Below are positions 1 through 64,000 of a stretch of 64,000 nucleotides of DNA, piece after piece (within the stretch, counting starts at the first letter, position 1; the number at the start of each line of letters is the position of its first letter). Below the pieces are notes generated by a model, which saw nothing but the letters and a program-made list of their open reading frames with translations, searched no databases and was not told the DNA's origin. This DNA is from an uncultured Nitrososphaerales archaeon. GTDB lineage: Archaea > Thermoproteota > Nitrososphaeria > Nitrososphaerales > Nitrososphaeraceae. The stretch covers positions 640,001 through 704,000 of the forward strand of contig CAVQMO010000010.1 of assembly GCA_963713605.1 (NCBI GenBank), read 5' to 3'. Made by a program: the position numbers and the translations under genes.

Positions 1-621
1 TCAGTTCCAAGGAGCATGTTCCCGTATCTATCCAGAGTAACGTTCCCAATAAGAGGAACTCTTCTACCGACATTCTGGATTGCCACATGACAGGCTTCAA
101 TTGCCAACTTGACCTCAAGTATATCTTGGCTTGTCTCTATCAGAAGAGAGTCAACCCCTCCCAAGAGCAATCCCTCGAATTGCGGTATGAACCCTTCAAT
201 AATTTGTTGTGGAGAGACCTTTCCTAGGTCCTGATCCTCTGAACTTGGCAAAAACCCTGTAGGCCCCACAGAACCAATGACGTAGCGGTATCGATCCCCA
301 AATTCATTACATACCTCCCTTGCCAATTCTTGCAGCACCTCGGTTAATTTCTACAGCTTTGTCTCCATATCCGTATTCCTTGAGCTTGAACAGATTGGAA
401 CCAAATGAATTTGTTTCAATACAGTCTGCACCTGCCATAAGGTAGTCACGATGAATTTTTTTTATCCACTCGGGTTTGGTCATATTAAGCCCATCATTAA
501 ATCCGTCGTTGCTTCCCGGGAAATCATGGGGTTGCGGATTAAGTTTTTGAATTTCAGTACCCATCCCGCCATCAAAAAGGATGATATGTTCTTGGATGGC
601 TTCGGTAAGAGATAGAGGCAT
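1..621 (-). CDS. metH: Homocysteine S-methyltransferase domain protein (MetH N-terminal part); runs off window start, indel near 310-330
   Basis: ORF 307..621 has FDGGMGT and GADCIETNSFG. Another frame continues with YVIGSVGPTG, LLIETSQDILEVK and TLDRYGNMLLGT. Confidence 0.85.
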
Positions 622-788
622 GATATATTCGAAATATGACCATATTAAAATTAATACTTTTGCATTAGATATCTTGTAAGTATTAGGAATCGTTCGATAT
701 TAATACGTAATATCGAACGTCGGACTATTTTAGACAAAGTTGGAGTTAGTTCATATTTGGTGCTATCAACATCATCATTGGCATTATC

Positions 789-863
789 GGGCTCATAGTT
801 CAGCTTGGATAGAATGGCTGCCTGCGGAGCAGTTGGTCGAGGGTTCGAATCCCTCTGGGCCCA
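789..863 (+). tRNA. tRNA-Arg (anticodon GCG), intronless
   Basis: Acceptor stem GGGCTCA/TGGGCCC, anticodon arm GCTGC-CTGCGGA-GCAGT, T-arm GAGGG-TTCGAAT-CCCTC. Confidence 0.95.
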
Positions 864-917
864 CGTCAATCTTGTCACTTTATTTAGGCCCGTGAGCATA
901 ATCTTAGCAAGTAAAAG

Positions 918-1250
918 TTGCAAAAACCAGCACTGTCAATAGTTCAAGACAATAGAGGGGGTAGGAATCACATGACGAGGTTCATGTACGCACTGAAATG
1001 TCCAGAAACAAGAAGACAGTATCCTCGACGACTAAAGGTTTTTCTCGACTTTCTTGTCTCTGACAACACTAGTTTGGACGAACAGGCTTTGAAGTTATTG
1101 AATAAAATTAGAGATAATCCTAGATGGTTTGAAGACAAGTTCATGGATTTAATTTATTTGGACATAGAGATGCAGCGCAAGCAATTCTTGCGGTATGAAG
1201 ATGATTACACGGGCCAATATAGATATCGAATTACTCAAAGAGGGCAGTAA
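918..1250 (+). pseudogene. Truncated N-terminal part of a tyrosine recombinase/integrase-like protein
   Basis: FMYALKCPETRRQYPRRLKVFLDFL resembles N-termini of tRNA-adjacent thaumarchaeal integrases (from recall). It starts 55 bp after the tRNA and has no catalytic domain. Confidence 0.55.
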
Positions 1251-1410
1251 GCGGTATCTAGCCTTATTTACGGACTAACCCACCACGTAATAGTCCTAAT
1301 ACACTAGTTTTTAGGATCTCCGGTTATTATTATATCAAGTAAATAGTGCAATTATCATTAGGGTGCTTGATAAACAATCATAGAGCATGTAAGTGGAGCG
1401 ATAACATCAC

Positions 1411-1737
1411 ATGCGAATGTCGCTGCCACGCGGTAAATCGGCGATAAAGAAGTTTCCCGGCACTGACGACCTACTACCAACTGAAGAAGAGATAAATGAA
1501 TGGACCAGAAGGTCAAGGAAGGAAGGCGTATGCGGTATAATCAATTGCTTCAACAAGCCAACCGCTCAATGTAAAAAATGCACTACCTATTATTGTTCAG
1601 AACATTTTTCCCCACACATTGACCTATTGGCAGACGGCGACTATAAATACGCTAGTTCAAATGAAGATCTAGAACGGTATATGGGTGAAATTGATGACTC
1701 TAGTTCAAATGAGGGTCTAGATGCATATATGGATTGA
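1411..1737 (+). CDS. Small hypothetical protein with Cys/His Zn-finger-like motif
   Basis: CGIINC-x7-CKKC-x4-CSEH followed by an acidic tail. Confidence 0.55.
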   Translation: MRMSLPRGKSAIKKFPGTDDLLPTEEEINEWTRRSRKEGVCGIINCFNKPTAQCKKCTTYYCSEHFSPHIDLLADGDYKYASSNEDLERYMGEIDDSSSNEGLDAYMD

Positions 1738-2336
1738 CGTTACTAGTTTAATTGATTACGGTCTGTGGTGACGCTATAGGTGAACTGGGTGCAGATTATA
1801 CAAGACAGAGTCAAACTAGTATCTGAAGGTTTTGAGGTAGCGTCAAGAATCAGGCTCAGCCTCAGACTTAAAAGAATGAAGCTCGGTAAATAATATTTGA
1901 GGTCCTCAATAAATCTGGATTGGAAGCCTAGATTTCCGTGTAGACCAAACAAGTGCCTGAATTTGCCACTTTCATAGCATTTATTGGAATTCTTATCGGA
2001 ATCCAATAGTCGCTCTATCCATTAGATGGTTAAAGAAAAGGAGAAAGCCTGTAGAGCCCTTTTATTAGACTTACCAGTAAAAGTATCCTGCAGTTATCTT
2101 GCAACCGCTGTTAAAGGTATTAGACATGAATTTCAGATTTCTATAAGCCTTTTCAGGTTACTTTTAGTGTAGCTAATGGCATCAAAGTCAAATTAGATCT
2201 AATTGTCAGGGATTTTAAGTTCGGTGTTACACTGCTTATTGACATATTGTAACATATTGAACAATCTTGACCAATCTTGAACATGTCACGTACACTCCTA
2301 GCGGGGTACGTCAAGGAGTTTCTAAGATTGTCTAAA

Positions 2337-2453
2337 ATGTCAGGTGTGTCAGGATCAAATGTCAAATCGAAAACTATTGCATTTCGAGTTACAGAAACCG
2401 ATTTTCAAGCATCGTCAGAATTAGCTCAGACAAATGGGACAGATAAACCATAA
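2337..2453 (+). pseudogene. Ribbon-helix-helix DNA-binding protein remnant
   Basis: MSGVSGSNVKSKTIAFRVTETDFQASSELAQ; TIAFRV is a typical RHH beta-strand; ends early. Confidence 0.35.
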
Positions 2454-2800
2454 TAATCCACACGTCCTTGCCCAACTTTTGCTTTCGCCAATATCATAAT
2501 GAAGATAATAACTGGGTCCAGACTTTAGACCAGGATCAGACAGTCTTTGCACTCGCAAGAGAAATTGCCAGTACTCTCATTTTAGCTATAGTAAAGACCT
2601 TAAATCAAGTATGATTGGCTTCAACTGAGATAAATCTACGTATTTTATAACCTAAAATGTAGCCAAAAATTTTAGGCAGATACTTAATCAAAAAATAGGG
2701 TCCACCAACGTAATCGAGCATTAGTAAAACAACCATATACCATTGATTCTGGAAGTTTAGAAGAGCCTCCACGAAAACACCATAATCTAAACATCTAAGC

Positions 2801-2910
2801 TTGTATGCATCGACACTACCCATAGTAGAAAGAAGTGAGAGGGGAAGGAATCAGTTGTCCAGATTCATATTCGCTTTGAAGAATCGAGTCCAGACGTCAG
2901 TATCCTAACC
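2801..2910 (+). pseudogene. Second degraded copy of the integrase-like N-terminus
   Basis: LYASTLPIVERSERGRNQLSRFIFALKN/ESRRQYP aligns with LQKPALSIVQDNRGGRNHMTRFMYALKCPETRRQYP at 918. Confidence 0.55.
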
Positions 2911-3048
2911 TTACATCCAAGACATACCAGACTAATCACTGCCCTCAGAACCGCAGTGGAGAATGGAGAGAGATCTTTGGATGAGGAAGCAATTTCGCAT
3001 GACGATTTGTTCAACACATTTAGACTAGCATTAAGTTTCTGGCATTAA
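2911..3048 (+). pseudogene. C-terminal fragment of a terminase-large-subunit-like protein
   Basis: LHPRHTRLITALRTAVENGERSLDEEAISHDDLFNTFRLALSFWH*; related pieces at 3527-3604 and 3832-3956. Confidence 0.45.
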
Positions 3049-3092
3049 TCACGGAAACTTAATGACTCGTTAGCGGAAGGGGAGAGTTCTGC

Positions 3093-3473
3093 TCACTTAA
3101 TTCTCTCGACCCACTGAAATCGCCACTCAGGTGGTTCGAATGGATCTCCAAAGTAGAGTGTTTCATGAGCGACCTTATCATCTTTGAACTCCATGATGCA
3201 CACCACATTGACTGGACGTCAGTCATATGTAATAACGTATTCAGTTACCCACAGACTTCCTTCTCCGGGTGTTCGCAGGATGTTAAAAGTAACTTTAGTG
3301 GGGTAGTGTGCCCTGAGTTTGTACAGGTTGCGTTCGCCAGAGATACGTTCGCCCGATTGTGGAAATTCAACTATGAGGTCGTCATGATAAATATCGTGCG
3401 CTGTATCTAAATCAAGTGCCACTGTGGCCTCCCAGTGACGTTCCAGAGCAGCACGTATATCGGAATTGTCCAA
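3093..3473 (-). CDS. SnoaL/NTF2-like family protein (indel near 3220)
   Basis: HDIYHDDLIVEFPQSGERISG; continues after the shift as PVNVVCIMEFKDDKVAHETLYFGDPFEPPEWR. Confidence 0.75.
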
Positions 3474-4037
3474 TACCTTCCTGAAAGGAAAGCCTAGATT
3501 ATAGTCTTCTCTCCAAAGTGATTGGGAAGGAGATGAAACCTTAGACAGAGAGGGCAGCGTCACACGATGATTTGTTCGATGCCTTCAGACTGTCCCTCCA
3601 AAGGGGATGCCAGGTCTATTGATACACTCGTGATAGTCGTGCAAAATCAAAATAACTCATCGTAAAACCTTATCTAAACTGTTGCACGTTAGCAAGCACT
3701 AAAAGAGCTTTTGAGTAAGATTGATTGAATCATGCAAATCACACCGTTTTTTAACCCGAATATTTCTTCTGCGTTATTCTGTATCCTAAGCAGATGAGAA
3801 GAGCCAATAAAAGCAATCAGGCTTACTGCTCATTCCCTTTGCAAAGCACCACAAGGAGATGTTATCGCATTGCAAAGAAATGCTTGAGGATAGGGATGGG
3901 TATGTAAATCCTAGATTCACAAAGTTACTGCGCTAATGACTGCAGTTGAAGATGGGTCGCACACACATATAATACGTGGTGACGGCCGACCAATAATACT
4001 TCAAGCATGGGAGGTCAATGTTTAAAGGAGGCTGTGC

Positions 4038-4319
4038 ATGTTAATTTCTGATATTGACAATAAAGACAACAAACTAAAATACAGATCAAAACCGGACATT
4101 ATGGCACAAATACTTACTGCGACCAAAGACCGACCATTAGGAAAGACTAAAGTTATGTATTCGGTGTTTCTTTCTAGTAATCAAACAAAAGAATACTTGC
4201 GAGAGTTACTCGCAAAAAGATTGCTTTCGTATAATGAAGTAACTAGGATGTATCAAACGACATCACAAGGAATTGAGTTCCTACAATTGTATGAACAAAT
4301 GAAAAATCTAGGTGAGTAG
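4038..4319 (+). CDS. Winged helix-turn-helix predicted transcriptional regulator (archaeal HTH_45-like)
   Basis: YRSKPDIMAQIL...KTKVMYSVFLS...YQTTSQGIEFL pattern. Confidence 0.85.
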   Translation: MLISDIDNKDNKLKYRSKPDIMAQILTATKDRPLGKTKVMYSVFLSSNQTKEYLRELLAKRLLSYNEVTRMYQTTSQGIEFLQLYEQMKNLGE

Positions 4320-4866
4320 TAACAATCGAACGTCATTCAAAAAGGATACGCCTATTACATTGTAGGCGGTCCCCCAACAAAATTGGGCTTTGAAGACAGA
4401 CGACGTGCAATATTTTCTACGGAAGACTTTAGACCATCTATGCATAAATACACAGTTGGTCGGAGTATGATAATGACTTAATATAAAGGATTCAATTAGT
4501 TTGAGAAGAGAGGCTGATCTTTTCAAAGAAGATCCCGGAAAAAAAGAATCTATTACTGTGCAATCTTTAAGTGTGCATGCGGGCACAATTGCGCAATATT
4601 TTGTCTTCAATCCATTTGTGGTCGACTGCTCAATATATGATATATCCATTCATGGTTGCTAGAAAATGGTCTTGGTTTTTTTGCAGAATTAAGTATCTCT
4701 GCATTATTTTGAGGAACTCTGAAATATCAGTTAACGTAGTATTCCCTGGAGCGAGAACAGTAAAGATAACTATAAAAAAACCATGAGTTGCGAATTTATT
4801 ATATGAGGAAAAAAATATTAAAAATATCCCGTTTTATCCGGCCTCTTATTGCCTTTATGATTGCAC

Positions 4867-5331
4867 TTAGGGAGTCACGGTTACTGGGCTAGAAACTTCT
4901 GCCTTTCCGTCGCTAATTTCAGCTGTCTTTTCTCTAATAAAATCCCAGAAATGCTTTTCAAATGCATGCGCCCTGTAAATTTCAGCTAGAGCTACTGGAA
5001 CAACAGCTAATCCTGCCGTCGCGGCTCCCCATATTGCTGTAGGTACAATTATGTCTTTACCCCATGCACCAGTTCTTAGAACTAGGTCGTAGTTCCCCTT
5101 GGTTCCGCTTATCATTACTTCTACATCTCTTATATTACCCACAACTATACTACCTTTGCTACCTTTATGCGCCTTCAAGTTCCAATAGCCGGAAGCAGTG
5201 GAAGCAGTGGAAGCAGCCGTCTCTTCATGAATAATATCTAGCTTTATTTCCTGCAAATGTTTCTTGATGAGTTCAAAAAGTCGTTCGACCTCTACGTTTT
5301 TCAAAGTTACGTGCTCTTGTCTCATACCCAA
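4867..5331 (-). CDS. Hypothetical protein
   Basis: 154-aa ORF with one hydrophobic stretch and host-like composition. Confidence 0.7.
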   Translation of the reverse strand: MGMRQEHVTLKNVEVERLFELIKKHLQEIKLDIIHEETAASTASTASGYWNLKAHKGSKGSIVVGNIRDVEVMISGTKGNYDLVLRTGAWGKDIIVPTAIWGAATAGLAVVPVALAEIYRAHAFEKHFWDFIREKTAEISDGKAEVSSPVTVTP

Positions 5332-6200
5332 CTCTATCGGAGGTCCCTATTATACATTTATGCAGCCCACTTGGGACCGTATGATTGATCATGTCTCTCT
5401 ATACGAAAATCCGTTTCTACGCATCACATCAAGATCTCAATAAGAATCTCCAGAATGACTCAACCAAATCAGTGTAATTCACCCACTAAGAGAGAGCGGG
5501 AGTCTCCCGATTTGGAATATTAGATAATCTCTCTTTCATTCCCTTTACATTCAAGACGGAATGACCTTTCTCTAATAAAGCAAACCTTGCGGCGGTTGAG
5601 AAAATGTTTGATTCGTTCATCTTACATACACAGGAGTCCGAAGTTCCTACTATGGGAACATCGAACGATTCGGTAAAGACGCTTGTGTTGCCGGCATCCA
5701 TTTATCCAGTCCTTACCTATCTGGATACTTGGAGTGAATTACACTCTTAATGTAATTACACTCCTAACAAAATAATAACAGGATAGGGTTAGCCACGTCT
5801 TGAAGAAAGTAATCTGGGCGAATGCGGGCCACTTGATTTAATATAACTATTGGAAATTACTAAAATAGGATATCGCTGTTGATTTCTTTCTAGTCCATAT
5901 CAATTGCAAGTCGAGTTTAAAATACACGTGCTTACTTCCTAGCATAAAATACTCGTGATAGTCCTAGCATAATATATACTTAATACTAAGGTTTTTTGGT
6001 TACTGGTTCTGACATCTTGTTAGAGTAGATGGATACAAAGGATTCCATATCAGAGATCGGTAATTTATGATGCCATATTTACGAAATTGGTTGTAGAAAA
6101 GGGACTTCAATATGTCAGGATTGATTAGAATTGAATTTGGCTGCAGATAACATTACACAGATAACATTACATGAGGAAAAACAGTTGGTCATCTACAGAT

Positions 6201-6632
6201 TTATTTTAGAACCAACACTTTAAGCAGTCCATCAACCAAGAGTTTTCCGAATCCGTCCTTAATGGTCGCCTTGATGGTAATAATTCTTGTAGATTCGCTT
6301 TTACCTGTAATTATGCCATCAATTATCACGTCTTGGTTCAGATAGCAAGGAGAAAGATGCTTGCCAGAATAGGAAAGCAGGAGTCCATTCTCTCCAGGTA
6401 GATGCATTCCTACCAAACGTGAGAAGAAAGATCCTATAAGCATACCGTGGCATATTCTGTGTTTGAATTCAGTTTTGCGAGCATGCTCTTCGTCCATGTG
6501 GATTGGCGCATAATCCCCGGTAATTTTTGCAAATTCATTGACCATTGATTCAGTAATACTAACTCTGAACGATTTTGTAAGGCCTTCCTCGATATCTTTC
6601 AGTGTGTATTGTGAGATGGTAGCTTCATCCAT
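6201..6632 (-). CDS. MaoC-family (R)-specific dehydratase, hotdog fold
   Basis: FAKITGDYAPIHMD and ICHGML motifs; overlaps the end of the ACP gene. Confidence 0.9.
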   Translation of the reverse strand: MDEATISQYTLKDIEEGLTKSFRVSITESMVNEFAKITGDYAPIHMDEEHARKTEFKHRICHGMLIGSFFSRLVGMHLPGENGLLLSYSGKHLSPCYLNQDVIIDGIITGKSESTRIITIKATIKDGFGKLLVDGLLKVLVLK

Positions 6633-6864
6633 TTAACGATGCACCGCGTACTGATAGTATATTTTTTATATCCTTTATCTTCTTGATGTTTAATAATTCA
6701 TTAAGAGTAAATTTTACATTAAATTTGGATTCAAGTTCCTCAAATAATATCAATCCACGGAATGAATCCCAATTTTCGATTGTTTCGGGTCCAGAATCAT
6801 CATCAATCTGAGAAACCTGCACCTCCATAATATTAGCAACAATATCCAAAAGATTGTTAGACAT
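6625..6864 (-). CDS. Acyl carrier protein
   Basis: 79 aa, acidic, phosphopantetheine site WDSF followed by ELESKFNVKF; translationally coupled to fkbH. Confidence 0.85.
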   Translation of the reverse strand: MSNNLLDIVANIMEVQVSQIDDDSGPETIENWDSFRGLILFEELESKFNVKFTLNELLNIKKIKDIKNILSVRGASLNG

Positions 6865-8616
6865 TAATCTTCATTTAGTTCAATATGACTTGTCTGTTTA
6901 ATAGGTACGTGATAAGTATACACCCATTGTTCCCCTTCCTTTTTGAACCCAAAGTTAGGTAGGAGATGCTCGCATGGTTTGTTTTTTTTAGTTGGTATGA
7001 ACTCAGCCTTGACCTTTACAACCCCTTCTTCCTTCGCCTTACTCAAGATATATCCAAGCATCACGTTCTCTATTCCTCTCCCCATTACTCTGCAGCTTAG
7101 CAGAAAAGTATCAATGAACCATTCTTTATCGGCGTGGTTTTTGTTGACAATATATACGCCGGTAATACCATTGTCGCCAAATTTGTCCTTGGTTTGCGCA
7201 CACCCGATCAATTTGGTTTGATCATGAGCAAACATTTGAACATCTTCTTCTTGATAACGATGAGTTGTAAGATTGAATTGATTGGTCTTGAGTGTGAGCT
7301 GAGCTATTCTCGGAATGGTGAAATCATTTGCCTTCTTCATCGTCACTTTGATTCCCAGTTGCTTAAGAAAATCTTCCAAATTCGAAGCAGAATTCTTTAA
7401 CTTAATTCTTTTCTGTTCCTGATTGTACATCTGACCTCTATTTTTATCTTCACTAGTCACGGCGAGGGTGTTAAAATCGTTAATTCTCATCAAGGTGGAG
7501 GCATATAAAGACGGATCATCAGGCAAATTGATCGTCATAACCTGTGGTATGGCCTTTAACATTAATTCTCTATTTACGGGGTCATCGTCAAAGTAGACAA
7601 TGCTCTCTAATCCAATATTTAATTCCTCTGCTATTTCTTTCATATTAGAAATTTTGTCGTTCCAGTTTATTTTTATAGTTGCAAAATTTTCTTCCCGAAG
7701 AACCATGTACGGATGTTCTCGAATAGCCCTTAAAGCCTCGTCTTCATTGTTTCTGCTGTTAATCGCAAGAATCAATCCTCTTTGATACAGTGCTAGAAGT
7801 ACACGCTGAAATTCCACGAACGCCATGCCAGGCGGTTTTAATGAAAGGTCAATTCGATCAAACCCATCCTCTCCAATTATGCCACCCCATAAGGTGTTAT
7901 CTAAATCAAGTACTATACACTTTCGATTTACTCCCAGGTTAGCTTTGACATATGCCATTAACTCCTCCGCTAGGTGCGGGATATGGCTCAAGGAGACCTT
8001 GATATCACCAACAAGAAATTGTCGATAATCTAAAACATTGACCTCGCCGTATTTGGACACAAAAGAATTGAAATCGAATAAGAACACTTGGGAGTCGCTT
8101 CTGAACACATCAGACAATTTGGCGTTGAAATCATATACCATGTCCCTAAGACCATATTCAGACTTGCCTTCACAGATGCCGTACGGTGAATACGTCGGGA
8201 TACTGCAATTCGTCAAGACCAATTTTGAACCGGTCCTATTTTTGAAGGCTCTGACTAAATTCACGAGATCTGCGACGCGTTTGTCAATGTAACTTCTCCT
8301 CTCGTTGACAGATATGGCATAAGGGGTATAGAAAAGAGTAGACATGACTGTTCTAGTGTCGATAATTATGAAAGTAATATCAGGAGAAAATTCATACAAT
8401 TTACTCGATTGATCAAGAATATCTTGATTGTATTGTCCATATCCGCAAATATAAGTCGCGCAGGTTATGTCGCTTTCTGCACATTTAACTCGAAGGGCTT
8501 CTTCTAAGCCATTAATCGTAAAACTGCTAAGAATAGCAATTTTGATTTTCTTTTGGAAAATCCGGCCCTCTATAGACCTTGCTTTCGCTATGAAGTACCG
8601 ATAGGTTAGGTTCCAC
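6864..8616 (-). CDS. FkbH-like HAD-IIIC glyceryl-ACP synthase/phosphatase with C-terminal GNAT-like domain
   Basis: KCIVLDLDNTLWGG, FDDDPVNRE, KTNQFNLTT and FLLSCRVMGR. The frame stays open upstream (KIAILSSFT); probable GTG start at 8616 with one indel. Confidence 0.9.
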
Positions 8617-8936
8617 CTGCGACTGCATTGACTTAGATTGTTTTGCGTTGAATTCTTATATAGATTCCGGAATAATTGACTAGGAGATTGGATCTATGTC
8701 AATACCATCTTATTCATAATTATATTGCGGTTATTATAGGTTCAACAGCGCATAGCTGAATAACTGAAGTTTTTTTATAGATTTCAAACTGAATTACAAT
8801 AAAGATGATTAATGACTTTAGGCGAGGTTTTGTACATCTCGCAAGTTAGAATTAGATTAACCCGAACGGCAAGTTAATCGAAACATCTTTACTGAATTGT
8901 CAATATTGCCATTTGTCATCTCGTTCCGCTTTACAA

Positions 8937-9935
8937 TTAGTGACCTATGCTTTTGGCAACGGTTGTTTCAGGTTTCACAAATGTATCCGCCTGAATGTGT
9001 CTTCCTGGCATGATAATGACAGATGTGCTAATAGTACAATTGTTTCCAACAAGTGCTCCAAAGCGGTCTACTCCAGTATCTATTGATTTGCCTTTCTCAA
9101 TTTCGTATGATATTTTTTGTTTAGTGGATAGAGCATTCAAGGTTGCCGCATAAGCTCCGAACCATACGTTTTCTCCTATGATGCTATCAACCAATATGTT
9201 CTGTTGTGATATTTTATCACTGCCTAATAGATAGGACCTAGCGATTTCACAGTTGAATCCTATCCTTGTTTTATCACCTAACATGCAGTTTCTAATCAGA
9301 GAGCTCATCCCGATGAAACTGCCTTTACTAATATACGTGGGTCCTTTTATTTTGCAAAAGTCATCGATTGTAACGTCATCTTCAATTATGCATGGACCAT
9401 CAATAACAGTAGATTTGGATATTGATGCATTTGGTGATATTGATGCATGCCTCACTTCATCTTGCAAAATCTTTTGAATTACATAATGAAGGTCCCAAGG
9501 ATATTTGATTGGATTTATTAAGATGTTTTTTTCTTTTTCTGATTGTAAATACCATATGGCTGAATTTAGTGGTATTTCCAAAAAATCCATATTCTCTTTG
9601 ATTGATATGCTGTAACTACGAGCAGCGGTACTATTATTGTCGATGTCATTAGATGAATTGCTATCATTAGATCTGATATCATCATCCTCATCCTCATATT
9701 CCTCCACATCAATTGCTGAAAAATTATCTTGAAGTAGCTTCAAAGTGGTACCGCATTTGGAAGGTACTTTAATTCTATGAATATTCTGAATCCTACTTGC
9801 TATGCTTACATTCCGAACTATTAGCGGTTGGTGGTGCAATACTTTAAGAGAAGAGACGGGGGTTTGGCTTTCATTCTCATTTGTATCTACAATTGAATGT
9901 AGAAAATGCTTAGATCGGCGAAAGATCAGCTCCAT
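8937..9935 (-). CDS. GlmU-like left-handed beta-helix acyltransferase with degenerate N-terminal domain (copy 1)
   Basis: YPWDL followed by hexapeptide repeats (IDGPCIIEDDVTIDDFCKIKGPTYI); no GxGTR nucleotidyltransferase motif. Confidence 0.7.
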   Translation of the reverse strand: MELIFRRSKHFLHSIVDTNENESQTPVSSLKVLHHQPLIVRNVSIASRIQNIHRIKVPSKCGTTLKLLQDNFSAIDVEEYEDEDDDIRSNDSNSSNDIDNNSTAARSYSISIKENMDFLEIPLNSAIWYLQSEKEKNILINPIKYPWDLHYVIQKILQDEVRHASISPNASISKSTVIDGPCIIEDDVTIDDFCKIKGPTYISKGSFIGMSSLIRNCMLGDKTRIGFNCEIARSYLLGSDKISQQNILVDSIIGENVWFGAYAATLNALSTKQKISYEIEKGKSIDTGVDRFGALVGNNCTISTSVIIMPGRHIQADTFVKPETTVAKSIGH

Positions 9936-10034
9936 ATTGCAATGTAGATATATACAAGTGGACTAGTTTAAATCAATTTGTGTTTACATAATCATGAATT
10001 GCCTTACTCATGTCTTGTATGGAGAAGTTATCTT
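8989..10034. repeat. 1046-bp direct repeat, copy 1
   Basis: Matches 13473..14518 at a constant offset of 4484; about 12 substitutions seen. Confidence 0.95.
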
Positions 10035-10576
10035 CTTTATGAAATAAAGTCTATCCTATCTATTTCATGATATGCGCCATTATCCCCTTTTAAATATATT
10101 ACAGTTACTTTATGGCTGGATCCGACTTCAAATTAGAAACTGTAAAGTAGTTTCTAGTCTCAATCAAAACCTCCCAGAATGCTAAAAAATATTATGGAGC
10201 TTCATAATCAGTATGTATTCTGCCTAAAATAATTAATTAAGATCTGATGTACTATCACAATTTTTAGCATTGTTGGAACCATTTCTAACAAGTGGTAATG
10301 ACGACTAGTAAGTTATGTAGCATTCTGAAGTACTGGTAGGAATAAATTTTGTCATTTAGCCGTTTAGATTGTCGATCATCTTGGATGAATCTATTAGAGA
10401 TTCACGGAAACAATATTGCTATACAAGCAGATAATATTCGCTTATGTCACCTCAGGATATTAAAGGATCATACTATGGATTGACTGATTCAATACAAAAG
10501 TGAATCTCATATCTACCAAAGTCGATTCATTTGGCTCGTAAACATTAAAAAGGAGGATGCCTATTACGCTATTAAA

Positions 10577-10687
10577 ATGTCAGCGGCAACTGAAATAAGA
10601 TGTCCACAATGCAATAGTCTTTATGTTGCACCAAGCCCTGAGAATAAGAATAGGCTCGAGTGCAAGGAATGCGGCACACTCTTCTGA
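10577..10687 (+). CDS. 36-aa zinc-ribbon microprotein
   Basis: MSAATEIRCPQCNSLYVAPSPENKNRLECKECGTLF*, two CxxC motifs. Confidence 0.7.
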   Translation: MSAATEIRCPQCNSLYVAPSPENKNRLECKECGTLF

Positions 10688-10936
10688 TAGGATTAATTAT
10701 TATCTGATAACTTGGCAGATAGCCAATTTTAATTGATTCAATCTAGGCGACTAATTCGATACTAAAGTGCTCAACCTCGTTCCAAACAACACCTATTTCA
10801 ACATTCTTTAATTGTGTTGTTCTGAACAAATGGCCAACTAAAACACTAGTATTCTGTATAATAGGAACGTTATCTTTATAATTCATTGAATATGTGGAAC
10901 ACTTTAATTACTCTATTTTACGAATGTGTAAAAGAA

Positions 10937-11065
10937 ATGGAAGAAATTCAAAAAGCAAATTGCTCTTCGTGTGGAACGTCATTTATGGGACAGAATGAAG
11001 CCACCATATATCCATCATGCTCTGCGGGGCAACAAGACCATTGACACAATGGCTGTGGCTGCTGA
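10937..11065 (+). pseudogene. Degenerate small Cys/His-rich metal-binding protein
   Basis: MEEIQKANCSSCGTSFMGQNEATIYPSCSAGQQDH*HNGCGC*; internal TGA. Confidence 0.4.
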
Positions 11066-11255
11066 CATTGACCTAAGCAGAGTTTAACATTCTTTTTTTG
11101 AATTACTAGTCTTTAGGGACTGAATGCGAGCCTTCGCAACTAAGGTAAGGGACTGATAATTTTCCGTGGGAAACATGTTTTTACTATATAAACTAATTGA
11201 ATTGACCTTGTCCCAAGAATTGGATATGTGCATTAGCGTATCCGAATACACCTGA

Positions 11256-11591
11256 TCATTTTCCACCATTTCCAATAGTATCTTCATAACATCCTCTAAC
11301 TTCTGCTCTTGTAGGTTCTTCTTTAAAGTAATTGGGCTCGGTGCTCGACAAACTATTGTCGACAACCTCTTCGATACAATCGTAAAATAGTGGAAGCTCA
11401 TTATTTAAGTTAGAATTCCCTGTATTGATGGGGATAAGCGGTACTGCCTCACCAAAAGCAATGCCTACTGTTGGGGTTTGAGATAGTGCGAATGCACCAA
11501 TTACCATCAGGACAGCAAAAATACCTGTCACCTTGGTCACAAGAAACACTTTTGATTCATTCATACTTATTGTCTTCCCAATAATTGCCAA
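11256..11591 (-). CDS. Small secreted or membrane-anchored hypothetical protein
   Basis: N-terminal hydrophobic segment and two Cys (FYDCI, VRGCY). Confidence 0.65.
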   Translation of the reverse strand: MAIIGKTISMNESKVFLVTKVTGIFAVLMVIGAFALSQTPTVGIAFGEAVPLIPINTGNSNLNNELPLFYDCIEEVVDNSLSSTEPNYFKEEPTRAEVRGCYEDTIGNGGK

Positions 11592-12355
11592 ATTGATTTA
11601 AGTGAGTTAAGATAGAATACACTTATCATTACTTCAGTGAAATATTATGTATCGAAAAAGCATCCATTTTACGAGCTTCATACGTAGCTGCCTTCGCCTC
11701 AATACTAGAGATCCAGTTTTAGCCACTATTCGTTACCCTATAATCTGTGCTGTAAATTCGATGCATGATAGAGGTATTTGGGAGAATATTCTTAGAAATC
11801 AGATTATCAAGGTATATACGGCAGCGTAGCTGAATCCATCACCATCCCCGACCAGCGAAATCTGGCTTGTGTCCTTCACGAAAGGTCTGGCTACTGACTT
11901 GAACTCAAGAAAATAAGCTTTGTAAATGCATCATTTGAATAACAAGTCGTACTCTAGTACATATTAACCCTATACCACTAGCGGTGCATATGACCATATT
12001 TAAAGAGTGACTGACTACATTAAGTACAGAATTCCGAATAACATGATACTTGCTATTTCTTTCTCTTGAGGTTCAGTTGGTTAATTCCAAAGTTGTAAAC
12101 AGCAGGTATATGACATCCTTGCCGTTATTTGTCCAGAAGCCTTTCTACGTTATATTGGTAACTTTATGATGTAAACATCGGTTCAGCACTCTTAGAGGTG
12201 CAATGAATATCCACATTGGATCACCGAATTTATATGACACTCTAACATAGGAATATCAATAACGTTAGACGTAATTGCTTATCATATTCATAAAGACGAT
12301 CTAAATTCAGCACGGTCAAGGATCTCATTATATAATCGATTGGTGTAATAATGCT

Positions 12356-12748
12356 GTGGTCAGAATATTCAAACGACGATATTACTATATTATAGCTGCA
12401 ATACTAATAGGAGGTACCGTTTTGTACTTTTACAATAGTTATATAAATAGACCCATGTTCGCGCTAGAATTAGATCCAACTAAGGATACTACAGATATCT
12501 CTGGAACGCAATACAGAATCAGACTTACAAATGTCGGTCAAAATGAAGTGACTGGAATACTAGTGAATTTGGGAGAAGATGACCTTCAGAATTTAACATC
12601 ACTTCAGCCAGGCCAATCATATTTTTTTTATCCCAAGCCAGACACTAGGCCTGCTATGATTAGCGTTATTACAAACGAAGGATTACATATTGAAGGCGAT
12701 TACAGGTCTCCAACAAAGGTTTTAGGATTACCTGGGGGAGGCAGATAA
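12356..12748 (+). CDS. Membrane-anchored hypothetical protein with beta-rich domain
   Basis: Single N-terminal TM helix; YRIRLTNVG and LQPGQS (CARDB/Ig-like pattern). Confidence 0.75.
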   Translation: MVRIFKRRYYYIIAAILIGGTVLYFYNSYINRPMFALELDPTKDTTDISGTQYRIRLTNVGQNEVTGILVNLGEDDLQNLTSLQPGQSYFFYPKPDTRPAMISVITNEGLHIEGDYRSPTKVLGLPGGGR

Positions 12749-12970
12749 TCACTGTAAAATCACATCCTTCTTTTGAATAAAAGTGAGGTTATTCTTTGGC
12801 CACCATCTGATGAACACAAAATTTCCACATAAAGATGGCCGTACCTGAGCCTGTCGGTTATAGATTATGGTATAAAAGGTTAGGAGCACTTTATCAAAGT
12901 TTACCCAAGTAGCCGGTGAACCTCATATTAATGGTTTTGCAGATGTTAGGAGATGAACGTATCTTATGCG

Positions 12971-13327
12971 CTAGTCAGTTATTGCGACTGCTATAGCAAG
13001 TGATTTGGTATGGGAAATTGATATCCGTGCTGAGATGATGTTCTTCCTTTTCCGATGAATAATAGCAGTGGGTTTTCCGTATTGTCCATGAATGATTTCT
13101 ATATCAATCATTTTTGTGGGTTTGTTCAAACATTTTAATATCGATTCCTTTGCAGCAAATATTCCAGCTAGATGAGGATACGGGTCAGAAAATTTGGCAC
13201 AATATTTCATTTCAGATTTTGTGAAAACTGAATGATAGAATCCTGTATTTCTGTCATTTAGTGGCTTGCTGCGAAATCGTTTGACTTCTATTATGTCTGT
13301 TCCAACATTCAAACTTTCAATAGTCAT
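12971..13327 (-). CDS. acpS: Holo-ACP synthase (4'-phosphopantetheinyl transferase)
   Basis: VGTDIIEVKRF, LAGIFAAKESILK, GKP and ISISHT motifs; 118 aa. Confidence 0.9.
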   Translation of the reverse strand: MTIESLNVGTDIIEVKRFRSKPLNDRNTGFYHSVFTKSEMKYCAKFSDPYPHLAGIFAAKESILKCLNKPTKMIDIEIIHGQYGKPTAIIHRKRKNIISARISISHTKSLAIAVAITD

Positions 13328-13417
13328 ATGAGGACGCTGTCAAGATATTGCGATTGATACATACAATATACTTTCGAAGTCTATAGCCTTTTATTTTAGT
13401 TCAACTGTCGTTTGACG

Positions 13418-14419
13418 CTAGTTCTTACTGCTTACTTCATATGTTTTCCATAAGGCTTGAATCATCGTATCAGCCTGAATGTGTCTTCCTGGCATGATAA
13501 TGACAGATGTGCTAATAGTACAATTGTTTCCAACAAGTGCTCCAAAGCGGTCTACTCCAGTATCTATTGATTTGCCTTTCTCAATTTCGTATGATATTTT
13601 TTGTTTAGTGGATAGAACGTTCACAGTCGCCGCATAAGCTCCGAACCATACGTTTTCTCCTATGATGCTATCAAGTATTATATTTTGATGTGATATTTTA
13701 TCACTGCCTAATAGATAGGACCTAGCGATTTCACAGTTGAATCCTATCCTTGTTTTATCACCTAACATGCAGTTTCTAATCAGAGAGCTCATCCCGATGA
13801 AACTGCCTTTACTAATATACGTGGGTCCTTTTATTTTGCAAAAGTCATCGATTGTAACGTCATCTTCAATTATGCATGGACCATCAATAACAGTAGATTT
13901 GGATATTGATGCATTTGGTGATATTGATGCATGCCTCACTTCATCTTGCAAAATCTTTTGAATTACATAATGAAGGTCCCAAGGATATTTGATTGGATTT
14001 ATTAAGATGTTTTTTTCTTTTTCTGATTGTAAATACCATATGGCTGAATTTAGTGGTATTTCCAAAAAATCCATATTCTCTTTGATTGATATGCTGTAAC
14101 TACGAGCAGCGGTACTATTATTGTTGATGTCATTAGATGAATTGCTATCATTAGATCTGATATCATCATCCTCATCCTCATATTCCTCCACATCAATTGC
14201 TGAAAAATTATCTTGAAGTAGCTTCAAAGTGGTACCGCATTTGGAAGGTACTTTAATTCTATGAATATTCTGAATCCTACTTGCTATGCTTACATTCCGA
14301 ACTATTAGCGGTTGGTGGTGCAATACTTTAAGAGAAGAGACGGGGGTTTGGCTTTCATTCTCATTTGTATCTACAATTGAATGTAGAAAATGCTTAGATC
14401 GGCGAAAGATCAGCTCCAT
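13418..14419 (-). CDS. GlmU-like left-handed beta-helix acyltransferase (copy 2)
   Basis: Near-identical to 8937..9935, with a different C-terminus. Confidence 0.7.
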   Translation of the reverse strand: MELIFRRSKHFLHSIVDTNENESQTPVSSLKVLHHQPLIVRNVSIASRIQNIHRIKVPSKCGTTLKLLQDNFSAIDVEEYEDEDDDIRSNDSNSSNDINNNSTAARSYSISIKENMDFLEIPLNSAIWYLQSEKEKNILINPIKYPWDLHYVIQKILQDEVRHASISPNASISKSTVIDGPCIIEDDVTIDDFCKIKGPTYISKGSFIGMSSLIRNCMLGDKTRIGFNCEIARSYLLGSDKISHQNIILDSIIGENVWFGAYAATVNVLSTKQKISYEIEKGKSIDTGVDRFGALVGNNCTISTSVIIMPGRHIQADTMIQALWKTYEVSSKN

Positions 14420-14518
14420 ATTGCAATGTAGATATATACAAGTGGACTAGTTTAAATCAATTTGTGTTTACATAATCATGAATTGCCTTACTCATGTCTT
14501 GTATGGAGAAGTTATCTT
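13473..14518. repeat. 1046-bp direct repeat, copy 2
   Basis: Matches 8989..10034. Confidence 0.95.
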
Positions 14519-14804
14519 TAATTCAATCCGATGTGTGACAAATGAGAAGGAATTAGGAAAATTAGAAGTGCTTATGATGCAATTCCCACAAACATTTGTA
14601 ATCAAGTTTGGATTGGCAATGCTGTCAAAACATAAGATTCCAGACAAATAAATTTCGAAATTGTTGGAGTCGAGTTTAGTTCCGTGCTGTCTAGAAGGAT
14701 AAAAGTCGAATTGTCTTATGTAAACGTATATTAAGAGGAGTTCAGCTATTTTTTGCACCTTTGACAAGGTACACGAAAAATCATGATATTTTAGGTGGTT
14801 TGAT

Positions 14805-15441
14805 ATGACAAAGAATCGAGTAATGATCGCATTTGGGGCGCACCCAGATGATATAGAAATCGGGATGGGAGGAACAGTAGCGAAATTGGCCAGAGTAGGT
14901 TATGATGTGAGACTAGTTATTGCTACTCTTCCAAACTTTGTAAAGACTGATACTAAAGAGGAGCGCAAGCAAGAATCTATTATGTCAGCAAAAGTTATGG
15001 GTTGTAAAACGCCAGAATTTCTCGATCTTAGTCCCGAAGAAATCGTTTTCAACAGAAAGTTTGTTACTCAAATTAGTAAGTTAATCCAAGAACTAAATCC
15101 TGAGGCTATATTTACTCAGTGGATCGGTGACACACACCAGGACCATCAATCATTAACGAGAGCAGTTGTGGCCGCAGGCTCGCGATTCTAACGATGTATT
15201 TATGTACGAAACCACTATTCCAGGAGGCATTAGTGAACATGCATTTAGACCTCAACTCTATGTAGACGTCACTGAAACATTAGAAATTAAAAGGAACGCA
15301 CTTGACTGTTTTGATTCTCAAAAAATCCGATGTGGACCTCTGTGGATAGATTCCCTGGTAGGAAGATGTTCTTACAGGGGGTATCAAATGAATGCAAAAT
15401 ACGCAGAAGCATTTGAAGTTATCAAGGTTTCCAAATGGTAG
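14805..15441 (+). CDS. PIG-L/LmbE-family de-N-acetylase (indel near 15175)
   Basis: AHPDDIEIG and DTHQDH metal-binding motifs; C-terminal half in ORF 15166..15441 (YVDV...KRNAL...SQ...AEAF). Confidence 0.88.
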
Positions 15442-15558
15442 AAACCTGAGACATCTTTACATTGAATTCTTGAATTCCTGGCTGACCATCTTAAGCCAGC
15501 ATAATTCAAAGCTGTTCGTAAATCTGGCACAATGAGCTACTGCATATAGTCAGCTCCG

Positions 15559-16107
15559 CTAGATCTTTCCTGCATCCTTAAGTCTGGATTTCATCCTTAA
15601 CTCACCTTCACTATACCTCTTTTTGTCGTTATCATCCTCAAAAATTAAACGGGGAACCATTGTAGGCTTCCCATACTTGTCCAAGGCTACCATTGTTACG
15701 AACGCAGTAGCCGCATGCACTTTGGTATTATCATCTAGGTCCTCAGCCTCGACGTTTACCTCGATTTCCATGGAGGATCTACGAACGTATGTTATTCTAG
15801 CAGAAATTATGAGTGCATTTCCTATAAAGACTGGTTTCAGGAATACCATTCGGTCTATGCTTGCAGTGACAACATTCGCCCTACCCGAATGTCTTTTAGC
15901 TACCAAACCTGCAATTAAATCAACATGTTTTAGTATTACTCCCCCAAAGACATTTCCTTTGGGGTTGGCATCAGAAGGTAACATCATCACAATCATCTCT
16001 GCTTCAGATTCCGTTGGACGTTTCCCCTTCTCCCCACTATTAACAGACAAGACTATAGATCCGATTTTATTATTACTATATATATTAAATACATAGAATT
16101 CATTCAA
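15559..16107 (-). CDS. Acyl-CoA thioesterase (hotdog fold, YciA-like); true start probably ~50 nt downstream of the ORF start
   Basis: PSDANPKGNVFGG, VTASIDRMVFLKPV and FVTMVALD. Confidence 0.9.
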   Translation of the reverse strand: MNEFYVFNIYSNNKIGSIVLSVNSGEKGKRPTESEAEMIVMMLPSDANPKGNVFGGVILKHVDLIAGLVAKRHSGRANVVTASIDRMVFLKPVFIGNALIISARITYVRRSSMEIEVNVEAEDLDDNTKVHAATAFVTMVALDKYGKPTMVPRLIFEDDNDKKRYSEGELRMKSRLKDAGKI

Positions 16108-16287
16108 TAACGATAGATTTCATTTATCCAGCCTCACCAAGGCGTTCCCAACCGTTCCCGGCACTTCTGATCTAGGTTAGGTACAAGACCCCTAATCGGC
16201 CCAGCTATGCGAAACACTCTCATAGAATGCCCAATGAAAGGAACTTACGGTAATACTTTTATATATCAAAATACTATTAGAAAGAAA

Positions 16288-17442
16288 ATGAAGCATATAA
16301 TTCTAACCGGAATTTTTGCTAGCATTCTGGTTGCCGGATTCGTTTTTTACCCCCTTCTTATGGGAAGTTCGCAATCGGCAAAAGCTATGAACGTAGAGTT
16401 TACACCAAGCGGTGTAAATAAACATGTGACGCTCGTGACAAATGAAACTGTTGTGCAAGTAGCACCAGATAATGCGTTGCATCCTGGTGGAATTGAATAT
16501 AACGCATATACCTTTAATGGAACTATCCCAGGACCAGCAGTTGCAATAGATCAGGGTGATAATCTTACAATTACTCTTCAGAATGATGGTAAACTTATCC
16601 ATAGTGTCGACTTTCATGCAGGAATAGGGGATACTCATGTCAACTCTGGCCCTGTCGAACCAGGCCAATCACATACCTGGAGTCTTCAAGGAATTAACGG
16701 AGGAGCATTCATGTATCATTGTGCTGCAGATGCTCTTAATGGCGTCTGGGAGCATATCGCCAATGGAATGTATGGTGTGATTGTAGTTCACCCACAGAAC
16801 GAGGAACCAGCAAAGGAGTTTTATGTGTCATTTGGAGAGATCTATAACAGCGCTGACCAAGGTCTATTCAAAGGAACCAATGGAACGGTAGGTTCATTTG
16901 ATATCACCAAATTTGCTACAGATCAACCTGATCTAGTCCTCACGAACGGTATGGCTCACAAATATGCACCAGCGGTAGGCAGTGTCTCAAAGCTCGAGCT
17001 TAATCCAAACGCAACTCTGTTCTATGCCAAACCAGGAGAATTGACAAGATGGTACGTTCTTAGTCCAGGACCAAATGACGGCGTTTCATTCCATTTCATA
17101 TCCGGACAGATGGATGTTCGAGATGGCTTTAATCAGCAAGCCAACAGCTATGGAACAGTCCTAATGAACGATGAGACATGGTGGGTACCACCGGGATCAG
17201 CCTCAGTATTCGAGACCATATTCCCTGAAGCAGGCCCATATGTGGGTGTAGATCATTCAATGGTAGATGTGGTCAAGGGAGGAGCGTTCGTGGTACTAGC
17301 ACAAGACAACTCAACGGCCACTGATATTCCTGAAGGGGCATGGGTTCCACCAAAAGGAAGTGAATATGTTGGCGGAAACCAGCAAGCCCAATGGGTAGCG
17401 GAGGCTGGTGGAAGCGAGGCTAACCAAACAGCTACGAGCTGA
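16288..17442 (+). CDS. nirK: Copper-containing nitrite reductase / two-domain multicopper oxidase, thaumarchaeal type
   Basis: Signal/TM segment, TFNGTIPGP, HSVDFHA, FMYHC...WEHIANGMYG, SFHFI and VDH. TATA-like TTTTATATA lies about 25 nt upstream of ATG 16288. Confidence 0.88.
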   Translation: MKHIILTGIFASILVAGFVFYPLLMGSSQSAKAMNVEFTPSGVNKHVTLVTNETVVQVAPDNALHPGGIEYNAYTFNGTIPGPAVAIDQGDNLTITLQNDGKLIHSVDFHAGIGDTHVNSGPVEPGQSHTWSLQGINGGAFMYHCAADALNGVWEHIANGMYGVIVVHPQNEEPAKEFYVSFGEIYNSADQGLFKGTNGTVGSFDITKFATDQPDLVLTNGMAHKYAPAVGSVSKLELNPNATLFYAKPGELTRWYVLSPGPNDGVSFHFISGQMDVRDGFNQQANSYGTVLMNDETWWVPPGSASVFETIFPEAGPYVGVDHSMVDVVKGGAFVVLAQDNSTATDIPEGAWVPPKGSEYVGGNQQAQWVAEAGGSEANQTATS

Positions 17443-17932
17443 AGCGACCAAACAGCTTCTCAGGGAAGGCTGAAATCCTTTCCTTTTTTTTAATTCTTTA
17501 AGTTGATTTGGCGAAATTATCATTTGATTCAATTGAACGACTCATTCATTCATCAATACAATTTGCGTCGTAGTATCTGATTCCTTTATCTGTGAAGCTA
17601 TAGGAGATCGGATCTAGCTCCGACTTCATGTAAGAGGCTACACACTGAGGAGCCACTGATTCAATTGATTGCTCGCGTTCCTAATCTGTTGAAAAACACA
17701 CTCGGAGGTCGTTACGGATCTGATATTTCAACTTGAAACAATATCTTTATCGATTGTGGTGCTAGCAATCATGCAATAGAGAATTTACCTGATAATCCTT
17801 AGGTAAAATGATTTATAATATAGTCCCCTCTTTTCAATAGGAAATTGGACTTCCATGAATATATTTATACTAATATACAAGATATTAAGGAATATCTGTA
17901 AAGTTTAACTAGTCGTTTGCAGTATATAATGT

Positions 17933-19120
17933 GTGTTGACTTTAGGTACGCATTCTGTAGTATTTGATGGGGCCAAATATGGGGCAATTGCGGGGGCCAT
18001 TGCGACTTGGTCGATATCCTCTATCCTAGCTTTGATAGAGGCAGGTATGGGTTTGCCTATAGGTGCATTCTATTCTATCATTGGAATAGCATTGGGAATG
18101 GATAATGTGATAACTGCTTCCTATTTGGGATTTGGTCTTCATATCTTGGTAGGAACTCTGATGGGAGCTCTTGTAGGCGCGGCAATCGTAAGATTGGTGT
18201 CGCACAGTCTATTCAGGGGAATATTAGCAGGTATGGTAGCAGGAATCATGATTTGGCTAATCGTATTTCTTCCGATCACTGCTTTTCTTGTGCAACCTTC
18301 TATGGTTCAAATCGTTACATTATTGGCACTTACTACTAACTTTTCTTTATCAACGACTGAGATCAATCAATTTATGCAAACCACCGCTTTGAGCTCTGCG
18401 ATCTTTCATCTGGTTTGGGGGGCTCTGTTCGGTTTTATCATAAGCTCCCTCTTAAGAATCAAGTCGTATAGAAATGCGAATTGGAAGACAAAGCTGGAAA
18501 GTTATATGGCCGACAATGGAGATCAACAGGTTACAAGAATCAGGTTTAGGGTCCTTGGCGTCGGTATATTGGCTGGATTCCTGGCTTCTGCCTGTATTAG
18601 CGGGCTGATCTTTGTAGTAGAAAAAACCATTGATATCCCTGTGGGAACTTTTTACCTAGTACTAGTATCGTCAGTCACTCAGTCCCATGTAGAATCAGTG
18701 AATATGATCGTCGCCGGTCTACTTTTGCATTTATTCACTGGTAGCATTATTGGCGTCATAATATCAATACCTTTTGCCATAAGAGACATGAGAATCTTAT
18801 CTATTATGCACAAGTATGCTCCTATTTATGGACTCGTCTGCGGAGTGACAGTTTGGGCATTTCTGTTTGTTCCAGTTACATTTTGGGTCATTATACCCTT
18901 GTTAGGTGATCTAGATCAAAATCAACTTATAGTCCAACAGACTCCTGTAGGAACTGCATCATCAATTACGGTAGGTGAACTCCTCTCGATAAATGATAAA
19001 ATTCTAATTGGTGCACTAGCCTTTAACATGTTTTATGGATTAGTTGCATCAATCATAATTAAATCCATGACAAGTAAATTAGTGAGTCAGCCAAATACTA
19101 TTCACGAAATCTCTATGTGA
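17933..19120 (+). CDS. Polytopic membrane protein with internal duplication
   Basis: About 8-10 TM segments; the halves share PIGAFY/PVGTFY, LHILVG/LHLFTG and FHLVWG/FNMFYG. Confidence 0.8.
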   Translation: MLTLGTHSVVFDGAKYGAIAGAIATWSISSILALIEAGMGLPIGAFYSIIGIALGMDNVITASYLGFGLHILVGTLMGALVGAAIVRLVSHSLFRGILAGMVAGIMIWLIVFLPITAFLVQPSMVQIVTLLALTTNFSLSTTEINQFMQTTALSSAIFHLVWGALFGFIISSLLRIKSYRNANWKTKLESYMADNGDQQVTRIRFRVLGVGILAGFLASACISGLIFVVEKTIDIPVGTFYLVLVSSVTQSHVESVNMIVAGLLLHLFTGSIIGVIISIPFAIRDMRILSIMHKYAPIYGLVCGVTVWAFLFVPVTFWVIIPLLGDLDQNQLIVQQTPVGTASSITVGELLSINDKILIGALAFNMFYGLVASIIIKSMTSKLVSQPNTIHEISM

Positions 19121-19892
19121 TACAATTTTCATTCCTTTCTCACTCGCCTTAGAGGTCAAACTCCAGAAAACATGATACGATGTTATTGGACTCATTGAAT
19201 TCCCATGAGAACATATTTTTGATGTATACGGGTGTTTACCGAGAGAATGACGAGACTATCAATCTTGTTTAATTCGATATCTGACGGATTGAGAATAACA
19301 AGCTGATGAGACCTGTTATTGCATTGATTTCAGTAGCTACAATGTTGATTCGTAAACAACATTTCTCAGAGTGCTTAGACCAATACTTGATACACGCCTT
19401 CTGATGCTGTAAGAGAATCAAATTCAAAAAGACAAATTGAAATGGCTAATAATAAAACAGATCCGAATCTCTGAGTCTTTGAATTCAACCTTTAGAAATA
19501 CTATGAAAAATAATTCTAACGCCGTTAGAATTATTCAAGTTTTGCTGAGAGTGGCATTTCAGCCATTAACGTTCTACAAAAATCAGAGAATGCGGTGCAT
19601 TCATCGAATATTGACCGTTTCCATTTGTAGTCTCATTCGCTCTGTGTGGGTCCAAGGTATATCACTCCATTCTTTTCGCCCACATTGCTGCATATACATA
19701 TTCAGTCGAGTCAATGGAAATTTTGAGTCAGCAACATAACGACGAAAATGATATCTTGACTTGTATCTGATTTACCTAGGTACTTTCATGGTCATTCTAA
19801 GCCAACTACTGTGAGATTATTGGAAGGTATAAAATACTTCTAAATTATGTGGGCTACTGCAAAAACCAAAGAGTACTTTTATATCGTAAGGT

Positions 19893-20321
19893 GTGAAATA
19901 TATTGTATTGAATCGAATACCTGCAAAGCGAGATCCCGTAATCGTGATTAGTGGCTCCTGTCAAAATTTTGAGAAGGAAAGAGGCAAAATCATTAAATTC
20001 ATTGGGGATCTTGAATTGGGAGCAAAGACGAAGGTCGAATATCAGTGTTATTCGACAGGAATTTCGATGGGATGGGAGTTCTTCGAATTGTGTTTAGACC
20101 CGGACCTTGTTTATTCGCTATTTAGTATATTTCCGGACATGAAAAATGAAGAGGGTACAATGCTGGAGCGAGCAGTTTGTTCACTGGCTTTCCAAGCAGT
20201 TTAAGAAGAGAAAACTTGAATTTTATTTAAAGCTAAATGATGTTCCACGTGAGAAAACATTTGGGTTTAGACTTGATCCTAATAGTTATAGAGATGACAG
20301 CCTGCTGGAGGAATGGAGATG
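19893..20321 (+). CDS. Hypothetical protein (indel near 20170)
   Basis: ORF 19893..20204 continues in another frame as EQFVHWLSKQFKKRKLEFYLKL...W. Confidence 0.55.
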
Positions 20322-20505
20322 ACTAACCATTCTGACTCAAAGTCAATGTATATGATACGGAAAGTTTTTGATCCAGTAAATTATGGATTACCATAGTTAG
20401 CGGAGTTAATAGTGGTTACTATGTTTTAATGCTATTGAATTCTTTTTGTATCTACCCTGTATTAATATATGTACTAGTAAAACACTCTAATTCCACGGAC
20501 TTTTA

Positions 20506-21333
20506 TTATAACATTGTGATCAAATTAAATGAATTCTTCCATCCTTTAGGTCCTATCCCAGTAGACCGGACAAGATTTTTTATCTTTGAGTCGCACCATG
20601 AACCATTAGCCTTCTGGACTAGCACAGCAATGTCCATTAATTTTAGCATAGGTAGATCGTTTTCGCTGTCGCCCAATCCAACAAAAATAGTTCTCCTTGG
20701 TTGGTACTTTCGTCTGAAGAGATCAATTAGTATGCGAGTAGCCTTCCCTTTGTCATTTCCCTGTGTAATGTCACTGTACCTTCCCCCATGTATTACTTTT
20801 AGGCCAGTTCTTGTGCAGACTTTAGCTAACCTGCCCAAGTCAGATGGATCTATTTCTAAAATTGTTTCCCCATATTCACGTTTTGACATTCGCCTCGCGA
20901 AGGGCAATGGAATTTGTACCTTCTTTCTAATTTCGTTCAATGCCATATCTGTCGTCCCTTTAAAGTTAATCTGGAGCTCCTCTCTAATCCTTGCTAATCG
21001 CTTTCTTATTTCAATTGAATGACCCCCAATTTCAATAAGGCTATATCCGTTCCTTCTAGTACGTGGTACTGATATTTCAAATTCATCGAAATATCCGTCT
21101 GGGATCACCACCGCCCCTCCATTTTCGACTATGAAAGGGTCAGACAATCGAAGCTTATTTCTGATGTACTCCTGCTCACTGCGTGTCTTGGCAGAACAAA
21201 GAATGACTGGGATTCCCATATTTGCCAACTTCTTTACTAGCAGATCGGTCCCTTCAAATTTTCCGCTGTATATGTCTATAAGAGTGCCATCAATATCGGT
21301 GAAAATTATCTTTTGAACCGTAGAATTATTCAT
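20506..21333 (-). CDS. mpgP: Mannosyl-3-phosphoglycerate phosphatase family HAD-IIB hydrolase
   Basis: FTDIDGTL, CSAKTRSE, PFIVENG, REYGE, HGGRY, DKGKA and GLGDSENDLPML. Confidence 0.85.
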   Translation of the reverse strand: MNNSTVQKIIFTDIDGTLIDIYSGKFEGTDLLVKKLANMGIPVILCSAKTRSEQEYIRNKLRLSDPFIVENGGAVVIPDGYFDEFEISVPRTRRNGYSLIEIGGHSIEIRKRLARIREELQINFKGTTDMALNEIRKKVQIPLPFARRMSKREYGETILEIDPSDLGRLAKVCTRTGLKVIHGGRYSDITQGNDKGKATRILIDLFRRKYQPRRTIFVGLGDSENDLPMLKLMDIAVLVQKANGSWCDSKIKNLVRSTGIGPKGWKNSFNLITML

Positions 21334-21677
21334 TAGTAGATATGGGACCCAATCTCCTACACTTATTTCTTGAGCTCTATGTTCTCTGATCCAATCGAGA
21401 ATTTAATGGTCGATCTGCATACTTGTTGCTGTTATGTGTAATGCCATTTTCCAGGATATCGACTACTAAAGTTTATCTCATAAAAAGAGATATCTCATAA
21501 ACCAAAAAAAGGGAAAGGATGTATTATCACCAAGGGTCAAAACCGTCCGCCTCTAGACTCTATATCATTTTAGAGTAATTCGGATTGGGACAATCCAAAG
21601 AAGTGACTGAGAACCATCAATCGCGAGAAGCGTTTAAAGGCAACTAGGAATAATTAGAATCTCTGGGATATAAATAG

Positions 21678-21923
21678 ATGAAATTCCCACTACGGAATTT
21701 GATATTTGAAAAGATAAAACAGGCAGGAAACATCACTGATGTTGAGCTCCTGAATAGCCTCAATAAAGAGGAAATTCAAGTGACCGACGATACATTTAAC
21801 AAGATCCTACTTGATCTTGAAATATTCGGGCTCATTAGGGTCTCCTGGATCGAAAAACACAAACGTAGAATAGAAGTATCTCCCGGGAATCTAAAAATTG
21901 ACTACGTTGACAGCGTAGACTGA
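21678..21923 (+). CDS. Small conserved archaeal winged-helix-like protein
   Basis: 81 aa, FNKILLDLEIFGLIRVSW. Confidence 0.7.
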   Translation: MKFPLRNLIFEKIKQAGNITDVELLNSLNKEEIQVTDDTFNKILLDLEIFGLIRVSWIEKHKRRIEVSPGNLKIDYVDSVD

Positions 21924-22104
21924 TTGTTGCAAAGCTATTGAGGAAGGGGTCCGATTAACCGGTAGTAATCATAAAAGTGTTTCAGTGTACCAGTCGGTGT
22001 CGCATGTTTCCTGCTCCAGTTAAGATTTCAAGGTTTATTCAAAACAAATTTTTGCAACCATGTGAAATACATCGACGAGAAGGAAGAAATTAAATGAAAG
22101 ACTA

Positions 22105-22425
22105 ATGTATTGTTACCACATGACAAAGGATCGTCCACAACAAGATCTTTTGTTTAAGCCTCTTATTGTCGCGGGACTTGTGATAGTTACTTTTAGCCTT
22201 GCCTGTCTCTGGATTGCAAATATGGCATTACCAGAAGATGAGTCGGAAGGATTTCGAATCATTGGGTATCGTTTCTTGGTAGGTGGGATAATATCGATCA
22301 TCGTCGGCTTTGTTTCGAAGCATTATTACTTTCTTTACAATTATGGCAGATTTTATTGGAATCAGCTTCCGTTTAGAAGAGGTGGAAAAAATGCAAGCAG
22401 GTTTTCAGATTGGTATAAACCGTAG
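22105..22425 (+). CDS. Small two-TM hypothetical membrane protein
   Basis: Two hydrophobic segments. Confidence 0.55.
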   Translation: MYCYHMTKDRPQQDLLFKPLIVAGLVIVTFSLACLWIANMALPEDESEGFRIIGYRFLVGGIISIIVGFVSKHYYFLYNYGRFYWNQLPFRRGGKNASRFSDWYKP

Positions 22426-22769
22426 GTGCATTTAGCAGAGTTCTTGATAATGCACCTTTGATAAAGTGTGCTCTAAGCCAAGCTTCAGTCCCTAGACGAC
22501 CGTCTTGTGATAATCTAGCAGAATTGAAGCTCAAATGCATTGTCCAGTTACACGTAGTGAACAACTAGCTGTTTTTGCCAGGTAATTTTCATACTCAGGA
22601 ACATTTTAGATTCTTGAATTAAAACTCCCAAATTGACTGTATTCATACTTGGGTGAGATCCAGCAAAGTTTATCTCTATTGAAGGCTATGATACGTACGA
22701 TGTTAACGGGAGGTCCTTTTTTGCTTAACAGACATAATTATACTTCATTAGGGAATTTGACTGTACCAA

Positions 22770-23219
22770 TTGAGGTATTTCGTACTTGCTTGTATGGGTG
22801 ACAGGAGGCAAGACAGGGCTATGTCTTTTAATATCGAGCAAGAAAATTCTTCGCCGGATAGAATTTTGGTCGTAGATGACGAGTTAGACGTGAATATCTC
22901 TTTGCACATGGTTCTGGAAACTAATGGTTTCAAGGTGGATTCATATAGTGATCCTCGAGAAGTCCTTCAGAATTTTCGTCCCGGTGTTTATGGGCTCATA
23001 ATACTTGACATAAAGATGCCCCATCTCAATGGCCTTGCCCTATATCGTGAGCTAAAAAAAATCGATCATGATGCGAAGATTTGCTTTTTGACCGCAGGAG
23101 AAATGTTCTATGGCGACTATAGCGACATTTTCAATAGCGTGGGTGCTGACGGTTTTATGCGTAAACCTATAGAAAATCAAAAACTGGTCGAAAGGGTAAG
23201 GAAAATAATATCCAGTTAG
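22770..23219 (+). CDS. Single-domain response regulator (receiver); start probably slightly downstream
   Basis: ILVVDDE, LDIKMPHLNG, FLTA and KP. Confidence 0.92.
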   Translation: MRYFVLACMGDRRQDRAMSFNIEQENSSPDRILVVDDELDVNISLHMVLETNGFKVDSYSDPREVLQNFRPGVYGLIILDIKMPHLNGLALYRELKKIDHDAKICFLTAGEMFYGDYSDIFNSVGADGFMRKPIENQKLVERVRKIISS

Positions 23220-23748
23220 TCCTATCAGAGAGTTTTATAAAAATATTAGCAAACAATATTATTCCACACTTCAAGATCGGTACTGATTTGATAGAAATCC
23301 TGAGAATACACTTTTGGTAGTAGAGTAGACATATATGAAGATATAATTCTCTCAAGAGAGCCAATTTGAACAAGTGCGCGTAATATGATAAAGACCAAGA
23401 TATCAAAACTTGTAAATCATAGCCGGGGGATAATCGACATACATCTAAATATTCACCGATTACAAATTATTTCTAGGATAACGGAGCAAGCTCAACAAGA
23501 CCTTCGATTTCAACTTGGTGATTACACATTGCCGTATTTAAGGCATCATCACCTCAGATAGTTCGAGAAGAGTAAGGTGTCCCGTGAATGTGAGTCTAAA
23601 CGTTCCGTCTGAACCGTTTTACCTGTTGTGTTAAAGCAACTCTTTATGTTTTGTGTGATGTTTGATCTTTATGCTGTTTGGGTATCATCTTTGTGCGACC
23701 ATTGAAAGTCATCATTAATATTATGAATTCTACCTTAACATCATTGTA

Positions 23749-24456
23749 ATGACCGATTCAAGCAATGGGAATCCTAATCTAGTACATCTTGGTCAACTAA
23801 AGGCTTCAATTTCCCAACCAGAGCAAGAAACTATCATTGATTCACTAAAAAACATAGATCCTATTAGGCATCATTATTATTTCAACCTCTTTCTCGGCAA
23901 GACGAAGGAAGGAACTGTGTGCTATTTTCCTGAAAGTTATAGGAAAGGCTATCAAGATTTTCTGGATGACCAGAAATTGTTGATCGAATTAGAACTATTT
24001 GCCACAGGTCAATCCTCAGATGGAGATTGGGTTTTCTTGCCAAGTTATTTCCAAGGAGTCGATGCAGCTAGGAATGAACTGAAGTTTGCGTTGCTCGCCG
24101 AAGGTCAGAGGAGGCTTTTTGATGAAACCTCAAAGGCTGGACAAGAGGCTTTGAAACAATCGCAGTCAGTTGGGAATGTCGTTGCTGAAAACACACGGAA
24201 CAAAGATGCTTTAACTACGCTTCAAACTGGATATGAAAATTTGCGTTCCGAGAATCAGAATCTAAAGGAAATGGTCGAAAGCCAGAGGAAAATTGTTGAT
24301 GAGTACAAGAAGGAAATTGAAGAATTGAAAGGGCAATTGCAAGAGGTAAGGACCGTGCTCCCGGGTGCCAACGTACAACAAACTAAGAGTTCAAGCACCG
24401 CCACGCGCAGCAACGATAAGCGAGGAGAAAAGCGAAAAGGATCTGCGTTCTCTTGA
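23749..24456 (+). CDS. Hypothetical protein with C-terminal coiled coil
   Basis: 235-aa ORF with heptad-like LQTGYENLRSENQNLKEMVESQ...LKGQL. Confidence 0.7.
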   Translation: MTDSSNGNPNLVHLGQLKASISQPEQETIIDSLKNIDPIRHHYYFNLFLGKTKEGTVCYFPESYRKGYQDFLDDQKLLIELELFATGQSSDGDWVFLPSYFQGVDAARNELKFALLAEGQRRLFDETSKAGQEALKQSQSVGNVVAENTRNKDALTTLQTGYENLRSENQNLKEMVESQRKIVDEYKKEIEELKGQLQEVRTVLPGANVQQTKSSSTATRSNDKRGEKRKGSAFS

Positions 24457-24553
24457 GATTATATATATTGTCGTGTTGAGATCGCATGTCCACAAACCAA
24501 AATCCTGAAAATGTATTATTCCTGAAAATGTGAGTGATTGCTGTCCAAAATCT

Positions 24554-24653
24554 ACGATGCCTTGAATAATGTCTTCAAATAACGATGCCTTGAATAATGT
24601 CTTCAAATAACGATGCCTTGAATAATGTCTTCAAATAACGATGCCTTGAATAA
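24554..24653. repeat. Intergenic 28-bp perfect tandem repeat, about 3.5 copies
   Basis: Unit ACGATGCCTTGAATAATGTCTTCAAATA at 24554, 24582 and 24610, partial at 24638. Confidence 0.95.
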
Positions 24654-24844
24654 ACGATGGATATGACTATTCACACACTTCGGGCTCGCTATTTTAATTC
24701 CTATCTCTATCCGATTGATCGACACGACTACAACATATAAGAAGCATGCTTTGAGTTGGTTAGGCGGATAACTTTGCCGTAATTCTGCTTAGCCAACCAT
24801 GATACTTTTTCCTCTGAAATGATAAATAGGGAGTAGACTAGTTT

Positions 24845-25195
24845 CTACTTATTAAAAAAGGCTTGGACATTTGGTCTATATAGATAGTAAATTATTATGG
24901 CATTGATGATAATATGAAATATCAATCCAAGGTTTCCAACTACTATAGAACCTATCCCTACTATTATTCCAATTCCAGATAGAATTAGCGTTAGTGTCCA
25001 AGCCCAACCCTTCCCCTTCCATAACCCGTAAGCCATCAGAAGATAAGCCAGTCCCAGAATGAACAAACCACTACCGATGAAGATTCCAGCTAGTGGAATA
25101 AATAACGTCCCAAATCCGCTGGCAAGGAAAGCAATGCCACCAAGTATGGCAAGCAAAGCAATTATTGTAACCCCTATAGGTCTCTGTTTGTACAT
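24845..25195 (-). CDS. Small four-TM membrane protein
   Basis: RPIGVTIIA, YGLWKGKGWAW and YYLYRPNVQAFF: a common archaeal membrane family pattern. Confidence 0.8.
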   Translation of the reverse strand: MYKQRPIGVTIIALLAILGGIAFLASGFGTLFIPLAGIFIGSGLFILGLAYLLMAYGLWKGKGWAWTLTLILSGIGIIVGIGSIVVGNLGLIFHIIINAIIIYYLYRPNVQAFFNK

Positions 25196-25930
25196 TTTTG
25201 GTAATCTCTGTGAACTATATACAATCCAGAATATAACCAAATTGGAATTTTCTTCTCTAACTGAAATAACTGAAATATATTGAACTAATGATCTTTTTGA
25301 GAACCTCTATATATTAAGCGTCAACTATTTACACGCTGTAGTCTGCCTTGTTTTCAAGATAGCGCGATTTTCTGGATATTTTAGGTGTCTTTAACTTCGA
25401 CAGAGAAGGATTCAACACTAAAGCGAGATACATACCATTGCATTTCATTATGACATCCACCATGGATGAGGGCGTAAGAGATGATTCTCGACTATCGTTT
25501 TCATTCTCGAACATTAGAATTAGTTCCTAAAATGACTATTACGAATGCCCACGGGGAAGGAGATGAAGATAAAGATGAATTGGGATTCGCGATGCAAAGA
25601 ATTCAATTTTCGTAAAATCGGTTAGATCATGCTATTACTGTCATTCGACTGGTATTGTCGAAGCCTTAAAGAGGTAACAGATGAAAAATATGAGCTTCTC
25701 GTATTTTAACAATCTTATAGGTAATTCCAGAATCCCTTTGGTTTCCAGAATGTAATAACAAATAGTTCAAAAAATGAAGGGACTGCTTTTGGAAGGAAGA
25801 AAATAAAGATAAGTAGCATTATCTGCATTTGCAATCACACATCGATTCAAGTAATGCGGTATGGTTACGGATACAAGACTATGGAAGACATATAGCTAAA
25901 ATATATAAGCCATAGCGTTCGGTCAAATTT

Positions 25931-28900
25931 GTGCATATTAGAGGGACGTCTTTACAAACATATTTGTTTCTAACAATGGCGTTGGCCGCGATAGGCCTCC
26001 AGGTCGTGCCAATAAGCCAAATTTTCGCCACATCATCAGCTGGCTCAGCATCTGCAGCGTCGGGAGGATCAGCTTCAGCAGCTGCTGCAGCTGCGGGTGA
26101 CGCGGCTTCAGCAGCTGCTTCAGCGGCAGGTGCCTCATCAGGCAGCGGCTGCATCAGCAGGCGAGGCAGCATCTGCAGCAGCCTCGTCAACAGGAGAAGG
26201 ATCAGCCGCTGCCTCAGCGGCGGGTTCTTCCGGACAACGTTCAGCCGCAGCTGCGGCAGCAGCAGCAGGATATTCAGCTGCAGCGGCTGGAGCAGCCTCG
26301 TCCAACGGTGATGCAGCCGCGGCAGCGGCAGCCGGTGCATCAGCCGCGGGCAGCGGCAGCCGGTGCATCAGCCGCGGCAGCGGCAGCAGCGGGTTCAGCC
26401 GCTGCAGCCGCGGCCGCTTCTGGCTACGAGTCGGCTGCTGCTGCCGAGCAGCAGCAGCGGCAGCTGGCAACGGTGGTTCAGCAGCTGCAACGGCGAGCAG
26501 CAGCCGGGGGAGCTGCTGCAGGTGTAGCAGCTGCCGACGGTTATTCTGCTGCGGCCGCAGCTGCAGCAGCGTCTGGTCGGTCTGGTGCTGCCGCCGCAGC
26601 AGCCGGCAGCACAGGAGCTTCATCAGCCGCTGCCGGTTGTTCAGCTGCAGCCGCAGCTGCAGCAGCTAACGGTGCGGCCGCTGCGGCCGCTGCCGCAGCT
26701 TCTTCCGGCGGTGGATCGTCTTCTGCAGCTGCCGCAGTAGCAGCGGGCCAAGCAGCAGCCTCAGCAGCAGCATCAGGTGGGTGTTCCGTATCAGCAGCTG
26801 CAGCGCAGCAAGTGCAGCATCTTCGGCAGCCGCAGGAGGTTCAGCCCGCCGCAGCCGCAGCCGCAGGAGGTTCAGCCGCCGCAGCCGCAGCTGCAGCAGC
26901 CACAGGAGGTTCAGCCCGCGCAGCCGCAGCGGCAGCAGGGGCGGCTTCGGCAGCTGCCTGCAGCTGGCGGATCATCTGCTGTTGCAGCTGCCGCAGCAGG
27001 TGGCGGCGCAGCCGGGGCGGCAGCTGCTGCAGCCGGGAGTGCAGGCAGCAGCAGCAGCATCGAGCTCAGGGCTTAGCGGCGCAGCGGGCAGCAGCAGCAG
27101 CTGGTGGGGCAGCCGCAGCGGCAGCAGGCAGCAGCTGGTCGGGCAGCCGGAGGCAGCAGCAGCCTCAGCAGGTGGCGGTGCAGCCGCAGCAGCAGCAGCG
27201 GCAGGAAGTGCAGCCGCAGCCGCAGCTAGTGGTAGTGGTGCAGCAGCCGCAGCAGCAGCAGGAAGTGCAGCAGGTGCAGCAGCAGCCGCAGCTGCAGCAG
27301 GTAGCGGCGGTGCAGCAGCAGCCGCAGCCGCGGCTGGCCAGGCGAGCAGCCGCAGCCACAGCATCAGCCGGTGGCTCTGCAGCAGCAGCAGCAGCAGCAG
27401 GTGCAGCAGCATCAGCCGGAGCAGCAGGTAGTTCAGCCGCAGCTGCAGCAGCAGGTAGTGGTGCAGCCGCAGGAGCAGCTGCAGCGGGTGGTGGTGCAGC
27501 CGGCAGCAGCCGCAGCAGCTGGTAATGCAGCTGCTGCAGCAGCATCATCAGCCGGTGAGGATGATGCAGTCAGCGAGCAGCCTCAGCAGCAGCATCCGGT
27601 GGTGGTGCAGCGGCAGGTGCAGCAGCAGGTGAGGGCAGCAGCCGCAGCAGCAGCATCCGGTGGTGATGCAGCAGCAGGTGCAGCAGCAGCCTCAGCAGCC
27701 GCAGGCAGCAGCCTCATCAACAGGCAGTGAATCAGGCAGCAGCAGCAGCAGGCAGCATCATCAGCCGGTGAAGATCCAGCAGCAGCCGGCAGCAGCAGCA
27801 GCAGGGCAGTCAGGCAGCAGCAGCAGCAGGAGCGGGTGAAGCGCGGCAGCAGGAGCAGTAGCAGCGGGTGAAGATCCAGCCGCAGCAGCTGCCCTCAGCA
27901 GCTGAAGAAAATGGAGGCTCAGCAGCCGCCGCAGCTGCCGCAGGTCAAGCGAGCAGGACAGTCAGGCAGCAGGCAGCAGCAGCAGCAGAAGGAGCTGGTC
28001 AGGATCCAGCAGAAGCCGGCAGCAGCTGCAGCAGCGGCAGGCGCATCGGAACCTGAACAGGCGCAAGAAAGCGCTGCCTGGGGCAGCTGGAGCTGCGCAG
28101 ACTCTTCAAACTCAGATCGAAGAGCCTACTGAAGAAGGAGCGCCACAGCAGCAACAACAACAATTAGCACCTCCAGAAGACGGTGTAGCACCTCCAGAAG
28201 ACGGTGTAGCACCTCCAGAAGATGATGAACAACAGCGGCAATTATTGGCCCCAGATGGTGCGCACTCCAGAAGGGGGCAGCTCCAGAGTGTGATCCTCCT
28301 GAAGTACTAAATCCAGATACAAATCAATGCGAAGCTCCTCAAGAAGCAGCTCCAGAGTGTGATCCTCCTGAAGTACTAAATCCAGATACAAATCAATGCG
28401 AAGCTCCTCAAGAAGCAGCTCCAGAGTGTGATCCTCCTGAAGTACCTAAATCCAGATACAAATCAATGCGAAGCTCCTCAAGAAGCAGCTCCAGAGTGTG
28501 ATCCTCCTGAAGTACTAAATCCAGATACAAATCAATGCGAAGCTCCTCAAGAAGCAGCTCCAGAGTGTGATCCTCCTGAAGTACTAAATCCAGATACAAA
28601 TCAATGCGAAGCTCCTCAAGAAGCAGCTCCAGAGTGTGATCCTCCTGAAGTACTAAATCCAGATACAAATCAATGCGAAGCTCCTCAAGAAGCAGCTCCA
28701 GAGTGTGATCCTCTGAGGACTAAATCCAGATACAAATCAATGCGAAGCTCCTCAAGAAGCACTCCAGAGTGTGATCCTCCTGAAGTACTAAATCCAGATA
28801 CAAATCAATGCGAAGCTCCTCAAGAAGCAGCTTCCAGAGTGTGATCCTCCTGAAGTACTAAATCCAGATACAAATCAATGCGAAGCTCCTCAAGAAGCAG

Positions 28901-29523
28901 CTCCAGAGTGTGATCCTCCTGAAGTACTAAATCCAGATACAAATCAATGCGAAGCTCCTCAAGAAGCAGCTCCAGAGTGTGATCCTCCTGAAGTACTAAA
29001 TCCAGATACAAATCAATGCGAATCTCCTCAAGAAGCAGCCTCCAGAGTGTGATCCTCCTGAAGTACTAAATCCAGATACAAATCAATGCGAAGCTCCTCA
29101 AGAAGCAGCTCCAGAGTGTGATCCTCCTGAAGTACTAAATCCAGATACAAATCAATGCGAAGCTCCTCAAGAAGCAGCTCCAGACGGTGGTGCGAGCCCC
29201 AGACGGTGGTGCAGGTCCACAGGCAGCAATTTGCAGCTCCAGAAGATACAACTCCTATCTGTACTCCTCCTGAGGTTTTGAACACTGACACCGGTGAATG
29301 CGAGGTTCCGGAACCGCCTCCAGGTGACAATGAAGCAGTAGCTCCTCAAGTAGGCGTTCCCTCCTGTCTTCCTGGCGAGGTGTTCAATCCTGCCACAGGA
29401 ATATGCGAGGTTACTCCTCCAACTGAATCAGGCGATCAACCACCTAACAATGGTGGAATACCGTCAGGACCACCAGCGAATGGAGAAACTGATGGCGATG
29501 GAGACCAGCCAGACCAAGAGTGA
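25931..29523 (+). CDS. Large secreted poly-Ala/Gly/Ser repeat protein with C-terminal Cys-pair repeats; probably one gene broken by many indels
   Basis: Signal peptide ending QIFA, then about 2 kb of GCN-rich codons giving A(5-8)G blocks in alternating frames, an APPEDGV linker, 13x CDPPEVLNPDTNQCEAPQEAAPE and a Pro/acidic tail. Stop at 29523, followed by a T-tract. Confidence 0.7.
28277..29183 (+). repeat. 69-bp coding tandem repeat, 13 copies
   Basis: Unit GCAGCTCCAGAGTGTGATCCTCCTGAAGTACTAAATCCAGATACAAATCAATGCGAAGCTCCTCAAGAA, without spacers. Confidence 0.95.
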
Positions 29524-30113
29524 TCATTATACGCGAGCAAATCATATACGACCCATTTTTTTTAGAATTTCATATTATTGTCAAGAATGCGAAATATCTT
29601 TGACAACTATGGCGCCATGTCAAGCCGCCGGAGAGTACGTAATTACGAAATATTATAGGTTTACCGAAGCGACAGAATTTCGTGATAACAATATAGAACG
29701 TGGAAGTAGGTAGTGGAGTAGAGTATATAGCTTTTGCTTGAGTAATATTTTATGGAATGGCCTATCTTTCGCCTATCTTCAGGATCGTGAATGTTTTGTG
29801 GTCCCTCTCCTTGAAGTCCAGCTCTAAACACATACAATTAAAACCATACTCTTTTGAAGAATGAAATAATTTGTTATGGTGCTTGAATTGATGCGTGATT
29901 CAATATGCTTCAACCGTGTCCAAGATTGAACAACGTTACCTGTTGTTGAATTCGTGACTAAACTATTCCAATGCTAAATCGACTGCAGTGATATGAAATT
30001 GACATTTCTGCGCTATCACGGCGACAAAATCACGTACGAGAAACGCAGTCGGTGTCGTACATATTTCAAAACCACATTTCGAACTTATTTGAGGAAAATA
30101 TTACTGCTTACAT

Positions 30114-30986
30114 TCAGAAGACCGATTTAAGTGCCTTTACGAATTTGGATGAATCTGAAACCCATCCAAAGACCCCACCTTGCATCTTTATTTGCTTTAT
30201 AGCAGCCTGATAATTGTCGTAGTCAGTAGCTCCAGTACCATCTTTTAGTAACAAGCACCAGTATCCATTGTCGTTGGCTTCCCTCATTATGGTGTGTACA
30301 CACACATCGGTCGTGATTCCTGTTATGATAAGATGGGTAATACCAAGATTCCGTAAAATCAATGGCAGGTTACTCTGGCCAAATGCGCCTTTACCTGCCT
30401 TGTCTACCACATATTCTCCTGGAATTGGATAAACGTCATCTATGATGTCCCAATTTTTTTCACCCCTTATGAGTAGCCTGCCCAAACCTCCTTTAGGAGT
30501 ATCACCGATTCCTATTCCGTTTCCAATAATTTTACTGCGGAGTATTTTATTGTAAGGCGCGTCAGAGAGATCCGGAAGATGCCCTTCCCTAGTATGGACC
30601 ACCTTGATGTCTGTTCCATTTCGAATTGTCTCCAAGGCATACATAATCTGTTTTATGGGAGCCGAGGTTAACCCAAGATCATATCCCATTACATCCACGT
30701 ATCCCTTTGAACCACAAAAATCAACTTGCATATCCACGCTTATGAATGCAGTTCTAGCTGAATCAAATTCAACAAATGCTTTGTCACCAAACCGTGGACA
30801 ATCCTCAACTTCTACTGTTAAAAGTTTACCTTTAACAGGACCATAAAGCCAGGTAGGAAATTTGAATGTATGACTTACCTTAAATTCCTCGTAGTCTCTT
30901 TCAACCTTGCTCACAATTTCATCTTTAACTCTAGTTGACATACTATTTTCAGATTTTCTTGCTCTTAGAGAATTAGTCTTCCTCAT
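30114..30986 (-). CDS. biuH: Biuret amidohydrolase (isochorismatase-family cysteine hydrolase)
   Basis: DMQVDFC..GYVDVMGYDL, HTREGH.PDLSD, DKAGKGAF, GITTDVCV..MREAND and KMQGGVFG closely follow BiuH as recalled. Confidence 0.8.
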   Translation of the reverse strand: MRKTNSLRARKSENSMSTRVKDEIVSKVERDYEEFKVSHTFKFPTWLYGPVKGKLLTVEVEDCPRFGDKAFVEFDSARTAFISVDMQVDFCGSKGYVDVMGYDLGLTSAPIKQIMYALETIRNGTDIKVVHTREGHLPDLSDAPYNKILRSKIIGNGIGIGDTPKGGLGRLLIRGEKNWDIIDDVYPIPGEYVVDKAGKGAFGQSNLPLILRNLGITHLIITGITTDVCVHTIMREANDNGYWCLLLKDGTGATDYDNYQAAIKQIKMQGGVFGWVSDSSKFVKALKSVF

Positions 30987-31274
30987 TAAAATTCGTCACC
31001 AAATTCAGTTACCAGCGTTTCTTTCGTCAACTTGTATAGTCAATCCTGAGAATAACGCTGTTGATGCACAGTACAAAATCCCATTAGATGAGAAGCAAGT
31101 TTGGTCACTCCAGGAGGCAATTCTAAATTTCGATACAATTGACAGGCGATATCATGTCGATTAATATAAGGATTAACTATCATTCTTTCTATTTGAAGAA
31201 AATATGATTAGAAAAAAAAACAATTTCATTTATGCAAAAATCTAACTACGACGTATTAGGGAGCCATAATCAGC

Positions 31275-32755
31275 TCATACGTTCCTATCGCTCAAGCAGG
31301 GTGCAAACATTCTTTCAGAAATTTTTGAATTACTCTCATACACGTTTGCAAGACTAAGAAGAAGACCTTCGTCGAATTCCCTTCCGACGAGCTGAACACC
31401 AACAGGAAGGATGCCGTTTACAAGTCCTGCAGGGACGTTAAGCGAGGGTAGACCTGTGACATCAAAGACAGTGGTAAGTCTACTGAGTGCTATATAGACC
31501 TCCGTATTTTTACCATTGATCTCTATCGAAGTGTCTTCCAACTTGGGAGCACTAATGGCAGTTGTTGGGTACTAACAGGCCATCCAGTCCCCTCATGGCT
31601 CTCAAAAAGTCGTCCTTTAGCTCCTTCTTGTAGCGAAGTGCAGTTATATATTCAACAGCAGTAATTTTGGTCCCTCTTTCAAGCATGGCCAACACATCAC
31701 TTCCGTACTCATTGCGCCTAGAATTCAGCCATGTAGAATGAACCGCTGCCTGATTCACCTAATCGGAACGCCTTCCAAGCGTCAGAAATCTTGTGTGTCT
31801 CATTTAAGGAAACTGGGACCGTTGAGATCCCACATCCGTGCATCTCATCCAAACAGTCTTCAAAAATTTCCATAACGCTTGAATCGATTAGATCAAAAAA
31901 GTACTGTTCGGGTACACCCAAAGTAAATTTTCTAGACTTGTTCAAGGTCTCGGATACAATTTGAAGGTAATTAGGAACGGGCAAGTCCAGTGTTGATTCA
32001 TCCAATATGTCATAGCCAGCAATCGCTTGCAATAGCGCCGCCGTATCCCATGCAGTTCGTGCAATTGGCCCAACATGGTCGATCGATGGGGCCAACGGCA
32101 TCACTCCATATTTGCTGACTCTCCCGTATGTGGGTTTTAAACCGAAAAGCCCACATAATGAGGAAGGAACTCGGATAGAACCACTGGTATCAGTTCCTAG
32201 AGAGCCTACCGCCATCCCTGCGCTTACAGCAACTGCTGAACCACCACTGGAACCCCCTGACATTCTACTAGGATCCCATGGGTTCCTTGATGAGCCATAA
32301 TGGGGATTTATGTTGGTAATTCCGCAAGCGAATTCATGAGTATTGTTCGTGCCCACTATAATTGCCCCAGCTTCCTTGAGTCTTTTCACTACAGTAGCAT
32401 CATAGTCAGGCACAAAGTCTGAAAGTATCCTTGAGCCACTGGTACTTCTTACGCCCCTAACGTAAATTAGATCCTTCAAACTCACAGGGATTCCGTGCAA
32501 TGGACCCAAGTATTTACCATCACGTATATCCACCTCCGCCTTTTTCGCTTCCTTTCTGGCAGAATCTCCTGTCACAGTTATGTATGCATGAACCTCTTCG
32601 TTTAGGTCATTGATCCTCTCAAGTGTTTCTTCAACCAGATCGACCGGTGACAAAGACTTGGAAGAAATGAGCTTGGAGAGCTCATGAATACTGGATCCTA
32701 CAGTTTTTGTACTTGTAAATTCCCGCACTAATCTATTCATTCTCCTGGTTGTCAC
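31275..32755 (-). CDS. Amidase-signature family enzyme (AtzE/AtzF/GatA-like), two indels
   Basis: GPLHGIPVSLKD, GGSSGGS, GTDTSGSIRVPSSLCG and GLPSLNVP...PVGVQLVG across three ORFs. Confidence 0.88.
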
Positions 32756-33131
32756 TGGTGGCAGGAGTAACAGATTTTTCCATCATGATGTTGCAGCCTT
32801 TTGACTCTCTTCCATGCCTCACTGTAACTTCGTGCAATGTTAGTTACTAATGTGTCGACTTAATATCCTTATTATATCATTTTGAAAAATCGTTACATAT
32901 ATCAATAGAAGCAGCATTGTGGATATATGCAAACCATGAACATTGCTAACCAATTTTCATATTATTTACAACATCTAGGTACGCAACAATAAGGATGTGG
33001 ACAGATATTGTGGTTCGCTGTTAATTAGCAAGCTTACATTTAGCAAATCACCCGAGGTTACGCCTCACTTACTGGTGAAAGTTTAATATATATTTAAAAA
33101 TAAAATCTTATGTTATCAACCCTGTCGCTGT

Positions 33132-33686
33132 ATGAAATCAATATTGAAGCCCAGAAAAAGACGTTCAAAGGGCAATCAAGATAGTTTTTCAGGCCAGTCC
33201 TTGGTTTCGATCGTTGCACCATCAATTGAATTGTTCAACATAATTCATGAGGCGTGCTCGGTTTTAGAAAACTTTGGTATCCCATACGAGACTACCATTG
33301 TTGCCGCTCACAGATCACCTATCAGGGCAATCAAATATGCAAGTAATCTTGAAGTTAGGGGGATAGAAGTTGTCCTCGCTTGCGGAACCGGATCAGCACA
33401 TCTCCCTGGAATGATAGCTTCGTTTACCAACCTTCCTGTAATTGGAATACCTTTGGCACATGCTTCATCCCTATTGGGCGGTACGGATTCTTTGCTTTCT
33501 ATGATTCAGATGCCTCAAGGGGTGCCAGTTGCCACAGTAGGTTTAGGTTCCGCGTACAATGCTGCTCTTCTAGCCTGTCAGATTCTGAGTCTTAAATATC
33601 ATTTTTTAAGGGAAAGGCTTCAATTGCACAAGCAAAAGATGGAGGAGAAGGTAGAATCTGATCAAAGCTACTTAAAAGTTAGTTAA
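33132..33686 (+). CDS. purE: PurE-family (N5-CAIR mutase-like) protein, atypical
   Basis: AAHRSP, AHLPGMIA, DSLLSMIQMPQGVPVATV and NAALLA; the MGSxSD loop is replaced by APSIEL. Confidence 0.75.
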   Translation: MKSILKPRKRRSKGNQDSFSGQSLVSIVAPSIELFNIIHEACSVLENFGIPYETTIVAAHRSPIRAIKYASNLEVRGIEVVLACGTGSAHLPGMIASFTNLPVIGIPLAHASSLLGGTDSLLSMIQMPQGVPVATVGLGSAYNAALLACQILSLKYHFLRERLQLHKQKMEEKVESDQSYLKVS

Positions 33687-33712
33687 CCATTTAAGATTGG
33701 AAGGCAATCGCT

Positions 33713-34676
33713 ATGAGAATCGCTAGAGTAGCAAAAGAAAATTTAGAGTCCAAGGAATCAGCAATGGCCGAAGAGATGGATGATAATAGAGCTGAGTCCT
33801 AGAGTAACGGCTATGTTACCTGACCCCCATTCTGTTACTTACGCGATTGTCAACAGAAATGGAGATGCAATCATAGCAGACGAAATTGAGTCTCAAACTA
33901 ATATTCAAATTCCTCCTACTTTAGAAGAATTCATCTTTGAAGGATATTCAGATCGAGTAGGAAAGGTTCTTGACGGTTTGAACCTTACTCACAATATCTT
34001 CAGTTTTCGTTTGCTCCCGCCAATAACTAGATCATTTAAAGTAATTTGTTTGGCATTTAATTACCAAGACCAAGACACTTGGTTACGTTTCGGAAAGTTT
34101 CCTCCAAAGGACCCTGTGATATATATGAAGGCCCGAACCAGTTTGACTGGGGCATTCGAAGATATAATCTGTCCCTCGTTTGTAAAGCAGCTTGATTATG
34201 AAGGAGAGTTAGCTTTAGTGATTGATAAGAAGTGCAGAGACGTAGAAATGAATAAGGCATTAGAATATGTAGGCGGATATTTCGTATTAAATGACATTTC
34301 AGCTAGAGATGTACAATTCATTGATAAACAATATAGTCGAGCCAAAAGCTTTGATTCATTTGGCCCATGTGGGCCATGGATAGTCACTCGCGATGAGATT
34401 CCTGATCCAAATGATTTACAATTGACCACAAAAGTGAACGAAGAAGTTAGACAGTATTCTTCTACTTCTAAGCTCGTTCTAAAAATTGAGAAAATAGTAA
34501 ATAGTCTAAGTAGTGTAATGACGCTGGAAGCAGGAGATATAATATCAACAGGAACTCCTAGCGGAACGGCTTTATCGAAGTCGTCACACCTTAAATATTT
34601 ACAACATGGAGACATTGTAGAAGTTGAGGTTGAGGGTATAGGCAAAATAAGAAATAAGGTGAAATTTGTTAACTAA
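33713..34676 (+). CDS. Fumarylacetoacetate hydrolase family protein (probable indel near the 5' end)
   Basis: LDYEGELA, NDISARD, AKSFDSFGPCGP and GDIISTGTPSG; MRIARV start at 33713 is in another frame. Confidence 0.88.
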
Positions 34677-34784
34677 ATAACCTGTTGGGTTTGTGTGGGG
34701 TAACCCGAGATGAAAAATAAATCTTGGCCATTACCCTGAACTCAAGAACGGATCACCCTTTAGTAGCAGTAACAGCAGCCGATT

Positions 34785-35720
34785 CTATCTTTCTCCTCTC
34801 TTGTAGGGAGTTGCCAATGCAGCGGGAGCTACACTCTTCTTGTACATAACTGCCAGGATGGCGATTGGGAGTAAGTAAGGTAGCATGAGCAAAAACTGAA
34901 ATGGAATAGTCGTTCCTATTGACTGCAGCCCCAATGCAATAGCATTGACCATTCCGTAAACGAAAGCACCTAATACTATCCAAAAAGGTCTCCATCTGCC
35001 GAAGATTACAGCTGCAAGGGCAATCCATCCTTGTCCAGCGGCAATGCCTTCAGAAAAGGACCCAGTAGTTACCAAGGCGATATAGGCGCCTCCCAAACCT
35101 GCAAACGCCCCCCCGATGATTACCGACATGTAGCGAATCCTGTTTACGTTTACACCCAGCGTATCGGCCTGCTTTGGGTTCTCTCCCACCGTTCTTATCT
35201 TTAGACCAATGTTTGTCTTGAAGAGAAAAATATGAGTCAAAGGAATTAGCAAAAATGCAAGATAGATCATTGCGTCATGATGAAAAATGATAGGTCCCAA
35301 AACTGGAATCGAAGTCAAAAATGGGATGTCCACAAGAGGAATAGTAGGTACTGTGGGTGCCACCGTGACTACGCCAAAAGTCAATCGGTATAGCAGTGCA
35401 GCTAGGCCGACCCCTAAAAGCCAGATGGCTAAACCAGCAACCAACTGGTTTGTGCGTAAGCTTACACTTAGAAAAGCCATAAGAGCTGCCATGACCATCG
35501 GCCCAGAAACAGCAAATAATATTCCAATGATTATATTCCCTGTGACGAACGTTCCAATAAAGCCGGCAAATGCTCCGATTAACATCATTCCTTCAACCCC
35601 TAGATTGAGAACACCTGAACGTTCAGCTATATTTTCACCTAGCGCAGCAAAGAGCGAGGGTGTACTCATACGAATACCTGACGCAACTATTCCGATAATA
35701 AAATCAATCATTTCTACCAA
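34785..35720 (-). CDS. ABC transporter permease (nucleoside/purine type)
   Basis: AALGENIAERSGVLNLGVEGMM and GQGWIALAAVIFGRW. Confidence 0.92.
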   Translation of the reverse strand: MVEMIDFIIGIVASGIRMSTPSLFAALGENIAERSGVLNLGVEGMMLIGAFAGFIGTFVTGNIIIGILFAVSGPMVMAALMAFLSVSLRTNQLVAGLAIWLLGVGLAALLYRLTFGVVTVAPTVPTIPLVDIPFLTSIPVLGPIIFHHDAMIYLAFLLIPLTHIFLFKTNIGLKIRTVGENPKQADTLGVNVNRIRYMSVIIGGAFAGLGGAYIALVTTGSFSEGIAAGQGWIALAAVIFGRWRPFWIVLGAFVYGMVNAIALGLQSIGTTIPFQFLLMLPYLLPIAILAVMYKKSVAPAALATPYKRGER

Positions 35721-35729
35721 TTTGTCAAT

Positions 35730-36848
35730 TCACTCCATATTCCCCCTCTCCGCAGGCGCACCAATCTGCTTCCCATGGTTCTCTAATTTGTCTTCAACGA
35801 CTCTCTTGATTCTTTTTGGAAGGTGAATTCGGGTAAATACTTCTCCGATTAGAACGAAAACCAAAACGAGTGCCTGCAATGTTTGAGCAAAAGCAACTGG
35901 TATGCCTAGCGTTCTATACATAGATTCAGATCCTGCGAGCAAGACCGCAAAGAAGAAAGCGACAAGACAAACTCCCAAGGCATTTTCTCTCCCCAAAAGT
36001 GCAATGATCACAGCGATAAATCCATAACCAGGAGAGATACCCTCGATGAGTCGATGTTGGACGCCGGCTAGAAGCACTGCTCCAGTTAGTCCCGCCAGCC
36101 CTCCACTTATAGCCATGGTTATCAGGATACTTTTCGTTATGTTCATACCTGCATAACGTGCGGCTGAAATGTTCATGCCCACACTTTTCAATTCAAATCC
36201 AATCTTACTTTTCCATAGAAAATGGACAAAAATGGCGGCCAGAGCCGCTATGATTAGTCCTGCATGCAATCTAGTATGCTCTACCAAAATAGGCAGTTCA
36301 GACTCCGGAAAGATATCGGGACTGTAGGGCAAAAACCCTGGCGCTTTGATCGGCCCATGTAGAAGGTAAGAAATAAAGAGAAGTGCTACGAAATTGAGAA
36401 GAACGGTTACAATTATTTCACTTACACCCAATTTGACTTTGAGTACTGCTGGCACAAGACTGAACATTGCTCCAAATGCAATGCCCGCAATGAGGACGAT
36501 AATAACCGACACTACAGGAATCATACCCACCACAGCAATCCCAACCAGCAACCCTCCCAGAGCTCCCATGTAGAGTTGACCTTCAGCGCCGATATTCCAT
36601 AATTTGCACTTAAATGCGACAGCTACCGCAAGACCTGTAATGAGCAGCGATATAGTCTTTACAAGTGTATCTGCAATTGCACGCGTAGATCCAAGTGATC
36701 CCTTAATCAGTAAAGCATAGGCTTCCAGGGGATCCACACCTGCCGCATAAAGTATGATTCCTCCGACCAAAAAAGCCAGCCCCCCTGACAGGAACGGGAC
36801 GATGTGTTTAAAACTGAGTCTCTTTCCGAGTATGAGAGTTGTGGTCAA
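35730..36848 (-). CDS. ABC transporter permease (nucleoside/purine type)
   Basis: WNIGAEGQLYMGA, AARYAG and GYGFIAVIIALLG. Confidence 0.92.
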   Translation of the reverse strand: MTTTLILGKRLSFKHIVPFLSGGLAFLVGGIILYAAGVDPLEAYALLIKGSLGSTRAIADTLVKTISLLITGLAVAVAFKCKLWNIGAEGQLYMGALGGLLVGIAVVGMIPVVSVIIVLIAGIAFGAMFSLVPAVLKVKLGVSEIIVTVLLNFVALLFISYLLHGPIKAPGFLPYSPDIFPESELPILVEHTRLHAGLIIAALAAIFVHFLWKSKIGFELKSVGMNISAARYAGMNITKSILITMAISGGLAGLTGAVLLAGVQHRLIEGISPGYGFIAVIIALLGRENALGVCLVAFFFAVLLAGSESMYRTLGIPVAFAQTLQALVLVFVLIGEVFTRIHLPKRIKRVVEDKLENHGKQIGAPAERGNME

Positions 36849-36896
36849 TTTTGCAGATCACAATCTCCTATATTTCCATAATCTTTAGGCATCATT

Positions 36897-38582
36897 TCAA
36901 GTACCAGCCTCCACTACATAGCCCCCCATTAACGGGCCTATTATATCGACGTCTGCTGTTGTCCTGTCAAATACCCCCATTATCCTACCGGCATATATCA
37001 CTGCTATCCTATCGCTGAGTAGTAGAATTTCATCTAAATCTAAGGACAACAGTAAAATTCCTACTCCAGAATCTCTTTGTTTAAAAAGTTGTTTGTGAAC
37101 ATATTCGGCAGCACCCACATCCAATCCTCGTGTAGGGTTATGAGCAATAAGCAGTTTATGTTCCTTTGACAATTCTCTTCCAAGTACGATTTTTTGTAAG
37201 TTACCACCCGATAAATAGCGCACTTGAATATCTAGACTTGGAGTTCTCACATCAAATTTTGTGACGATCTCTTCTGCAAATCTTTTCATTTCGTGTTTAT
37301 TTAAGAATATCTTGCCAGAGTACGGTCTGCTATACCACCGGTCCAAAATTAGGTTTTCAGCGATACTGTACTCTAGAATAAGACCAGTGTTGAGCCGATC
37401 TTCAGGTATGTAAGCGAGACCCCATTCTCTGATCTGCCTCGGTGACATTCCTTTTATGTCGCGTCCGTCAATGACTACCTGTCCACTCTGAATCTTCCTC
37501 AATCCCGAAATAATCTCTGCCAATTCGCTCTGACCATTGCCATCGACGCCTGCAATTCCCAATATCTCACCTTTTGGTACTGTTAATGACAGGTCCTTAA
37601 GCGCTTGAACCCCAGAGTTGTTCAAAGCAAACACATTTTTAAGTTCCAGCACCGTGGCAGGTTCAGCTGCGGGTTTTGCTTTAGACGATTTCTGAATTCC
37701 CACATGGATCTCTTCATGCCGCTGGCCTACACTTTGAGTGAGTGACCTTCCTATCATCAATTTTGCAAGTTCTGTCTCGGTTGTCTGTTCAGTAAATACC
37801 GTACCAACAACTTTTCCACCTCTAAGAACCGTTACACGTGTGCTTGCTTCCATGACTTCATTTAGCTTGTGCGTGATGAATATTATCGAAAGTCCGGCCT
37901 TTACCATAGCAGATAACGTCGAAAACAATGCCTTTTCTTCAACGGGGGTAAGCATCGAAGTAGGCTCATCGAGGATTAGAATATCAATATCCCTGTAGAG
38001 TGCTTTTATTATTTCTACCCGTTGTTGCTCGCCTACAGACAGGTCACCCACGATAGCTTTTGGGTCAATCTTAAGACCGTATTTCCTAGATAATTCCAAG
38101 ATCTTTCTTTCTGCTTCCGCCGTATTCAAGAAAATAGATCTTCCAGGTGACTTTAGCCCGACAATAATGTTCTCTGTAACTGTATGACTAGGTGTCAATA
38201 AGAAATGCTGATGAACCATAGCTATCCCAAGGCCTATGGCATGAAGAGGAGATTTTATGTCAACCTTTTTTCCCTTCACAAAAATTTCTCCCGCTTCTGG
38301 TTTGTAGAGTCCATACAGTACACTCATCAAAGTTGTCTTTCCAGCACCGTTTTCTCCAAGAAGACCATGAATTTCGCCTCTAAAAAGATCGAAGTCCACA
38401 TCGTTATTTGCTATAACCTCATTAAATCTGCACGTTATGCCGTTCATAGAAAGTATTGGTTGGTCATCTTGCGTTCTGGCCGGCGCTGATTGTGAGGGTT
38501 TCGGATTCGGAAGGGGGGAAGGAGCGAAAGCAGAGTGGTCAACATTTGAGTTTGTAAGAGGAGGAGAACCGGCATCAGACAT
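36897..38582 (-). CDS. ABC transporter ATP-binding protein with two NBDs
   Basis: GENGAGKTT, LSVGEQQRVEI, ILDEPT and LSGGNLQK. Confidence 0.95.
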   Translation of the reverse strand: MSDAGSPPLTNSNVDHSAFAPSPLPNPKPSQSAPARTQDDQPILSMNGITCRFNEVIANNDVDFDLFRGEIHGLLGENGAGKTTLMSVLYGLYKPEAGEIFVKGKKVDIKSPLHAIGLGIAMVHQHFLLTPSHTVTENIIVGLKSPGRSIFLNTAEAERKILELSRKYGLKIDPKAIVGDLSVGEQQRVEIIKALYRDIDILILDEPTSMLTPVEEKALFSTLSAMVKAGLSIIFITHKLNEVMEASTRVTVLRGGKVVGTVFTEQTTETELAKLMIGRSLTQSVGQRHEEIHVGIQKSSKAKPAAEPATVLELKNVFALNNSGVQALKDLSLTVPKGEILGIAGVDGNGQSELAEIISGLRKIQSGQVVIDGRDIKGMSPRQIREWGLAYIPEDRLNTGLILEYSIAENLILDRWYSRPYSGKIFLNKHEMKRFAEEIVTKFDVRTPSLDIQVRYLSGGNLQKIVLGRELSKEHKLLIAHNPTRGLDVGAAEYVHKQLFKQRDSGVGILLLSLDLDEILLLSDRIAVIYAGRIMGVFDRTTADVDIIGPLMGGYVVEAGT

Positions 38583-38762
38583 ATTTAGCTAAATACCCCC
38601 TATTGCACTTGTATTGGAGGGTACAATGAAACAAAAAATAATCTTCCCAGTATTGACATCTTTCCTACTTTTTATCTCATGGCTGGAGAATTGACAATGA
38701 AGATAATCTACAAGGTTGTCATTTCCAATAATTCTAATTTGATCCTTTTTATGGAACAAAAA

Positions 38763-39822
38763 TTAGGACGACGCTTCTGTCCGCTCCGGAACTACGATCT
38801 TGCCACTTATTATATCTTGGACTATTTGGTTAAGCTTCTGTTTCACATCAGCGGGAACCTTGCTATCGAGATTATGGAATGGTGCAATGAATACGATACC
38901 ATCTCCGGAGGCGCCTTTTGCAGTCTCTAATCCCGGCTTATAAAGCTGACCACTAAAGTTACCATTCTGGACCATTTTTATTGCTCCGTCGAAGGCCTTT
39001 TCCATATCAAGTAACGAAAGAGGTCAGCACTGTATCCGGCGCAAGATTATGTTGATCTGCAACTACTCCTAGAGCATAAATGCCCTTTTCTTTTGCTGCT
39101 TGAATCACTCCCTGTCCTGACAGGTCGGCAACGTGAAACAGGAAATCAGCACCATTATTTATTAACGAGACTCCGGCTTCCTTTCCTCGAGCAGGATCAG
39201 TGAAAGTATCGATATATTGTCCTATTACCTTGATGTCAGGATTGATGGACCTAGCTCCCTGTTTATATCCCTCAAATATATTTATTATGTTAGGATATGC
39301 CTGACCACCTACAAAGCCAATTGTGCCTGTCTTTGACATCATTGCCGCCAATGCTCCAAGGACATATGATCCCTCTTGCTGCATTGGAAAGACAGATGCT
39401 ACATTACTACCGTTGGTTAGGCCTGTAAAGACTACAAACTTTGTATCAGGATAGTCGGCACCAACTCTCAGAGCTGGATCACCCCACTCAAACCCATGAG
39501 CGATAATAAGATTATTTCCTTGATCTGCAAAATCTCTCAAGGTTGGCTCTATATCAGGAATCGCAACATTCTCGACAGTGGTCAACTCCAAACCGTATTT
39601 TTCCTTTAAGGCCTGCGAAGCGTTATATGCTGTGGCACCCCATCCGCCATCGCTGAATAATGCATCAGTTAAAAGTGCCACCTTCAATGGTGTTCCTTCC
39701 TCTTGTGCCCAGACTCGTTCCAACGTCGGGTATGAAAAAGTAGACCCAGTGATCAAGACTACAGCAACCATAATTCCGGCTATAGCGCCCGTTAGTTTCC
39801 TTACATTAGATCTTTTGGACAT
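38763..39822 (-). CDS. BMP/PnrA-family ABC substrate-binding protein (indel near 39005)
   Basis: IIAHGFEW, GALAAMMSKTGTIGFVGG, GVIQAAKE and DQ...APDTVLTS; C-terminal IISGKIVVP in ORF 38763..39005. Confidence 0.9.
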
Positions 39823-39881
39823 ACTCCAACATTCATAGCGATTGCAGATCGTAATATAGTTTGTCTGATTTAAGCTAAAGA

Positions 39882-39899
39882 TTTATGATATATCATAAA
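39882..39899. promoter_or_regulatory. Perfect 18-bp palindrome, candidate operator
   Basis: TTTATGATATATCATAAA; a second TTATGA-N4-TCATAA site is at 40088..40103. Confidence 0.5.
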
Positions 39900-40208
39900 A
39901 AAGAAGGTTTACATTGAACTAGTGCCAGATCGAATGTCCGTGTTTTTTATGCTTTGGCACACAGTTTAGATATGTAAAATCTAATCTTTCTAAATACCTA
40001 TCTGACGAAGGCAAACTGAACCTCGCCTTCTAGGAAACCACCTTTCAATTATTACAATCTCGATCGCTGTAAATGAAAATCTACCGCTTATGATTATTCA
40101 TAACATCTACAATATTATATAATCAAATGATGACTGTATTTATGCGCATTTTTAGCTGAAAGCGCAACTATGCTTAAATACTATAGCTTTGAACGCTGAA
40201 CTACGAAA

Positions 40209-41933
40209 GTGAGCAAGTCCATACCTTCGGTGGATACTCATCAAAATGTTCTAGTTAAGCACAACTATTATAGAGATTCACTTGAACTTCTTAGATTGTC
40301 CGATGAGATTAAGCGATATCCTGGAATAATCGAAGCCTCTCTAGTAATGGGTACTAAAACTAACAAAGAAATCTTGATTAAATTAGGCTTCCCCACCCAA
40401 CATATTGCGAAGGCAGAAAGCTCAGATATGATAATTGCTTTGAGAGCTAAGGATGCCGCCTTGTTACTTGCAACAATCCCAAAAATCGAAGCCATTCTAC
40501 GTGGGACTGGCGGGGAGCAAATCCTAGAAATGGACCATTCCTCGACTAATGAGAGCCGTGATCTTGAGTCGGTGCTTAGATCTGTTAAGGACATTAATAT
40601 TGCATTAATTTCTGTTCCTGGCGAACATGTTAGAAGCTTGGCATTCAAATTGATCGATGAAGGAATTCACCAACAGATTTTCAGCGATCATGTGAGCATA
40701 GATGATGAGCTTGAGATAAAAAGACATGCACTGAAGAATCGTGTATTGATCTTGGGACCAGGTGCTGGGACGTCAATTATCAGCGGAAAAGGAATTGGGT
40801 TTTCAAATGCTGTTGCCACGGGCCCTGTCGGGATTGTAGCAGCAGCGGGTACAGGATTACAAGAGGTTTCCACATTACTAGATCGTTGTGGAATAGGTGT
40901 TAGGCATGGGTTGGGAGTTGGAGGAAACGATCCTAAAGAAAAGATCGGTGGTTTGATGATGTCAGAAGCGTTAAAGATGCTGGATGAATGTGAAGATATT
41001 GATGTGATAAATATTGTGTCAAAGCCTCCGGCAACAAGTGTCCAGCAGAGAATACTTAATCATGCAATTAAGCATGGAAAGAAAAAGTACGTGATGACCT
41101 TTATCGGGCAGCAGCGCATCTATCGAAAATACTAAAGTGAAAAAAATGAGCAGCAGCACCAAGAGGCGTACCAGACAATCAAACAAAATCATTATCGCCA
41201 ACACTCTTACCTCATCGGTCTTTGCAACAGCAAAACTTATCGCTAGCGTGAACAAGTCTGAATCGTCAATGGATCCTATTCATGTCAAGATTGAGGATCT
41301 CAAACGAATTGTAATGGCAGAACGGAAGCGCCTTAGCAATGAACAAAAGTACCTAAGGGCATTGTACACCGGTGGCACTTTTGCATATGAAACACAGGTT
41401 ATTCTTAATGGCCTCGCTATAAGGCCACTCTATTCTAACGCTCCCCTATCCAAGACGCAACTTCTACAAGACGCAATGAAAAGTTTCAAGAATTCAGTTA
41501 TCGATCTTGGTGAGGAAGAGTTTACTAAAGGCAGGGCACATCCAATGATAGACCCCACAATAAGAAAACTCAGAATAAGTGAAGAAGCATCGTATGACGA
41601 CGTTGCGGTAATAGTCCTCGATTTTGTACTTGGTTATGGATCAAATCCTGATCCAGTTGGCTCGGCTATTGATGAAATTAGAAATGCAAAGCTGCCTGGC
41701 CGCGAAAGCCAAGAGACACCTTAGCGTTGTAGCTCATGTCTGTGGGACGCGAAGAGACCCTCAAGGTTATGACCGATCTCTGACAAGATTGAAGGATGCA
41801 GGTGTTCTGGTTCTTCCTACCAATTCCTTCGTTGCAATAGCTGGCTGCAGGTATAGTGGCCAAAGGGCCTATCGACTTCCGAGAGGCATATTCACGGTTT
41901 ATTGGAGAAACCCATCAAGGTGAATTGACATAA
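40209..41933 (+). CDS. fdrA: FdrA / AllF-like acyl-CoA synthetase-fold protein (several indels)
   Basis: YYRDSLELL, MGTKTNKE, ALISVPG, FSDHVS, GPGAGT, GTGLQEV, LYTGGTFAYE, DLGEEEFTKGRAHPMIDP and DFVLGYGS. Confidence 0.88.
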
Positions 41934-42106
41934 TGTCCAACACACAAAAGAAATTATTAGATTCAGATTTAACAGTAATTAATATAGGTGTGAATATCTT
42001 TTATGATGCACTAAAGGTTCAAAATGTTAAAGTCATTCAAGTAGATTGGAAACCAGGTCCTGTGCTTGATAAGCTTAGTGAAGAGATTCTATCAAAAATC
42101 ATGTAA
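41933..42106 (+). CDS. Small FdrA-associated protein (57 aa), missed by the ORF track
   Basis: MSNTQKKLLDSDLTVINIGVNIFYDALKVQNVKVIQVDWKPGP...; the VINIG...F...L..Q...V..VDW.P motif matches the FdrA C-terminal segment; TAATG coupling. Confidence 0.8.
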   Translation: MSNTQKKLLDSDLTVINIGVNIFYDALKVQNVKVIQVDWKPGPVLDKLSEEILSKIM

Positions 42107-42206
42107 TCTTATTCGAAGGCAAGAATGAATGACAAAACGTTAAGTGCTATACAATTTGATGTAAAGGAAGAGACTGACATGGCAATCAAATACATCGAGT
42201 GGAGAT

Positions 42207-43160
42207 ATGTCCACAACAGTGGTAAGCGATGACATGGTAGCCTTCAAGTGCGAGTGCATAGGAGTGTTGTACAAGGATATGCGCAAGTTTACAGCCAAGA
42301 AGTATCTAGTTGGTAAGGTCATAAGCTCGTTTCCCTCTAGTCTCAACATCAAGACTTCAAGAAACGAACTGTTGGTCATAAGTCTAAACAAGATACACTC
42401 TGCTATCACAGTAAATCTGAAGCCTCAATTTAGCAACTCCAATTTCGCGGGACTTATCGATTATGGAGATGATGTAGTCAAATTCCTGAATTCGGTCTCC
42501 ATTGGCGAAAGAATGGAATTGCTTACGGCGAAGAGTATTATCTTTAAAAACTGTTTTGTGGGGCCCACATCTGCTGGATTGTACAAAATTAGCGACGCTG
42601 CAGAAAGAATTTTGAGTTCCCTCATGGAATTAAGGAGGAATGGATGTCTGCTGGAACCGGAGATCACAAATCAAGGCCTTTTTCATCAATTCGTTGCCGA
42701 AACTTCAGAGAATAACATTAGGAACAAGGATAACACTAGATTTGTTAGGACGTTATCCCATTCATTGATGAAAATGTGCGGAAGGGGCCCCGGATTCACA
42801 CCGTCTGGAGATGATTTCATCTGCGGTTTTAGTTCCTTGTTTAATTGGCTATCGCAAAGTCTAAAATGTCCTCCTATATCGCTGCCAATGAAGAGAGTCA
42901 GCGATTTGACCACTTGGAACAGCTTCAAATTCATTGAATATTATCAGAAATTGATCGTTGATGAACAAATCCAAGGTTTGATCAATTCGATTGGGGAAGG
43001 GCGTATTGACCGGTTCATATCATTGTTATCTACGCTAAGCTGCAGAGGACACACATCCGGCATAGATATCAGTACAGGCCTATCTACAGCTTTGTTCACT
43101 TTTTGCGATCGGTTCCTTGGGACAGATCTCTTACCCAAAGTTCAAAGCTTTTCGGAGTAG
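42207..43160 (+). CDS. DUF2877 (YlbF/AllH/YahE-like) protein
   Basis: GRGPGFTPSGDDFICG and GHTSGID motifs. Confidence 0.85.
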   Translation: MSTTVVSDDMVAFKCECIGVLYKDMRKFTAKKYLVGKVISSFPSSLNIKTSRNELLVISLNKIHSAITVNLKPQFSNSNFAGLIDYGDDVVKFLNSVSIGERMELLTAKSIIFKNCFVGPTSAGLYKISDAAERILSSLMELRRNGCLLEPEITNQGLFHQFVAETSENNIRNKDNTRFVRTLSHSLMKMCGRGPGFTPSGDDFICGFSSLFNWLSQSLKCPPISLPMKRVSDLTTWNSFKFIEYYQKLIVDEQIQGLINSIGEGRIDRFISLLSTLSCRGHTSGIDISTGLSTALFTFCDRFLGTDLLPKVQSFSE

Positions 43161-43452
43161 AGAAATCGACAACAAGACCAATATCTGTAACGATGTCAAA
43201 AAGAGCGTGAGAGAATCGAAAATTTATCTTCATTCGAGAATGAAGTGAGTAAGGTGTCAATGTTTAGGAATTTGCTTTATCATCCACTGAAATCGAATCA
43301 GAGATATTAGATCGAATTCAAGAAGTGGTTGCAAGTTACATATCTTATTTTAGATAATTTATATATCAATGTATGCTAGTTTTATGATAAATGCATATTC
43401 TTAGATGTTCTGGGCATTAAATTTAAATAAGATATTCCTAGTTTAGTAACTC

Positions 43453-44427
43453 TTGAGTAATTCAAGATCAGATCTAATCGTTTTTGCTATTGGTGGGAAT
43501 GCTCTTGTGAGATCTGGTGAGAGAGGAACATTTGAAGAACAGTATCAAAACGTACAGATTGCTGTGAAGCAGATCGTTGAATTTATGAAGAGAGATAAAT
43601 GCAGAAACAGAATAGTTCTGACTCATGGTAACGGACCACAGGTGGGAGCAACCCTTGTAAGGCATAGTTTAGCTGACGAATACTGCCCTGCACTGCCATT
43701 ATACGTATGTACCGCAGAAACGCAGGGGTTTATAGGCTATATTATTGAACAAGCATTGCAAGATGAGCTAGACTGTTCAAAAATAAATAAAAATGTTACG
43801 ACCCTCCTTACTAGAGTAGTTGTTGATTCAAATGATAATGCATTTCTCAACCCAACTAAGCCTATCGGAGAAACATTTAGCGACGAAATGACCGAAGTCC
43901 TCTTGAAAAATGGAATAGTACATCTTGAAAAACGAAAGGTAGGCTCTGACGGCACAAAGTTCAAACTCGTAGTTCCATCACCAAAGCCTATCACCATTGT
44001 AAATTATGAAGCAATTCGTTCTCTAGTAGATGCTGGATTTATTGTCGTCGCATGCGGGGGCGGAGGAATTCCAGTGATGAAGGAGAATCGGAATACCTTA
44101 GGAGTCGATGCTGTGATAGACAAAGACCTTGCCAGTGAAAGACTAGCAACTTCAATAGGTGCCTCAACTTTGGTGTTACTAACCAACGTGGATGGAATAT
44201 ATAGGAACTATGGAAAGAAGAATCAAGAGCTTATAGGTACGGTCAGTATAGGAATGAATCTCGAACAGGAATTAGGGTCGCAGGACCTAGAAAGTGGTAG
44301 CATTGGTCCCAAAGTGCAAGCGGCCATCTCATTTATAAGAAACGGAGGAAAGGAGGCAATAGTCTGCTCTCTTCAACACCTTTCTGATGCATTAGCCGGT
44401 ATATCTGGGACACATTTCTTTAGATGA
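43453..44427 (+). CDS. arcC: Carbamate kinase
   Basis: AIGGNAL, THGNGPQVG, AETQGFIGY, NPTKPIG, VVPSPKP, GGGGIPV, AVIDKD and GSIGPKV. Confidence 0.95.
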   Translation: MSNSRSDLIVFAIGGNALVRSGERGTFEEQYQNVQIAVKQIVEFMKRDKCRNRIVLTHGNGPQVGATLVRHSLADEYCPALPLYVCTAETQGFIGYIIEQALQDELDCSKINKNVTTLLTRVVVDSNDNAFLNPTKPIGETFSDEMTEVLLKNGIVHLEKRKVGSDGTKFKLVVPSPKPITIVNYEAIRSLVDAGFIVVACGGGGIPVMKENRNTLGVDAVIDKDLASERLATSIGASTLVLLTNVDGIYRNYGKKNQELIGTVSIGMNLEQELGSQDLESGSIGPKVQAAISFIRNGGKEAIVCSLQHLSDALAGISGTHFFR

Positions 44428-44451
44428 CCTTTACTAGAGGGAATATTCACA

Positions 44452-45709
44452 ATGAACAATAAAACTAGAATCAAAGAGCGTATAGAAGAAGCTAACAGTA
44501 AGGCCCTCGAACGGATGCGTTTATCCAGGCCCACTCTTGTCGATATTAAATATGCAAGGGATATTCTGCCTCAAATGAAGAAGAATTCAATTTTTCATGC
44601 AGGTCCTCCCATTGATTGGGAAAGGATGTGTGGCCCATTGCGCGGAGCAATCGTTGGGACTATGATCTTTGAGGGATTAGCGACGACTTGGAATGATGCT
44701 GTAAAATTGATAAGGCAGGGCGACATCGAATTCTCCTCTAATCACGATCATGATGCAGTAGGTCCTATGGCAGGGGTAATCTCGCCATCGTTGCCTATTC
44801 TTGTTGTTAAAGATCAAAGTAATGGCAAGACCTGTTTTGCCCGATTCGTAGAAAACAGAGTGCAATTTGGACTTTTCGATAAGGAGTCAGTTGATGTTCT
44901 TAGATTTTGGTCTGAAAAACTATCCCCCTTATTGGGCAAAGCTATTCGTAAGAGTAGGGGAATCGATCTTAAACCGATAATGGCTAAAGCATTGCACATG
45001 GGAGACGAACTGCATAATAGGCCAGCCTGCAGGCACGTTACTATTTGAAAGTACCATATTACCTCATCTATTGGTAGTCTGTAGTCTAGATGAAGTAGGA
45101 GAGATTACAAGATATCTTTCAGAAAATGATATTTTTTTCCTGTGCGTGAGTATGGCTGCATGCAAAGCAATCACAAAAGCCGCTCATGGCATCCAATATA
45201 GTACGTTAGTAACAGTTATGGCAAGAAATGGAACTAACTTTGGAATAAAGGTGAGTGGTTTAGGGAATGACTGGTTTGTCGGAGAGGCAAACATGATTAA
45301 GGGATTGTATTTTCCGGGTTATGGCCCTGAAGATGCTAATCCTGATATTGGTGATAGTGCCATTACAGAGACTGCTGGTATTGGAGCATTCGCTCTGGCA
45401 GGATCTCCTGCAATATTGGCGCTCATTGGTGGATCTGCCGAAGATGCTATAAAGTACACATATGAGATGCGCAAAATTACGAATTCACTTAATGAAACAT
45501 TTACCTTGCCAATCATTAATTTTCAAGGTACTGCAACTGGTATTGATATCCGAAAAGTGATGAGAACCGGGATAACTCCTGTTATCGATACGGCTATAGC
45601 ACATAAACAAGCAGGAGGGGGCTACATTGGAGCAGGTCTAGTACGGGCACCTTTGGAGCCCTTCAAAAATGCTTTACACGCTTATGGTAAAAGATATAAA
45701 TTGGTTTGA
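44452..45709 (+). CDS. DUF1116 (YlbE/AllG/YahG-like) protein (indels near 45030-45070)
   Basis: HAGPPI.W..MCGPLRGA, AVGPMAG, ALHMGDELHNR, MARNGT.FGI, DIGDSAITETAG and GITPVIDTAIAHK. Confidence 0.9.
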
Positions 45710-46215
45710 ATGCGCCGATGTCCATTTCTAAGAAATAATGCAAATTGTTCATGGCAACAAAGTTCTTGTGTTAGCAGTTTGTCAACCGAAACCGTATGAT
45801 AATGTACAAAATACGATACGAGTAGCGTCGTATAATATTTGTTAACAAGGGAGGAAGAGGCTATGGATTACTTCAAAACCAAATCAAGTTCCTTAATTAA
45901 TCAAATGCCAATTTGTCGTACTGTTTGATCCTAACCTCACACGATGGAAGGGTGGTTTTAGCAATTTCAAAGGACAACGAAGTTAGTGTTGTATCTCTTG
46001 CGCTTTCTAGCTATCTTCCAATTTATATTATGTCTGAGAAATCGAAATTCGAGGAATGCGTTTGTTCAGGGTGTTTGAAAGGCTCATGTCAGGAAACCAC
46101 CAAATAGATCCTACTGATATTCTCTGCATATACGGACTCGAAAGTTGCAATTTCCGTTAATAGTTGATTTCCCTTTTTTGAGTGTACAGGAATAGAATCC
46201 GCTGTAGCCAATCAA

Positions 46216-46434
46216 TCACTCCTTTTCAAAGCCCTCTTTATGGATCCAATAGTATGATATCCTGTCAGCACCAATCCAATATGTTTCGGTACTGGCGTCC
46301 ACAACTATCTCTTTAGTAGCATTTTCAAACTTCACATTATGCTTGTGTAGTTCAATCTTTTCACCGGTATCTAATCTAATCATTACCTCACCGTTTTTAT
46401 CCACGCTGGCTTTCAAAGCTTCGAAATTTGCCAT
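46216..46434 (-). CDS. Small hypothetical protein
   Basis: 72 aa, beta-rich (GEVMIRLDTGEKIELH, ETYWI, YYWIH). Confidence 0.7.
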   Translation of the reverse strand: MANFEALKASVDKNGEVMIRLDTGEKIELHKHNVKFENATKEIVVDASTETYWIGADRISYYWIHKEGFEKE

Positions 46435-46754
46435 ACTCTATTTCACGGTCAGTACCTATTAACCTTTGAATTGATTGACTTCAATCCATTAGAATCGGAA
46501 GCGACCCTTGCACAAGAAGTTAATGGGGATTGGGCTAGTAGGGTGACTCCTTCATGTTTGGGTTCTGGATGAGCCACAGAAAATATCACATGGGGAATGT
46601 CAGTCTAAAGATAAATCAGTGTCAATAGTTACACTTATGGGTGTATCCATGAATAAGATACCGATATATGACATTTATACGTATAATTCCCATAGTACAT
46701 TCGTCAGTGAAATACGTTCTTGACTCTTATATACACTAATCTATGTGAATAAGC

Positions 46755-48502
46755 GTGCTTAAAAGAAATTCTGTACAATCGTATATTCTAATAGCTATAG
46801 CACTTGGAGCAATAACACTCCACATAGTGCCAACGACTCAGGTATTCGCAAATTCTTCTGATTCAACAGAAGCAGCCGCAGCTGCCGCAGCAGCAGGTGA
46901 AGCAGCTGCAGCAGCTGCAGCGCAGCTGGTGGATCTGCAGCGCCGCGAGCAGCAGCTGGTGATGCAACGCAGCAGCAGCGGCAGCAGCTTCAAAGTATGG
47001 CTCGGCAGCCTCAGCAGCGGCAGCTGGACATGCAGCGCAGCAGCGGCAGCTGCGAGCAGGTGGATCAGCCAGCAGCGCAGCAGCAGCAGGTAGCGCAGCA
47101 GCCGCAGCAGCAGCAGGCGGATCAGCCGCAGCAGCAGCAGCGAGCAGGCAGTGCAGCAGCAGCAGCAGCGGCCGCAGGCAAATACGGCTCAGCCGCAGCC
47201 GCAGCAGCCGGCAGCGAGCAAGCGGTAGCGGTGCTTCAGCAGCCGCAGCGACGAGCAGCCGGCAAGGGAGCAGGCAGCAGCAGTAGGAGCAGCAGCGGGC
47301 TATTCCGCAGCTGCTGCTGCCGCCGCATCCTCTTCGGGACACCACGGATTAGCAGCAGGCAGCAGCTGGAGCCGCGTCAGGTGGAGGAGCAGCAGCAGCC
47401 GGAGCAGCAGCAGGCGGATCAGCCGGAGCGAGCAGCAGGAGCAGGCAGTGCGAGCAGCGAGCAGCAGCAGCTTCAGGAGGAGGTTCTGCAGCAGCAGGAG
47501 CAGCAGCAGGTAAGGGAGCAGCCAGCAGCGAGCAGCCACGCGGCAGGCGGATCAGCCGGCAGCAGGCAGCAGCAGCCGGTGGTGGAGCAGGAGCAGCAGC
47601 TCGCATCAGGTGGTTCTGCGGCAGCAGCGCAGCAGCCGGTCGGTGGAGCAGCAGGCAGCAGCGCAGCTTCAAGCGGAAATGGTGGTGCAGCGCAGCCCGC
47701 AGCCGCCTCAGGTGGCGACAATGGCTACAAGAACTATGGCAAAGACAAAGACAGTTCTTCAGCAGCTGCAGCTGCAGCAGCATCCGAAGATTCAGGACGC
47801 AGCAGCCGCAGCAGCAGGTGATGCAGCAGCAGCAGCAGCATCAGCAGCAGGTGGTTCTGCAGCAGCCGCAGCCGCGAGCAGGCGATGGAGCTGCAGCCGG
47901 GGCAGCGCGAGCCGGCGGAAACGGCGGATCTGCAGCGCAGCGCAGCCGCCTCAGGTGGCGACAATGGCTACAAGAACTATGGCAAAGACAAAGACAGTTC
48001 TTCAGCAGCCAGCCGCAGCGCAGCAGGAGCATCCGAGGATTCAGCAGCCGCAGCAGCCGGAGCATCCGAAGATTCAGCAGCGCACAGCGGCAGCAGCAGG
48101 CGCATCCGAAGATTCAGCAGCGCAGCAGCAGCAGCATCCGAAGATTCAGCAGCCGCAGCCGCAGCAGCAGGTGATGCAGGAGCAGCAGCAGCAGCTGCAG
48201 CAGGAGCCAGCGACGATCATGGTAAGAAGAGGTCTGGAGATGACAGCTCTTCAGCAACCGCAGCAGCGCAGCAGGAGATGACGCAGCAGCAGCAGCCGCA
48301 GCAGCTAGTGATGACAAAGATGAGAAGAAGAAGGGTGACCACAATGACGGAAAAGGATCTAAGGATGAATCTAGCAACAGATCTAATGATGGCGGTGAAG
48401 CGAATGATGGCGATAGCGAAGAAAGCAGTGGCGGCGAGGGGAGAAAGCAGTGGCGTCGAAGAAAGCAGTAGTAGTAGCAGCAGCAACAGCGACGACGAAT
48501 AA
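46755..48502 (+). CDS. Second secreted poly-Ala/Gly/Ser repeat protein with charged tail; one gene broken by indels
   Basis: Signal peptide homologous to that at 25931, A(5-8)G blocks, D/E/K/S-rich C-terminus; stop at 48502 followed by a T-tract. Confidence 0.7.
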
Positions 48503-48809
48503 GACAATCTAAGAGGACTCGTAGTCCAATCCTTTTTTTTACCTAATTATTATCCACTTTTTAAAACCGTTGGTTAATTGAGACGATTACTGAGTGACTG
48601 GCCTTTCTAACAAACTATTCAACATCGAATTAAGCTGAGATAGCAATTCATAATCTCCTGTTCAAGGAGAATATAACTGGTACGTGTATGAAATCTTATA
48701 CAAGTTCAATAATGCATGTTATTAGAGCTGATTCTGGAGAACGCATACTTGAAGAACCATACGTTTATGAACAACTCAACAATCAAATCCTATTCGGGGA
48801 ATAATATTC

Positions 48810-49977
48810 ATGAAGTTAGTTAAATGTAACACCTTGTTTGACGGGACCGAAGAAAAAAATGATTGCTACGTAGGATTTGAAGGTGATCAGATAAAATATG
48901 TCGGAAAGGATAAAACCCCAAAGCTAGAAGGGACCACTGAAAATAGCAATGAAATTATCGCAGAAGGAAACACGTATGCAATTACTCCTGGATTCGTTGA
49001 TGCACACAGTCACATAGGATTAGTCAGGTCTGGCGAACCGGATAGAGAAGAAGAGGCAAATGAGCGTTTCAACCCTATTTATCCGTTAGTAAATGCCTTA
49101 CACAGTATCTATATGGACGATCAATCCTTCACTGAATCAGTTGAAGGTGGAGTACTTTATTCGACTGTCTTACCAGGAAGTGGAAACATTATTGGCGGAA
49201 AAGCGGTTCTAATACGCAACTTCGCCAAAGACATTGGTGAAGCTTACATGACTGACGTTGGAATAAAGATGGCGTTAGGGTATAATCCCCGTAGCACAAC
49301 AGAATGGAAGGGCGATAGACCATCAACACGAATGGGAGCAATCGCGATGCTCCGCGAAAATTTGTTAAAGGCAAGAAAAATGCAACATCTGCTACAGGTG
49401 GAAAAAAAGGTTACTGACGAAGTAGAACCACTAACTGAGGTGTTCATGGATATACTTTCAAATAAATACAAACTGATGGTGCACCTTCACAAAGAAGATG
49501 ACGCAATGGTACTGATGCAACTAGTTAAGGAGTTTGGAATAAAGGCGATTGCAAATCATTGCGCTGATGTTCACAGGGAAGAAGTTTTCGCGGCATTGAA
49601 AGCCGACTTCAATACCTGTAGTTTATGGACCGCTGGACTCCTTTCCATACAAAGTAGAACTCAAACATGAAAGTTGGAGGAATGTAGAAAAACTAGTAGC
49701 GTCAAAGGCGAAATTCTCATTTATGAGCGACCACCCTGTAATTCTGCAAAGAAATCTTTTCTATACTTTAAGACATCTTCTCAGATTCGGTATGTCAAAA
49801 GCCAATGCTATATCTAAAATTAGTAAAGAAGCGGCCGAAATTATCGAAGTAAACGATATCGGTCAGGTAAAGGCAGGGTATAAGGCCTCATTTGTGGTTT
49901 GGAATGGTGATCCGTTCTCTTTGTCAAGTTACCCTGTGTTAGTAATCGCGGAAGGAACAACTGTGTACCAAGAATAA
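48810..49977 (+). CDS. Metal-dependent amidohydrolase (indel near 49605)
   Basis: TPGFVDAHSHIG, LPGSGNIIGG, KMALGYNP, STRMG, SDHPV and GYKASFVVWNGDP. Confidence 0.88.
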
Positions 49978-50076
49978 ATTACAGTTTCGCTGGTCAAAAT
50001 GACTTTTACCAAGATTTCTAAGCGGGCAAATCAATATGGTTAATGGATATCGGATGGATCATGTTGATAGAATGCG

Positions 50077-51213
50077 TTATTTAATAGGTTGAAGAGGGGC
50101 ATTAAGATTCAAATATTGCCCGTCCCTATATACGGTGAACATAATATTTTCCCCAATAGTTTTATTTTCCTGAACATAGGAGAGCAACCCTTCAATATCT
50201 ACAATACTATTACCATCCAAGGCTGTTATTACATCGCCACTCTGTCGTTGTCCATATTTGTCTGTGGTTGCAGCATCTATTCCAGCGATATCTGCAGTAC
50301 CTCCACGTACAACGGTGTCTACTAGAACTCCTTCCAAATCATCTGGGATATCATTAAACTGCTTTGCTAGATCTACAGTAAGGGTAGAGCCTACTATGCC
50401 AATTGCAGGATGTATGTATAATCCGTCTTGAATCAATCCAGTGGCAACTCTGCTGATTGTATTCGACGGAATAGCCACGCTCAATCCAGGAAATTGTGTG
50501 CCCGACGCAGGGGCAGTGGGATTTAACCTACCATATATCATTCCCACTACTTCCCCGTCCATGTTTATCAGAGGACCACCAGAATTCCCTGGGTTTACAG
50601 CTACATCAGTTTCAATTGTATTGGGCACTGAATAGCCGAGAAAAGGGAAATATAACAAATAGTCGGTTTGACCAATAATTCCTGCAGTCATGGCTATTTT
50701 TGAGGCAAAAGGATAGCCTATAGTTACAACTCGATCACCAATCTTAAGCAAAGAGGAATTACCAAGCGTTACTGGTCCAGAGGATCGAACACTCTTGGAA
50801 ACAATCGTATTATTGTTATCTATTATCTCTAACACCGCAGTATCTGTAAATGCGTCTCTTCCTACTACGTTGGCGTCATACCTGTCACCATCTTTGAAAA
50901 CGACGCTAACGTTATTCGCTCCAGCCAAAACGTGATTGGCAGTGACAATATGCCCTACGTCATCATAAATGAATCCCGCACCCACTTCGGTTGTATTCTG
51001 GGCTTGAGGATTTATGCTGAATAATGGGGGGGTTATGCTCACAATCTGCACTATTGAATCGCTCGCATTATCGAATATGGTTGAAAGGTCATCTGCCGTG
51101 GGTTCAACTGCGAACCCAGGGCTTGAACTAACGATTGTACCAACTGAAAATATGTAAAGCGAAATAAGGACCATGACTGCAAATCTTAATAGCATAAGCT
51201 TTGCAATATTCAT
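50077..51213 (-). CDS. Secreted HtrA/DegP-like trypsin protease with PDZ domain
   Basis: VTANHV, DTAVL and AVNPGNSGGPL catalytic triad; C-terminal GDVITALDG. Confidence 0.92.
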   Translation of the reverse strand: MNIAKLMLLRFAVMVLISLYIFSVGTIVSSSPGFAVEPTADDLSTIFDNASDSIVQIVSITPPLFSINPQAQNTTEVGAGFIYDDVGHIVTANHVLAGANNVSVVFKDGDRYDANVVGRDAFTDTAVLEIIDNNNTIVSKSVRSSGPVTLGNSSLLKIGDRVVTIGYPFASKIAMTAGIIGQTDYLLYFPFLGYSVPNTIETDVAVNPGNSGGPLINMDGEVVGMIYGRLNPTAPASGTQFPGLSVAIPSNTISRVATGLIQDGLYIHPAIGIVGSTLTVDLAKQFNDIPDDLEGVLVDTVVRGGTADIAGIDAATTDKYGQRQSGDVITALDGNSIVDIEGLLSYVQENKTIGENIMFTVYRDGQYLNLNAPLQPIK

Positions 51214-51655
51214 ACATGCATTTATCTTTTAGTTGATTAACATAGGTCTACATTGTCATACACATCAGGTTTGACTTACAATTTATAATATTGGTTCTTG
51301 TCTTTTTCGACAGAAAGCTGATGACAAAAGCTTAACAGGATCATTATATTCAGTGGATTCTTGTGGTATTCACTTTCTCCACGAATGTTATGACCAGTAG
51401 ATGCTCTCAGGAGTTAATAGCGGGTAGGAGGCTACAAGCCTGCACTCCTCCCAAATCAATTTGCTTTGACGACAATCATTGGTTCTGCCGTTGATAAACC
51501 ATGAATTAATACCGGTTCTGTTTCAGATGTTGTCGCTATTTCATCTTTACCGTTAATTCTTATACATATTACAGGTTAATGCCATAAGTGGATAGTATAT
51601 AATGGAAGTAGCATTTATATGACTACTATGTTACATCCTTATTGGTAACGATTAA

Positions 51656-52252
51656 ATGAAAACAATAGATTCTTCTGTTGATAAGGATACAGTGAAATCA
51701 CCTAGCTGGTTGCGGATGGCCCAAATTGGTTTGGGGGCTATCGCAGTTATACTATCGATAGCAATTATGGCAAATCCAGGTTTAACAGCCGTCTTGGTGG
51801 TGTTTACGGCTTCAATTCTTCTATTAATAGTAGGGATTGAAAGAGTTATTACTGGTTTATTTGTTCAAAGGAAAAACAGGTCTCGACTTGTTACTGTTGG
51901 ATTAGGAATATTAGTTATACTAATAGCAGCAGCAGCTTTGGCGTTCCCTATAGGAGCGACAGTATTGGTAACGCTAGTATTGGCAGTCGCATTACTATTT
52001 GATGGGATCTCAAGGATTGTACATGGTATTGGAGACAAAGAAAGTCAAAGATGGACTAAAGCACTTAGTATTGGTGTAGGCGGGATGGAAGTTGTATTAT
52101 CTGGACTAATAATGGTTTCTCCTGCATTTGGTGCAGCCACCATAGGTTTTCTAATAGGAATAGCACTTCTTCTGGCTGGAATACAAATTGTTGTAGCAGG
52201 AATATCAGGAAGAAGGAAACAAATGAAAATATTAGGAACGAGAAATGATTGA
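51656..52252 (+). CDS. DUF308/HdeD-family membrane protein
   Basis: Six TM segments in repeated helical hairpins. Confidence 0.8.
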   Translation: MKTIDSSVDKDTVKSPSWLRMAQIGLGAIAVILSIAIMANPGLTAVLVVFTASILLLIVGIERVITGLFVQRKNRSRLVTVGLGILVILIAAAALAFPIGATVLVTLVLAVALLFDGISRIVHGIGDKESQRWTKALSIGVGGMEVVLSGLIMVSPAFGAATIGFLIGIALLLAGIQIVVAGISGRRKQMKILGTRND

Positions 52253-52516
52253 GAGCGGTGAAAAGCTGAGCTCAGCTCAACTAGTTACTTCATATTTTTT
52301 GTCGAAGTTTATTAGTAATTGGAAACATGATTTATTGTACAAGGATATAGTATGCGATCTAGATATTCCCAGTTGAAGGAACATTAATCATTGAAGCGAG
52401 AATCCAAGGAACTCGAGAAAAGAATGAAATACGCTTAATTTTTACTTTGTAAAATCCCCTCAGCTCAGAAATATCTCAAGCGCGTTTATATCTCTTTAAC
52501 ATAAAAACACTCATCT

Positions 52517-52620
52517 ATGGTTTCAGATTCCTAGTCAGGTGGAATTATATGTCCAAATTGTGGTAAGGATGTTGGTGATGTTAAGGTGCTACGAATCCAC
52601 AGATATGTGATCTCTTTAGT
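52517..52620 (+). pseudogene. Degraded small C2H2/CPxCG zinc-finger protein
   Basis: MVSDS*SGGIICPNCGKDVGDVKVLRIH; early in-frame TAG. Confidence 0.3.
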
Positions 52621-53110
52621 CCGGATCAAGCCAGAGAATTAAGCAGGGTAAGAGGGCCAAATACGTTAGTGCTACATGATAAGGATCTTGCTACTGAATT
52701 TGGAACAAGGAGTAGTAGAGTATAGTCATGGTCTTCAATAGTCAAGATTCTAACGACTCAGCAACAGAAAGAGAACCATATATCTGCAGAAATGTTCAGA
52801 AAGAACGAATAGGATTTTATGATTCTGTCTGCTTTTCTTCATCTACAAAATATTAATCTGGATAAAGAAAGAATGACGATAGAAGAAGTATAGCAGTTGA
52901 TAAAATAGGCACAGTGATACTAATAAACTGAAACATGAGATAGCTTCCAAACAAGCTTAGGACTCAATCTATTTATCATGCAATTCTAAACAGACCAGAA
53001 GATATTTGTCAAACTCTTGCTGAACTTGACAGGGCTTTGATTTTTGCTTAACAATAAAAAAAGCTTATCGGTTTTTTGGAGTCTGGAGAGCCTGGAAATT
53101 ATGTGGACAA

Positions 53111-53602
53111 TTATAGCCGCAGCTTTTGAATTTCAGCAATTAAAGCTGGATGATCACACTCTACTTCTGTCGTTATGTATAAAAGATGATCATTACCTAG
53201 CGGAAGAGTAAGGCGTTTTACCTTTTCATATTCTGCTAATATGTACTTACCCTTCCCGATTTTTGGTGCGAGTTCTTCTCGGGTTTTCCATCCGTTGACT
53301 GCTAATTCTAGTGATTCTTTACTTTCTTTGGATGTGAGCAGATTTTTTACTCCCTCACGATGGCCGGAGTACATCATTTCGCCGTTTCGATCACAAATGG
53401 TGACAACTCTTACTTTTGGATCGAAGTTCATAATTGTTGCATGAATATGCTTATACTCTGTCCACTGATGATGTACAAACTGCTTGCTATGCCCCAGACG
53501 ACTGCATTGATCAGAACAATAATAATTTCCACAGCATGGACATTCTATGTCATAATCCTGTGATTTTTTACCACAGGTTACGCAGCTTTCACTCATATCC
53601 AT
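53111..53602 (-). CDS. Zn-finger plus roadblock/profilin-like thaumarchaeal domain protein
   Basis: CVTC..CPCC...YYCSDQC...H...H, then DPKVRVVTICD...IGKGKYILAEYEKVKRLTLPL. Confidence 0.7.
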   Translation of the reverse strand: MDMSESCVTCGKKSQDYDIECPCCGNYYCSDQCSRLGHSKQFVHHQWTEYKHIHATIMNFDPKVRVVTICDRNGEMMYSGHREGVKNLLTSKESKESLELAVNGWKTREELAPKIGKGKYILAEYEKVKRLTLPLGNDHLLYITTEVECDHPALIAEIQKLRL

Positions 53603-54422
53603 GACATATTTAATGAGGAAGAAAGATAAAAGATTAGTTACTCGAGGATTGTCAAATGTCCTCCTAGTCAAGGGTGCAGATACCAAAAGACACAAGATTG
53701 CGACTTGGAGGAGGATTCTCAACTTCTATTATTTTATAAGCAGTCTTACCTAGCTGGATTGCCCAAGTCTAACCTATTTTTACTCAATTTTCAGTGACCC
53801 TCTATCTGATCTTTGTGTGTGGTAAGCAGTATTACTTTCTCATGCATATTCCTCGAAGGCTGAGTAAACAACGTCTGGTTTTTCATTGCTACTTTCATTA
53901 AACCTACAATGATTTATTCCTGGATTTGTTCAATTAAGATATGATATGGTTACACCCTGAAGTTTCCTGAACTGAATATTCAGCATATATTGGAAATAAG
54001 CAGGCATAGTACATGCATTTAGTGAGCATTCAGCTTAGATTCATAGTTCTCTCATTAACTTTTTGTGCGGTATTAACGGTAGAGTTAACTATTTCCTCTT
54101 TTTAGCTTTTTTCTTTTTCTCCACTTCTGCTTGGTTTAGCAGAATTCCTATTTAGATTTAGTAATGTTTCATGCATGATATCAATGAACTAGAAAATAGG
54201 TTTGGGAATGACGACCACTCATCATTGGATTGTTGTTGATTGCCCTCGAAAAAATAGTTACAATGCGTCCACTACTGCTACGGTGACTGTACTCATCCTT
54301 TCAATGGCTAACATATCTAGCAAGCGACGACTCGTGCAGGTTTATTTCTATCCCTTTAACTTGATAGAGCCAGCCACTATCGGAAAAAATGTGTGTGTGT
54401 GTGCGCGTGTGCGTATTCTTAT

Positions 54423-54949
54423 TTACTGTCCCCTAGTAGCAAACTGTTGCTGAACCGCTGAATAGGATGTTGCCCATGCTCGTGCTATATTAGAGTTAAA
54501 TTCAGATGTAGCTTCGACGGTCCTGCTAAAGTTTTTCACATTTTCTCTTAATGCATTTAATGCATTGATTGTTAGCTGATTGTTGATGTCTGCAATTCTA
54601 ATGATGTTGTTTGTAAAATCATTTAATTGTTTTACAAAGCCTTGAACATAGGGTGCCGCTGTGTCTGAGACGACGACGTTATTGGGATTGCTGCTGTTGC
54701 TGTTTGCAAATTGCTTCTCAACTGAAGTTATTGTCTGAATGGCGTTCCTAACCGCTTCTATGTATTCTTGCTGCAGATTGGAGATTGCTTGTGCATATTG
54801 TGGTTGAACCTTTCCAGCTTCATTTACCAATCTAGTGAAGTTTTCGTTTGCTGCATTGACTATGTGAGTTACATTGACTGCTGCTGTCGTGCTGCTGTCG
54901 CTGCTGTTGCTGCTGTTGCTTTTGAAGTTTTATTTTCTGCTGTTGACAT
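54423..54949 (-). CDS. Gln/Asn/Ala-rich helical hypothetical protein, phasin-like (indel near 54890)
   Basis: QPQYAQAISNLQQEYIEA...; ATG at 54949 lies downstream of a TTTATATATA box. Confidence 0.6.
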
Positions 54950-55824
54950 ACCCATATATAGCACTCATCTATATATAAACATTGGTATAAAGTGGCAATA
55001 AATGCCACTAATCACCCATCAATGGTTAGTACGCAGTTAACCTGACTGACTGATGATACAAATCGAGTCTTCCTTCAAAGCGTTAGAATAGGACACCAGA
55101 TGAACTCATGTATTGTTCAGAATATGGCGTAAGGATTAGAAGGAACATTTTTCTGCCCAGAGCCGTATCAATGTAGGCATCGACATAGTTCATCCTGTCC
55201 TCAGCAGGGCTATACTGAGGAGACAGGTTGTTTTCTCTGGTATCACACCCAGAGCTTACTGTATTCACCCTAACCATGACTATAGATGATTCTCTGGCAT
55301 CTTCACAGAATTGTATCGACATCGTTTCATCGGGACTAATCACGCCTTCTTTAATGGCAGCCTGAAAAATAGTTCGATTGGAATTAGTAACCTCTATCTA
55401 GAGGAATATCTTTTAAATAGGTCATCAGTTGTGCTAGTAGACGCTGTCTAAGGGTTCGATAGCCAAAGTATGTATGGCTAGTATTAGCCGAATTGAACCT
55501 GACAGTTAATCAACACATGAAAACTCTCGTCATCGGGAGGCCTTCGAGGTAGCCAGACGCCGGTAACTTAAATTATTCTTAAGTTCTTAATCATTTCGTC
55601 ATGTCTAGGCCATTTCGAGGCATGTCACAGCCACAAATGAGTCGTTTACGGTATAGTCTAGCCTAGAATATCCTTTCCGTCAAGAATTTTTGCATTCGTG
55701 GTATAGAACTGAAGTAAATTTTGAAAGTGTTGTGGTCAGCCTTACTGGCAAAATGAGCCTAATCGCTCCTCCTTTCGTATAACTCAACCGTTATTAAAAT
55801 TTAGAATATCAACTCTAAAGGTAA

Positions 55825-55897
55825 TGGACTGGGCGGGAGTTGAACCCGCGACCTTTCGATTGCGAATCGAACATTACTACCACTGAACTACCAGCCC
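55825..55897 (-). tRNA. tRNA-Ala (anticodon CGC), intronless
   Basis: Reverse complement GGGCTGG...CCAGTCC-A with G3:U70; anticodon arm TTCGA-TTCGCAA-TCGAA; T-loop GGTTCAACTCC. Confidence 0.95.
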
Positions 55898-56472
55898 TCT
55901 CCAAAGTTCTTATTCTCCAACAGGTACTCGGAAAGATATAATTATTTACAATGACTAACCCCGGAGTGCGACCAAGCTCAGGTTCTGAACAACAAAAACT
56001 AAAACTCTACGACGAGGGTGAAAGTGTTGCGAATGTTCCCGCTTCGGTCCAGGGAATGTCGTATTTTATATACTTTGAATGACCAACCAACTTTTTATGA
56101 TCATCGACATCAGAAGTAAAAATAAAACATATACCGCATTCAGAGCAGAGCCATATCTTCTTTAAATCATCTGGTTTCAAATTTGTTGCGAATACTAGTA
56201 GTGAATGTATCGTATTTAACTAATCAACCATCAAGTTATATTCGTTTTTAGTTTGTACAATTTCTAGAATTAACTGCATACATTATATTCTATAATAACA
56301 CAATATAACATTATGACATATGTTCCTTGGTTCTTAATACGAACGAGCTGATAGGTAACAACATCGAAGGTCATCGGGGGTAATTTTCAACCGATAGGTA
56401 TGGGTACCTATCAGTTCGTTCTTCTAACAACAATCTTTTTAATGTCACAGTCCTGATCGAAATTGATATCCC

Positions 56473-57090
56473 TTGAGTGGCTATAGCAGGTACAGAAAGA
56501 GACCTATCGGGAGGAATGGAGAAATAGGTATCACCTCCTCAACCGCCGACAAAATAGCAAAAAGAACTCATCCTACTGAAACTATTACCTTTAGATTGCC
56601 CACTGCCCTACTAGAAGAGCTTCGAAAGGATGCGGAACTGGAAAAGATAAATCTAAATGCTTTTGTCACGCGAATTTTTTCTAATCACGTACAATGGGAA
56701 AGGTATGAACGGAAGATGGGCTTACTTCCTATGACCAAACCTTTTCTCAAGGAGGTCATTAACCAGCTAACAAATGAGCAGATCATGAATTTAGCACAAA
56801 AGATTGAAAAGGAAAATTTCAAAAATATTCTAATTTTTATGAATGAAAGCCATGATGTGGATGATTTCGTGGAAATTTTGAGGACATGGCTTACCGTATC
56901 CTGGATGCAACATAACATCGTCCTTAGAAATGGATCCTACCATTTTAACATCCAACATGATTTAGGATACAAATGGTCTCTGTACGTCCAAACTCTGGTT
57001 TCGGAGCTCTCAAATGATATACTCCAAAGAAGGGCTGAGATAAGAATAACTGACAATGTGATATCTATTGTATTTCCTAGGGATCGATAG
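56473..57090 (+). CDS. Ribbon-helix-helix domain regulator-like protein
   Basis: TETITFRLPTALLEELRKDAELEKINLNAFV; C-terminal QHDLGYKWS. Confidence 0.75.
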   Translation: MSGYSRYRKRPIGRNGEIGITSSTADKIAKRTHPTETITFRLPTALLEELRKDAELEKINLNAFVTRIFSNHVQWERYERKMGLLPMTKPFLKEVINQLTNEQIMNLAQKIEKENFKNILIFMNESHDVDDFVEILRTWLTVSWMQHNIVLRNGSYHFNIQHDLGYKWSLYVQTLVSELSNDILQRRAEIRITDNVISIVFPRDR

Positions 57091-57274
57091 ACTGAAGAAG
57101 GTTTGATAAGATCAATTGAGAGCGCCGTAGTATTAGCTCTAAAGCACCTATGGTATAACAAATCTTAGGTCGGAATTGTTCTCCATCACCATAACATGAA
57201 TATATCCATTCGATCTAAATTGGTAGCCAAGTACAATGCTTTTTATCTAGGTTTATTGCGATAGAGTAATCAAG

Positions 57275-57733
57275 TTGGCAAGAAGCACAAGAGCAGCGCG
57301 CACGTCTCAAGATGAACCAGAAGCACTCCCCAAGTGGGCAGAAGATGAAATAAAATCTGTGAACTTTGAAGATCCTCAAATCGTATCCAGGACAGGTTAT
57401 ATTCTTGATATATACGAGAAGGACTTTAAGGTTGATATACAAGTATATGAACCTCTACCCGATGGGCGAACCATAGTAGAAGGTTTGGACGTTCCAACGG
57501 CCATGAAAATATCTGAATTTATGAAGGGTTTCGTTTATGAATTTAAGATTAAAATGTACATGGGTAAGCTAAGTTCAAAATTGGCTGATCTACTAAAGAG
57601 CAAATATGCTCTAGATATGGATAGCATATATCGCTTCGAAATGGAGAACCTGCAGATGTTGGACGTCGAATCTGATGTAACAGCTGGGAGTAACGAAAGC
57701 TCAGCAGACAGCGATGAGAATAGCTCAGATTAA
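57275..57733 (+). CDS. Conserved hypothetical protein (OB-fold-like)
   Basis: RTGYILDIYE and DIQVYEPLPDGRTIVEGLD; acidic tail. Confidence 0.75.
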   Translation: MARSTRAARTSQDEPEALPKWAEDEIKSVNFEDPQIVSRTGYILDIYEKDFKVDIQVYEPLPDGRTIVEGLDVPTAMKISEFMKGFVYEFKIKMYMGKLSSKLADLLKSKYALDMDSIYRFEMENLQMLDVESDVTAGSNESSADSDENSSD

Positions 57734-57882
57734 ATTTTGTGGCCATCCAATTATTCTACCCAATCCAATCTGAACTAGGAAAAAGGATGATATGCAGGCT
57801 CATTTGCCAGCAGATCTAGAATAGGTCGCTGTAGTCTGGCTCGATTTGCGTTAATGTCTCTCTAATCATCTCTTACAGACAA

Positions 57883-59025
57883 TTATCCTTTACTATTGTT
57901 GGGTTTGCCTACGTTACACCCAAGATCGTCGTCCTCGGTGTGACGGTCAGCCACCTTCGAACCGGAGAGGCCAATTTTAGAATTCTTCTTCCGTAAAGGC
58001 ACTACGTCTTTGTTTATTGTGAGTTTCATCAATGCAATCCACATGATGACTAGGGGAACATGATATGACGCAATTCTCCAAACCACTATTACAGATAAGT
58101 GCGAATCGGTAACGAGATCCTGAAAGGAGGGTATAGAATTTAGATTTGCGACGTATGCCCAGATCCCTAATTCAGCTAAGCCAGAACCTCCCAATGTTAT
58201 GGGTACAGTGGCTAATACTGTAGAAGCAGATGTCGCCATAACAGAATCAAATAGGCTTATAGGAGGTATCTCGTTACCTACGGCGTTCACCAAGACCATA
58301 AATGAAATACCTTGTAAAACAAAGGCAACTACTGTTATTGCTATTCCTATCGCGAATGTCTTGATAACGACAGGAGAAGAAAATGTAAGGTTTTCTCTGC
58401 TCATTTGGCATAAATCTGCAATTGCTTTGTTCGTTGACGTGACCAGATTGCTTCCTCGTTCTCCTCTTAAAATTCTCTCTATAACTTTTTCTAACAGGTT
58501 TGGAAGTTTGAGGTTTCTTTTCGCAGAAAAGAACATCAGCAAGAACCAAAATGTAAGGGTGGGAATAGAGAGCAGTATGACAATTGTTCCAATAAGATAG
58601 CCTCCATTGAGAATTGCAAACACTCCAGAAATGATCCCTAATATGGTTCCTACAAAGACATCTGAGATTATTTCAATGGTTGTAATCCAAGCAGCCCTAC
58701 CAGGTGGAACTCCTCTCCGCGTCAACCATGCAATCCTTACTATTTCGCCGCCAATGTAGGATGGTGTCGTTTGTGAGACAAATTCTGAACCGAGTCTAGC
58801 AGAAATAGTCCTTGAAAAGTTGCTAACATCACGTCCTATAAATTTTCGAATAAAATACTTGAACCTATATGCCTGCAATAAGACCTTTCCGATTACAGCT
58901 GCAGAGGACAGAATAAATGGAATAACCCCTACGGACAAGAGGTCATCCACAGTTATGTGTGTGAAGAACACCATTAGGATTAATGGCACAATGCTTGCTG
59001 GTATCGCGAGCAAACGCCAGTTCAA
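57883..59025 (-). CDS. Lysylphosphatidylglycerol synthase TM / flippase-like (UPF0104) membrane protein
   Basis: TPSYIGGEIVR, PITLGGSGLAE and WRIASY. Confidence 0.85.
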   Translation of the reverse strand: MNWRLLAIPASIVPLILMVFFTHITVDDLLSVGVIPFILSSAAVIGKVLLQAYRFKYFIRKFIGRDVSNFSRTISARLGSEFVSQTTPSYIGGEIVRIAWLTRRGVPPGRAAWITTIEIISDVFVGTILGIISGVFAILNGGYLIGTIVILLSIPTLTFWFLLMFFSAKRNLKLPNLLEKVIERILRGERGSNLVTSTNKAIADLCQMSRENLTFSSPVVIKTFAIGIAITVVAFVLQGISFMVLVNAVGNEIPPISLFDSVMATSASTVLATVPITLGGSGLAELGIWAYVANLNSIPSFQDLVTDSHLSVIVVWRIASYHVPLVIMWIALMKLTINKDVVPLRKKNSKIGLSGSKVADRHTEDDDLGCNVGKPNNSKG

Positions 59026-59235
59026 AATATTTCATCCGTCTGATAAGATGAGGCCATATAAAAACCCCGAGTGATCTACCAAATTCAGTATTACAAGATG
59101 CTGTTTAGCCACGATCACTCTTTGTTTCAGAAATATCCGGTGCGCCTTGCAAATGTGCATGCTCTCTTCTGAAGTGAATCTTCCTTGTATACACAAATAT
59201 ACTACGGAAGAGCAAAGTATCGCTTGTAATTTTTA

Positions 59236-59994
59236 ATGGACTCAATCTTCGTCACTGGAACGGCCGGCGCTGGGAAATCTGTTCTCGCTTCGAGACTACT
59301 CCAATGGTACTCTGACAATAGTTCATACCCAGTTTCCCTAAACCTAGATCCAGGTGCAGATAGTCTTCCATATGAACCAGACGTAGATGTCAGAGATTAT
59401 GTTGACATAAAAGCTATAATGGAGGATTATAATTTAGGCCCAAACGGATCTCTTATAATTGCAAGCGATCTTATATCTACTCATCTCGAAGAAATACAAA
59501 ATGAGGTAAATGAGCTGAACCCTGACATTGTCGTTATAGATACTCCTGGACAGATAGAACTGTTTGCATTTCGAGCCAGCGGCCCATACTTTGTAGGAAA
59601 TTTTCTTGCAGACGCTAAGATGAACATTTTTGTATTTGACGGAACCCTAGTTTCTTCCGCAATAAATTTTGTCTCTATCTCTTTGCTGGCCGCCTCTGTC
59701 ATGCTCCGATTGAAGACATCACAAGTAAACGTATTGAGTAAGAGCGACCTTATCATAGATAAGCTCCCGCAGATACTAGGATGGGCCTCCTCTAGCAAGA
59801 AACTTGAGGATAGTCTAAATCAAGAAAAAGAAGCAGAATATTCGCTATTAAGCAAGGAAGTATTAAGAGCTCTGACTATGGGTGGTTTTCTACAAGATCT
59901 AATAGCGGTTTCAGGTCTTACGATGAGCGGGATGATCAATCTAGTGGCAGCTATAGCGAGGATAGTCAGCCAAGGGGAGGACAGGAAAGGCTAG
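59236..59994 (+). CDS. GPN-loop GTPase
   Basis: GTAGAGKS, NLDPG, LGPNG, DTPGQIELF and SKSD. Confidence 0.95.
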   Translation: MDSIFVTGTAGAGKSVLASRLLQWYSDNSSYPVSLNLDPGADSLPYEPDVDVRDYVDIKAIMEDYNLGPNGSLIIASDLISTHLEEIQNEVNELNPDIVVIDTPGQIELFAFRASGPYFVGNFLADAKMNIFVFDGTLVSSAINFVSISLLAASVMLRLKTSQVNVLSKSDLIIDKLPQILGWASSSKKLEDSLNQEKEAEYSLLSKEVLRALTMGGFLQDLIAVSGLTMSGMINLVAAIARIVSQGEDRKG

Positions 59995-60096
59995 AAAGAT
60001 TTCTTGGTTCAGTTGATGTTGAGTCTATAAAACGAATTAATAAGGAACAGTAGGAATAATAATAATAGGTATAGGAAAAAATTAATCTCACTAAAC

Positions 60097-61131
60097 ATGG
60101 TAGATATGAGTGAACACCATCTAACATCACATTCGATTACTGCGGCAGCACCTTCATCAACTGCTAATCTTGGTCCTGGATTTGACATATTTGGGCTTGC
60201 AGTCGATGCATTCTATGATTATGTAACAATCAAGAGGTCCGTTACTCACTATCCTAATCATGGTAACATTGGCTCGCAAAAAACTACTGGCACCGATGAA
60301 TCTTCATCTCAAATTCGCATTGAGATGATTGGACAATATTCCGAATCCATCCCCGTAGAAGCGAGTAGAAATTCAGCGGGATTAGCCATTCAGAAGATCC
60401 TCAATGATTTTGATATTAAGGATTCATTCTCCGTTATAGTAAAAAAGAACATACCACCCGGTTTTGGAATGGGAAGTAGTGCGGCGTCAGCGGCCGCCGG
60501 TGTTATGGCAATCGATACTCTCCTAGATCTCCACATTCCAAAATCAGATCTTGTTCGATTTGCAGCAGAAGGTGAAAAAGCGAGTGCAGGGTCATTACAT
60601 TATGATAATGTTGCTGCATCGATACTGGGAGGTTTTGTTTTAGTCCGCCCGTTCTCAAGAATACCCGAGTTCATCCATATCGCTCCCCCAAAGAATTTGC
60701 ATCTCATTTTTGCAATCCCAAATCTAAAAGTCCCTGCAAAAAAAACCGAACTTGCGAGGAAGGTGTTACCAGAAAAAGTTCTGCTACGACATGTCGTTCA
60801 TAACCTTTCAAATGCTTCCACTGTCGTAGCAGGATTCTTTTCAAAGGATGTAAATATGATAGCAAGAGGTGTAGAAGATTTCATTGTGGAACCGGCTCGT
60901 AAGCACCTGATCCCTTGTTTTGACAATGTTAGAGCCAACGCGCTAGCTGCGGGGGCGTTAGCCGCTACAATTAGTGGGGCTGGTCCATCAATGGTCGCTA
61001 TCGCTTCCCATGTAGATCAGCTGGAGGTCATAGCAAATTCGATGATAACTGGTTTCAAACAATGTAATTTGACCTGCACTACGGTAAAGTGCTCGCCAAG
61101 CCAAGGAACAAGGATAGTAACTATAGAATAG
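60097..61131 (+). CDS. thrB: Homoserine kinase
   Basis: APSSTANLGPGFD, PPGFGMGSSAAS, HYDNVAAS and ISGAGPS. Confidence 0.95.
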   Translation: MVDMSEHHLTSHSITAAAPSSTANLGPGFDIFGLAVDAFYDYVTIKRSVTHYPNHGNIGSQKTTGTDESSSQIRIEMIGQYSESIPVEASRNSAGLAIQKILNDFDIKDSFSVIVKKNIPPGFGMGSSAASAAAGVMAIDTLLDLHIPKSDLVRFAAEGEKASAGSLHYDNVAASILGGFVLVRPFSRIPEFIHIAPPKNLHLIFAIPNLKVPAKKTELARKVLPEKVLLRHVVHNLSNASTVVAGFFSKDVNMIARGVEDFIVEPARKHLIPCFDNVRANALAAGALAATISGAGPSMVAIASHVDQLEVIANSMITGFKQCNLTCTTVKCSPSQGTRIVTIE

Positions 61132-61365
61132 GGTTAATGACTGACTGCAAATAATTTAACTTTGATGCTGTATCAAGAAAGGCATTTCACCTTGGCCAGC
61201 TAGTTGTTGTCTTATCGTGTTCTCTAAATTTGAGTTTACCCGTGAATTCAATTCGAAGTGCTCGTTTTATCTCTCCTCATTACTATCGCTTTTTCAATCA
61301 GGTCTCAAGCTCTTGTCTCATGGATGCTGGATGAATATCCAGCTCAGGTCGCCTAATTGCACCCA

Positions 61366-62229
61366 TCATTTCTTGCTCTTGTTCAAGAACGCAGACATCA
61401 TTTTCTGTCTGTCTTCATGAGCAAAACATAAAGCCCATCCATAAATCTCTAACCGTAACCCTGTATCTAGATCTGTGTCCAGTGCCTTGTTAATCAGCGT
61501 CTTGCTTACCTTAATAGCTGTAAAGCCATTCTTTGTAATTTCCTTGGCAAGGGTAATACACTCATTTATCAATTTTCTATTGAGAATCTTTGCTATTTCA
61601 GCTGCACGTTCCTTCCCTTTCTTGGGATCTGACTTATCATCTACTTCTGGAGGTAATTGATCTTCATCACCCAAGCTTACTACTTTGTTAACCAAGCCAA
61701 TTTCATATGCCTCTTGTGCAGAAATCATCTTTCCAGTAAAGATTAGTTCTTTAGCCTTCGCCGGTCCCACCAATCTTACTAGACGCTGAGTACCTCCCCA
61801 ACCTGGTGGTATGCCGATGGTAACCTCTGGCTGGCCAATCTTTGCATTGCTCGATGCAATTCTCATATCGCAAACCATCGAAAGTTCACATCCTCCTCCC
61901 AATGCAAATCCATTGACGGCTGCTATGACGGGCTTATCGAGCTTTTCAATCTTGCTGAGGACGCCTTGCGCAGAAGTAGCATATTTCTCAGCCTTCATTG
62001 GATCAATGTTTACCATGTAAGCTATATCGGCGCCAGCACAGAACGATTTCTCTCCGGAGCCAGTGAGAATGACAACCTTAAATGAATCATCAAATCCAAC
62101 TATGTCAATAGATCTTGATAATTCGGCTATGACGTCCGTATTCATAGCGTTTAACGCCTCAGGTCTATTAATACGTAATAAACATATATCTTCAAGCGGT
62201 TCGATCTGAATATATTTCATCGTAGACAT
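61366..62229 (-). CDS. Crotonase; probable 3-hydroxypropionyl-CoA dehydratase/crotonyl-CoA hydratase of the 3HP/4HB cycle
   Basis: INRPEALNAMN, AGADI, AVNGFALGGGCE, GQPEVTIGIPPGWGGTQRL and DLDTGL..E. Confidence 0.85.
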   Translation of the reverse strand: MSTMKYIQIEPLEDICLLRINRPEALNAMNTDVIAELSRSIDIVGFDDSFKVVILTGSGEKSFCAGADIAYMVNIDPMKAEKYATSAQGVLSKIEKLDKPVIAAVNGFALGGGCELSMVCDMRIASSNAKIGQPEVTIGIPPGWGGTQRLVRLVGPAKAKELIFTGKMISAQEAYEIGLVNKVVSLGDEDQLPPEVDDKSDPKKGKERAAEIAKILNRKLINECITLAKEITKNGFTAIKVSKTLINKALDTDLDTGLRLEIYGWALCFAHEDRQKMMSAFLNKSKK

Positions 62230-62354
62230 TATCGTAAAGCGATAGGTTGGTCAAATTAAACCTTGTGTAAATTTTAAATCTTTTTGACTGAGATTCGCAA
62301 GAATTGGCCCAACTTCATAATTAACACTGCACAACGGGCCATTAGATTATCTAT

Positions 62355-63127
62355 CTATCTATTTTCCGCATCAGCCCATAAATATTCAAAATAATCCTTG
62401 GCGAGACCAGCTAATCCCGAATGCTCCGCCCAAATTGCAATCGGTTCGAAACCATTACTCTCCATGATACCACCTTCGCCAAGCAGAAGCATTACTTGTC
62501 TGCTGTCGCCTATTACTCCACCGCCAAACATATGATCCTTGACTCTGACTTGAGCTATCCTTGATATTGCCCGAATTGTATCAGCGCTTGTCCTTCCAGA
62601 AGCAAGTACCGAAATGTTAACCCCCTTCTCATACAGAGTGCTCGTAACATCGGCTGGGCCGGTTTCGCGATATTTTCGGCGACCTCCGGAAGCGCAATTA
62701 GTAATTCAGCCTGACAATCAAGTATTATCTCGCTTACTTTCCCGACTATGTTATGTATTCCCCTAACGACCCATATTTCTGGTCGTTCCTTAATCCCTCT
62801 TTTTTTGTAAATTGGCAACAACTCACTCATGATCAAACTTTCGTTATCTTTGATCCCATTTTCCATCCGAATTCTCATCGCTGCTAGAGCACTTTGTGGA
62901 GATTTGGGAAAAAATTTCTGTGGCCTGGAGCTGCTTGATTCGAGCCAGCCTTTATCTTCCAGCGTATTGATGACCTCGTATATTTTAGAGTACGGAACAC
63001 CTGAAACCTTGCTTATTTCTGATGCAATAGCGGGCCCGCCCTCTAGGATAGAGAGGTAAACTTTGATTTCATAGCCCGTCAAGCCAAGGTTTTCCATTGC
63101 TTTCCTTGACTTGTCGCTAATAATCAT
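62355..63127 (-). CDS. TrmB-family transcriptional regulator (indels near 62650 and 62450)
   Basis: LGLTGYEIKVY, SGVPYSKIYEVI..LEDKGW and SRP; continues as MFGGGVIGD and LAKDYFEYLW. Confidence 0.88.
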
Positions 63128-63358
63128 TAAAACCTTGAAAGGGATATTATAATTCTAATATATTCATTCCTCAAAGCTTCACTCATTGTGTGCAAGTATC
63201 ATCGGAAATGATCAGTATCTCGTCTATCGATGGAATTAGCTTGGTTTATGGATATTCAAGGGGTCAAAATATCCTTATCACCTTATGAATCGTAAGGTTA
63301 TGTTTATATATAATCCAGAGCGCATTGCCGTTTGTAGTTAGGATAAGGTTAGATAGAG

Positions 63359-64000
63359 ATGGAATTAATTCAAATAGCAAATCTTTCTAGTAAGAATACT
63401 GCCATTAAGAAAACGATTAGGTACACACAGAGCATTTGTCCAGATTGTAACATGATATTGGATGCAGAGGTTTTCGAAAGAGAAGGCAAGGTATACATGA
63501 CCAAAACCTGCCCGACTCATGGGGAGTGCGAAGAACTTTATTTTGGCTCCTACAAGATGTACCAAAAGTTTAGCACCTATTGGATGGACGGAAAAGGGGC
63601 ACATGCTCCAAATGTGATGGTCGATAAATGTGCTTGTCCCAATAATTGTGGACTTTGTACCAACCACTTATCTCATTCAGGACTTGCTAATATGATTGTC
63701 ACCAATAGATGTGACCTTACCTGTTGGTATTGTTTCTTTTACGTCAAGAAGGGGTTGGAAGGAGCGTATCTCTACGAACCTTCTCATGAACAAGTAAGAG
63801 CAATGATGAAGACTTTAAAGGCTGAACGACCTATCAGCTGGTAATTCTATACAGCTGACAGGGGGAGAGCCAATGCTCCGGGACGATATTACTGAGATAG
63901 TAAAGATCATTAAGGAAGAGGGAGTAGATCATGTCCAACTTAATACTAACGGCATAAAATTGGCATTGTCCCCTGAAACAATGCGCCAGGTTAGGGGAGC
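63359..64000 (+). CDS. tes: Tetraether lipid synthase Tes (MJ0619-like radical SAM); partial, indel near 63840
   Basis: [26 protein letters not shown] and [14 protein letters not shown]; continues QLTGGEP and HVQLNTNG. Confidence 0.88.

Follow-up and report, generated by a model that had tools for sequence, protein, structure and literature searches.

A ketosynthase-free gene cassette in the genome of a soil ammonia-oxidising archaeon (AOA) likely builds a three-carbon acyl group on an acyl carrier protein (ACP) of its own and moves it to the amine of a surface-glycan amino sugar. The cassette lies in a window of 64,000 nucleotides, the whole stretch of DNA that was analysed, taken from contig CAVQMO010000010.1 of an 87% complete genome (GCA_963713605.1, here G000). 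It comprises fkbH, acp, maoC and acpS together with two GlmU-derived beta-helix (LbH) paralogues. Judged from gene content and conservation, the pathway would on balance run from glyceryl-ACP to pyruvoyl-ACP, perhaps lactyl-ACP, and on to an N-acylated amino sugar, product and acceptor being what we infer from the genes. The ACP cofactor system is missing from most archaea. In this soil AOA genus a complete one is under purifying selection, and it recurs in glycosylation islands of the sister family, where about a fifth of the genomes (13 of 63) carry an FkbH above the cut-off. A search of the open-licence literature turned up nothing published on FkbH or ACP in AOA, or on either of them in archaeal glycans, the island gene tables of bioRxiv 10.1101/2024.04.23.590705 aside. 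The genes named by a first-pass annotation of positions 6201..16107 were all recovered there by profile searches and inspection of open reading frames, and are archaeal:

6201..6632, minus strand: maoC, (R)-hydratase/dehydratase hotdog protein, 143 aa (PF01575, 57.5 bits)
6625..6864, minus strand: acp, stand-alone acyl carrier protein, 79 aa, with Ser34 in W-D-S-F (PF00550 and an 18-orthologue profile)
6864..8628, minus strand: fkbH, with FkbH_N, HAD-IIIC and C-terminal domains (TIGR01686, 309 bits; true start ATG at 8628)
8937..9935, minus strand: LbH copy A, GlmU-derived beta-helix protein, 332 aa, with Gln at the ST0452 His308 position and an A-type tail
8983..10034 and 13467..14518, no strand assigned: copies 1 and 2 of a 1.05-kb duplication, which takes in 99 nt of upstream sequence that is identical between the two and contains a TATA-like box
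12356..12748, plus strand: conserved 130-aa protein with an N-terminal hydrophobic stretch
12971..13327, minus strand: acpS, AcpS-type phosphopantetheinyl transferase, 118 aa (PF01648, 55 bits)
13418..14419, minus strand: LbH copy B, near-identical paralogue, 333 aa, directly upstream of acpS, with His244 (equivalent to ST0452 His308) kept and a B-type tail
14805..15441, plus strand: PIG-L/LmbE-family de-N-acetylase, 211 aa in G105
15559..16107, minus strand: 4HBT/YciA-like acyl-CoA thioesterase, a neighbour outside the cassette

The genes fkbH, acp and maoC overlap head to tail, with 1 nt shared by the stop of fkbH and the start of acp and 8 nt shared by acp and maoC, in keeping with the translational coupling noted earlier; acpS lies 4.3 kb off. 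As PIG-L is encoded on the other strand and some 2.9 kb of unrelated DNA separates LbH copy A from acpS, the 10 kb do not form a single operon. The 130-aa protein gave no Pfam match and sits beside acpS by synteny in this genus only. A scan of this archaeal DNA with a bacterial promoter model did no better than chance, with 47 sites where shuffled sequences gave 41.6 ± 6.2.

FkbH, 587 aa long in the intact orthologue of G105, clears the cut-offs of both TIGR01686 (309 versus 146.65 bits) and the FkbH_N family PF21211 (51.6 versus 27). Its DLDNT motif (HAD DxD) and the Cys of LSCR are kept in all 11 aligned rows; their roles in catalysis are presumed here. The ACP scores just below the PF00550 cut-off (18.2 versus 20.8 bits) and its L064 orthologue above it (24.4), while a profile of 18 ACP orthologues matches 19 solved ACP sequences (best E 5.8e-9). 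Ser34 is invariant in the 18 aligned rows, in a D/T/S-S motif, and acpS encodes the sole phosphopantetheinyl transferase found in the 87% complete genome. Family membership thus strongly suggests that AcpS would phosphopantetheinylate Ser34. FkbH would then load and dephosphorylate 1,3-bisphosphoglycerate to give glyceryl-S-ACP, the established chemistry of a family whose motifs are intact here, in a genome where PGK is present.

Glyceryl loading onto carriers by FkbH is known from polyketide and non-ribosomal peptide synthases (PMC8949500). With the FkbH/OzmB and tetronate-type plasmid clusters, the locus shares an FkbH above cut-off, the HAD motif, an adjacent stand-alone ACP and a dedicated phosphopantetheinyl transferase; here, in contrast, the host is archaeal, the partners are sugar-modifying, and searches for a ketosynthase, a FabH-like or a condensation enzyme came up empty. 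In agreement with the claim that a ketosynthase is lacking, PF00109, PF02801 and PF08541 had no match in G000, and neither did the condensation domain, while thiolase and PGK were recovered as positive controls; the ketosynthase null is imperfect because completeness is 87% and PF08541 did not pick up even the HMG-CoA synthase that is seen in three archaeal controls. The methoxymalonyl-ACP cassette consists of FkbGHIJK. Its linked dehydrogenases and O-methyltransferase are absent among the open reading frames of the G000 locus.

Co-occurrence of fkbH, acp, maoC and acpS across archaea, as the first-pass annotation had expected, was borne out both inside the host family and beyond it. Nine of 13 genomes of the genus have an FkbH above the cut-off. 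Of 16 host-family loci, 15 preserve the order fkbH-acp-maoC; the sixteenth is truncated within fkbH. ACPS matches occur in 14 of 16 FkbH-positive host-family genomes versus 14 of 185 FkbH-negative ones; seven of the latter have only long frames (232-292 aa), and one that was checked is Sfp-type. Outside the family, 15 loci were compared. All of them hold ACP and AcpS, and 14 each a small LbH protein and a CE4 deacetylase, so that unrelated transferase/deacetylase pairs flank the same core in three lineages. Neighbours include GT2, GT4, DegT, RmlA, epimerases and NeuB, and one locus adjoins the oligosaccharyltransferase STT3/AglB. The tailoring slot holds MaoC in ten loci and VOC in five, never both. 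An SDR accompanies MaoC in three of the 15, all in the sister family; the SDR query excluded one SDR of L022, which lies 13 kb from fkbH among cobalamin genes. The contig scan, run with one protein, gave nine close relatives, and the protein search covered the best 120 of 7,920 matches; the class of G220 accounts for 2 of 201. Comparative genomics supports part of the earlier interpretation, namely a putative non-PKS route to a C3-acyl-ACP, its archaeal origin and a link to glycan genes.

Two LbH proteins are indeed present, but they are not two different enzymes as first supposed: they derive from one duplicated GlmU-derived gene with two conserved tails. The copies are homogenised by gene conversion. 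G105 likewise holds both, with the same two tails, and nine fkbH contigs of relatives break off inside an LbH gene, which rules out duplication by misassembly. The closest solved relative is the Sulfolobus tokodaii bifunctional GlmU ST0452 (PDB 2ggo, 5z09), with which the C-terminal beta-helix aligns at E 4e-26. Copy B retains the equivalents of His308, essential in ST0452 according to PMC4909775, and of Asn331. Unlike ST0452, however, the gene is duplicated with two tails, every copy lacks the Tyr311 equivalent, and copy A has lost the catalytic His in six of the seven g1 genomes seen. ST0452 uses acetyl-CoA as donor and sugar-1-phosphates as acceptors, which argues against an ACP-dependent reading. 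The LbH proteins score far below the archaeal GlmU family (TIGR03992, 99 versus 292 bits); no nucleotidyltransferase domain was detected, and the N-terminal half gave no significant match. LpxA and LpxD are beta-helix enzymes that move acyl groups from ACP to a (de-N-acetylated) UDP-sugar, with long-chain donors, in the lipid A pathway; the LbH scores lie far under these cut-offs as well (LpxD 38.9 versus 242.5, LpxA 29.5 versus 226). AlphaFold modelled LbH-B poorly (pLDDT 56); in a fold search with that model ST0452 ranked first and nothing matched at E<=0.001, and an ESM Atlas search with the N-terminal 160 aa returned only scores <0.9.

Thirteen of the 16 host-family loci have a GlmU-derived LbH gene no more than 1.4 kb from fkbH; FkbH-positive G031 has no GlmU-type LbH match. 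The ten cassette-linked copies form one clade (support 100/100; the partial G055 sequence was excluded), and at six alignment columns, five of them C-terminal, the residue that all 13 unlinked homologues share occurs in no linked copy. This distinct clade could merely reflect the common ancestry of genera g1 and g11. Charge counts do not separate the two groups, and linked copies are no richer in basic residues than the unlinked. An ordinary LbH paralogue is kept on contig C3 of G000. In the pathway we favour, the acyl group would be passed to the amino sugar by a beta-helix trimer, perhaps one that contains both copy A and copy B. All cassette proteins are small and soluble, hence the four steps from AcpS to this transfer are open to in vitro testing.

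The amine could come in part from the PIG-L deacetylase, the weakest step of the proposed pathway, acting most likely on a UDP-hexosaminuronate from the dehydrogenase-PIG-L locus of the family. A deacetylate-then-glyceroylate route has been hypothesised for Campylobacter (PMC3068675). The di-O-methylglyceroyl-pseudaminic acid of C. jejuni NCTC 11168 (Cj1295) shares with our reading a proposed swap of N-acetyl for a glycerate-derived acyl group on a surface sugar, whereas the deacetylase and transferase folds differ and the methyltransferase and nonulosonate genes are absent here. LbH homologues occur in 80 and PIG-L in 161 of 201 host-family genomes, mostly without FkbH; therefore neither is cassette-specific. 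PIG-L usually follows a UDP-sugar dehydrogenase and faces ATP-grasp and BshC-like genes; no GT4 was seen in this context, and the two frame-split halves of the G000 protein score 87.6 and 29.2 against the cut-off of 182.5 for the bacillithiol deacetylase BshB1, whose expected partner is the glycosyltransferase BshA. The earlier caution that the deacetylase may be an unrelated neighbour is apt in that the gene is family-wide with a conserved context of its own, and its role in the cassette is hence circumstantial. Within this same dehydrogenase-PIG-L-ATP-grasp-BshC-like locus, G015, a genome lacking FkbH, has an ordinary LbH gene, and the cassette of genus g11 appears to be located there too (G036, G085; the far side is taken from unpublished G099). 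Three FkbH-positive genomes gave no PIG-L match (G008, G011 and G084, 79-97% complete and fragmented).

It is conceivable, if unlikely, that the C3-acyl-ACP is made while the LbH pair and PIG-L are bystanders, already part of the locus that received the cassette. The acyl group would then go to an unlinked transferase, to a lipid head group, or to an ATP-grasp/BshC-like pathway whose product is a sugar-amide conjugate, small and soluble. The wide occurrence of both families without FkbH, the usual setting of PIG-L and the G015 locus would fit such a reading, as would the lack of any glycosyltransferase near the cassette in G000 or its genus. Lipid head groups, an acyl target suggested at first pass, are favoured by nothing in the analysis. 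Against bystander status, 14 of the 15 outside loci have an unrelated LbH protein and an unrelated deacetylase beside the core, LbH copies diverged from the unlinked ones are fixed beside fkbH and acpS in two genera, and in G000 PIG-L stays near the cassette although its usual partners are about 36 kb away. The thioesterase, by comparison, was rightly suspected of being an unrelated neighbour: it is found in 67 of 101 host-family genomes and is not beside fkbH outside this genus, and is thus ruled out as a cassette member.

Between glyceryl-ACP and the transfer to the sugar, MaoC is predicted to act as the tailoring step. It retains the GD-x-x-P-x-H and HGM motifs, which we take to be catalytic. 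Dehydration of glyceryl-S-ACP would give pyruvoyl-S-ACP, a step proposed because of the MaoC/VOC swap and the DH-KR precedent of FR901464 and lankacidin, whose starter pathway converts glyceryl- to lactyl-ACP (PMC4765723, citing He et al. 2014). That pathway and the cassette each have a glyceryl loader, an ACP and a hotdog dehydratase beside them, with an SDR in the three sister-family loci; here, however, the proteins are stand-alone, no reductase is linked in the host family and no polyketide synthase serves as receiver. A linked reductase or ketoreductase was found in none of the 16 host-family fkbH loci, therefore pyruvoyl is the default product; SDRs elsewhere in G000 are only 21-31% identical. 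The lactyl product proposed earlier would thus survive only through a reductase acting in trans.

We consider it quite unlikely, by comparison, that plain glyceroyl is delivered, with MaoC working on CoA esters of the 3-hydroxypropionate/4-hydroxybutyrate cycle (it might turn crotonyl-CoA into (R)-3-hydroxybutyryl-CoA) and so supplying the beta-helix enzymes with a second acyl donor. The closest solved relatives of MaoC are (R)-enoyl-CoA hydratases (E 7e-15), two LbH tail types could suit two donors, and N-glyceroyl sugars are documented (PMC5378307, PMC11407970, PMC3068675), whereas a precedent for N-pyruvoyl was not found in the literature searched. However, maoC overlaps acp and directly follows it in nearly all loci, MaoC and VOC are mutually exclusive, and the SDR gained in three loci rebuilds the DH-KR logic of lactyl-ACP (PMC4765723). 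Compared by glycan product only, the N-glyceroyl sugars of the archaeal S-layer of Methanoculleus marisnigri (PMC11407970) and of the Tannerella forsythia S-layer, whose genetic basis was called unknown (PMC5378307), are the kind of product such cassettes would explain, although MaoC here predicts a modified rather than a plain glyceroyl. Again by glycan only, the one AOA N-glycan solved so far, that of Ns. viennensis (PMC12153357), is without a C3 acyl group, and in Np. piranensis no such group was detected either.

If the proposed conversion to pyruvoyl and transfer to a sugar holds, the cassette supplies candidate genes for short hydroxy- and keto-acyl sugar decorations, and the acyl group could be predicted from one swappable gene. 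A bolder combination, which we regard as improbable, is that LbH A and B form a heterotrimeric ACP-dependent sugar N-acyltransferase installing N-pyruvoyl, an alpha-keto amide, on an archaeal surface sugar. One subunit would carry the catalytic His and one tail, the other the different tail, with gene conversion keeping the bodies compatible, and the AOA tailoring slot would be the switch that sets the coat, whether pyruvoyl, lactyl or L-glyceroyl, according to its occupant (MaoC, MaoC with an SDR, or a VOC epimerase). If so, this would be the first working ACP pathway shown in AOA, with an imported loader and a repurposed host enzyme.

Contigs of two RNA runs from one study cover parts of maoC, fkbH, LbH, acpS and PIG-L; they also span non-coding 10795-11003, so DNA carry-over is possible, and they were not counted as evidence of expression. 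The apparent frameshifts at 8598 in fkbH and 15177 in the PIG-L gene are assembly errors of one extra base each. The bases are absent from contigs of four and three of seven runs, respectively, with coverage of each site varying by run, the frames are whole at both places in G105, and of 19 orthologous genes compared, five are broken across reading frames in the G000 assembly. Together with dN/dS values of 0.06-0.24 across all cassette genes (acp 0.06-0.13, maoC 0.07), indicating purifying selection, this rules out pseudogenes. A bacterial contaminant, or a mobile cassette in decay that no longer has a function, as suggested by the two apparent frameshifts, the patchy distribution and a tRNA-Arg gene and integrase-like fragment 5-6 kb away, is largely refuted and highly improbable: besides the read contigs and the selection on all genes, the GC content matches the rest of the contig, the region is collinear with G105 through nirK, and the FkbH genus clade is nested in an archaeal clade (support 100/98) against four bacterial rows.

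Every gene named by the first-pass annotation is present in the window, and the cassette is real. The proposed translational coupling of fkbH, acp and maoC was borne out by overlaps of 1 nt (fkbH/acp) and 8 nt (acp/maoC). The source genome G000 (4.09 Mb, 15 contigs, 87% complete) is that of a soil ammonia-oxidising archaeon (AOA), with the window at C10:640001-704000 and nirK at window position 16207. It contains one fkbH, one acpS, and one acp and one maoC of the cassette type, and the GC content of the cassette (34-39%) matches that of the contig (39%). The G000 ACP scores slightly below the Pfam cut-off; Ser34 is invariant among 18 orthologues, and a profile of these hits 19 ACP sequences of solved structure. 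The DLD-N/D HAD motif and SCR, both of which we take to be catalytic, are kept in 11/11 aligned FkbH rows. MaoC keeps the Asp/His hydratase motif, the motif Asn being substituted in most Nitrososphaeraceae copies. With dN/dS values of 0.06-0.24, every cassette gene is under purifying selection. A ketosynthase, not seen in the 10-kb segment at first pass, was not found anywhere in G000, nor was a FabH-like or condensation domain, an imperfect null in an incomplete, frameshift-rich genome; a thiolase and PGK were detected. Two apparent breaks, at bases 8598 and 15177, are assembly errors, because base 8598 is missing from read contigs of sequencing runs X1, X5, X8 and X9 and base 15177 from those of X1, X8 and X17 (seven runs compared), the reading frames of the congeneric genome G105 are unbroken at the equivalent positions, and 5 of 19 compared orthologues are split in the G000 assembly.

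The two beta-helix (LbH) genes of the cassette are located as follows:
8937..9935, minus strand: LbH copy A, near fkbH
13418..14419, minus strand: LbH copy B, directly upstream of acpS
Two genes are indeed present, as initially described, but they represent one 1.05-kb duplication, including 99 nt of identical upstream DNA. The same pair is present in G105. Over the first 720 alignment columns, the within-genome paralogues are 99.9% and 99.6% identical, compared to 93.6% for the G000-G105 orthologues, and in the last 60 columns the relation is reversed (A-A 91%, B-B 93%, A-B 51-53%). The LbH body has undergone gene conversion, with two tails maintained. Both tail types also occur in the second cassette-bearing genus (g11), hence the pair is older than the split of the two genera.

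In their C-terminal half, the LbH proteins share homology with the acetyltransferase domain of archaeal GlmU ST0452. A nucleotidyltransferase domain was not found in the pair, and the G000 genes are not of the bifunctional GlmU kind. His308 is essential in ST0452 (PMC4909775). Its equivalent is kept in copy B; in copy A the position holds Gln in G000, G105, G067, G084, G091 and G076, and His in G098, G036 and G085. The 10 cassette-linked LbH copies form one clade and are set apart from each of the 13 unlinked homologues by six columns, one of them the conserved Gly in the C-terminal motif, a region that presumably binds CoA. Three points speak against recruitment of LbH to the cassette: the truncated GlmU-derived family is widespread (80/201 genomes), the clade may reflect nothing more than the ancestry of the hosts, and linked LbH copies have not gained basic residues relative to unlinked ones. 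Ordinary LbH paralogues with the usual motifs are encoded at G000:C3:264334-265404 and C5:3-519.

Co-occurrence and phylogeny, the check suggested at first pass, support the association of fkbH, acp, maoC and acpS and an archaeal origin. FkbH above the TIGR01686 cut-off was found in 14 of 201 Nitrososphaeraceae genomes, including 9/13 of the G000 genus, and in 16/401 genomes of the phylum, namely G000, 13 of 63 genomes of the sister family, the order's other large family, and two of another class; in the class of G220, those same two are the sole carriers among 201 genomes. We infer that the sister family is Nitrosopumilaceae, in part because an FkbH match at 59% identity, among the matches listed, is named Ca. 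Nitrosotenuis chungbukensis. In a tree of 31 FkbH rows, 27 archaeal proteins group together (100/98) against four bacterial plasmid proteins, too few for naming a donor. G000 lies within its own genus, and the Nitrososphaeraceae members form one clade (100/100). MaoC and AcpS trees broadly agree, although support for the family clades is not strong (92/82 and 80/81). The exception is the Nitrososphaeraceae member G097: the cassette at its locus L032 (G097:C55) is of the sister-family type and is accompanied by GT2 and RmlA, and its MaoC and AcpS fall among sister-family sequences, which suggests transfer or mis-binning. ACPS tracks FkbH, with matches in 14/16 FkbH-positive versus 14/185 FkbH-negative family genomes, figures that are counts and not tests, kin not being independent. 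Half of the 14 FkbH-negative matches are long frames of another type.

Several related loci were observed. LbH-acpS occurs without a detected fkbH in L178 (G055:C47) and in L179 and L180 (G046, G057), where either the core was lost or the assembly broke at the repeat. In G023, maoC is followed immediately downstream by a second ACP copy in inverted orientation (L028:3234-3530). A longer Sfp-type PPTase, often adjoining a beta-helix protein, is found in several Nitrososphaeraceae genomes (L138, L142, L144, L145, L149, L150, L153 and L155) and is a candidate for a second carrier-protein system, of a different kind, in soil AOA.

All 15 loci outside the family encode ACP and AcpS within 2.1 kb of fkbH, and 14 of these are flanked by a small LbH together with a CE4 deacetylase (DUF3473 type in 12, another type in two). 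After acp or nearby, 10 of the 15 have MaoC, five a methylmalonyl-CoA-epimerase-like VOC protein and none both; an SDR accompanies MaoC in three. These loci sit in glycosylation islands with GT2, GT4, DegT, RmlA, epimerases and NeuB, and the G220 cassette adjoins STT3/AglB. Such islands have been described in marine AOA, the acyl genes being unmentioned in the main text (bioRxiv 10.1101/2024.04.23.590705). Within the family, fkbH is followed by ACP and then MaoC in 15/16 loci, VOC and SDR are absent from 16/16, and 13 have a GlmU-derived LbH no more than 1.4 kb from fkbH, the contigs of the remaining three being cut upstream. One core thus occurs in three lineages, each time with a different transferase and a different deacetylase, and these varied pairings argue most strongly for de-N-acetylation and re-acylation being part of its function. 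An MBOAT gene lies close to the cassette in L076 (G567) and L067 (G449); in G567 its neighbour is acpS, at a place that lacks LbH and deacetylase, and it is a possible fourth transfer route.

The de-N-acetylase PIG-L had been considered a possible bystander. It was matched in 161/201 family genomes (weak paralogues included) and had no match in three FkbH-positive genomes, and a link to the cassette is therefore plausible but not specific. Its usual setting is a family-wide locus of UDP-sugar dehydrogenase, PIG-L, ATP-grasp, BshC-like, PHP and second ATP-grasp genes (L174, L173, L170, L184), sometimes with an added GT2. In G000 the partner genes lie upstream of the window (C10:613161-619363), without PIG-L. 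In g11, the gene orders dehydrogenase, PIG-L, LbH, fkbH (G036) and BshC-like, ATP-grasp, LbH-B, acpS (G099, unpublished), assembled from short contigs of different genomes, suggest that there the cassette entered the dehydrogenase-PIG-L locus. The thioesterase, present in 67/101 family genomes and adjoining PIG-L in the G000 genus only, is an unrelated neighbour, as suspected, and is excluded from the cassette.

On the observed genes, gene order, conservation, motifs and co-occurrence, the following mechanism is plausible. From established family knowledge, AcpS would prime the ACP and FkbH would load glycerate from 1,3-bisphosphoglycerate (PMC8949500); formation of a C3-ACP is very probable. 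Dehydration by MaoC would convert glyceryl-ACP to pyruvoyl-ACP, in the way that the DH half of the FR901464/lankacidin DH-KR dehydrates ahead of reduction to lactyl (PMC4765723); MaoC probably acts on the C3-ACP. A lactyl product would fit the MaoC and SDR variant, and epimerisation to L-glyceryl the VOC variant. With less support, an LbH trimer would move the acyl group onto an amino sugar exposed by PIG-L. LbH is probably the transferase, and PIG-L is tentatively the source of the amine. A comparable deacetylation followed by acylation was proposed for Campylobacter Cj1295 (PMC3068675), and N-glyceroyl S-layer sugars are known in archaea and bacteria (PMC11407970, PMC5378307); the sole solved AOA N-glycan has no such acyl group (PMC12153357). 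Overall, we lean slightly towards a C3 group assembled on ACP that the LbH proteins then attach to an amino sugar.

The cassette would work in the manner of FkbH/ACP starter modules in PKS pathways, and its transfer step would resemble that of LpxD. It is a member of none of the FAS, PKS, methoxymalonyl or complete lactyl cassettes. A few archaea have ACP machinery, acquired by transfer, with no function given (PMC3533463). A search of the open-licence literature turned up no publication dealing with FkbH/ACP in either AOA or archaeal glycans.

Other features of the window were:
789-1250: tRNA-Arg(GCG), then an integrase-like fragment (by sequence reading) and small ORFs over about 5 kb, adjoining the cassette, a possible integration hotspot
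20506-21333: HAD-family phosphatase (Pfam Hydrolase_3) that resembles mannosyl-3-phosphoglycerate phosphatase
25900-27700 and 46750-48500: two frameshift-broken genes of low complexity and high GC content, rich in Ala and Ser, both with long Ala-Ala-Ala-Ala-Ser/Gly-type repeat runs, possibly encoding secreted or surface proteins
28428-29523: ORF fragments carrying Cys-containing tandem repeats, each of about 23 aa, with abundant Pro, Glu and Asp
30114-45709: isochorismatase-like hydrolase, amidase, nucleoside-type ABC transporter, FdrA/DUF1116-like genes and a carbamate kinase-like gene (labels from translations read), which looks like a catabolic cluster for pyrimidine or purine derivatives

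Follow-up and report, generated by a model that had tools for sequence, protein, structure and literature searches.

The window analysed here, a stretch of 64,000 nucleotides from one contig (G000:C10) of a 4.09 Mb assembly in 15 contigs, carries on its forward strand a gene of about 1,198 codons (25931-29523) that begins with GTG and runs to a stop codon at 29521-29523. A purine-rich BRE/TATA-like box (25898..25909) lies 22-33 nt upstream of the start codon, and was found at an equal distance in 15/15 family genes inspected; its position implies that the transcript would be leaderless, in archaeal fashion. The GTG codon opens a Sec-type signal peptide of 33 residues ending in QIFA (25931..26029; cleavage site placed by eye) that is conserved across 13 aligned N-termini, and a signal-peptide-like N-terminus was recognized by eye in each of the 13 long members aligned and in eight short ones. 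It is followed by a core of approximately 680 codons of Ala/Ser blocks (26030..28060), interrupted by some 22 frame breaks in this assembly and open in the orthologs L017 and L095, and by an acidic Glu/Gln/Pro-rich linker with 21-bp repeats (28061..28276), which is likely disordered. There then follow 13.2 copies, 98% alike, of a 69-bp (23-residue) acidic repeat with two Cys residues (28277..29184); these repeats, whose copy number and type differ among orthologs, are likely to form small disulfide hairpins. Two more Cys hairpins, an acidic Pro/Gly/Asp tail and the stop codon complete the gene (29185..29523), and a run of eight T residues beyond it (29556..29563) is likely an archaeal terminator; all of these features lie on the forward strand. 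No transmembrane or sorting anchor was found in the product of 25931-29523. The preliminary description had correctly located a signal peptide, Ala/Gly blocks, an acidic end and high GC content at this position (68% in the core compared with 41% for the window), but it had ended the gene at 28260, ahead of the Cys repeats and the stop codon, and it had missed both these C-terminal repeats and the multi-gene repertoire described below.

Upstream, on the reverse strand, lies a divergent gene for a small DUF2127-like membrane protein (24845..25240; match under the cut-off) that marks the conserved locus and is at most a candidate part of the system, and a perfect 28-bp tandem repeat of 3.6 copies occupies an intergenic position (window 24554-24653). 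A gene for an isochorismatase-family cysteine hydrolase and an adjoining amidase gene (window 30114-32755) are kept downstream of the gene in relatives, and possibly serve organic-nitrogen degradation. A HAD-family phosphatase (Hydrolase_3; window 20506-21333), which we take to be mannosylphosphoglycerate phosphatase-like, is kept close to the locus in L016. Beside the long genes of the family, no genes dedicated to assembly or secretion were found; the neighbours there encode unrelated enzymes and membrane proteins.

A frame-tracking translation was used to read the gene, with X-type letters at 23 breaks (up to 28290). These breaks, together with an excess of GCA codons, could mean that the locus is a pseudogene, an expanded GCA microsatellite or an artefact of assembly, with no protein product. 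Part of the stretch is covered by 20 of 21 sequencing runs (11 studies, mostly of soil and rhizosphere metagenomes) and none covers half of it; the contigs of four runs were compared with the stretch and none spans the gene, which, with the partial RNA cover, also speaks for such a reading. The preliminary description had foreseen that accurate reads might retain the frameshifts. Instead, among the indels listed (12 of 36), a frame-restoring change was present at seven of eight sites in independent short-read contigs, comprising 26141, 26445, 26495, 26803, 27502 and 27571/5 in DNA runs and 27634 only in a contig of an RNA run, possibly from a paralog; the indel cluster at 27805-27812 does not by itself match a predicted frame restoration. 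Frame breaks also interrupt ordinary genes of the window. Open frames were found in relatives, of 890 aa (L019), 792 (L022), 424 (L031) and 951 stop-to-stop (L095), and of 782 aa in L017, where the contig edge ends it, while those of L021 and L030, from two other genomes, are frame-broken like G000. Shared upstream genes flank L016, L017, L033, L095 and L127, and shared downstream genes flank L026 and L095. By a crude count in which low-complexity alignment inflates identity, pN/pS was 0.10-0.23 in 6/6 pairs. Because of the compensating short-read indels, the open syntenic orthologs and pN/pS values well under 1, the frame breaks of this copy look like assembly errors; given also the conserved TATA box and signal peptide and the splitting of ordinary genes, the pseudogene or artefact reading is largely refuted for the family, and we regard it as scarcely credible. 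The GCA bias noted earlier is genuine (GCA makes up 229 of the 413 Ala codons here and 60-78% of those in the cores of 12 relatives, against 40% genome-wide), but its use as evidence of selection on the protein did not hold; such selection is indicated by the excess of synonymous change.

Transcription of the gene (25931-29523) is weakly indicated. One RNA run gave contigs, themselves strandless, at 27937-28098 and 28078-28194, the second without differences, and the same run gave none over the intergenic stretch or the 5-prime end of the gene. In RNA run X20 the upstream gene is covered and this gene appears only in short partial pieces, and RNA run X16 provided no cover over 25060-26139.

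The 681 positions of the core, in the frame-tracking read, are 58% Ala, 15% Gly and 14% Ser, and they contain 54 Ala/Ser runs of 5-11 residues, mostly 6-10, each ending in a G-X, G-G-X or longer Gly turn; the turns are where polar residues concentrate, and Asp/Glu/Pro turns appear towards the end. Ala, Gly and Ser together account for 87-96% of 12 same-genus cores, and 509 of 627 Ala/Ser runs in 18 cores are 7-10 residues long. A period of about nine residues had been proposed, but the Gly-to-Gly spacing here has a median of 10 and modes of 10-11, and Gly autocorrelation in the cores of intact relatives peaks at 10-11 and 21-22 and is negative at 16-17. Unit lengths range from 9 to 12, and Gly spacing is more regular than in shuffles in 11 of the 12 same-genus cores (equalled in no more than 13 of 500 shuffles), the twelfth being equalled in 120 of 500. 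Polar or charged residues stand within two positions of a Gly in 79% of 520 cases, compared with 44% in shuffles, and the Ala blocks are thus without a polar face. Tight turns are mostly G-S, G-D, G-Q, G-N, G-K and G-E, plus G-A, and the commonest linkers between blocks have 1-4 residues. Tight and wide turns alternate (0.47 compared with 0.39; 0/1000 shuffles, a significance overstated by the relatedness of the sequences). Among these same related sequences, the lengths of the two arms show a weak correlation across tight turns (rho 0.20, n=194) and none across wide ones (0.06, n=498). No enrichment of substitutions at i,i+2 was found in the cores (z -0.7 and -1.2), and i,i+4 pairs are slightly enriched in one trim (z 2.0). 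Since the sequences are kin, these statistics do not constitute independent tests. Run length, polar placement, turn alternation and the slightly better match of arms across tight turns favour strand-turn-strand units buried on both faces.

The module is not single-copy. Fifteen motif clusters and one further locus give about 16 loci in G000, of which 13 were read as four long genes, one medium and eight short. One paralog lies in the same window (46755-48502, forward strand), with the same signal peptide, an Ala/Gly core, Lys/Tyr/His turns and a charged tail; it is frame-broken here and intact in L031 (424 aa) and L054. A gene cluster upstream of this second paralog (window 40209-45709), two genes of which are frameshift-split, is kept in L031 and presumably encodes FdrA-like, carbamate kinase-like and YlbE-like proteins of allantoin/oxamate-type nitrogen salvage. 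A SAM methyltransferase gene stands directly upstream of another long paralog (L019:7871-8683, L022:3000-3812), a locus kept in three genomes. In relatives the block is found in long proteins whose acidic tails vary, in medium ones that have Lys/Tyr/His turns, in tiny peptides made of a signal, a His/Lys patch and four blocks (L061 type), and in peptides with Asp/His/Cys tails; it also occurs behind an Ig-like domain in fusions (MG2/YtkA-like, under the cut-off), and L050 holds an exact 10-residue Gly-Asp-Ser-Ala7 array. Within 8 kb of G010 (L058:881-8175) are four module-bearing genes, secreted as judged by their signal peptides, for an Asp/His/Lys repeat protein, an Asp/His/Cys peptide, an Ig-like fusion and a His/Lys peptide. 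P0009, P0015 and P0016 comprise a short natural form of about three blocks, together with secreted proteins rich in Cys and Pro that have the signal peptide in common but not the Ala core; tails and cores behave as shuffled modules.

An exact DNA pattern of the module matched 13 of the 14 g1 genomes examined and six of seven of genus g3. It also occurs in one of four g30 genomes, there in a different repeat type. With this pattern, which is derived from the family and misses diverged forms, none was detected in 176 genomes of 15 other Nitrososphaeraceae genera or in 400 other genomes of the phylum; a stricter pattern matched 5/5 g1 genomes and 1/396 others. The survey covered archaeal genomes of the phylum. 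By eye, 36 of 40 pattern-matching loci in JGI metagenomes look like family members, and four at 56-60% GC were rejected, as were the GC-rich, microsatellite-like match in G371 and the Ala repeat of L029 and L072, which is of a different type with a period of 15-20. The latter secreted proteins (L029:5684-8320 in G015, and L072 in G310; genera g3 and g30) have repeats that start Ser-Gly-Ala-Thr/Ser-Pro and look helical. A provirus (L133:2434-2814; IMGVR_UViG_2773857912_000002) encodes a protein of 126 residues in which an acidic helix precedes seven Ala/Gly-turn blocks that follow the family's grammar; it lacks a signal peptide, lies near a short helix paralog, a glycosyltransferase and an ArpU regulator, found no homologues among 8000 candidates, and is possibly a bacterial (Bacillales-like) counterpart.

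The core has no matching family in Pfam, NCBIfam, PDB or Atlas, and with residues 1-300 of L017 as query no core homologue was found among 7999 candidates, most likely because of low-complexity filters. The ESM Atlas gave no feature match and TM < 0.4 for L019, tblastn against phages and plasmids gave no matches to the family, and none of 610 candidates in viral contigs was a related locus. An N-terminal profile recovered nothing beyond 15 short proteins that carry this signal peptide, and a short-peptide profile recovered 30 unnamed or mis-named proteins, with unnamed Nitrososphaerota clusters as Atlas neighbours. No prior description of an alanine-rich, poly-alanine, silk-like or functional-amyloid protein was found among the papers listed in the literature, mainly open, on Nitrososphaeraceae and ammonia-oxidizing archaea (AOA); the single paper with a poly-ala match concerns the Nitrosopumilus S-layer. 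A family invisible to standard homology searches and broken in error-prone assemblies is a blind spot. The open orthologs and an amoA-like gene in the genome bear out the earlier claim of a real, conserved, signal-peptide-bearing poly-Ala/Gly protein in AOA, and the loci together form a real, conserved and undescribed multi-gene family of signal-peptide-bearing Ala-block/Gly-turn proteins.

The host belongs to the Nitrososphaeraceae. GH5 was found in 11 of 14 g1 genomes and three adjacent CBM32 domains in 4/4 g1 genomes tested, features that fit the NS-delta clade as described in PMC11131427; because of this domain content, the carriers likely belong to the NS-delta/TA-21 group. NS-delta is equated with TA-21, and counted among the most abundant and still uncultured nitrifiers of farmed soil, in PMC12823411.

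An extracellular structural role, as had been proposed from the outset, would seem the best reading of these sequences. The beta structure proposed with it fared less well in structure prediction: AlphaFold2 returned helices only with alignment A2 (pLDDT 61, pTM 0.31), and 22-residue helices broken at wide turns with the single sequence L032 (pLDDT 56, pTM 0.38), and both low-confidence models count against a beta fold. So do the substitutions, which show no strand alternation at i,i+2, and the slight i,i+4 enrichment; the lack of an Asn/Gln ladder, of dedicated assembly or secretion genes beside the long genes and of more than weak signs of transcription also tells against a silk- or curli-like reading. 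We nonetheless give about an even chance to a convergent silk- or curli-like, beta-stacked extracellular fibre or coat, insoluble and with the Ala blocks as strands. Soluble Ala-rich helices have a polar face, and the beta reading is favoured over a soluble helix because the blocks here have none. The G-S, G-D, G-Q, G-N, G-K and G-E turns are compatible with two-residue hairpin turns, and the L050 array and the four-block peptides are hard to build as long helices. The gene has its own TATA box and a signal peptide, with no anchor, and its product would be exported by Sec and cleaved. Each Ala block of 7-9 residues would then become a strand, with turns or arcs at the Gly clusters; a unit of 21-22 residues would hold two blocks, both of its faces burying methyl groups and the ribbon edges bearing the polar residues, and the resulting beta-arches or hairpin ribbons would stack sheet on sheet. 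The acidic tail and Cys hairpins may remain on the outside, where they would slow aggregation and bind cations or surfaces. The short paralogs, in which three to five identical blocks stand beside His/Lys/Asp/Cys tags or an Ig-like domain, may co-assemble through those blocks and act as nucleators, caps or display adaptors. The likely use would be as a hydrophobic matrix that binds cells together and attaches them to particles of soil; that the acidic tails gather cations as the Nitrosopumilus S-layer does (PMC11153153) is speculation.

The core may alternatively be helical, with Ala helices of about 22 residues (two blocks with a central Gly as close-packing point) or short capped helices forming a rod or solenoid that would serve, once secreted, as a stalk or surface layer on which the acidic/Cys tail is displayed. 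To this, which we consider rather unlikely, point both AlphaFold2 models, the Gly spectrum peak at 10.8 residues, equal to three helical turns, and the spacing of 41-49 residues between paired Cys in several cores, about two such helices. Ser, Asp or Asn after Gly and Glu-Asp-Pro turns also read as helix caps, the weak Foldseek (E 8-10, the low-confidence helical model giving nothing at E <= 0.001) and phmmer (E 0.17) matches are designed helical repeats, and related genera hold the helical-looking Ala repeat of other type (L029, L072). However, Ala-rich input biases structure predictors to helix and the confidence of the models is low. The spectrum has no 3.6 peak, there is a depletion of non-Ala pairs at i,i+3 (z -2.4), the variable unit length and the want of a polar face for solubility fit a helix poorly, and so do the uniform L050 array and the four-block peptides. 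The low confidence of all models, the tolerated gain and loss of units and the long disordered acidic tails would also suit a mostly disordered or transiently helical protein that forms a hydrogel, coacervate or surface film (a desiccation protectant or surfactant) with no ordered fibre and any beta form secondary. Against this, which we hold improbable, block length and polar placement are tightly constrained, pN/pS is low, and a coil with approximately 68% Ala dissolves poorly.

Ice protection, a further proposal of the preliminary description, received little support. The signal peptide, the approximately 68% Ala and a period close to 11 do recall the fish type I antifreeze proteins, in which an unbroken Ala-rich helix carries Thr every 11 residues, and insect antifreeze proteins include flat beta-solenoids. 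Thr, however, makes up 0.9% of core residues and is not periodic, whereas Gly (16%) occurs in clusters with frequent Gly-Gly breaks, and the type I likeness was rejected; moreover, some 16 paralogs with metal-tag and Ig fusions misfit a single antifreeze role. An ice-binding protein is thus very improbable.

Whatever the fold, the family offers concrete and easily made candidates (peptides of 50 residues) for how the carriers attach, aggregate and survive drying. If the blocks are beta-stacked, poly-alanine silk would have evolved outside animals, as a functional amyloid without Asn/Gln ladders that uses ordinary Sec export and provides a natural plug-in display scaffold of interest for protein materials; if they are helical, this is still an undescribed repeat fold. 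On the beta-stacked reading a more ambitious proposal, tentative and on balance doubtful, is that of a prokaryotic silk, an all-alanine zipper material made from 10-20 secreted proteins per genome. Long members would build the fibre or sheath, and short ones would plug in via the same blocks and expose acidic, His/Cys or Ig-like heads, which would fasten cells to particles of soil and collect ammonium or copper; this would represent an independent origin of poly-alanine silk and a candidate reason for resistance to cultivation and to drying.

The family resembles curli in geometry, and lacewing silk or mussel preCol in composition, but lacks the features that define them. The curlin repeat, according to PMC10192328, comprises two 7-residue motifs and X-G-X-X arcs over 23 +/- 5 aa, in variable number. 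Curli (CsgA/CsgB) resemble the present proteins in their secreted subunits, variable repeat number, and major and minor paralogs; their unit of about 22 residues, with two strands of about seven and Gly-containing arcs, may have a counterpart in the 21-22 periodicity and Gly turns here, for which AlphaFold2 returned no beta-arch fold. The cores differ, however, in having no Asn/Gln ladder and no polar outward face, and the host is an archaeon; neither the curlin motif N-x-psi-x-psi-x-Q nor Q-X10-Q (PMC10192328) occurs in 22 cores, no curlin Pfam match was found in seven long or medium members scanned, and no csg-like operon lies beside the genes. The two-Cys hairpin spacing of the tail repeats alone recalls CBM14/peritrophin-A (CBM_14; E 0.01 for the 23-residue repeats and 0.003 for the tail hairpins; 16.4 and 18 bits against a cut-off of 22.1, on a partial profile), but they amount to half a domain in 13 tandem copies without an aromatic residue, and are not kept across orthologs.

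Archaeal functional amyloids, which according to PMC7582709 include the MspA sheaths of Methanosaeta and Methanospirillum and an unidentified matrix amyloid of Haloferax, share an extracellular structural protein proposed to be beta-rich; they belong to a different phylum, and family and PDB searches with the present proteins gave no match. In spidroins (MaSp) and mussel preCol, poly-Ala blocks about as long as those here are joined by Gly linkers; in preCol they coexist with His-rich domains (PMC4944945), as in the short paralogs. Their Gly-rich spacers are long and amorphous, whereas the linkers here have 2-4 residues, and no spidroin terminal domain or collagen was matched by Pfam in the whole proteins L019, L022 and L031. 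Lacewing cross-beta egg-stalk silks (MalXB1/2, ChryC1-3) have a Ser/Gly/Ala core with a 16-residue periodicity (PMC5485732), and share a signal peptide, a repetitive core, two-strand periodicity and a Cys/Asp-containing C-terminus; the period here is 21-22 rather than 16, Ala reaches 62-72%, the proteins are acidic rather than basic and prokaryotic, and no homology is apparent. Most likely the family works in the manner of silk or curli, though it is a member of neither group.

Follow-up and report, generated by a model that had tools for sequence, protein, structure and literature searches.

A complete BiuH, BMP importer and AllFGH gene cluster in an amoA-bearing Nitrososphaeraceae archaeon, and a candidate route from biuret-series ureides to ammonia

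The 64,000-nucleotide stretch of DNA that we analysed (the window) holds, at positions 30114–45709, one more complete example of a published gene cluster. Rasmussen et al. 2025 (PMC12625717) described biuH/gatA-like amidase/purE/FAH/bmpA-nupABC/allFGHK clusters in ammonia-oxidising archaea (AOA) and comammox from genomic data only, and the window carries that full gene set in an amoA-bearing member of the Nitrososphaeraceae. The gene set, the hosts (Nitrososphaeraceae) and the idea that ammonia is obtained from purine-derived ureides are common to both studies, and the published account likewise notes the extended N-terminus of BiuH and the missing upstream enzymes. The added ammonia source, offered as new in a first-pass annotation of this DNA, was thus already in print for AOA, and the locus contributes a further complete example. 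From its residues and its co-occurrence across the family we propose, at about even confidence, a two-module system that would turn biuret-series ureides into ammonia for AMO.

The 13 genes in four blocks were confirmed, in the order first described, with families assigned from Pfam and NCBIfam:

30114..30986, minus strand: intact BiuH-like cysteine hydrolase (isochorismatase-like) of 290 aa, its N-terminus extended by ~70 aa
31275..32755, minus strand: amidase-signature enzyme ('gatA-like', AtzE/AtzF-like; PF01425); +1 insertions at 31567 and 31747
33132..33686, plus strand: PurE paralogue (AIRC/PurE, PF00731; TIGR01162 over cut-off)
33713..34676, plus strand: FAH-family hydrolase/decarboxylase (FAA_hydrolase, PF01557), whose start precedes that of the listed ORF; +1 insertion at 33792
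34785..35720, minus strand: ABC permease, NupC-like (BPD_transp_2, PF02653)
35730..36848, minus strand: ABC permease, NupB-like (BPD_transp_2, PF02653)
36897..38582, minus strand: ABC ATPase with two cassettes, NupA-like (PF00005 x2)
38763..39822, minus strand: BMP/PnrA-type substrate-binding protein (Bmp, PF02608); +1 insertion at 39012
40209..41923, plus strand: AllF/FdrA (CoA_binding and Ligase_CoA; NF004760 in three pieces); +1 insertions at 41105, 41695 and 41843
41933..42106, plus strand: 57-aa small gene, a split-off piece of the AllF/AllG complex (N-terminal extension match)
42207..43160, plus strand: AllH (DUF2877; PF11392, 64 bits, cut-off 25)
43453..44427, plus strand: carbamate kinase of the ordinary form, 324 aa, without an inserted domain (NF009007, 302 bits, cut-off 266)
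44452..45709, plus strand: AllG (DUF1116; PF06545 in two pieces); +1 insertion at 45026

The suspicion that the host is an ammonia oxidiser was borne out by an archaeal amoA (388 bits, C10:735668) on the same contig, ~32 kb beyond the end of the window. The window also contains a NirK-like gene (16207–17442; score below the family cut-off), and urease genes are present in the host genome. Gene order in the cluster is the same in two genomes of the same genus: G225 aligns with the window in one continuous 14.9 kb match (83%) and G237 over 11.9 kb (86%). These continuous matches, together with flanking genes common to the window and its relatives, led us to reject a chimeric contig. The label 'island' was too strong. 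GC content is 41.7%, the flanks having 38.5% and 40.1%, and GC3 of the cluster genes mostly falls within the values spanned by the host genes examined, allH being higher. An allG remnant, decayed at the same site in a relative without the cluster, also argues against the label. A sequencing-run search found part of the stretch in 20 of the 24 runs listed, with soil or rhizosphere as habitat where one was given; two RNA runs hold only 5–6% of its words and give no evidence of expression. A sigma-70 scan of the BMP–fdrA spacer, using a model unsuited to an archaeon, returned chance level (2 sites found versus 2.0 expected).

The eight +1 insertions break five genes (amidase, FAH, BMP, fdrA and allG); biuH, purE, both permeases, the ATPase, allH and the kinase have no frame-changing indels relative to G225. 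Relatives have intact frames at the insertion sites, and outside the cluster a frame change also affects 11 of 46 conserved genes, EF-2 among them; these insertions are therefore probably sequencing errors. The alternative, that the frameshifts are genuine and mark a cluster in decay in this strain, could draw on their spread over five of the 13 genes and on G234, a relative of the same genus that lacks the cluster and keeps a decayed allG remnant at the same site, so loss of the cluster does happen. We nevertheless regard decay as very improbable here: all eight changes are +1 insertions, four of the first seven lie within 3 bases of GCWGC (a motif covering 2% of positions), genes elsewhere are likewise shifted, and the protein pieces are still 74–94% identical to their G225 orthologues.

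The activity of BiuH on biuret, which we judge likely from its residues, would be the firmest step of the proposed scheme. Its best PDB matches are 6AZO (E 4e-71) and 6XJM ('Biuret hydrolase'); the TrtA entries 6XIX and 6XJE rank lower (2e-44). The first is labelled only 'putative amidase' in the match table; its sister entry, 6AZQ, is BiuH (PMC7948467). Against the NCBIfam equivalog NF050097 the protein scores 281 bits, under the cut-off of 370. Six residues are essential in Rhizobium BiuH (D36, F41, K142, K145, C175 and Q215; PMC7948467). All six equivalents are kept in the window protein (D85, F90, K196, K199, C229 and Q269), and five of six positions that discriminate BiuH from TrtA are of the Rhizobium BiuH type (Y96, Y102, D227, T254 and V272), the sixth, A201, being TrtA-type at a site that is neutral in TrtA. 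The catalytic cysteine of the Rhizobium enzyme, which we take to be numbered C175, was aligned to C162 of TrtA.

The neighbouring amidase was assessed through its intact 487-aa orthologue in G225, for which the AtzE and GatA models score about equally, all under cut-off (NCBIfam: AtzE 335 versus 461; allophanate hydrolase 232 versus 511). The motifs SLKDL, GGSSGGS and DTSGSIR were found, and a true gatA lies elsewhere in the host (C1:122011). Class I PurE (N5-CAIR mutase) uses a catalytic histidine and an AHLPG loop, and contacts the ribose-phosphate through a GSxSD loop. The cluster's PurE paralogue, 47% identical to the housekeeping purE that adjoins purK/purF-like genes (C1:1024081), retains H60, AHLPG and DSLLSxxQMP and reads APSIEL where the housekeeping copy has GSESD; among 40 homologous matches, H60 is present in all 39 that cover it and AHLPG in all 40. 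The alignment indicates that the catalytic core is kept and the ribose-phosphate loop is not; a literature search on PurE residue roles returned nothing relevant. The indel in the FAH gene is seen against both G225 and G237, and the best PDB matches of its product are of the HpcE/HpaG type.

The importer's binding protein (intact, with 354 aa, in G225) has as its nearest solved relatives Lbp (7X0R) and AtzT (6PI5), both at E ~1e-34. It shares their fold family (PMC6834077) and keeps the aromatic sandwich, with W61 and F/W at the AtzT Y45/W194 positions. AtzT S97 and E165 are replaced by G and N, and the GVDxD motif, whose aspartate has a role in nucleoside binders, reads GVVAD; a nucleoside ligand is therefore doubtful. 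ABC import costs ~1–2 ATP per molecule, against one ATP per carbamoyl phosphate, so the net substrate-level ATP suggested earlier is doubtful; uptake probably cancels the kinase's ATP, leaving ammonia as the gain. The other part of that proposal, import of an N-rich ureide and release of ammonia, is well supported: all catalytic residues of BiuH and most of those of biuret type are retained, and conservation of the cluster extends across the family.

AllF, AllG and AllH are all encoded together in the window (PF00549/PF02629 with the NF004760 pieces, PF06545 and PF11392), and the AllG Pfam domain lies in one open frame in G226, G227, G228 and G232. In E. coli, AllF, AllG, AllH and carbamate kinase occupy one operon, as here, and form the AllFGH oxamic transcarbamylase with AllK (PMC11326118). 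The window differs in its aerobic host, in the lack of AllB/AllD-type upstream genes among those found, in the linkage to a BMP importer and BiuH, and in the separate 57-aa gene. That small gene, conserved after fdrA in AOA loci, matched no family model; its similarity is to the N-terminal extension found in bacterial proteins of the AllG/YahG type (E 2e-8, a single pairwise comparison). E. coli FdrA is only a distant relative: the intact 572-aa G225 orthologue matches 3DMY at E 1e-60 and falls under the FdrA family cut-off. The carbamate kinase scores 336 bits against TIGR00746 (under the cut-off of 358) and matches 1E19 at E 2e-68; GGNA, HGNGPQVG, the lid lysine in NPTKP and DKD are all seen in an alignment to 1E19 and 3KZF. 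In Nitrososphaera relatives, unlike the window, the importer's binding protein recurs in circularly permuted form within the lid domain of the kinase; the main text of PMC12625717 makes no mention of a fusion or permutation.

We surveyed 238 species genomes of the family, kin among them not being independent, with a biuH threshold of E<=1e-60. BiuH genes occur in 27 of 32 AllG-bearing genomes versus 27 of 206 without AllG; half of the 54 biuH genomes thus lack an AllG match, and the modules need not go together. The Ldh_2/AllD gene was found in none of the 32. The family has just two AtzD genes, each in a run of genes that includes allG and carbamate kinase; the protein in G105 scores 513 against a cut-off of 360 for cyanuric acid amidohydrolase. 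The AllG of these loci belongs to a different clade from the window's. A Carnobacterium locus (L064) joins AtzD, two isochorismatase-like hydrolases, AllF/G/H and kinase, and an archaeal locus (L073) has the same set but no AllH match within the fetched stretch. In the host genome, 87% complete, searches gave no match for cyanase, uricase, the AtzH family, Ldh_2 (AllD family; controls matched in 5/14) or AtzD (control genomes were also silent, yet the same model matched the two relatives). Its single cyclic amidohydrolase (C1:438222-439650), under every cut-off, is probably the dihydroorotase. The known triuret/biuret (TrtA-TrtB-BiuH-AtzF) and cyanurate (AtzD) pathways (PMC7948467) share with the window the BiuH active-site residues and an amidase-signature partner; unlike them, the cluster has no second BiuH/TrtA-like gene, its amidase is not AtzF, its host lacks AtzH-family and AtzD matches, and AllFGH and a kinase are added.

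The co-occurrence data bear on the substrate of AllFGH. PMC12625717, which found no atzD in its nitrifier MAGs, assigns the complex to oxalurate, giving two parallel routes: AllFGH and kinase would act on oxalurate (yielding oxamate and carbamoyl phosphate), and BiuH and amidase separately on biuret. The oxalurate could come from abiotic urate/allantoin oxidation or cross-feeding, and the amidase could also hydrolyse oxamate. AllFGH was assayed solely with oxamate/oxalurate (PMC11326118), making oxalurate its sole demonstrated substrate; the two modules are separable across genomes; and in the clade sister to the main AOA AllG group, allG and allF lie in compact BMP-ABC operons where often no further ureide enzyme could be recognised, as would suit import of an acyl-ureide that is already formed. 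One sister-clade locus (L192) carries a BiuH scoring above cut-off along with an amidase between importer and allG. The oxalurate analogy is weakened by its missing upstream source, by the recurrent linkage of allG to biuH and AtzD and by the distance to E. coli FdrA, and we consider the two-route account rather doubtful. With AllD in 0/32, biuH in 27/32 and two AtzD genes beside allG, a biuret-series ureide is the more likely substrate, and that AllFGH acts on one seems to us evenly poised.

Another acyl-ureide or heterocycle (e.g. pyrimidine-derived, ureidomalonate-type) may be used instead, or the cluster may chiefly serve biosynthesis, with carbamoyl phosphate and nitrogen, instead of providing AMO with ammonia. 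Many of the truncated AOA biuH loci contain a cytosine-permease-family transporter (18/59) and a creatininase-family gene (13/59), and FAH has no place in biuret chemistry. The neighbours at 78 non-AOA AllG loci are mixed (BiuH-like in 6, AtzD in 0, XDH-like in 22, cyclase-family in 25), so the AllG family serves several substrates. The window's cluster, however, has no XDH-like or ring-opening gene, its BiuH residues are biuret-type, and the carbamate kinase kept in the operon points to catabolism; we find this explanation unlikely. A rule of mutually exclusive transporters (codB versus BMP-ABC) was rejected: none of the 59 truncated loci has both, but G143 carries both in one cluster.

A quick, midpoint-rooted AllG tree, with no bootstrap or clade test and with the window's own broken allG left out, placed 17 of 19 AOA rows in one clade (SH-aLRT 98), a marine thaumarchaeote included; given how it was made, we name no donor. 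This clade and the allG remnant in G234 led us to reject a recent bacterial insertion, the transfer raised at the outset, and suggest that the cluster is an old, patchily lost trait of the family.

In the two-module scheme, biuret-series ureides formed extracellularly (triuret, 1-carboxybiuret, biuret, allophanate) would be converted to ammonia for AMO. Module A (BMP-ABC importer, AllFGH and carbamate kinase) would import the ureide and cleave its terminal carbamoyl group with phosphate, by analogy with E. coli AllFGH on oxalurate; for example, triuret or biuret plus Pi would give biuret or urea plus carbamoyl phosphate, from which the kinase would form ATP, NH3 and CO2. In module B (BiuH, amidase, PurE paralogue and FAH, the last without a step), BiuH would deaminate biuret to allophanate, the amidase would hydrolyse allophanate or carboxybiuret, and the PurE paralogue would decarboxylate an N-carboxy intermediate in place of TrtB, a role we propose only tentatively. 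Any urea would pass to the host urease. The kinase's ATP would roughly repay ABC uptake, and the benefit would be 3–4 NH3 per molecule. The genes, their order, residues and co-occurrence are observed; all substrate assignments are ones we infer. Our literature search found no description of a phosphorylase reaction on biuret-series polyureas.

Nitrification is often driven by AOA in settings poor in free ammonium, and which organic nitrogen sources they draw on is a standing question. Soil receives biuret and triuret as impurities of urea fertiliser, and urate oxidation can also yield them (PMC7948467). Were the cluster to act as we propose, biuret or triuret could support nitrification in roughly a quarter of the species genomes of Nitrososphaeraceae (biuH in 54/238). 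The locus usefully adds a sharper test of AllFGH's ureide, of the PurE paralogue's role and of ligand gating in the kinase of cultured Nitrososphaera. A joint reading, in which nitrifier AllFGH is a biuret-series polyurea phosphorylase rather than an oxalurate enzyme and the PurE paralogue acts as an N-carboxy decarboxylase that does without ribose, is speculative. If it is true, soil AOA would nitrify directly on triuret, biuret and (in the two AtzD MAGs) cyanuric acid that stem from urea fertiliser, s-triazines or urate oxidation, and the kinase of Nitrososphaera would be gated by the same ligand through the circularly permuted binding protein in its lid.

We recovered all 13 genes of the cluster (window positions 30114–45709) from the ORF list and family scans, in the four blocks that the first-pass annotation had described:

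Block 1 (minus strand, leftmost): biuH, amidase
Block 2 (plus strand): purE-like gene, FAH-family gene
Block 3 (minus strand): two permeases, ATPase, BMP binding protein
Block 4 (plus strand): fdrA/allF, 57-aa gene, allH, carbamate kinase, allG

The contig that holds the window is 1.13 Mb long, in a genome of 4.09 Mb (87% complete). The host, previously described as a probable ammonia oxidiser, is a Nitrososphaeraceae ammonia-oxidising archaeon (AOA), since an archaeal amoA is located on the same contig ∼32 kb past the window and the top named matches of BiuH (89–96%) come from MAGs of the Nitrososphaeraceae/Nitrososphaerales, TH5896 and TH526 among them. The host's relatives suggest an origin in soil. 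The cluster aligns as a single block to two genomes of the same genus, over 14.9 kb to G225 (83%) and over 11.9 kb to G237 (86%), and the flanks are also in common; the contig is therefore not chimeric, a possibility that the first-pass annotation had raised. Eight single-base insertions disrupt five genes (amidase 2, FAH 1, BMP 1, fdrA 3, allG 1), and at each of the eight sites the extra base is absent from the relatives compared. Four of seven sites tested lie within three bases of GCWGC, a motif covering 2% of the cluster, and frame changes were also found outside the cluster in 11 of 46 conserved genes tested, EF-2 among them. This pattern is consistent with systematic long-read error. Other features of the window are as follows:

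6864–8399: FkbH-domain gene
8937–9935 and 13418–14419: near-identical GlmU-like acetyltransferase ORFs ∼4.5 kb apart, either a recent duplication or an assembly repeat
25900–29500 and 46750–48500: GC-rich, Ala/Gly/Ser-rich low-complexity ORFs on both sides of the cluster, mutually alike, with a signal-like start and heavily frameshifted in the window; probably surface proteins, with similar sequence beside the cluster in G225 and G226
∼28400–29400: Pro/Glu/Cys tandem repeat
46216–46434 (−): conserved gene of 72 aa, unmatched in Pfam and NCBIfam, and still present next to the locus in G234 despite that genome's loss of the cluster
48810–49977 (+): metal-dependent amidohydrolase, frameshift-split (388 aa in G237); nine of the genus's 14 genomes carry it (one of them, G235, unpublished), with or without the cluster

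This type of locus is known, and both the gene finding and the inference drawn from it are already in print: Rasmussen et al. (2025, PMC12625717) describe AOA MAGs carrying a biuH whose product is extended at the N-terminus, together with a gatA-like amidase, purE, FAH, bmpA-nupABC and allFGH-allK, propose biuret/triuret and oxalurate as an ammonia supply, and note cluster genes in comammox and in N. viennensis, for which they report biuH and allFGHK. Our literature search, which reached little of the subscription journals, found no further publications on the cluster. The earlier interpretation of a ureide/biuret catabolism island is thus supported in part: the gene observation is confirmed, the locus type is not new, and the function is a predicted one.

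Genomes carrying each family among 238 Nitrososphaeraceae genomes, G000 (the host) included. The tallies take in genomes flagged as unpublished: G163 (kinase, AllG), G217 (biuH) and G132 (the sole Ldh_2 match).
biuH: 54
carbamate kinase: 43 (part of these outside the cluster)
AllG: 32
AtzD: 2
Ldh_2/AllD: 1

The description of the locus as an island was not borne out. Its GC content exceeds that of its flanks only slightly, and in a quick AllG tree of 98 rows, 17 of 19 AOA rows form a single clade whose sister clade is mostly Chloroflexota. The cluster-less G234 (same genus, 97% complete) has kept the flanking genes and, at the corresponding position, a degraded piece of allG. The cluster is a long-standing feature of the family that has been lost patchily; it is not a fresh acquisition. 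The G234 remnant (L222:4593–4940), where the window has the cluster, is evidence of loss. At 59 AOA-type biuH loci, many of them incomplete (11 non-AOA loci were excluded), we counted amidase at 38, purE and FAH at 35 each, BMP-ABC at 19, codB at 18, and allF/G/H or kinase and creatininase-family genes at 13 each.

The best solved relatives of BiuH are biuret hydrolases, with TrtA behind. BiuH scores below the NCBIfam cut-off; it keeps D85, F90, K196, K199, C229 and Q269, and is biuret-type at five of the six positions that discriminate BiuH from TrtA (residues from PMC7948467). The amidase retains the amidase-signature motifs, falls below the AtzE and AtzF cut-offs and is distinct from the host's tRNA-linked gatA. 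The PurE-like protein is encoded in addition to a housekeeping purE, which adjoins purK/purF-like genes on host contig C1. Residue H60 and the motifs AHLPG and DSLLSxxQMP are kept across 40 matches of this paralogue; the GSxSD loop, which in PurE binds ribose-phosphate, is replaced by APSIEL. A substrate bearing an N-carboxy group and no sugar-phosphate, such as carboxybiuret or allophanate, would fit. The paralogue might then do on these compounds the job of TrtB, which handles an N-carboxy decarboxylation-type step in bacteria (PMC7948467). Carboxybiuret is also reported to decay spontaneously, with a half-life of ∼20 min. Related genes were seen elsewhere:

G000 C5:258624–259997: second amidase in the host genome, 45–49% identical
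G000 C10:822161–822988: second FAH in the host genome, 50% identical
L058:10809–11207: stand-alone allophanate-hydrolase C-terminal domain (PF21986) adjoining biuH, Nitrosopumilus MAG
L201:11432–11824: stand-alone PF21986 domain near allG in bacteria

The role of the stand-alone PF21986 domain may parallel that of the PurE paralogue.

In E. coli, AllFGH interconverts oxalurate plus phosphate and oxamate plus carbamoyl phosphate (PMC11326118). The same activity here, with BiuH and the amidase acting separately on biuret, is the less likely reading: family searches of the 87%-complete genome detected no route to oxalurate, and Ldh_2 is matched in none of the 32 AllG-bearing relatives. The allantoin/oxalurate analogy of the first-pass annotation finds no upstream step in the host; within the family, AllG is linked instead to biuH and AtzD. 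Among AllG-bearing genomes 27 of 32 carry biuH, versus 27 of the 206 others, and in G237, one of the five without a biuH call, the gene is cut by a contig end. Both AtzD genes of the family are bracketed by allG and the kinase. The two bins carry amoA, and the contigs concerned are short (6.8 kb in G098, 8.7 kb in G105), so that their bin assignment is provisional:

L128:5077–6186 (G105): cyanuric acid hydrolase-family gene in the allG–kinase interval, with a ParB-domain gene in between
L129:2088–3191 (G098): cyanuric acid hydrolase-family gene in the allG–kinase interval, with a ParB-domain gene in between

Both the family cut-off and the best PDB match identify the G105 protein as a cyanuric acid hydrolase. 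For the nitrifiers of PMC12625717, no atzD is reported. A Carnobacterium locus (L064) unites AtzD, BiuH-like genes, AllF/G/H and kinase, and an archaeal one (L073) has the same set without an AllH match in the stretch covered. Operons of the AllG sister clade combine a BMP importer with allG, allF and usually allH; in one (L192), BiuH and amidase genes lie between importer and allG. Counting against a biuret-series substrate, the 78 non-AOA AllG loci include a BiuH-like gene at 6, AtzD at none, an XDH-like gene at 22 and a cyclase at 25. This family appears to comprise acyl-ureide phosphorylases that differ in their acyl groups. Since biuret is carbamoyl-urea, just as oxalurate is oxalyl-urea, a biuret-series substrate would be the natural reading here, at about even odds; AllFGH would then phosphorolyse such a ureide to carbamoyl phosphate.

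The nearest solved relatives of the BMP protein are Lbp, which binds guanosine according to its record title, and AtzT, which binds guanine and hydroxyatrazine (PMC6834077). The window's protein keeps the aromatic sandwich, carries G and N in place of AtzT S97 and E165, and has an altered GVDxD motif. A flat, sugar-free ligand would fit better than a nucleoside. ABC uptake costs ∼1–2 ATP, against one ATP made by the kinase per carbamoyl phosphate, so the kinase probably only offsets the cost of import. Of the proposed ammonia and substrate-level ATP, the ammonia gain would remain and net ATP is probably cancelled. The gain would be three ammonia per biuret and four per triuret, with urease (present in the host) finishing any urea.

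The window's kinase has no BMP insert. Among the AllG-bearing genomes of genus g13 (Nitrososphaera, by named records carrying the inserted form), the kinase contains a BMP domain in nine of ten; contig ends truncate five of these nine. BMP-inserted carbamate kinases (proteins P0001–P0067) include:

L094:10811–12721
L097:9269–11182
L098:9297–11207
L099:9674–11590

The insert spans approximately residues 140–462 of 636 and is circularly permuted, the C-half of BMP coming first, followed by a linker and then the N-half. Both Pfam families, with at least 93% of the query covered, were found in at least 70 among the 120 matches listed; P0001 is named N. viennensis. An AlphaFold model of the whole protein (pLDDT 82) has a complete kinase part relative to 1E19 (Z 40, rmsd 2.5 Å, 308 of 313 residues). 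The insert is located after K131 and before R485 in the auxiliary domain, a mobile lid which must close for catalysis (domain roles from PMC3659122). Pocket motifs are retained in most of 63 inserts examined. In FastTree trees, from which a motif filter left out 10 stand-alone rows, inserts group with different stand-alone BMPs, and insert and stand-alone bmp have 346 identical bases in common in G143 and 92 in G111. Both observations fit gene conversion; collapsed assembly could inflate the identity, and three matches resemble cross-overs of the kinase-insert and bmp genes. Some Nitrososphaeraceae carbamate kinases lie outside the cluster and adjoin a conserved gene beginning 'RRAIIIGAAGRDFHNFN':

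L105:9479–11732
L106:8431–10801
L107:9579–11950

A literature search found no publication on the BMP-inserted kinase, which is a candidate natural ligand-gated enzyme. Because the insert links the importer's ligand to the kinase, it supports importer, AllFGH and carbamate kinase as a single pathway.
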